Shown: positions 1 through 16,645 of the stretch, one piece after another
Position numbering within the stretch: position 1 is the first letter of the stretch
Layout: each line of letters starts with the position of its first letter
Origin: a virus
Length of the DNA: 16,645 nucleotides
Virus record (IMG/VR): IMGVR_UViG_3300045993_000193
Strand: one strand, 5' to 3'
Program-made: the position numbers and the translations under genes
The notes under the pieces: generated by a model
Database searches by the model: none
Told to the model about the DNA's origin: nothing
The model's input: the letters and a program-made list of their open reading frames with translations, nothing else

Positions 1-114
1 GTCTCGTGGACGTGAACGCTGTCGCCCGCGCCGCTGAGGTGTCGGCGGCGCAGGCGGCAGCCCTCGCCGCACAGGTCGCGTTGTCCGCTGACGCCATGCG
101 GGTTCAGGTCGCGG
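1..114. repeat. Terminal overlap, copy 1 (identical to 16532-16645); circular-closure signature of the assembly
   Basis: Base-by-base comparison shows 1-114 equals 16532-16645. The overlap lies inside an ORF that reads continuously across the junction. Confidence 0.95.
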
Positions 115-353
115 CAGCAGCGCAGGCCGCGCAGGAGTCGCAAGCCCGGTACATCGACCCGATCCAGAAGGACATCGCTGACCTCCGCCGCGCCCAGTAC
201 GAGCAGCAGGGGCAGCGGGCTCAGGTGTCGGACTCCCGCTCCAAGAACGGGTCAGTCGGTCTGTGGATCGGTTTGGGCGTGTCGTCGTTCCTCGGGTTCA
301 TCGGCATGGTCGTCGGCATCTCGGGTTTCATCTTCGCGGTTACAGGAAGGTAG
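1..353 (+). CDS. C-terminal part of the wrap-around lysis-cassette protein (Ala/Gln-rich coiled coil with a C-terminal transmembrane anchor); N-terminal part is at 16282-16645
   Basis: The reading frame is continuous with 16282-16645 through the 114-nt overlap, giving 200 aa in total. The C-terminal hydrophobic segment is GLWIGLGVSSFLGFIGMVVGISGFIFAV. Stop is TAG 351-353. It sits between the holin and the endolysin. Confidence 0.7.
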   Translation, partial: LVDVNAVARAAEVSAAQAAALAAQVALSADAMRVQVAAAAQAAQESQARYIDPIQKDIADLRRAQYEQQGQRAQVSDSRSKNGSVGLWIGLGVSSFLGFIGMVVGISGFIFAVTGR

Positions 354-359
354 AAGGAC

Positions 360-1034
360 ATGACTAGTGCCAGGCTCGTACCTGCTGGGGTGACGTTGCG
401 GGATCAGGTGAACCATCGTTGGCCAGGGCGGGACAAGGCCTCTGATGGCTGGGTGGGTGATGCCGCCCACGCCTCCCGGAAGTCGGACCATAATCCGGAC
501 GCGAACGGCTGGGTTCATGCCCTGGATATCGACCACGACCTACGCGGCGACGTGGGGGATGATGAGAAGTTCCTGAGTCAGTTGCGGGACTACATCCGGG
601 CGGGGAAGGACCACGGCGTCGTGTCCTACATCGTCCACGACGACAGGTTGGCGCAGGACTCAACGGGATGGCAGTGGGCCAGGAACACGACGCTGGAGCA
701 CCACGAACATATTCACGTGTCGTTCACTGCCGCTGGGGAGCATCGCGGGGACACGTTCGACCTTCCCATATTCAGCCCACCCGTGTGGGATGGGCATGTG
801 CCCGACGATGTGGCGATCTACCGGGCGGAAGCCAACCCCAACGTGGAATCCCCAGCCGCATGGAGGGTCGCTGCACGCCTGTACGACCTCGGCTACTACT
901 ACGGACCCGCCCCCATCCTCGGACACCAGGGATACCCCACACGGGCTGTAGCGGCATGGCAGAAAGACCACGGCTGGGACGTCAACCCCGACGGGGCATG
1001 GGGACCCAAAGCAAGCAAACTGTTGTTCGGGTAG
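360..1034 (+). CDS. Endolysin: N-terminal zinc peptidase M15-like domain plus C-terminal PG_binding_1-like domain
   Basis: SDHNPDANGWVHALDID and HEHIHVSF fit the H..D...H metal triad of VanY/M15-type peptidases. The C-terminus (AAWRVAARLYDLGYY...GYPTRAVAAWQKDHGWDVNPDGAWGPKASKLL) fits the peptidoglycan-binding repeat pattern. A purine-rich SD (AGGAAGG/GAAGGA) precedes ATG 360. Confidence 0.85.
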   Translation: MTSARLVPAGVTLRDQVNHRWPGRDKASDGWVGDAAHASRKSDHNPDANGWVHALDIDHDLRGDVGDDEKFLSQLRDYIRAGKDHGVVSYIVHDDRLAQDSTGWQWARNTTLEHHEHIHVSFTAAGEHRGDTFDLPIFSPPVWDGHVPDDVAIYRAEANPNVESPAAWRVAARLYDLGYYYGPAPILGHQGYPTRAVAAWQKDHGWDVNPDGAWGPKASKLLFG

Positions 1035-1060
1035 ACACCAACACGGCGGGGCTGTACAGT
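1032..1060 (+). promoter_or_regulatory. Candidate SigA-type early promoter driving a leaderless transcript
   Basis: TAGACA (1032-1037, 5/6 to TTGACA), a 17-nt spacer, then TACAGT (1055-1060, fits TANNNT). The ATG of the next gene (1068) lies 7 nt after the -10 hexamer, and no SD is present. The -35 overlaps the endolysin stop codon. Confidence 0.4.
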
Positions 1061-1067
1061 CGGTTAC

Positions 1068-1262
1068 ATGACTACAACATTCCCCCGCGTTTGCGGGTGC
1101 GGCGAGACTCAGGACGTCACCACCGTCGTGATGAGCGACAAACTCTGGACCGAGTTCTTCTCCGTTGAAGGGGCCACGCGCCCCGACTACGCGACCGCTT
1201 GCCGCGTCTGCATCTCAGACTGGCAGCGCTACGCGGGACCGCTGCAGGTCGCATCGCCATGA
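1068..1262 (+). CDS. Small Cys-rich (CxC...CxxC) hypothetical protein, first early gene
   Basis: 64-aa ORF with high third-position GC. Cysteines occur at CGCG and CRVC. The stop overlaps the next start as ATGA. Confidence 0.6.
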   Translation: MTTTFPRVCGCGETQDVTTVVMSDKLWTEFFSVEGATRPDYATACRVCISDWQRYAGPLQVASP

Positions 1263-1444
1263 ACCGTGTTGAACTGTTAGCAGACAAATACGAGCAACTG
1301 CTGGTCCCCACCGTGGAGGCTAAGCAGGAACTCCTAGCCGCCTGCCGCGACCACCTGGCAATCGGCTACTCCGAAGTGGACGTAGCGAAGTGGGCGGGCG
1401 TGTCCCGCGCCACCCTCCGCAAATGGGTCGGCAAGGACGCCTGA
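1259..1444 (+). CDS. Helix-turn-helix DNA-binding protein (MerR/excisionase-like HTH)
   Basis: ATG 1259 overlaps the upstream stop (ATGA). The C-terminal GYSEVDVAKWAGVSRATLRKWVG is a typical HTH. Length is 61 aa. Confidence 0.7.
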   Translation: MNRVELLADKYEQLLVPTVEAKQELLAACRDHLAIGYSEVDVAKWAGVSRATLRKWVGKDA

Positions 1445-1656
1445 TGGACCTCCTGCTGATCGGTGTCCTCATCGCGGCCCTGTTCCTTGTATCCACCGTC
1501 TCCTACCTCGTCGGCGTCGATAAGACCGAACGCCTCTACCACCGGGACATGGCAACGGCACGCCTCGCCACACGCCGCGTCCAACGCGACCTCGAAGAAG
1601 CCCGCGTCGAAACCGCGATGCTCCGCAGAATCATTAGGGATAAGGAAATGTCATGA
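1444..1656 (+). CDS. Small membrane protein (N-terminal TM helix plus charged helical tail)
   Basis: ATG 1444 sits in a TGATG junction. MDLLLIGVLIAALFLVSTVSYLV is followed by an Arg/Glu-rich helix. Length is 70 aa. Confidence 0.6.
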   Translation: MDLLLIGVLIAALFLVSTVSYLVGVDKTERLYHRDMATARLATRRVQRDLEEARVETAMLRRIIRDKEMS

Positions 1657-1814
1657 CGTACGTAGCGCTCACTGAATGCTGCCGATGCCACACCCACACC
1701 ACCGACCTGACCGTGAATCAGGTGGGCCACGCCTACTGTCCCGACTGCCGGGACGCCGACAACGGTGTTCACTTCCACGCCTTCGACCTCGCCACCCTGC
1801 ACCATGACCGCTGA
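1653..1814 (+). CDS. Small zinc-ribbon-like protein (53 aa, not in the ORF track)
   Basis: ATG 1653 overlaps the upstream stop (ATGA). Translation is MTYVALTECCRCHTHTTDLTVNQVGHAYCPDCRDADNGVHFHAFDLATLHHDR, with CCxC and CxxC pairs. Stop is TGA 1812-1814. Confidence 0.5.
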   Translation: MTYVALTECCRCHTHTTDLTVNQVGHAYCPDCRDADNGVHFHAFDLATLHHDR

Positions 1815-2517
1815 ACTTCACACCGCCCTCGCGAAGGCGAACCTGTTCCTCACCAACCCGGGCAAGGACGGGAAGGGGAACTATGGCGCATTCCTGACGT
1901 TGGATGCCCTGCTGGAGCATGTGCGTAAGCCGCTGGCAACCCAGGGACTGTCCCTGGTACAGGACGTCATCCTCGACGGTGACCGGGTCCAGATCGTCAC
2001 CCAACTCCTCCACTCATCTGGTGAGTCGATCGTGTTCGGTCCCCTCTCCGGGCCTGCCGGGGCGAACTGGCAGCAGCTCGGCGGTGCGATCACCTACGCG
2101 AGGCGCTATGCCCTCATGGCAGCGTTGGGGATCGCCGGTGGGGACGATGACGACGCCCAGGCCCACACTGATGCGAACCCGCAATCCACAGTAGTACGCC
2201 ACACGGGGCCGCTGGGTGCGGCGGAGGCGCGGAAGAACCTCGGCCCAGCCACCACGAAGCAGGTCGGTTTCGTTGCCGCCCTGATGAAAGCCCAGGGGTT
2301 GAACGAGATTGCCCTGAACACGCTGTCCACCAGTGAACTGGGGTTTGAGATGCCGACTGAGGGCCTGTCGAAGTTGACGTTCGATCAGGCGTCGAAACTG
2401 ATTACCCGGATGCAGAAAGCCGGTGAGGGCGTCACCCGGACTAAGTCCACACGCGACGACGACGACCCTTGGGCGAACATTCCTGTCACCGGACCAGATG
2501 GGGAGGTACTGATATGA
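1804..2517 (+). CDS. erf: ERF-family single-strand annealing protein (recombinase)
   Basis: LDALLEHVRKPLATQGLSLVQ and GGAITYARRYALMAALGIAGGDDDDA match the conserved ERF core (TYxRRYxL...LGI...DDD). The in-frame ATG at 1804 was chosen (MTAELHTALAKANL). The C-terminal tail contains DDDDPW. Confidence 0.85.
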   Translation: MTAELHTALAKANLFLTNPGKDGKGNYGAFLTLDALLEHVRKPLATQGLSLVQDVILDGDRVQIVTQLLHSSGESIVFGPLSGPAGANWQQLGGAITYARRYALMAALGIAGGDDDDAQAHTDANPQSTVVRHTGPLGAAEARKNLGPATTKQVGFVAALMKAQGLNEIALNTLSTSELGFEMPTEGLSKLTFDQASKLITRMQKAGEGVTRTKSTRDDDDPWANIPVTGPDGEVLI

Positions 2518-3419
2518 GCATCCAGCGGTACAACACGTACAGCAACCGCAGCGAGGACGGGATATTCGTTCTGTACGACGATCACGTTGCCGCTATGGAG
2601 CAGGCGCAAACCCGTGTACGGGCCAGCATGACCCGCGTGGGTTCCCTGTTCACCGGGTACGGGGGACTGGACATGGCCGTCGGCGGCGATCTGGCGTGGT
2701 ACTCGGAGATAGATCCAGCCGCCTGCACCGTGCTGGAGGCGCACCACTCGGACGTACCCAACCTGGGGGATATCACCCAAGTGGACTGGGGGAACGTTCC
2801 CCCGGTGGACGTCCTGACGGGGGGATACCCGTGCCAGCCCTTCTCCCATGCAGGCAAGAGACAAGGAAGCGACGATGAGCGACACCTGTGGCCCTACGTT
2901 CGAGATGCCATCGATGCGCTACGACCTGGTGTCGTCGTCCTGGAGAACGTGCGAGGCCAGCTCACTCTGGGATTTGGAGATGTCCTCGCCGACCTTTCCC
3001 GAGTGGGGTATGACACTCAGTGGGGTGTTGTACGAGCTTCCGACGCCGGCGCACCCCACTCCAGGGCCCGCGTGTTCATCACTGCCCACCCCGCAAGCAT
3101 CAGACGCGAAGGGCACGAACAGCCTCACCGTCGCGCTATCCCGGATAGGTATACGACAGATGTACCTCTCCGAATGGGTGGCACTGTACGAGGCCGGCTT
3201 GACCGATGGGCTGGAATTGTCGGACGACCTTGTCCTCCTATGAGATACCTGGGCAGCGACGGCGTGACAAGGATCGATCCACGCTTCCCTGAATGGCTCA
3301 TGGGCCTACCGCAGGGGCATGTCACAGGCCACGGGCTACGCCCAGCGCAGGAACTGAAACTATGCGGCAACGGGGTCGTACCCCAGCAAGCCGCCCTAGC
3401 CCTAGCGATGCTCACATGA
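2514..3419 (+). CDS. DNA (cytosine-5)-methyltransferase (uninterrupted frame-0 ORF; see the nested +1 ORF 2875-3243)
   Basis: The motifs seen are SLFTGYGGLD (I), GGYPCQPFSHAGK (IV), VVVLENVRG (VI), DAGAPHSRARVF (VIII), RFPEWLMGLPQGH (IX-like) and GNGVVPQQA (X). GGGGAGG SD lies 8 nt before ATG 2514, which forms an ATGA junction with erf. A 38-aa N-terminal extension precedes the usual MTR-GSLF start. Confidence 0.85.
   Translation: MSIQRYNTYSNRSEDGIFVLYDDHVAAMEQAQTRVRASMTRVGSLFTGYGGLDMAVGGDLAWYSEIDPAACTVLEAHHSDVPNLGDITQVDWGNVPPVDVLTGGYPCQPFSHAGKRQGSDDERHLWPYVRDAIDALRPGVVVLENVRGQLTLGFGDVLADLSRVGYDTQWGVVRASDAGAPHSRARVFITAHPASIRREGHEQPHRRAIPDRYTTDVPLRMGGTVRGRLDRWAGIVGRPCPPMRYLGSDGVTRIDPRFPEWLMGLPQGHVTGHGLRPAQELKLCGNGVVPQQAALALAMLT
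2875..3243 (+). CDS. Nested +1-frame ORF inside the C5-MTase gene (122 aa). It could be an out-of-frame TRD segment, a split subunit or an overprinted gene.
   Basis: AAGGAAG lies 5 nt upstream of ATG 2875. Third-position GC is higher than in the host frame across the whole ORF. It encodes SSLPTPQASDAKG...RQMYLSEWVAL. Its stop TGA 3241-3243 overlaps frame-0 ATG 3240 as ATGA. Confidence 0.4.
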   Translation: MSDTCGPTFEMPSMRYDLVSSSWRTCEASSLWDLEMSSPTFPEWGMTLSGVLYELPTPAHPTPGPACSSLPTPQASDAKGTNSLTVALSRIGIRQMYLSEWVALYEAGLTDGLELSDDLVLL

Positions 3420-3580
3420 TGCCCGCTGATGTGCCTGCCCCGTGGTGGCCCGGGATCACTGCTGCCCAGGTCCGCGTCTACTGCACCGCCTACCGGGCTG
3501 ACAGGTGGTGGTGGATACACACCTACCCCACGGGGGAGCAGGCCCGTGTCCGGGTCATGTGGAACCGGGCATGCCCATGA
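3416..3580 (+). CDS. Small Trp-rich hypothetical protein (54 aa)
   Basis: ATGA junctions occur at both ends (3416-3419 and 3577-3580). Third-position GC is high. Translation is MMPADVPAPWWPGITAAQVRVYCTAYRADRWWWIHTYPTGEQARVRVMWNRACP. Confidence 0.55.
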   Translation: MMPADVPAPWWPGITAAQVRVYCTAYRADRWWWIHTYPTGEQARVRVMWNRACP

Positions 3581-4143
3581 AACTCTGCATCGCGGACCCG
3601 CCGTACCTAGGACGTGCATCGGAATGGTACGGCGATCGGGGGACGACTACCGTCGCGCGGAACCGGGGGATCAGCTACGCACCTGCGGATCATCACCCCG
3701 ATGCGCACGTGTGGGACGACCCGGCCAAACATCAGGAACTCGTCGCCCGGCTGATCGACGACTATGACGGCTGGGCGATTGCAATGGCACACGACAACCT
3801 CCGGGTCTACCTGCCCATGATCCCCAGCAGCGTCCCGTTCCGCGTTGGCATATGGGTAAAGGGCGTGATGCCAGGGGCTGCCCGCGTCCTTAACAGCTAT
3901 GAGCCCGTCATAGTCCGAGTCCCTGAAGGACGCCGATCGTCCGTCGGAACTGTGGGGCCACATCCACAGGACGCCGTGCATATCAAGCGCGTAAACGTCG
4001 GATTTACGGGGGCGAAGCCTCCCGCATGGACCCGATGGGTCCTAGACATGCTCGGCTACCACCAGGAAACGGACACCGTGGATGACATGTTCGCGGGATC
4101 GGACGCTGTAGCCGCAGAGATAGCCCAGGGGGTACTCCTGTGA
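3577..4143 (+). CDS. DNA amino-methyltransferase 1 (beta-class order, DPPY catalytic motif; N6-adenine or N4-cytosine)
   Basis: MKLCIADPPYLG lies at the N-terminus. FTGAKPPAW and VDDMFAGSDAV (a motif I-like FxGSx in which the last Gly is Asp) lie near the C-terminus. The protein ends in AQGVLL. Confidence 0.8.
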   Translation: MKLCIADPPYLGRASEWYGDRGTTTVARNRGISYAPADHHPDAHVWDDPAKHQELVARLIDDYDGWAIAMAHDNLRVYLPMIPSSVPFRVGIWVKGVMPGAARVLNSYEPVIVRVPEGRRSSVGTVGPHPQDAVHIKRVNVGFTGAKPPAWTRWVLDMLGYHQETDTVDDMFAGSDAVAAEIAQGVLL

Positions 4144-4259
4144 ACCCTAAACGCCTGTTCCGATGCACGGGCTGCGGAGGATGGCGCTACTACCTCAACA
4201 AGCCCTGCCACACATGCGAAATCCTGAAACGCAGGTATTGGCTGAAGGGGACCGGGTGA
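4140..4259 (+). CDS. Cys4 zinc-ribbon mini-protein (39 aa, not in the ORF track)
   Basis: GTG 4140 forms a GTGA junction with the upstream stop, and TGA 4257-4259 sits in a TGATG junction with the next start. Translation is (M)[38 protein letters not shown], with two CxxC pairs. Third-position GC is high. Confidence 0.5.
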
Positions 4260-4901
4260 TGGACCCGTACTACGAGGACGATCAGGTGACCTTGTATCAC
4301 GGGGACTGCCTGGAACGCACTGAATGGCTCACGGGTGACGTGCTCGTGACAGAACCCGCCCTATGGGATCGGGTGGGCTAGAGGCGGAGGTCGGTATCAC
4401 GCCCCGAAGAACCCTGGATCGATAGCAGGAGACCTAGACACGCAGGCACGTGATTCGGCGCTGGAAGTTTGGGGGACAAAGCCCGGATACCTCTTCGGCG
4501 CACCACAAGTAGCCCCACCCGTCGGGACGCGGCAGGTTCTGGCGTGGGTGAAGGCTGAACACTTAGGAATGTTCGGTTCGTTCGCTGGGTGGCGACGAGA
4601 CTGGGAGGCTATCTACCTGACAGGGGCATGGACGGTTCAGCCTGCATCCCGTTCCGGGGTCATCAGGTCAGGGACCATCACAGCAGCAACGGGAGCAGGC
4701 CACCCTCACGCGAAACCCGTAGGGCTGCTGGAGCAACTGATCGAGTGCGCCCCTGAGGGCGTCATCGTCGATCCGTTCGCTGGTGGCGGCTCCACACTCG
4801 TCGCCGCTAGGAACCTGGGCCGTAAGGCGATCGGTGTGGAGATCGAGGAACGTTACTGCGAAATCATTGCCCTACGACTAGCGCAAGGAGTACTCCTGTG
4901 A
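4259..4901 (+). pseudogene. DNA amino-methyltransferase 2 (N6_N4_Mtase-like), interrupted by a 1-nt frameshift inside the (D/N)PPY catalytic motif
   Basis: The frame starting at ATG 4259 reads LYHGDCLE...[15 protein letters not shown], then stop 4379-4381. The +1 frame reads NPPYGIGW from 4353 and stays open to 4901, with HPHAKPVGLLEQLI and VDPFAGGGSTLVAARNLGRKAIGVEIE. Removing one A at 4353/4354 yields VLVTDPPYG and one ORF of about 213 aa. Confidence 0.75.
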
Positions 4902-4902
4902 A

Positions 4903-4928
4903 CCGTGTCCCCCTAATAGGGGACACGG
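4903..4928 (+). terminator. Perfect 10-bp GC-rich hairpin at the end of the early operon (candidate intrinsic terminator without a U-tract)
   Basis: CCGTGTCCCC (4903-4912), a 6-nt loop CTAATA, then GGGGACACGG (4919-4928). It begins 2 nt after the MTase-2 stop codon. No T-run follows, which is common in actinobacteria. Confidence 0.55.
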
Positions 4929-4950
4929 GTATACGCAATCGTGACCTACC

Positions 4951-5000
4951 GTGAACGCACGCAACCGCAAGCAAACACACGCAAACGAACGCAAACGCAT
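4951..5000. repeat. Five tandem 10-bp units with phased GCAAAC cores; 47-nt T-free tract on the + strand
   Basis: The units are GTGAACGCAC GCAACCGCAA GCAAACACAC GCAAACGAAC GCAAACGCAT. GCAAAC occurs at 4971, 4981 and 4991 with an exact 10-bp period. There is no T between 4953 and 4999. Confidence 0.75.
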
Positions 5001-5166
5001 AGATCCGCCCCTAGACAGGCTCGGTACCCTCAATGAGGACACGCAGTGGACCCGCCGCGAAGCGTTAGAGGTCAGGCAAGGGGGCTCAGAACCCCGGGGA
5101 GGGCCACACTCAATGACACTCCATCCTGTGGATAACCCTGTGGATAACCTGTGGATAAGCACATGA
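4951..5166 (+). CDS. Possible small basic protein upstream of the terminase (71 aa); it may instead be non-coding
   Basis: GTG start. Stop TGA 5164-5166 overlaps terminase ATG 5163 as ATGA, the usual junction here. However, third-position GC is only moderate and the ORF is built largely from the two repeat arrays. The N-terminus is NARNRKQTHANERKR. Confidence 0.3.
   Translation: MNARNRKQTHANERKRIDPPLDRLGTLNEDTQWTRREALEVRQGGSEPRGGPHSMTLHPVDNPVDNLWIST
5125..5159. promoter_or_regulatory. Three tandem CCTGTGGATAAC-type repeats, each containing TGTGGATAA (reverse complement of the DnaA-box consensus TTATCCACA)
   Basis: TGTGGATAA occurs at 5127-5135, 5139-5147 and 5150-5158, with spacings of 12 and 11 bp. 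The array lies immediately upstream of, and overlaps, the terminase start region. Confidence 0.8.
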
Positions 5167-6956
5167 GTACACGCCATGACAACGCTCAACAGATCGCACT
5201 CAGACGCATGCTCACAGCACGAGTAGCAACAGGCGAATGCGTGTGCCCCAAATGCGGACAGCACATACAACCAGGGCAAGCATGGGACGCAGGACACAGG
5301 ATCGACCTGATGCGCCGACCTGGGCAAGCAAGCATGGATCCTGAACTACTCATCCAAGACGGCAACGTGCGACCAGAACACACACGATGCAATCGCAGTG
5401 CAGGCGCACGAGTGGGCAATGAGAAACGTGGACGCGAACGCGCAGCACGCAAAGAGTTATCCACAGGTTTTCCACAGGGCAATCCCAACTCCGCTACCAA
5501 ATCCCCACATCCCCCCTACAAGGGGCGGGTACTGGAGGTAGCGAACCCGGATTCTGTGCCGCCTGTGGTGGCTCCACGGGTCAGGAAGGGCATGGTTCTG
5601 CCGCGTCTGGAGACTCCCCGAACGCCGCGGGTGAAGAGTCTGGGGCCGGACGCGATTGACTGGATTAACAAGAGCGGGATTCTCGGTGGCGCGTGCCTGT
5701 TGCCGTGGCAGGAGTATGCGATCACCCGGGCGCTGGAGTTGAAACCGGATGGGTCGCTGCGTTGGAAGACTGTGGTGTGGACTGTCGCCCGCCAGTCGGG
5801 GAAGTCGTGGGCGGTTCGGGCGTTGGCGTGGTGGCGTATCCACCAGTCAGCCCGGTTTGGTGAGCCGCAGATGATCCTGCACATGGCCCAGATGATTGAT
5901 ACGGCGGTCGAGGTGTGGACCCCGGCAGCCACGCGGGCGATCGAATTGCATGGTGCTAAGGCGGTGAAGTGGGGTCGGGGGACTGAGGAGATCATTCTCC
6001 CGGACCGGGTGGGCCGTTGGAAGTTGCAGGCCGCATCGAACCGGGCCGCGGTCGGATTCTCACTCACCAGTGCGATTGTGGATGAGGCGTGGGCGGTGGA
6101 CGCCGGGATCGTCCACAACGGGGTGGAACCGGCCATGCTCGCCCGCCGTGAGGCCCAGTTGTACCTCGTGTCTACTGCCGGTGAGGCCTCCTCGACCCTG
6201 TTGAAGGACTACCGGGCGCAAGCCCTGGCCGACAAGGACGGCACCGGGGACGTCCTCCTGGTGGAATGGTCCTCACCTCCGGAGGCCCCGTACGACGTCC
6301 CATCGACGTGGAAGTGGGCTTCCCCGTGGTGGACGAAGCAGCGTGAGCAGTTCCTGACGTCGAAACTGTCATCCATCCCGGAGGCACGGTTCAAGGCGCA
6401 GTACTGCAACCAGTGGCAGCAGGCGATCAACGGCTGGATCCCCCGCTCCCTGTGGACAGCCACCGCCAGCACAGATGAGCCCGCCGGTCGCCCTGACGTG
6501 GTCGCCGTCGAGGCCAGTGCGGGGCATGAACGGTGGGCAGCAGTAGCCGCATGGACCGTGGACGGCACGATCACCGTCCGCACCCGCGCCTCCATCTCCC
6601 CAGCCGACGTGTGGCAATGGGTCGAGGCCTACCGCCCCCACCGGTTGCTCATCGGGCCGTCCGTAGCAGCGACCTACAACCGGCGTGCCCGGTTCGAAAT
6701 GGTCACCGGAACCGACACCAACCGCCTGTTCGACTCCGTCAACCGGCTGATCCACGACCGGCAACTCATCCACCACCCTGCTGACTCTGACCTGACGGAC
6801 GCGGTCGGGTTCGCCGTCCCCGCCGTCTCGAACACCGGGATGCACCTGTCCGTCCTCAAATCGACGGGCCCAGTCGAGGCGGCACAGGCGTTGGTGATGG
6901 CTGCAGGGTCCCTGCTGACACCCGGGGCCACCCGCCCAAGTGTCAGATCCGCGTGA
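5163..6956 (+). CDS. HNH endonuclease domain fused to the large terminase subunit
   Basis: The N-terminus (CVCPKCGQ...WDAGHRIDL...NVRPEHTRCNRSAG) is an HNH/zinc-finger nuclease pattern. It is followed by a Lys/Arg/Pro-rich linker and then a Terminase_1-like region with LLPWQEYAI, Walker A-like ARQSGKSW and Walker B-like AIVDEAW. The ORF is single and stop-free. ATG 5163 is preferred over the GTG at 5151. Confidence 0.85.
   Translation: MSTRHDNAQQIALRRMLTARVATGECVCPKCGQHIQPGQAWDAGHRIDLMRRPGQASMDPELLIQDGNVRPEHTRCNRSAGARVGNEKRGRERAARKELSTGFPQGNPNSATKSPHPPYKGRVLEVANPDSVPPVVAPRVRKGMVLPRLETPRTPRVKSLGPDAIDWINKSGILGGACLLPWQEYAITRALELKPDGSLRWKTVVWTVARQSGKSWAVRALAWWRIHQSARFGEPQMILHMAQMIDTAVEVWTPAATRAIELHGAKAVKWGRGTEEIILPDRVGRWKLQAASNRAAVGFSLTSAIVDEAWAVDAGIVHNGVEPAMLARREAQLYLVSTAGEASSTLLKDYRAQALADKDGTGDVLLVEWSSPPEAPYDVPSTWKWASPWWTKQREQFLTSKLSSIPEARFKAQYCNQWQQAINGWIPRSLWTATASTDEPAGRPDVVAVEASAGHERWAAVAAWTVDGTITVRTRASISPADVWQWVEAYRPHRLLIGPSVAATYNRRARFEMVTGTDTNRLFDSVNRLIHDRQLIHHPADSDLTDAVGFAVPAVSNTGMHLSVLKSTGPVEAAQALVMAAGSLLTPGATRPSVRSA
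5456..5477. promoter_or_regulatory. Two inverted copies of the same repeat (TTATCCACA and TTTTCCACA) inside the HNH-terminase linker
   Basis: GTTATCCACAGG (5456-5467) is the exact reverse complement of CCTGTGGATAAC at 5125-5136 and 5137-5148. A second box, TTTTCCACA, lies at 5468-5476, 11 bp later. Confidence 0.8.
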
Positions 6957-6970
6957 TATAGGGCCTCTAG

Positions 6971-8062
6971 GTGTACGGTGCACCTATGGCGCTATGGCCG
7001 ACGAGGGCTCGGGCGTCTGTCGCTGACGCCCAAACCCGCCTGCAGGTGCGGGAGATCATCCCGGGTATGCGCGTATTCGTACCCTCCTGGCAGGAATTCG
7101 CGTCGTATTCCGAGCTCTACGCCCTCCAGGTGCCAGCGTTGACACGGGGTGTCCGCCTGATCTCGGGGACTGTCGCACAGTTGCCGCTCGAAACGTGGCA
7201 GGGCCAAGCCAACATCGACGTGGACACCCCGCAGCCGGGTGTCGCCCGCTGGGTGACGATGCAACGCACCGCGCAGGACCTGGTCCTCCACGGCTACGCC
7301 TACTGGCGCAGGACAGTGGGCGGTGTCGTGTGGATGCCCGCCGCTGAGACGACCCGCACACCCACCAACACCGTCACCGACTCCCACGGCCACGAATACA
7401 CCATCGCGGACCCCACCAAGGACCCCGTCAACGGTCAGGTGATCGCGTTCACCGGCTACCGCGAGCCCCTCCTGACGATCGGTTCGGACGCGATCATCAC
7501 CGCGATGGCGATCGAGGCGGCGTCCCGCGTGTACGCGGAGACCCCATCCCCCAACGCCGTCCTCAAGAACACCTCCAACTATGAACTGGATGACGCGGAA
7601 ATCGACACCCTCCTCGCGAACTACAAGGACGCCCGCAAGGATTCCAACGTCGCCTACCTCAACGGTGGCATCGACCTGGTCGCTACCGGGTTCGACGCCG
7701 TGCAGACGGCCCTGGTGGAGCAGCGCAACCAGTCCTCGCTCGCGATGGCCCGCCTGCTAAACCTGGACCCCTCATGGGTCGGCGCCAGTGTCGCGGGATC
7801 CTCGCTGACCTACTCCAATCGGATTGATCTGCGAACCGACCTGTACGGGCTGACCCTCACCGACTACCTCCTGCCCATAGAACAGCGGTTGGGTATGCCC
7901 GACATGGGTGGCGCAAAGGTCCAATTCTCGGCATCAGAGTTCCTGCGTGCGAACCTCCCCGACCGGGTCACGATGGCCGTCGCTTTGGTGGCGGCGGGAA
8001 TCCTCACCACCGTCGAAGCCCGTGCATTCATCTCAGACGAACCCACCGGAGGAGCAGTATGA
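6971..8062 (+). CDS. Portal protein (HK97-family-like)
   Basis: It lies directly after the terminase and is about 360 aa. The N-terminal YALQVPALTRGVRLISGTVAQLPLE resembles the conserved portal N-terminal helix. The start is ambiguous (GTG 6971 or ATG 6986). Confidence 0.75.
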   Translation: MYGAPMALWPTRARASVADAQTRLQVREIIPGMRVFVPSWQEFASYSELYALQVPALTRGVRLISGTVAQLPLETWQGQANIDVDTPQPGVARWVTMQRTAQDLVLHGYAYWRRTVGGVVWMPAAETTRTPTNTVTDSHGHEYTIADPTKDPVNGQVIAFTGYREPLLTIGSDAIITAMAIEAASRVYAETPSPNAVLKNTSNYELDDAEIDTLLANYKDARKDSNVAYLNGGIDLVATGFDAVQTALVEQRNQSSLAMARLLNLDPSWVGASVAGSSLTYSNRIDLRTDLYGLTLTDYLLPIEQRLGMPDMGGAKVQFSASEFLRANLPDRVTMAVALVAAGILTTVEARAFISDEPTGGAV

Positions 8063-8244
8063 ACCCGACCATGCTCCGATCCCGCCGCACCCGGAAGCCA
8101 CGCACCCGGTACGTACTGGAAATGCCCGGCGAAACGAGCGCTGAGGCCGCTTACGACGCCATACGCATGTTCCGGCAGGCGCTGCAATCCCCCCGGCAAG
8201 TCCTCGTCGCGGCGGGCTGCACAGTGAAGGAGATTCGCGCATGA
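8059..8244 (+). CDS. Small hypothetical protein between the portal and capsid genes (basic N-terminus)
   Basis: ATGA junctions occur at both ends and third-position GC is high. Length is 61 aa. Confidence 0.6.
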   Translation: MNPTMLRSRRTRKPRTRYVLEMPGETSAEAAYDAIRMFRQALQSPRQVLVAAGCTVKEIRA

Positions 8245-9770
8245 GCGTATATATCCGGGACTACCCAATGACGTTGACCGTCCGGGAAGACGTAGACCTC
8301 CCCGACGGTGTCGCCGCGATCCTGTCCGGCATCGCCGTCCCCTACAACACGCCCACAGAGATCGGCCCCGGACTGCGTGAACAATTCGCCCCAGGCTCGT
8401 TCGACGTAAACGACGTCATCGGCAAGCCAATGGCGTGGCGTCACGGTGAACCCATCGGTGTCATCCGGGAAGCACACAACGAGGACCACGGCCTGGTCAT
8501 CGACCGTGCTGATATCGCCGACACCGTCGTGGGCCGTGACGCGACCACCCTCACCAAGCTCGGCGGGATGGGTCTGTCAGTCGGATTCCAGCCCGTATCG
8601 AACGCGAAGACCCCCGGACTGATAACCCGGATGAAAGCCGCCCTGCACGAGTTGTCGTTAACGCATCTACCTGCTTATGCCACCGCTGGCGTGAGCTCGA
8701 TCCGAGAGGAAGAAACCATGCCAGAGACCACTGAGGTCGAGACCGCTGTGGTCCCGGCACCTGATACCCGTGAGTTCGTCACCCGTGACGCGCTCGCCGC
8801 CGTGGAGCGCCAGATCGACGCCCTCGCCCACATCGCACCCGTCAACACGAACCCACTCGCCCAGTACCGCACGGTGGGCGAATACCATCACGCGGTCCTC
8901 GCTGGTACCGCTGAGGTTCGCGCCCTGGTGGATCAGGTCACGGGCGACAACCCCGGCCTGATGACCCCGAACTGGCAGACCAACGTCCGGGGCATCATCG
9001 ACCGTGGCCGCCCGTCGATCACTGCCCTCGGAACAGAGTCGCCCGGTACTTCCGGGATGGACATCAACTGGCCCTATTTCGACGGCGATTTGGCCGCGAT
9101 TGTGGAGGAGCAGTTGACGGAGAAGGCGGAAGTCAACTCCGTCAAGATCTCGTTCAAGAAGGGTTCCGCGTCGCTGCGGACCTGGGCGGCAGCATCGGAT
9201 ATCTCCTTCCAGTTGCTGCAGCGGTCCAACCCGTCCTATCTGGAAGCCCACAACCGGGTCATGCTCGCCTCGTACAGCGCGGTCACTGCGAACGTGTTCG
9301 CTGATGCCCTCGTCGCCGGTGGCACCGCCTCAGCCGTCGATTACGATCTGGCAGCCGATACGACGGGTGCCCTGTTCCGGGCCGCCGTGTTCGCGGCATC
9401 CCTGGAAGTGGACGCCGCTACAGGTGCCCCCGCCTCGGTGGTCCTCGTCGCCCCGAACGTGTTCACCAAGGCGGGTGGCTGGTCCGACCTGACCCCGCAG
9501 CCGTACGGCACGATGAACGTGGGCGGCACCGCAACGGCGTCCACCCTGAACGTGTCCGTTTCCGGGCTGCGCGTGGTCCTCGACCGTAACCTGGCCGCCG
9601 GGACGATCATCGTGACGAACGACCTCGCCGCGAAGTGGGTGGAGGATGGTCCGCGCCTCATCGACGCCGTCAACGTCGCACAACTGGGTCAGGACGTCGC
9701 CGTGTACGGGTTCGGTGTCCCCGTCCTGTACATCGCTGCTGGTGTCGTCAAGATCACGAACCTCGCCTAA
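8241..9770 (+). CDS. Prohead protease (HK97 S78/U35-like) fused to an HK97-fold major capsid protein
   Basis: N-terminal 150 aa: GIAVPYNTPTEI...EQFAPGSFD...WRHGEPIGV...GLSVGFQP...LHELSLTHLPAYA matches the prohead protease pattern. After an acidic linker (REEETMPETTEVE), the C-terminal ~340 aa looks like a capsid protein (NWPYFDGDL, AEVNSVKISF, SDISFQLLQRS). A hairpin follows the gene. Confidence 0.85.
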   Translation: MSVYIRDYPMTLTVREDVDLPDGVAAILSGIAVPYNTPTEIGPGLREQFAPGSFDVNDVIGKPMAWRHGEPIGVIREAHNEDHGLVIDRADIADTVVGRDATTLTKLGGMGLSVGFQPVSNAKTPGLITRMKAALHELSLTHLPAYATAGVSSIREEETMPETTEVETAVVPAPDTREFVTRDALAAVERQIDALAHIAPVNTNPLAQYRTVGEYHHAVLAGTAEVRALVDQVTGDNPGLMTPNWQTNVRGIIDRGRPSITALGTESPGTSGMDINWPYFDGDLAAIVEEQLTEKAEVNSVKISFKKGSASLRTWAAASDISFQLLQRSNPSYLEAHNRVMLASYSAVTANVFADALVAGGTASAVDYDLAADTTGALFRAAVFAASLEVDAATGAPASVVLVAPNVFTKAGGWSDLTPQPYGTMNVGGTATASTLNVSVSGLRVVLDRNLAAGTIIVTNDLAAKWVEDGPRLIDAVNVAQLGQDVAVYGFGVPVLYIAAGVVKITNLA

Positions 9771-9783
9771 GCCCCTCCGGGCC

Positions 9784-9817
9784 GGTGGCCGGGTCCTTTC
9801 GCGGGGGCCCGGTCACC
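9784..9817 (+). terminator. 13-bp GC-rich stem-loop after the capsid gene (terminator, attenuator or mRNA stabiliser)
   Basis: GGTGGCCGGGTCC (9784-9796) pairs with GGGCCCGGTCACC (9805-9817), including two G-U wobbles, around an 8-nt loop TTTCGCGG. There is no U-tract. Confidence 0.5.
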
Positions 9818-9839
9818 GTTAGACAAGAAAGGGGACGTG

Positions 9840-10133
9840 ATGTGGGCAACCGTTGACGACGTGGCCGCGCACATGCGGGTCCCCGCCGACGACTACATGG
9901 CGTCCAAGCTCGACGTCGCCCTGGACTGGGCCGCGAGGAAGCGCCCCGACCTGGACAGGTACACGGAGCAGAGCTTTGCGATCCGGGAAGCGGTGTGCCG
10001 GTACACGGCGCAACTGATCCGAACCGGCTCGAGCCCGCAGTCCCCGGGGTATCCCACCGACGTCGTTGAGCAGTCGTGGGACGACTGGGCGCGGATCACC
10101 GACCTCATCGGACGCCGTTTGGTAGCCCGATGA
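9840..10133 (+). CDS. Head-tail connector/adaptor (gp6-like)
   Basis: MWATVDDVAAHMRVPADDY...LDVALDWA resembles the conserved N-terminus of phage head-tail adaptor proteins. SD AAAGGGGA lies 4 nt before ATG 9840. GTG 9837 is an alternative start. Confidence 0.65.
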   Translation: MWATVDDVAAHMRVPADDYMASKLDVALDWAARKRPDLDRYTEQSFAIREAVCRYTAQLIRTGSSPQSPGYPTDVVEQSWDDWARITDLIGRRLVAR

Positions 10134-10252
10134 ACCTCAACCTGTGGCATGTGGCTATCTGGGCGATCATCTGGCTGGCCGGGTACAAGGTCGGCAGTCG
10201 CGCATTCCTCGCGTACACGCGCCGACCCGGCGACGGACGGCACACGCAATGA
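10130..10252 (+). CDS. 40-aa membrane-type mini-protein inside the head-tail module (not in the ORF track)
   Basis: ATGA junctions occur at both ends (10130-10133 and 10249-10252). Translation is MNLNLWHVAIWAIIWLAGYKVGSRAFLAYTRRPGDGRHTQ. About 33 of 40 codons end in G or C. Confidence 0.55.
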   Translation: MNLNLWHVAIWAIIWLAGYKVGSRAFLAYTRRPGDGRHTQ

Positions 10253-10587
10253 CGCTTGTAACTGATCTGGACTCGTGGGCGTCCACGTTGGCGACCGCCG
10301 TGTCATTGCCCGCGACCCGTGATCCAGATTTGGTCCTCCCGCCGTGCATCCTGGTGGGGTTGCCGGAGATCACTGCCGTCACCCTGACCGCTGTCACCTG
10401 CACTGTGCCCGTGTGGCTGGTTGCTGCCGGTACGGGGAAGCCCGCAGGGGACCAGCTCCTCACAAGCATCCTCACCTTGCTCAATCAGCCCGACATGGTC
10501 CACGCCGCCTCCGATACCACGATCACCGTCGCTGGGGTCGATTTCCACGCCTACGCCTGCACCGCCCGTCTACAGATAACCCTCTAG
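10249..10587 (+). CDS. Head-tail joining or tail terminator-like protein (assigned by position)
   Basis: The in-frame ATG at 10249 forms an ATGA junction. The product is 112 aa. The assignment rests on position between the adaptor and the putative major tail protein. Sequence similarity was judged only by eye. Confidence 0.45.
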   Translation: MTLVTDLDSWASTLATAVSLPATRDPDLVLPPCILVGLPEITAVTLTAVTCTVPVWLVAAGTGKPAGDQLLTSILTLLNQPDMVHAASDTTITVAGVDFHAYACTARLQITL

Positions 10588-10595
10588 GAGAAGTC

Positions 10596-10979
10596 ATGGC
10601 CGTTAATTCCCTCGCCGGGGCGCTGTTCACGTTCGGTGTCGGCGCTGTCCCCACCATGTACACCACGCAGATCACCGACGGCACCATCACCGCGACCCCC
10701 ACCGTGGAACGTGTACGGACCCTGGGGCCGGATGCCGCCTACGTCGGCACCGACCTGCAGCACACCGCTGACGTCAACTTCCTGTACGACGAGTCAACAG
10801 GGTTCTACGCCGCCCTGGACACCGCGACGCTGACGAACGAAGCCCTCGCCGTGACGATCACCGGGGGTGTCGGCACCTGGTCCGGGACCCTGTACGTGAC
10901 GGCCCTGTCAGTGTCGTACGCCGCTGACGGTCTCGCGACCTGTTCCGCATCGTTCGACGGCACCCTGACGTTCGCCTAA
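10596..10979 (+). CDS. Putative major tail protein (127 aa)
   Basis: It has one of the strongest SDs in the window (AGGAG 10586-10590, 5-nt spacer). It is Thr/Gly/Ala-rich with beta-type composition and lies upstream of the tape measure. Confidence 0.5.
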   Translation: MAVNSLAGALFTFGVGAVPTMYTTQITDGTITATPTVERVRTLGPDAAYVGTDLQHTADVNFLYDESTGFYAALDTATLTNEALAVTITGGVGTWSGTLYVTALSVSYAADGLATCSASFDGTLTFA

Positions 10980-10987
10980 ACCCAGTC

Positions 10988-11461
10988 ATGGCTGACCGGT
11001 TCGACGTGACGGGTCTTACCGCGGTGAAGCACGTCCTGAACACGATCGCGAAAGAAGACCTGAACGAGGCGCGGAAGGAAATCCGCACCGCATCCAAGCA
11101 GATTGCGGAACGGCATTTGATCCCCGCGTTGAAGGCGTCGGCGGGTTCGTCCCAGGTCCCCATCGCGTCCCGGATGGCTGACACGGCTAGGGCGAGGTCG
11201 GATCGGATCGTGTTCGTCAAAGTAGGTGCCGTGAACCCGAAACTGTCAGGGTTCAAGCGGGGACAGTCCCGGTATCGGACGGGCATGGCGTGGGGTTCCG
11301 AACGCGGCCCCGTATCCGGCGCGAAAGAGAACACGTACGCCGTCCCCCACAACGAGCGCGGCTACTGGGTGCGGCCCGCCGTCGATAAGACCGCAGGGAA
11401 AGCCGCCGACGAGTACAAGGCGATGCTGCACCGGATCATGCGGAAATACGGAGGCTTCTAA
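10988..11461 (+). CDS. HK97 gp10-like tail-completion/neck protein, occupying the slot where tail assembly chaperones normally sit
   Basis: MADRFDVTGLTAVKHVLNTI... and NERGYWVRPAVDK resemble the gp10-family N-terminal and PFLxPA-like elements. A TAATG junction links it to the tape measure gene. Confidence 0.5.
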   Translation: MADRFDVTGLTAVKHVLNTIAKEDLNEARKEIRTASKQIAERHLIPALKASAGSSQVPIASRMADTARARSDRIVFVKVGAVNPKLSGFKRGQSRYRTGMAWGSERGPVSGAKENTYAVPHNERGYWVRPAVDKTAGKAADEYKAMLHRIMRKYGGF

Positions 11462-12774
11462 TGCCAAGTCTTCCGGGCATAGTCATAAAGATCGGAACCG
11501 ACTCCGCTGATGCGATAAGGAACCTTGACCGGGTCGGTAAGGCGCTGGGACGGGTCGATGGCGCATCCCGTAAGACAAAGGTCGCGTGGAAGGCGCTAGG
11601 CGCTGGGGCTGCTGCTGCAGGCGCCGCAGTCGTCGCATTCTCGGCACAGTCGATAGACGCCTACATCGCTGACGAGAAGGAAGCCGCGACCCTGGCGAAA
11701 TCGTTGGAGAACCTCGGTTTCAGTTACGCAACCGATGAGGTTTCCGCGTTCATCGACAACCTGCAATACGCCGCCAACGTGTCAGAGTCAGAACTACGCC
11801 CCGCGTTCGCGAACCTGATGCGGGCAACGGGGAGCGTGACCGACTCGCAGACCGCCCTGCAACTGGTCCTAGACGTGGCCGCCTCCACCGGCATGGACGT
11901 AGCCAGTGTCAGCGACATCCTGTCTAAGGCGTATGCGGGTAACCGTAAAGGCTTGAAGTCGCTCAAATCCGGCATCGACAACACGACACTGTCCACCGGT
12001 TCGATGGCCGATATCACGAAGGAACTGATCGCCATCTACGGCGGGTCCTCCGACACCGCTGCCAACACCCTTTCCGGATCCATCAAAGGTGTGACGAACG
12101 CCTGGGACGAACTGCAGGAGTCGTGGGGCCGGGGACTGATCGGCGGTGGCGGGGGTGCTGAGCAACTGCAGCAGGCCGAGGAGACCCTGCGCAGGCTCGG
12201 CCCGGAGGTGGAGAAAGCCGGGGGCGTCGTCTCCGGGGTAGCGACCGGCATCGTCGGATCGTTCGCGGACGTCGGCTACGCCGCGTCAGCCATCACCCAG
12301 GGCGATTTCGCGGACGCCATGCAACTCCTCCTCGGGGAACACACCAACACGGCGGGGGCGTGGGCGCTGCAGGACAAGATCAGCGGCTCACTCGACGCCG
12401 CAGCGAACTCCGCGACGTTCGCCGCCTCCCAGATGAACAGTTACGCCGCGTCACTGGAACGCGCCGCCGTAGGACTGGCCGCCGTCGAGGGCGGCACCAC
12501 CAGCGCGGTGGCAGGCGTGTCCGCACTCGGGGACGCCCTGGAACTCGCGTCGTCAGGGAACTACGGGGTGCGTATCGGGGAAGCACTCACCCAACGCCAT
12601 GCCGCCCGGGCAGCAGCAGCCCGCGCCGCAGCCCGTGCGAAAAAAAAAAGTGACCGGATCCACGCCGTGAAGAACGCCGCCGGTCTCGCCGACATCGTCG
12701 CCCGCGCCGCGTCCCGCACAGGTGCGAAGAAAGCCACCAGCCGGGTTCAACTCTCCCGTCAGCAATGCGCGTGA
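11461..12774 (+). CDS. Tape measure protein (437 aa)
   Basis: It is Ala/Gly-rich and helical, with a hydrophobic AAAAGAAVVAF segment. The TMP core-like region is LQLVLDVAASTGMDVASVSDILSKAYAGN. It is the longest gene between the tail tube and the minor tail genes. Confidence 0.8.
   Translation: MPSLPGIVIKIGTDSADAIRNLDRVGKALGRVDGASRKTKVAWKALGAGAAAAGAAVVAFSAQSIDAYIADEKEAATLAKSLENLGFSYATDEVSAFIDNLQYAANVSESELRPAFANLMRATGSVTDSQTALQLVLDVAASTGMDVASVSDILSKAYAGNRKGLKSLKSGIDNTTLSTGSMADITKELIAIYGGSSDTAANTLSGSIKGVTNAWDELQESWGRGLIGGGGGAEQLQQAEETLRRLGPEVEKAGGVVSGVATGIVGSFADVGYAASAITQGDFADAMQLLLGEHTNTAGAWALQDKISGSLDAAANSATFAASQMNSYAASLERAAVGLAAVEGGTTSAVAGVSALGDALELASSGNYGVRIGEALTQRHAARAAAARAAARAKKKSDRIHAVKNAAGLADIVARAASRTGAKKATSRVQLSRQQCA
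12640..12649. repeat. A10 homopolymer within the tape measure gene (codes KKK-S)
   Basis: gcg AAA AAA AAA Agt is the only long A run in a genome of about 65% GC. Confidence 0.95.
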
Positions 12775-13961
12775 ACCGTTTCGGGATCGGTGTCCGGATC
12801 GCTGGGCATGACATTGCCCCGTGGGTGATTGAGGGCGGCACCATCGAATATGGGCGTTCCACCGTCAATGAGCAGCCCGGGGCACCGACCTGCCACCTGA
12901 CGATGTTCACGCGGGAGGGCTACCCGAACAATCCCCAGTCGTGGTTCGATTACGGGATCGGCAGGTGGGACACCGTGTCGGGGTTCGTTGCCGCCCACGA
13001 CACGACAGACGTGTACATCGGGGAAGGGCTGCCACTGTTCATCGGGGCACCCGTGTGGGTGTCCGCGACCACGGGGACGGGGATCGACGTCCGCCGTTTC
13101 ACCGGCAAAGTGCAGTCAATCGAATACTCCCGTTACCGGCTGGATGTGGTGTGCTCGGGAACGTTGGAGGAGTGGGCCAGCAAGGGCATCATGCGCCCCC
13201 CGGAACTGGGTATCGACGCCATGCAGGACGATGCCCGCGCCGCGTACCTGGCGTGGGAGTCGTCCGCCCCCACCGACCTGCACATTGAACCCGCTGCCGG
13301 TATCAACTTCCCCGGACTGGTGATGATGGCCGTCCCCGAGGACGGCTACCCGATATGCCTGCTCCCCGAACTGCAGAACCTCGCCGACGACGCGGACGCA
13401 CTCCTGTATCAGGACAGGGAAGGACGGGTCATCTACCGGCACAGGTCGTGGGAACCACCGGCGGAGTATGCGATCCCCTCCGGGATTGTCAACGCGAACG
13501 CCATAGACATGGTGTTGGAGTTGGGGGATATGCCTTCCCGTGTCGTGGTGGAGTACGGTGCCCCCGACGCCGTGACTGGATATCGGGAGTCGGCAGCGTA
13601 CGAGGGTGACGAGTCCCGGTACGTGTACGGGTTCCGTACCGCGTTCTACACCCCGCCGCTGGACGACTACACCTCGGCCTACGCGCACGCCGTGACTGTT
13701 TTCAACCGGGATGCCCCCGCGTGGCACATGCCCGACGTCGAGTTGATGATGACCCTGGCCTCCGATGCGCAGGTGCTGGACGTGTGCGCGTTGGATCAGG
13801 GCTACCCGGTAGTGATCCACGACCTGCCCGACGGTGCCCCGATGGGTGACTACCACGCGAACGTCCTCGGCTGGACCGAGGACCTGTCCTCGAGTGATTG
13901 GGTGATAACGATGCACCTGCACCCCCAGTACGCCATCGAGCAGATGCCGAACCCAGGATGA
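12765..13961 (+). CDS. Minor tail protein (distal tail/baseplate-like, 398 aa)
   Basis: It is the first gene after the tape measure. ATG 12765 or GTG 12771 (GTGA junction) could be the start. Third-position GC is high. Confidence 0.65.
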   Translation: MRVNRFGIGVRIAGHDIAPWVIEGGTIEYGRSTVNEQPGAPTCHLTMFTREGYPNNPQSWFDYGIGRWDTVSGFVAAHDTTDVYIGEGLPLFIGAPVWVSATTGTGIDVRRFTGKVQSIEYSRYRLDVVCSGTLEEWASKGIMRPPELGIDAMQDDARAAYLAWESSAPTDLHIEPAAGINFPGLVMMAVPEDGYPICLLPELQNLADDADALLYQDREGRVIYRHRSWEPPAEYAIPSGIVNANAIDMVLELGDMPSRVVVEYGAPDAVTGYRESAAYEGDESRYVYGFRTAFYTPPLDDYTSAYAHAVTVFNRDAPAWHMPDVELMMTLASDAQVLDVCALDQGYPVVIHDLPDGAPMGDYHANVLGWTEDLSSSDWVITMHLHPQYAIEQMPNPG

Positions 13962-14269
13962 GCGCCGTCAGTGCACACAACAACATCTACGACCGGCTTA
14001 TCGCCCTGTCGGCCCGCTACCACACCAGCGTGCATATTGGTGGCCCGTTCCGGGAGGGTGACCCCGCCCACGTCAACGAGCACAACCGCGCCAACGTCGC
14101 CATGATCCACCTGCGGGATGCCGGGAACGCCGCCGGTGTCACCCCCACGATCGCGATCACCCTCCCCGACTCCGCCGGGGTCGGCGCCACGGGTCACATC
14201 GCTGACCATGTCCTGATGGACGCCGCACTCGATGTACTGGAATCTGTAACCCTGCCGTGGGAGGTCTGA
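13958..14269 (+). CDS. Small tail-associated hypothetical protein (103 aa)
   Basis: ATG 13958 forms an ATGA junction. The gene lies within the minor tail gene block. Confidence 0.55.
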   Translation: MSAVSAHNNIYDRLIALSARYHTSVHIGGPFREGDPAHVNEHNRANVAMIHLRDAGNAAGVTPTIAITLPDSAGVGATGHIADHVLMDAALDVLESVTLPWEV

Positions 14270-14661
14270 TGATTACCGCCACCTATCCGATTCGTGTTCG
14301 CAGGCATGCGGGCTGGACAGACACCCTGACCGTGGAGCAGGAGGAACCAGCCGTTGCCCCCGCCACGGGCACCGTGTTCGTCCCTATCGACCTAAGCGGC
14401 TACACCGCCAGGATGCAGGTCCGCGAGTACCTCGACGAGGACGACGACGCGCCACTGCTCGCGACACTAGACACCGCGACGACGGGCATCGTGATCGACG
14501 GCCCCGCCGGAACGATCACCCTGTCCATGCCCGACACCCTCACCGGCCTCATCGACGCAGGACGCTGGGTGTATGACCTGCGACTAGTCCCCTTGGGTGG
14601 GGAAGCCGAATACTTGATCGGTGGCCCGTTCATCGTTGCCCCATCGGTGACAACGCCGTGA
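14269..14661 (+). CDS. Minor tail protein (130 aa, beta-sandwich-like)
   Basis: There is a TGATG junction at 14267-14271. [31 protein letters not shown] resembles a pattern I recall from small actinophage minor tail proteins encoded next to collagen-like fibres. Confidence 0.55.
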
Positions 14662-15962
14662 CTATCCGGATCACGTCGAACCAGACAACCGTCCGCGTCA
14701 CCCCGGACGGGCCGCAACTCGTCACCCGCATCACCTCCCAACTCACGAACGTGCGCGTGACTGCTGAACCGGACGGCACCCCTGTCGTGGTGTCCACGTC
14801 GGTCCGCGGATTCCAAGGCCCCGAGGGGGCGGACGGCCCCGCAGGACCCGCAGGCCCCGCAGGGCCGGAAGGCCCCGACGGCCCCCCCGGACCGCAAGGA
14901 CCAATCGGGCCGGAAGGTGGACCCCCAGGACCGCAGGGACCGCAAGGACTCACCGGACCCACCGGCCCGACAGGACCCACGGGACCGCAGGGCATCCAAG
15001 GCGACCCCGGTACAGCAGGCGCAGCAGGAACGGCAGGGGCAGCGGGAACACCAGGTGCCACAGGACCGACGGGACCGCAAGGCCCACAGGGGCCTGCAGG
15101 CGCAGACTCCACAGTGGCAGGACCTACGGGACCCACCGGCCCGCAAGGTCCGCAGGGACCAGCAGGGGCAGACTCCATCGTCGCCGGACCCACGGGTCCA
15201 GCAGGCGCTGACGGGCTGGACGGTGCCACAGGACCCACAGGACCCACCGGCCCGACAGGACCGGCGGGCGCTGACGGGCTGGACGGTACCGCCGGGTCTG
15301 CAGGTGCGAACGGACTAGACGGTGCCACCGGCCCTACAGGACCCACCGGACCCACAGGACCCACGGGGCCGCAGGGCATTCAAGGCATCCAAGGTATCAA
15401 GGGCGACACCGGAACAACCGGGGCCACCGGCAGCGCTGGGGCGACGGGTTCGGCGGGCGCAACAGGCGCGACCGGTTCAAGTCCAGTGTTCGCCCTCGTC
15501 AACGGTCCCAGTGGTACGGCACTGTCGGGACTGTCCACTACCACGGTGAACCTGTCAGGAAAGAGCGTGATCCTGATTCAGGTGGAGGGCGCGTCAGGGA
15601 CTGTCGGATCGTGGTGGGCGTCAGTCCGGTTCAACGCCGATTCGGGAAGCGTCTACTACAAAAACTCGATCGGGTTCGTCAACGGATCACCCATCATCGG
15701 GACCGGGGCCGGGACGCAGATCGTCCCTGCACAGATCGACTCCGCCGGTCATGCACTCTCATTCATGATGCTGGTTCAGGGCTGCAACGGGACCGGCCCG
15801 AAGGTCATGTCATGGACCGGTGTCGCCTCAGTTACCGCCACCGCGTCCGTATCTCAGACTGGGATCGGCATGTACGTCGGGACCTCCGCGATTACGTCTA
15901 TCACCATCGCATCCGGGTCCGGCAACTTCGACGCCGGAACCCTGTTCGTATACGCAGGATAG
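14658..15962 (+). CDS. Collagen-like (Gly-X-Y) tail fibre with a C-terminal globular domain
   Basis: There is a GTGA junction at 14658-14661. About 225 residues of G-X-Y triplets ([23 protein letters not shown]...) are followed by a 159-aa non-repetitive C-terminus, a likely receptor-binding domain. Confidence 0.85.
14808..15482. repeat. Triplet-periodic G-X-Y coding repeat region with internal duplicated modules
   Basis: The 9-nt GGN-CCN-NNN periodicity is visible. A 21-nt perfect repeat GGCGCTGACGGGCTGGACGGT occurs at 15204-15224 and 15267-15287. The peptide modules [13 protein letters not shown](T/I)VAGPTGP are duplicated. Confidence 0.9.
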
Positions 15963-15975
15963 GAGAGGAAATCCC

Positions 15976-16044
15976 ATGACCCTTGACATTGTTGAATTGA
16001 TCCTGCTTGGCGTGATCCTCGCGCTACTGATCTTCCGACGCTGA
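15976..16044 (+). CDS. 22-aa single-TM micro-protein at the head of the lysis cassette
   Basis: A strong SD, AGGAGAGG (15961-15968), lies 7 nt before ATG 15976. Translation is MTLDIVELILLGVILALLIFRR. Stop TGA 16042-16044 sits in a TGATG junction with the holin start. Confidence 0.5.
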   Translation: MTLDIVELILLGVILALLIFRR

Positions 16045-16289
16045 TGTGGACAGTCACGTTCTGGAAAGCGATCGCGGAGCGGGCAGTGTTCACGATGGTG
16101 GAAGTCCTCGTTCCGATGCTGGTCCTGACCAGGATCGACATGCTGGACTGGGCGGCAACGTTCTGGGTTGTCACCTCGGCTGGTGTGCTCGCACTCTTGA
16201 AGGGTCTGCTTGCGTCACGTGTCGGCAGCGATGGGCCGTCGATGATCTCGGCTGAGAAACTCGCACCCCCGGCAGGCCCCGATGGGTAA
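16044..16289 (+). CDS. Holin (phage r1t-like, two TM helices)
   Basis: WTVTFWKAIAERAVFTMVE matches the conserved FWKAxxERAxxT start of r1t-type actinophage holins. There are two hydrophobic helices and a hydrophilic C-terminus. Confidence 0.7.
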   Translation: MWTVTFWKAIAERAVFTMVEVLVPMLVLTRIDMLDWAATFWVVTSAGVLALLKGLLASRVGSDGPSMISAEKLAPPAGPDG

Positions 16290-16645
16290 GAACACGCCCC
16301 CAGGACCGGCAGTGGACTCCTCCGGTCAGACAGTTATCGATCCGACGCTGAATGTCACCAACATGCTGGAGGCGGCAGTCCGGCGGTTGGATGACCTGCG
16401 GGAGGCGTCGGAACGCCGCCAGGACGGCAACATCGAGACGGAGGGTCACCACGTTCGTGAACTGAGCGCGATGCGGGAATCCCATGCGAGGGAGTTGCGG
16501 GAGAAGGAAGCCGAACGGATCGACGCTATCCGTCTCGTGGACGTGAACGCTGTCGCCCGCGCCGCTGAGGTGTCGGCGGCGCAGGCGGCAGCCCTCGCCG
16601 CACAGGTCGCGTTGTCCGCTGACGCCATGCGGGTTCAGGTCGCGG
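16282..16645 (+). CDS. N-terminal part of the wrap-around lysis-cassette coiled-coil protein (continues at 1-353)
   Basis: ATG 16282 overlaps the holin stop (ATGGGTAA). The ORF runs off the window end and, via the 114-nt overlap, continues in frame to TAG 351-353. Confidence 0.7.
   Translation, partial: MGKNTPPGPAVDSSGQTVIDPTLNVTNMLEAAVRRLDDLREASERRQDGNIETEGHHVRELSAMRESHARELREKEAERIDAIRLVDVNAVARAAEVSAAQAAALAAQVALSADAMRVQVA
16532..16645. repeat. Terminal overlap, copy 2 (identical to 1-114)
   Basis: Direct comparison with 1-114 shows no mismatches. Confidence 0.95.

Follow-up and report, generated by a model that had tools for sequence, protein, structure and literature searches.

The methyltransferase locus of the viral DNA analyzed here (IMG/VR record IMGVR_UViG_3300045993_000193; 16,645 nucleotides, hereafter the window) probably encodes a two-polypeptide C5-cytosine methyltransferase (C5-MTase), in which one DNA stretch is read in two frames and the smaller chain, beta, would supply DNA recognition. 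In the proposed arrangement, alpha would contribute the catalytic motifs I–VIII and, beyond a short spacer that lacks conservation, motifs IX and X, and beta would be translated from its own ATG, located within the alpha segment G-x-DDERHLWP, to yield a beta-sheet N-terminal domain of ~50 residues, one LPTPxAxDxxG module and a short acidic tail. The N-terminal domain would most likely dock on alpha, in line with the reported need for the beta N-terminus in subunit association in M.EcoHK31I, and the module, taking the position of the target-recognition domain (TRD) of a monomeric enzyme, would provide the DNA-recognition element missing from alpha. We infer from the sequence patterns described below that beta is expressed and needed for activity. 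The features of the locus are collected in table 1.

Table 1. Features of the two-frame methyltransferase locus, with positions in the window
Feature	Position	Strand	Remarks
Alpha, C5-cytosine methyltransferase gene	2514-3419	+	Frame 0, uninterrupted, 301 aa
SD-like AAGGAAG	2863-2869	+	5 nt before ATG 2875
Alpha Asp codon GAT	2874-2876	+	Its T makes the +1 ATG 2875-2877
Beta gene	2875-3243	+	+1 frame, 122 aa + stop, wholly inside alpha
Beta N-terminal domain, aa 11-60	2905-3054	+	Overprinted on alpha motifs V-VIII
Alpha motif VIII HSRARVF	3057-3077	+	Last conserved alpha element before the +1-dominant region
Alpha spacer TAHPASIRREGHEQPHRRAIPDRYTTDVPLRMG	3081-3179	+	Frame 0; poor alignment with relatives
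Beta recognition module (putative) LPTPQASDAKGTNSLTVALSRIGIRQMYLSEW	3082-3177	+	+1 frame; (L/W)PTPxAxDxxG unit
Beta C-terminal tail VALYEAGLTDGLELSDDLVLL + TGA	3178-3243	+	Doubly coded with the alpha RWE element
Alpha C-terminal part GTVRGRLDRWAGIVGRPCPP	3180-3416	+	WG..AI.RWE...RPAPxP element, motifs IX and X
Alpha motif IX	3291-3311	+	Frame 0
Alpha motif X	3366-3380	+	Frame 0

An intact C5-MTase ORF in frame 0 and a +1 ORF nested in it, with its SD and stop, had been reported in a preliminary description of this DNA, and all of these coordinates were reproduced. The alpha start codon overlaps the stop of the preceding Erf-like gene as ATGA (2514–2517), and frame 0 carries motifs I (FTGYGGLD), IV (GYPCQPFS), VI (ENV), VIII (HSRARVF), IX (EWLMGLP) and X (GNGVV). 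With these catalytic motifs in place and both family scores above their cut-offs (PF00145, 130.4 bits against 22, aa 41–197; TIGR00675, 109.8 bits against 100.65), alpha belongs to the C5-MTases. The PF00145 match ends at profile position 166 of 324, and the alignment with M.HhaI is in two blocks, a strong one (HhaI 13–171 with alpha aa 41–192, E 4e-16) and a weak one (HhaI 271–307 with alpha aa 251–289). The ~59 residues left between these blocks (aa 192–251), ~30 of which are an unconserved off-frame reading, compare with ~100 in M.HhaI, and the ~80–100 conserved residues that form the TRD between motifs VIII and IX in a monomeric architecture are absent. The spacer is an off-frame, unconserved version of the beta module, kept open to let alpha reach its C-terminal motifs. 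Downstream of it, the C-terminal part aligns in frame 0 with gp47 of Mycobacterium phage Graduation and others. The preliminary description had placed the return to frame 0 at the ATG at 3240, which is too late, as homology is back by ~3180–3204, where RLDRWAGIVGRPCPP aligns with AIxRWE...RPAPxP.

The third-position GC profile, previously counted by hand, was essentially equal to the recomputed values. Frame 0 gave 0.90/0.70/0.85/0.85/0.80 up to 2813, 0.50/0.70/0.50 over 2874–3053, 0.80 over 3054–3113, 0.45 over 3114–3173 and 0.35 over 3174–3233, then 0.60–0.70, and the +1 frame gave 0.85/0.85/0.75/0.60/0.70/0.80 across the beta ORF. Coding potential was scored as per-codon log-likelihood ratios with a codon model trained on nine genes of the window, yielding, for frame 0 versus +1, +0.44 and −0.48 over 2514–2873, +0.12 and +0.15 over 2874–3083, −0.45 and +0.25 over 3084–3176, −0.83 and +0.84 over 3177–3239, and +0.09 and −0.47 over 3240–3416. 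The better coding signature earlier ascribed to the +1 ORF holds from ~3084 to 3240, the frames being near equal over 2874–3083; the coding-potential check suggested with it did not favor frame 0 throughout, the +1 frame being ahead over 3084–3239. In the beta-tail region, a 20-codon block scores +17.5 bits in the +1 frame and −12.6 bits in frame 0, and 65% of alpha codons end in A or T against ~18% upstream. Within the window alone, at 64% GC, the probability of an open +1 frame given the alpha protein is 0.026 and that of an open frame 0 is 0.62; because +1 ORF length by itself is weak evidence at such a composition, significance rests on the relatives.

The comparison set comprised 86 related phage loci (80 IMG/VR loci plus GenBank phages) at 40–70% amino acid identity and 42–75% GC, and residue-level counts were made on the 84 unique loci with a gap-free alignment. 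Across this family, purifying selection acts in both frames. Over +46 to +253, a synonymous redraw would leave the +1 frame open in 10.5 loci, and it is open in 86/86; for low-GC loci the expectation is 0.7 and the count 49/49. The proposed check on relatives thus found no stop in the +1 frame over this span. Frame 0, for its part, stays open over the region of the beta module in 79 of the 84 loci, where 10.7 would be expected, and low-GC loci alone reach 47/47 with an expectation of 2.7; the five loci with a closed frame 0 are those whose beta carries all downstream parts. At the residue level, Pro42 (2998–3000) and Gly45 (3007–3009) of the +1 frame are invariant in 84/84 loci, and the alpha codons over them are xCC (A/S) and always GGG, with a third-position entropy of 0. 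Residues of the +1 frame are thus invariant where frame 0 imposes no such need, and this pattern sets in ~200 nt before the site where a shift had been supposed. In 85 loci, motif VIII lies +228 nt from PCQ, and directly after it, at +253 to +268 nt from PCQ, a (L/W)PTP module is present in the +1 frame in essentially all loci, whereas frame 0 never has one there. This corrects the statement in the preliminary description that LPTPxAxD follows motif VIII in frame in relatives, since it lies in the +1 frame in all 84 gapless loci. Consistently, past motif VIII the alpha residues differ in the pattern xAC/xCC, the changing base being the wobble base of the +1 codons, and over the module region of 36 loci with the window's topology the mean pairwise amino acid identity is 0.34 in the +1 frame, 0.23 in frame 0 and 0.18 in the +2 frame. 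Because the +1 ORF and its residues are conserved and frame 0 is also kept open, we infer that both frames are translated. The +1 ORF can on these comparative grounds be regarded as a real conserved overlapping gene, as one of the earlier readings had it (an overprinted 122-aa gene), here combined with another, that the enzyme is made of separate subunits.

The start of beta points in the same direction. The alpha Asp codon that creates the +1 ATG is GAT in 19/27 high-GC relatives, against 54/248 of the other alpha Asp codons (Fisher p = 6e-7), and a +1 Met is found at this codon or one codon earlier in 78/84 loci, from which most beta-like proteins start in gene-caller output; this codon choice shows the +1 start codon to be under selection. 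An upstream ATG at 2848 offers an alternative start, giving 131 aa. The SD-like sequence constitutes no independent evidence, because the alpha amino acid sequence accounts for it: an SD-like 4-mer is present in 65 of 67 relatives, whereas the alpha protein by itself already predicts 61.4, and selection on the beta SD was not demonstrable in this set. At the other end, the beta TGA (3241–3243) overlaps an internal alpha Met as ATGA (3240–3243).

In homology searches, beta aa 1–85 matched positions 61–150 of phrog_1008 "DNA methyltransferase" (E 1.9e-14) and alpha aa 210–300 matched positions 215–317 (E 2.7e-21), so that the two fall on consecutive positions of one phage family. For single-frame betas of relatives, the alignment to the window starts at residue 1 and runs in the +1 frame from 2875 to ~3186, then passes to frame 0 over ~3204–3383 (tblastn, E 7e-14). 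Profile searches detected beta-like sequences in at least 1683 predicted proteins and 15068 clusters. Beta matched no Pfam and no NCBIfam family, a single-frame beta had chance-level matches only among PDB sequences, and the region itself had no megablast match in GenBank phages.

The N-terminal domain of beta bears a conserved +1 motif, L-P-x-(S/W)-G-M-x-x-(N/S)-G-x-L-Y, represented in the window by FPEWGMTLSGVLY. Its AlphaFold2 model, built on a 122-sequence alignment, displays four beta strands with a pLDDT of 85–89, and the module part of the beta model is of low confidence; a Foldseek comparison of the beta model with the PDB returned nothing below E = 4. The LPTPxAxDxxG unit occurs once in the window and one to six times in relatives, from which 180 distinct modules were collected, and tblastn with the module alone (52 aa) gave a chance-level match only. 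When alpha and beta segments are joined conceptually, the window composite scores 128.9 bits against PF00145, versus 130.4 bits for alpha alone, and the composite of one related locus (L063) covers profile positions 2–321 versus 2–196 for its alpha, with a score that is not higher. Because the window composite gains no PF00145 score, the suggested TRD role of the LPTP module derives only from its position and diversity. Beta is most likely a small second subunit carrying a DNA-recognition module.

Natural two-chain C5-MTases offer a frame for these observations. In PMC2836561 and PMC3404938, M.EcoHK31I of E. coli (YGGCCR; Lee, Kam & Shaw 1995) is described as a heterodimer whose beta is encoded wholly within another frame of the alpha gene, both chains being needed; the N-terminus of beta is reported as necessary for association with alpha, alternative internal Met starts are usable, and the TRD is placed in alpha. 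M.AquI (CYCGRG; Karreman & de Waard 1990) is, as outlined in PMC3404938, a split enzyme whose alpha carries motifs I–VIII, with the later part on a second polypeptide. The window resembles M.EcoHK31I in the nesting of beta inside alpha in another frame, a likeness drawn from the published description. It differs in that motif IX (EWLMGLP) lies in alpha, contrary to the EcoHK31I motif split, and in that recognition-type modules are conserved in beta, the "variable region" of alpha being the unconserved spacer. It differs from M.AquI in that the frame-0 reading of alpha runs on across the beta-coding stretch to recover motifs IX and X, with beta nested and not downstream. The nested two-chain design is itself known from a few enzymes, and the window departs from it by having motif IX in alpha and a beta without any catalytic motif.

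All of these topologies are found among the 86 relatives. In 55 loci of the window's type, alpha holds motifs I–X and beta consists of the folded N-terminal domain and one LPTP module, with no catalytic motif; 21 loci are EcoHK31I-like, with motifs I–VIII and X in alpha and IX in beta, as in the published split; and five are AquI-like (Gordonia phage Upyo gp54/gp53, L058, L067, L069 and L072), with a +1 beta that carries modules, IX and X. A blastn search of an EcoHK31I-type related locus against E. coli genomes gave no match. Mycobacterium phage Graduation (gp47), A1SD1 (gp80) and Gordonia phage CheeseTouch (gp88) share the window's topology at ~46–49% alpha identity, and their +1 ORF, with an ATG and a GGAG at the corresponding site, specifies SSLLPTPLARDSKG..., with a module number that varies among them (three in CheeseTouch); their records annotate a single DNA methyltransferase gene and leave beta unannotated. 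In Paenibacillus phage Tadhana, both nested genes are annotated, gp54 (534–1604) and, in the +1 frame, gp55 (736–1440), each under the name DNA-cytosine methyltransferase, and gp55 has WPTP modules. Unlike the window, Tadhana and related Fernvirus phages are of low GC and of the EcoHK31I type, with motif IX in beta (LNPDWVECLMGFP), and the Tadhana beta is longer (234 aa) with another N-terminal motif (LTWK...LLFRL). The nested arrangement thus appears, from these sequence comparisons, to be widespread in phages and mostly unannotated.

That beta is conserved but dispensable or vestigial, alpha making up the entire enzyme, its minimal recognition element being the RWE region or missing altogether, and the +1 ORF persisting by inertia or in a minor regulatory role, we consider unlikely. 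Every catalytic motif is in alpha, which could conceivably be active alone, and the beta of the window has a single module and no catalytic motif; the weak openness statistics at the level of the window and the low-confidence module model also fit such a reading. However, all 55 loci of the window's topology retain the +1 ORF, its invariant residues and the module, whose region is, in 36 such loci, better conserved in the +1 frame than in frame 0, and the gap between motifs VIII and IX of alpha is shorter than in M.HhaI.

The remaining alternatives deny beta the status of a separate nested gene or add a third product. A programmed +1 shift at ~3081, after motif VIII, with a return near 3177, would produce one chain with I–VIII, the LPTP module, RWE, IX and X, which is the canonical order of elements, and it would suit both the span of the L063 composite and the fact that in nearly all loci the junction that follows motif VIII falls on one and the same nucleotide. 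We nevertheless hold it very improbable, since +1 conservation and openness set in well upstream of the junction, the +1 ATG is selected, recoding would have no need of the open frame 0 that is maintained between the junctions, and the window composite gains no Pfam score. By inspection, TTC ATC ACT GCC CAC CCC has no known shift-prone pattern; to our knowledge, a gene with two efficient shifts would have no precedent, and literature searches on frameshifting in phage C5-MTases found nothing specific. Moreover, the M.EcoHK31I chains were expressed and purified separately, as stated in PMC2836561. Compensating indels in a once-monomeric gene, or an assembly or sequencing error, would leave frame 0 damaged and the +1 signal as a relic; frame 0 does look off-frame over 3087–3176, and off-frame ORFs are easily open at 64% GC. 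Decay of this kind is hardly credible, because 6 contigs carry records of an identical alpha protein, the arrangement is present in all 86 loci, including low-GC phages in which chance would close either frame, and a relic would not retain invariant +1 residues across genes 40–70% identical. The earlier reading that invoked recoding or decay is accordingly unsupported on either count. The preliminary description had also taken the ATGA at 3240 for a cistron junction, and an equally remote scheme has three coupled cistrons, namely frame 0 from 2514 to ~3090, the +1 ORF and a 59-codon frame-0 cistron with IX–X from the ATG at 3240, as would suit the ATGA at 3240–3243 and a 59-aa product in one gene-caller run on another contig. 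Relatives, however, have no Met at the 3240 position, and since the alpha ORF is continuous, free of stops throughout 2514–3419, and frame-0 homology (RWE) begins upstream of 3240, neither this cistron nor the ATGA as a cistron junction is necessary.

With the two-chain enzyme as the preferred reading, we see an even chance that the window represents a third natural split-C5-MTase topology, in which an alpha with all ten motifs would receive its recognition module in trans from a beta overprinted on its most conserved motifs. Purifying selection would then act on some 70 codons in two frames, in phages spanning 42–75% GC, single frameshifts would toggle three topologies by moving IX/X between the chains, and thousands of phage genes would have a beta that is unannotated or hypothetical. 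Orphan cytosine methyltransferases of phages are routinely annotated as single genes, and if the specificity part is a separate overprinted protein, target-site and anti-restriction predictions made from the annotated protein are incomplete. A nested beta would also explain the conflicting gene-caller models at such loci. If the proposal is true, cloned alpha genes would work only by way of the co-encoded beta, which codon optimization or recoding of alpha would silently destroy. The family would likewise provide naturally split C5-MTases for targeted-methylation engineering, a use already made of M.EcoHK31I, as well as a large natural data set in which to study deep dual coding and the reshuffling of domains between two chains by frameshifts.

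The ORF nested in the +1 frame of the C5-cytosine methyltransferase gene is confirmed as real; the frame-0 gene is hereafter called alpha and the nested ORF beta (122 aa from its ATG at 2875). As the preliminary description had it, alpha reads as one uninterrupted ORF through its methyltransferase motifs, and the identical protein is on record in six contigs, which excludes sequencing error. Alpha matched PF00145 (130 bits) and TIGR00675 only across aa 41-197, comprising motifs I-VIII; aa 41-192 align with residues 13-171 of M.HhaI, and aa 251-289 align weakly with HhaI 271-307, spanning motifs IX-X. The window is a JGI/IMG metagenomic phage contig of 64% GC whose neighboring genes encode an Erf-like recombinase, large terminase, portal, protease-capsid protein and collagen-like tail fibre, and the Erf-like match of the gene preceding alpha places the methyltransferase in a recombination/replication module.

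Coordinates of features in the window
Feature	Position	Frame	Description
Gene preceding alpha	1765-2517		250 aa; matches Erf-like ssDNA-annealing protein families (phrog_2324, E 3e-32)
Overlap with alpha	2514-2517		TGA of preceding gene and alpha ATG, as ATGA
Alpha	2514-3419	0	301 aa; motifs I, IV, VI, VIII, IX, X
Beta	2848 or 2875 (ATG) to 3241-3243 (TGA)	+1	AAGGAAG 5 nt upstream of ATG 2875
RASDAGAP, motif VIII region	2994-3011, 3037-3048	0	reads YELPTP in +1
RWE element	3177-3239	0	nearly all codons A/T-ending; GC3 0.35 vs ~0.82 upstream
131-aa ORF, one contig	2848-3243	+1	IMG "hypothetical protein"
59-aa fragment, another contig	3240-3419	0	called by IMG from ATG 3240
Capsid gene	8241-9770		509 aa; matches major head protein (phrog_2263, E 5e-48) and head maturation protease (phrog_80) families; IMG name HK97 prohead protease; probably a protease-capsid fusion
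Tail-fibre gene	14658-15962		434 aa; many collagen-like or tail-fibre family matches; repeated stretches

Recomputed third-position GC agreed almost exactly with the earlier hand counts, and a codon model, for which nine of the window's genes served as training set, bore out the +1 coding signature proposed from them. Frame 0 was not favored throughout: it scored better than +1 up to 2873, equaled it over 2874-3083, fell behind over 3084-3176 and strongly so over 3177-3239, and was weakly ahead after 3240. Across the gene, the codon score is highest in the beta tail VALYEAGLTDGLELSDDLVLL (+17.5 bits per 20 codons), and this, together with the A/T-ending codons of the RWE element that it overlaps (a conserved alpha stretch, WG..AI.RWE..., before motif IX), suggests that the tail is itself under constraint.

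Close relatives were not found among GenBank phages; relatives at 40-56% identity are plentiful (1949 phage records). In Mycobacterium phage Graduation, whose gp47 is annotated as one gene, the +1 frame immediately past motif VIII reads SSSLLPTPLARDSKG..., and the same +1 reading occurs in A1SD1 and in CheeseTouch, the latter with three modules of the (L/W)PTPxAxDxxG type in +1. In prophiGD91-2, module 1 is in +1 and three further modules are in frame 0, and Gordonia phage Upyo carries all sequence past motif VIII in +1, annotated as two "DNA methylase" genes. When 80 IMG/VR loci were retrieved for comparison, every locus with a locatable motif IV (PCQ) had the module in +1, at +253..+268 nt from PCQ; none had it there in frame 0. 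In Gordonia phage Hans (MZ322009.1, 2724-4845) and in Inspectinfecti (PP978792.1, 2788-4725), the tblastn match to the homologous gene falls into three pieces with an endonuclease gene, LAGLIDADG or other, annotated between them; these methyltransferase genes appear interrupted, perhaps by an intron or through insertion of a homing endonuclease.

As judged from the aligned loci, +1-frame selection starts upstream of the module, between PCQ and motif VIII. In the gapless block over this stretch (84 unique loci), +1 has an invariant Pro opposite an alpha A or S, whose xCC codon shows zero entropy at its third position, and an invariant Gly because the alpha Gly codon is always GGG, and several more alpha third positions are almost fixed, against 1.5-1.97 bits at four-fold sites elsewhere in the same genes. 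Conserved residues in +1 form the motif L-P-x-(S/W)-G-M-x-x-(N/S)-G-x-L-Y (FPEWGMTLSGVLY in the window). A separate +1 Met is encoded at 2875 of the window, or by the codon just before, in 78/84 loci; the alpha Asp codon creating this ATG is GAT in 19 of 27 high-GC loci versus 22% at other Asp codons (p = 6e-7). An SD-like sequence, present in 65/67 loci, is not independent evidence, since alpha K-R-K-G already predicts 61. Past motif VIII, frame-0 residues vary as xAC then xCC (Y/H/D/N, then P/T/S/A), so that the varying base is the wobble of the +1 codons CCx-ACx-CCx, and conservation of the module region in 36 loci of the window type was 0.34 in +1 versus 0.23 in frame 0 and 0.18 in +2. Beta has two PTP-type strings (aa 55-58 and 70-73), the first of which is a by-product of the conserved ASD.GAP in alpha.

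The loci share phylogeny, so that the following figures are not exact probabilities, and the effect is very large: with alpha held fixed and synonymous codons redrawn over +46..+253, +1 was open in 86/86 loci, related phages included, versus 10.5 expected (49/49 versus 0.7 at low GC; P = 0.026 for the window by itself), and with beta held fixed, frame 0 was open across the beta module region in 79/84 versus 10.7 expected (47/47 versus 2.7 at low GC), the other five being those where beta holds everything downstream. Translation of both frames thus appears to be maintained. Decay, one form of the shift and return between frames that had been considered, is thereby excluded; recoding is argued against as well, since such a mechanism would need neither the +1 conservation already found upstream of the shift nor a frame 0 kept open between shifts. 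One locus, L086 (IMGVR_UViG_3300006802_000867), has modules and motifs IX/X scattered across all three frames and a frame-0 stop at +195, which may reflect true decay or a fault of assembly. The best reading of the locus is instead an overprinted gene whose product would form a separate subunit, combining two of the possibilities raised earlier.

Homology of the pieces was traced through a single phage family, phrog_1008, which beta aa 1-85 match at profile positions 61-150 and alpha aa 210-300 match consecutively at 215-317. The single-frame betas of four loci (L069, L067, L005 and L072) align from their first residue at 2875 in +1 through ~3123-3186 and then in frame 0 up to 3383, which implies a frame change at ~3125-3205, and more narrowly near 3177-3180 to judge by how the WG...RW element is spaced. 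Position 3240, proposed as ATGA cistron junction and point of return to frame 0, was therefore not upheld in either role. For the beta N-domain (aa 11-60), which overprints alpha motifs V-VIII, AlphaFold2 on a 122-sequence alignment predicted a confident four-stranded beta-sheet (pLDDT 85-89), with low confidence for module and tail; Foldseek and PDB sequence searches with beta gave no significant match.

Grouped according to which frame holds motif IX and which holds motif X, the 86 loci include 21 EcoHK31I-like (IX in beta, X in alpha), 5 AquI-like (both in beta, alpha ending past VIII) and 55 of the window type, in which both are in alpha and beta consists of the N-domain and module(s) only. 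In the precedent M.EcoHK31I, beta lies wholly inside the alpha gene in a second frame and neither chain suffices by itself; truncating beta at its N-terminus lowers association, and beta can also start at internal Met codons (PMC2836561; PMC3404938). M.AquI is likewise a split alpha/beta enzyme (PMC3404938). While both ORFs, selection in both frames and the homology of the pieces are established at the sequence level, the enzyme itself can be proposed as follows. Translation of alpha would begin at ATG 2514, coupled to that of the Erf-like gene, and alpha would be bound by the N-domain of beta, translated from ATG 2875; the LPTP module would be the recognition element that lies, in a monomeric enzyme, between motifs VIII and IX, leaving alpha aa 190-222, the frame-0 reading of the module DNA, as a spacer whose sole requirement is to lack stops. 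A Pfam test on the composite protein did not confirm the DNA-recognition role of the module.

Both nested genes are already annotated in Paenibacillus phage Tadhana, whereas alpha alone is annotated in Graduation and CheeseTouch, and in a closer relative (L089, 1417-1977) the gene caller picked beta and dropped most of alpha. Gene callers also conflict between contigs at such loci (see table). Profile searches returned 15068 cluster representatives at E <= 0.001 (5672 at <= 1e-10) and at least 1683 beta-like predicted proteins, counts to which other module-bearing proteins may contribute, LPTP modules being repeated units; most beta-like matches start at the conserved Met, and all 1683 are named "hypothetical" with no Pfam domain. 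In its topology the locus is a new variant, the kind of enzyme being known though rarely recognized; the enzyme family is large and mostly unannotated.

Follow-up and report, generated by a model that had tools for sequence, protein, structure and literature searches.

To our knowledge, how very small tailed phages without replication genes start DNA synthesis has not been established. The question is raised by the DNA analysed here (the window, a stretch of 16,645 nucleotides), which represents a cos-type siphophage of ~16.5 kb, assembled as a circle. When its main + strand ORFs were scanned with Pfam and PHROG, the genes recognised were ERF, two methyltransferases and those for lysis and structure, and none matched an initiator, helicase, primase or polymerase; this fits the initial annotation, which had named an ERF annealing protein and no replication genes. 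A TerS gene was likewise not recognised in the window by these scans. GC-skew profiles were uninformative, since every gene lies on the same strand and the signal is dominated by local coding bias. Megablast of positions 4500-7000 against GenBank phages gave no match, and the best protein-level matches were to the TerL proteins of Arthrobacter, Microbacterium and Gordonia phages at only 26-30% identity, indicating that the phage has no annotated close relative.

Five DnaA boxes form two opposed arrays

The whole 16,645-base window was scanned for the DnaA-box motif with at most one mismatch, and four exact boxes and one box with a single mismatch were found in two opposed arrays of three and two. 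Box 1 (5127-5135), box 2 (5139-5147, 12 bp past box 1) and box 3 (5150-5158, 11 bp past box 2) are exact and lie on the - strand, with the + strand reading TGTGGATAA and the canonical TTATCCACA thus on the other strand. Box 4 (5457-5465) is exactly TTATCCACA, and box 5 (5468-5476, 11 bp past box 4) is TTTTCCACA, with one mismatch, both on the + strand. The gap is 3 bp between boxes 1 and 2 and 2 bp between boxes 2 and 3 and between boxes 4 and 5. The scan reproduces all five 9-mers, with their 12, 11 and 11 bp spacing, that the initial annotation had described. The sole other match with at most one mismatch in the 16,645 bases is TGTGGATGA at 6077. Shuffled sequence had a mean of 1.54 matches, and 0 of 200 shuffles reached six; by arithmetic from the motif scan, ~0.03 matches are expected per 350-bp span compared to the five observed within 350 bp. 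The five-box cluster is far beyond chance, and a chance pattern is excluded by the shuffles.

The 9-mers agree with the DnaA-box definition, TTATCCACA or TT(A/T)TNCACA (PMC4285127 Table 1; also quoted in bioRxiv 10.1101/866236). The 12-mer CCTGTGGATAAC, which encloses box 1 (5125-5136) and recurs at 5137-5148, is identical to R1 of E. coli oriC including its flanks (C-TGTGGATAA-C), bearing out the match to the DnaA-box consensus that had been claimed earlier; the 9-mers are of the high-affinity type (PMC4285127). The corresponding 12-mers are CCTGTGGATAAG at 5148-5159 and GTTATCCACAGG at 5456-5467. The inverted relation of CCTGTGGATAAC to GTTATCCACAGG is as previously noted, and the arrays as a whole form 29-nt inverted-repeat arms (left 5130-5158, right 5457-5485) that are 90% complementary with 298 nt between them. 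In predicted single-stranded DNA folds the arms pair on both strands, with the stem in the MFE as well as the centroid structures (z -2.4 and -3.2 for the two strands).

The high-affinity box of many bacteria is TTATCCACA, and that of M. tuberculosis and Streptomyces is TTGTCCACA (PMC4285127). A doubt raised earlier, that actinobacterial DnaA might prefer another consensus, is partly answered: an actinobacterial oriC (B. longum) is annotated with boxes of the TTATCCACA, TTGTCCACA and TTTTCCACA types (PMC2430713), and several relatives of the phage (L145, L214/L215, L098 and L112) carry TGTGGACAA, the complement of TTGTCCACA. Genome bins gave weak hints to the host: contigs of relatives fall into bins with MAGs of Nanopelagicales and Ilumatobacteraceae, and L154 has a gene with an Lsr2 domain.

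We propose, with a probability of roughly 0.4, that these are genuine host-DnaA sites and that the two opposed and phased arrays recruit the host replication machinery; both DnaA binding and a replication role are what we infer. The arrays would be bound by host DnaA, which would in turn bring the host helicase and primosome to the phage DNA. This could happen in one of two ways: the arrays could be a DnaA-dependent origin or, in a single-stranded region, they could pair into a stem showing duplex boxes and so provide a primosome-assembly site.

The arrays resemble oriC without its unwinding elements

The initial annotation had called the arrangement oriC-like, which is borne out for the boxes and not for their surroundings. 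The box phasing of an oriC-type origin is present, at 12, 11 and 11 bp in two opposed arrays. As in E. coli oriC (left array R1 to I2, right array R4 to C3), the same 9-mer and R1 12-mer are used, boxes are 2-3 bp apart and in one orientation per array, and TGTGGATAA on the left opposes TTATCCACA on the right, as R1 does R4. However, no AT-rich unwinding element was found beside either array, including by the left one, where oriC has its DUE; the flanks are GC-rich, and among the 40-mers around the locus GC is lowest (0.42-0.45) in the box arrays themselves. Nor did inspection reveal a DnaA-trio, in the form of a 3-nt periodic GAT/CTA run, on either side of the arrays. A self-sufficient oriC-like origin is therefore unsupported. 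The window also differs from oriC in that its arrays are ~320 bp apart rather than ~180, the 298 bp separating them are ordinary protein-coding HNH sequence, and all five boxes are of the high-affinity type with no admixture of weak sites.

The arrays enclose an HNH module at the inferred genome end

The arrays enclose an HNH endonuclease module (CxxC...DAGH...N...HxxCN; 5163-5455, + strand), which begins a continuous HNH-linker-TerL frame (5163-6956, + strand) with the TerL body from ~5589. The HNH-TerL fusion is kept in relatives of 590-614 aa, in which linker indels are in frame. Box 4 lies inside the linker coding sequence (residues ...KELSTGFPQG...), and the linker protein that carries boxes 4-5 is poorly conserved. 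The HNH module has an atypical composition (GC3 0.49 compared to ~0.8 elsewhere, with A far exceeding T), and 29-nt arms of 90% complementarity around such a module could suggest a mobile HNH cassette with the inverted repeats as its termini. We rejected this reading, which has next to no probability, because relatives without the repeats (L121, L142, L153, L154 and others) have HNH at this locus; moreover, the odd composition is family-wide, and inspection found no direct repeat flanking the arms.

Contig ends suggest that this locus is at a physical genome end. Among 80 IMG/VR contigs of the family, 46 begin at the homologue of ~5496, just upstream of the TerL body, and seven contigs representing three genotypes begin at the same homologous base. 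Four contigs terminate 20-41 nt past a T-run (5468-5471), and base composition changes at the inferred end. We assign the putative cos region to 5490-5500, with the left end from ~5496, ~24 nt downstream of the T-run and 15 nt upstream of a C-run (5511-5516). Given the contig starts, the boxes would lie on either side of the HNH module within the final ~370 bp of virion DNA. The locus is the junction between the early genes and the packaging/structural operon. The pattern CACAG-N6-CCCAACTCCGC, searched for right ends, gave chance matches only, bar one already known relative, and no pair of left-end and right-end contigs of one phage was obtained. With the inferred end inside the HNH-TerL frame, the terminase gene would be whole only once the ends join. 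The earlier placement of the boxes at the terminase 5' end holds in terms of the HNH-TerL frame, but in the linear genome this part is a separate HNH module at the right end.

This position could point to a host-factor site linked to the terminus, with DnaA bound both 20-40 bp and 340-370 bp from the right end, where it would aid the cos-cleavage and packaging complex or act on the first-entering DNA. Boxes 4-5 are ~19-40 nt from the inferred end (box 5 to the cos end, ~19 nt), and box 5 overlaps the T-run, which is conserved family-wide. IHF, the host factor at the lambda cosB packaging site, offers a parallel, in that the window also has sites of a host-factor type next to the terminase gene and the point of cos cleavage; unlike at cosB, however, their distribution among relatives does not follow the terminase or the cos elements. 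The packaging direction and the end that enters first are also presumed only by analogy, with lambda and HK97. We consider this explanation improbable, also in view of the relatives described below.

Boxes 1-3 form the far end of a 260-nt intergenic region that opens with a perfect 10-bp hairpin (CCGTGTCCCC-TAATAG-GGGGACACGG, 4903-4928, + strand) directly after a methyltransferase ORF. The hairpin may be a terminator without a U-tail; a simple promoter and terminator scan of 4400-5800 called none, the hairpin included. Between hairpin and boxes lies an A/C-rich, nearly T-free tract (4954-5003, + strand) with 10-nt periodicity and AACGCA-like units. This tract and CTCAATGA..ACAC at 4912, 5028 and 5108 are weak as repeats. 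Box 3 occupies the Shine-Dalgarno region, its end 4 nt before the ATG at 5163, and an alternative GTG start at 5151 is inside the box. In an alignment, the relative L121 has AGGAGAAA at the position of box 3.

The arrays might thus be a DnaA-operated gate or timer that represses or activates HNH-TerL and the late operon, perhaps by looping to boxes 4-5. Boxes 1-3 would cover the promoter-proximal, ribosome-site and start-codon region, and multiplying phage copies would titrate DnaA and flip the switch. Box 3 in place of the Shine-Dalgarno region fits this possibility, as does the single TGTGGACAA that overlaps the HNH GTG start codon in L214/L215. That DnaA acts as a transcription factor is well established, the dnaA promoter and lambda pR being examples. 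In addition, L066, L074, L098 and L112, each with two boxes and one inverted, carry them directly upstream of a conserved TTGACA-17-TATACT promoter in which the hexamers are kept and the spacer has diverged, an arrangement that fits transcriptional control equally well. However, the scan revealed no promoter near the boxes of the window, the same operon functions in close relatives that lack boxes, and the context in L150 and L145 is a replication-initiator gene. We therefore regard control of the late operon as unlikely, at perhaps one chance in a handful.

Box arrays come and go among relatives

The nearest relatives, with TerL 81-89% identical, have no boxes but keep the T-run and the C-run. 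The L121, L142, L153 and L154 types have neither boxes nor a recognisable initiator, and the box cluster is absent from 32 of the 34 family loci that include upstream sequence. As the box-less, initiator-less nearest relatives must still replicate, the arrays are dispensable for the family. Box arrays nevertheless reappear in about six more distant lineages, each time just upstream of HNH, and in these diverged relatives they lie within ~0.8 kb upstream of the genome end. L150 has four boxes, L145 three including TGTGGACAA, L173 three, and L155/L156 one exact box ~0.8 kb upstream of the anchor. Between L066 and L112 the boxes are kept and the flanks have diverged. Conservation in related phages, which the initial annotation had proposed to check, is therefore mixed: boxes are maintained between L066 and L112 and recur at the locus, but the nearest relatives lack them. 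The suggestion, made at the same time, that the repeats are packaging sites is weakened, since the terminase and the T-run and C-run near cos persist among relatives whether boxes are present or not. The same observations argue against a terminus-linked role for DnaA, as does the distance of 0.4-0.8 kb between boxes and end in other relatives.

L150 and L145 each have a gene that matches the PHROG 'replication initiation protein / O-like' (E 7e-14 and 3e-13, respectively) and whose 3' end overlaps the box array. Three palindromic repeats of ~21-24 bp follow the array; L214 also has three clear palindromic repeats. The O-like gene, the box-like array and the palindromic repeats in L150 and L145 favour a replication role. 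As read from the sequence, this layout is the anatomy of iteron-type origins with DnaA as helper. In L150, L145 and L214 the first box-like 9-mer coincides with the coding sequence of a conserved SNLW(I/T)W protein motif, of which it may be a by-product. In another contig, P0005, an HTH_36 gene lies upstream. No Rep or O-like initiator gene was found next to the window boxes; the window lacks an O-like gene and has the strongest boxes.

The same array occurs in unrelated viral contigs

The exact triple array with 12/11 spacing is present in more than 119 IMG/VR contigs, which range in GC from 0.26 to 0.67 and fall into several distinct flank families. In a second, unrelated and high-GC phage group, two arrays lie between terS and terL, an arrangement that speaks for a link to the terminus. 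The genes neighbouring the arrays are mixed (terminase, helicases, exonucleases, methyltransferase, O-like initiator), and no single typical gene neighbourhood was found among the viral contigs. A count of arrays gave a weak and non-significant tendency to be near contig ends. A literature search on DnaA boxes in actinophages or beside cos sites found nothing directly relevant.

The occurrence of the triple array across varied GC and flanks implies that the binder must be a conserved host protein rather than a phage-specific one. This bears on the reading in which the repeats are sites for a protein of the phage itself, be it HNH-TerL, a small terminase that escaped recognition or a regulator, and their likeness to DnaA boxes is coincidental. 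The sites do adjoin cos and the terminase gene, and with no TerS recognised, DNA recognition during packaging is left unexplained. However, chance is very unlikely to yield an exact copy of so well known a 9-mer with a match that extends to the R1 12-mer, the same array is shared by unrelated phages, relatives carry the other natural DnaA-box variant, TGTGGACAA, and the sites do not co-vary with the terminase. A phage-encoded binder is thus highly unlikely.

Recurrence in many unrelated phages and varied gene contexts is also what a DnaA decoy might show, in which host DnaA is sequestered or its nucleotide state altered, host initiation is stopped or deregulated, and nothing happens in cis. 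Phage copy number would multiply these very strong consensus boxes. Clusters of three to five boxes outside the origin, datA and DARS1/2, act on DnaA in the chromosome, and the opposed pair 6 bp apart in the 2+1 clusters of the L066 type resembles the DARS core boxes I/II, which are opposed and 5 bp apart (PMC6868365, PMC4585315). The window arrays, in contrast, are not in the DARS arrangement, with three tandem boxes, 298 bp and two tandem boxes, and no IHF or Fis sites were identified in them. In addition, a decoy does not need a fixed place, yet within the family the boxes invariably lie close to the genome end, immediately before HNH. We judge a decoy without action in cis to be quite unlikely.

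Likeness to known DnaA-dependent systems

Loading of the host replication machinery by the arrays, the reading we prefer, has precedents. Origins of the iteron type that are helped by DnaA include lambda ori, which lies within gene O, and P1 oriR, which has tandem DnaA boxes at both ends (two and three). L150 and L145, with an O-like gene, an array over its 3' end and three palindromic repeats, appear similar to both, and the window arrays share with P1 oriR the 2 + 3 tandem boxes at two ends. The window differs in having no initiator gene, clear iterons or AT-rich tract, so that the boxes alone remain.

For the single-stranded version of the preferred reading, the parallel is the DnaA-dependent 'ABC' primosome site (A site, R6K, pBR322), a hairpin of single-stranded DNA whose stem includes a DnaA box. 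The window arrays are predicted to pair into a ~29-bp stem with duplex boxes, and in the clusters of L173 and the L066 type there are short hairpins that have a box as part of the stem. However, the loop in the window would be ~300 nt compared to a few nt, and L150 and L145 have direct repeats only.

A further likeness is to the iss region of T5-like phages, where pairs of consensus boxes 3 bp apart are set in inverted repeats, in non-replicative DNA near the terminus that is thought to enter first (Davison, bioRxiv 10.1101/866236). The role proposed there would favour a terminus-linked function in the window as well, but in T5 it is hypothetical. In addition, T5 has eight boxes several kb from the end, within a large terminal repeat, and they are conserved in all T5-like phages, whereas the window has five boxes within 370 bp of the cos end that are absent in its nearest relatives.

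Implications

A broader reading would join these elements: phage arrays of optimal DnaA boxes could be a widespread, largely undescribed class, which in this phage would act as a DnaA-operated clamp at the terminus that both loads helicase and primosome and gates the terminase. We consider this combination a long shot. If it were true, the host helicase and primosome would be loaded onto a genome without replication genes of its own, either because DnaA bridges the arrays or because these fold back. That complex would also be the gate for a terminase gene made whole only by the joining of the cos ends, and replication, late expression and packaging would be tied to the availability of host DnaA and to phage copy number. 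For annotation, a genome end within the HNH-TerL frame changes how the terminase gene should be read.

For small tailed phages without replication genes, optimal host-initiator sites at a fixed place offer a concrete hypothesis that is testable in cis, and some relatives have a phage initiator gene together with DnaA boxes at that same place. The triple array in more than 119 unrelated viral contigs, in some of them between terS and terL, suggests that phages make use of host DnaA far more often than the handful of textbook examples (lambda, P1 and the hypothesis for T5) would imply.

Opposed box arrays flank the HNH module

In the initial annotation, five DnaA-box-like 9-mers were described as lying in two opposed groups, and all five were recovered by motif search of the window. 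Read on the + strand, TGTGGATAA occurs as an exact match at 5127, 5139 and 5150 (boxes 1-3); its complement TTATCCACA lies at 5457 (box 4) and TTTTCCACA at 5468 (box 5). Across the 16,645 bases, one further match with at most one mismatch was found, at 6077. Dinucleotide-preserving shuffles gave a mean of 1.54 matches, with none of 200 reaching six, and we regard chance or a mobile cassette as a scarcely credible source of the arrays. The true repeat unit is the 12-mer CCTGTGGATAAC/G, and the two arrays form 29-nt inverted arms, 90% complementary, with 298 nt between them. As had been noted, the arrangement resembles that of R1 and R4 in E. coli oriC: the array 12-mer is identical to box R1 including its flanks, and the order of the left TGTGGATAA and right TTATCCACA is that of R1 and R4. 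TTATCCACA is a high-affinity box in E. coli, Vibrio, Pseudomonas and Bacillus, as is TTGTCCACA in M. tuberculosis and S. coelicolor (PMC4285127), and the actinobacterial B. longum oriC is annotated with the TTATCCACA, TTGTCCACA and TTTTCCACA types (PMC2430713). We infer that the 9-mers would be bound by host DnaA.

The further proposal of an oriC-like origin held for the phased, opposed arrays but not for the remaining anatomy, as neither an AT-rich unwinding element nor a DnaA-trio was found beside the window arrays. Given that the unwinding element was sought and not found, the element is not of the oriC type. A classical origin is disfavoured by the absence of both features, by the interval between the arrays, which is ordinary coding sequence, and by close relatives that lack the boxes.

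Bases 1-114 are identical to 16532-16645; the contig therefore represents a 16,531-bp genome assembled as a circle and opened at an arbitrary point, and the sample contained reads spanning joined ends. All recognisable genes are on the + strand. They comprise an ORF with weak likeness to endolysins, small ORFs of which one weakly matches a helix-turn-helix, ERF, a C5 methyltransferase, N4/N6 methyltransferase fragments, the HNH-linker-TerL frame (5163-6956), portal, tail genes, holin, a prohead protease (Peptidase_S78) fused to the major capsid protein in one 509-aa ORF (8241-9770), and a tail fibre with long collagen-like repeats (14658-15962). The protease-capsid fusion was called in relatives too, and the fibre repeats dominate AT and GC skew locally. 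Two short ORFs (4163-4381 and 4548-4901) match positions 108-138 and 268-345 of phrog_67 (N4/N6 DNA methyltransferase) and look like a decayed or frameshifted gene, or a sequencing error. A 260-nt intergenic region separates the methyltransferase fragments from the HNH-linker-TerL frame. Directly 3´ of the methyltransferase ORF is a perfect 10-bp hairpin (4903-4928), followed by an A/C-rich, almost T-free tract with 10-nt periodicity (4954-5003), and weak CTCAATGA..ACAC repeats lie at ~4912, 5028 and 5108; these may function as a terminator, as bent DNA or as iteron-like sites. Consistent with the initial annotation, none of the window genes was identified as an initiator, helicase, primase or polymerase, and no small terminase subunit gene was recognised among ORFs scanned across 1-16645.

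The window TerL is ~27% identical to TerL of cultured Arthrobacter, Microbacterium and Gordonia phages and falls in a large family of metagenome-derived phages of 14-18 kb. Contigs from relatives have been placed in the bins of Nanopelagicales and Ilumatobacteraceae MAGs, and one relative has an Lsr2-domain gene. The host is likely actinobacterial.

The inferred genome end lies within the terminase gene

Contig starts fall on exactly homologous bases in seven contigs from JGI, ENA and Logan assemblies, which represent three related genotypes (GTCGTTTCGC in L122, L128 and L129; CTCGGGAAGACG in L123, L124 and L125; AGTCGGAAC in L126), each 15 nt 5´ of a C-run and corresponding to window position 5496. 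More broadly, 46 of 80 family IMG/VR contigs start 0-170 nt before the conserved LPRLE motif of the TerL body, most commonly at 74-79 nt, and four contigs retrieved via the HNH gene terminate 30-75 nt past HNH, which is 20-41 nt past a conserved stretch of 5-6 T. In a comparison of the window with L142, L143, L146, L148, L149, L153-L155 and L066, this T-run (G-TTTT(TT), window 5466-5473) preceded the right end by 20-41 nt, and the C-run (6-7 C, window 5511-5516) lay 15 nt inside the left end. Since the T-run occupies three codon phases (L142, L146 and L066), it is a DNA-level element, and the two runs flanking the genome end are probably part of a cos site. Base composition also switches abruptly at the end, with A at 0.27-0.30 and T at 0.11-0.13 on the + strand in the last ~500 nt and A approximately equal to T beyond. 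This was seen in the window (4950-5550) and in every high-GC relative checked other than L153 and L147 (regions including L121, L142, L150, L154, L155 and L145), with or without boxes. GC3 is 0.49 in the HNH module and ~0.8 in other genes.

From the shared contig starts, the contig stops, the T-run and the composition switch, we conclude that the virion DNA would be a linear molecule whose fixed end lies near 5496, its rightmost gene segment being the HNH module and its leftmost the TerL body. As the continuous frame crosses this end, the HNH-linker-TerL gene would be split in the virion and complete only once the ends join. The fusion of 590-614 aa is kept in relatives down to 32-34% identity, and linker indels between the window and L121, a near relative, are in frame. 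In some lineages (L146/147 and the L066 type), HNH is encoded by a distinct gene that has a stop of its own.

The arrays stand at this terminus and at the early/late gene junction. Boxes 1-3 are 340-370 nt from the right end and stop 4 nt 5´ of the HNH start codon, on the spot of a Shine-Dalgarno sequence present in L121; boxes 4-5 are ~19-40 nt from the right end, with box 5 overlapping the T-run position. A host-factor role linked to the terminus, in cos cleavage or DNA entry, has precedents in IHF at lambda cosB and in the proposed T5 injection-stop boxes (bioRxiv 10.1101/866236), the latter preprint being our sole literature find of other arrays near a phage terminus; we consider such a role improbable here. 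The suggestion that the repeats are a packaging recognition site (cosB/pac) was not upheld: the boxes do not co-vary with the terminase, and the element is therefore not a cosB-type site.

Arrays are absent from the nearest relatives and recur in diverged ones

Neither array site carries boxes in the nearest relatives. These comprise the L121/L127 type, with 81% identity over the fusion protein and 89% over the TerL body (P0001), and the L123 type (TerL 84-85% identical), for which the comparison covered the few bases 5´ of the contig start. L121 has an upstream (GGAC)5 tract and a decayed TTCTTCACA alone at the box 5 position. The linker protein encoding boxes 4-5 is poorly conserved among relatives, so these boxes are not maintained by coding.

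Arrays recur at this position, within 0.8 kb 5´ of the end and just before HNH, in a number of diverged lineages. In L150 there are four tandem 9-mers (spacing 12/11/11, the last perfect); L145 has three, including TGTGGACAA, and L155/156 have one exact box ~0.8 kb upstream of the anchor. Among 34 further family loci with upstream sequence, a box cluster was found only in L173 (GTTATCCACA-ACC-TGTGGAAAA-CC-TGTGGAGGG), and a single exact box, TGTGGACAA, lies on the HNH GTG start codon in L214/215.

The arrays of L150 and L145 overlap the 3´ end of a gene matching the PHROG 'replication initiation protein / O-like' class (E 7e-14 and 3e-13), in L145 also matching Pfam HTH_36. The order is O-like initiator gene (wHTH), box-like array, three palindromic 21-24-bp repeats (GGGGTGACG-N3-5-CGTCACCCC) and HNH-TerL start (L150 2598-3106; L145 2-594). 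L214 has the same layout by inspection (about -700 to -400, counted from the TerL anchor), the initiator call resting on the L150 and L145 ORFs. In the P0005 contig, the HNH-TerL gene directly follows an HTH_36 gene. This is how an iteron-type origin assisted by DnaA boxes is laid out, and the module is probably the replication origin of these relatives. At the first box-like 9-mer in L150, L145 and L214, the sequence codes for a conserved SNLW(I/T)W motif, and this box may be a by-product of coding; the motif does not account for the further boxes. As the window phage has no initiator gene, its own element is not an iteron-type origin.

In the distant ~14-kb low-GC relatives L066, L074, L098 and L112, the cluster comprises two boxes in direct and one in inverted orientation (L066, about 11407-11600, reverse strand), kept despite diverged flanks. 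With its opposed pair 6 bp apart, the cluster is DARS-core-like; a datA/DARS-like decoy acting on host DnaA (PMC6868365) seems to us a doubtful role for the window arrays. A conserved TTGACA-17-TATACT promoter follows, then a ~100-nt very AT-rich stretch (GC down to 0.03) and the genes encoding a small secreted SLT-like protein, HNH and TerL. The placement of boxes ahead of a promoter in this type, together with box 3 abutting the start codon in the window, would fit a DnaA-operated gate on HNH-TerL and the late operon, which we hold to be unlikely though worth weighing.

Box arrays are widespread in viral contigs

Scans of IMG/VR found TGTGGATAA-N3-TGTGGATAA in at least 120 contigs and the exact triple TGTGGATAA-N3-TGTGGATAA-N2-TGTGGATAA, with the 12/11 spacing of the window, in at least 119 (L001-L120 and L238-L350). 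The triple-array contigs span GC 0.26-0.67 and several flank families that differ by eye, and the arrays share the extended consensus CCTGTGGATAA(G/C)TCTGTGGATAACCTGTGGATAAC. Among the matches listed, arrays are intergenic in 108 of 120; the genes next to them are mixed, with terminase subunits, helicases and nucleases represented as well as an O-like initiator. Many low-GC contigs among these matches have a TATATA-rich element 30-45 nt past the third box. Among the matches listed, at least ~28 high-GC contigs from an unrelated phage group (typified by L079, 3205-3460, and L032, 104-359 on the - strand; also L240, L246, L254 and L269) carry two arrays in the same orientation, one of four boxes and, ~200 bp on, one of five partly degenerate boxes. 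Both arrays lie in a ~400-bp gap between the TerS gene (phrog_1482) and a TerL-like gene (N-terminus, by eye), and nearby are a G/C palindrome and a short stretch richer in AT. Because a single motif is common to such varied phages, only a conserved host protein can explain it; that the arrays are instead sites for a phage protein, resembling DnaA boxes by chance, is highly improbable.

We tentatively favour, at a probability of roughly 0.4, a reading in which the arrays bring the host's replication machinery onto a genome that encodes none of its own. They might serve as an origin for phage DNA synthesis. Single-stranded fold prediction has both strands pairing the arrays into a ~29-bp stem with duplex boxes (z -2.4 and -3.2), and for this reason they may alternatively act as a DnaA-dependent primosome site in a single-stranded region, the stem presenting the boxes as duplex. 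Functionally, the window element would be akin to known DnaA-box clusters, namely oriC arrays, P1 oriR, T5 iss and datA/DARS. Judged by its sequence, it appears to be a cluster of optimal host-initiator sites placed on both sides of the HNH module at the terminus of a minimal phage. As such it would belong to a broad and apparently little-described class of DnaA-box arrays carried by phages.
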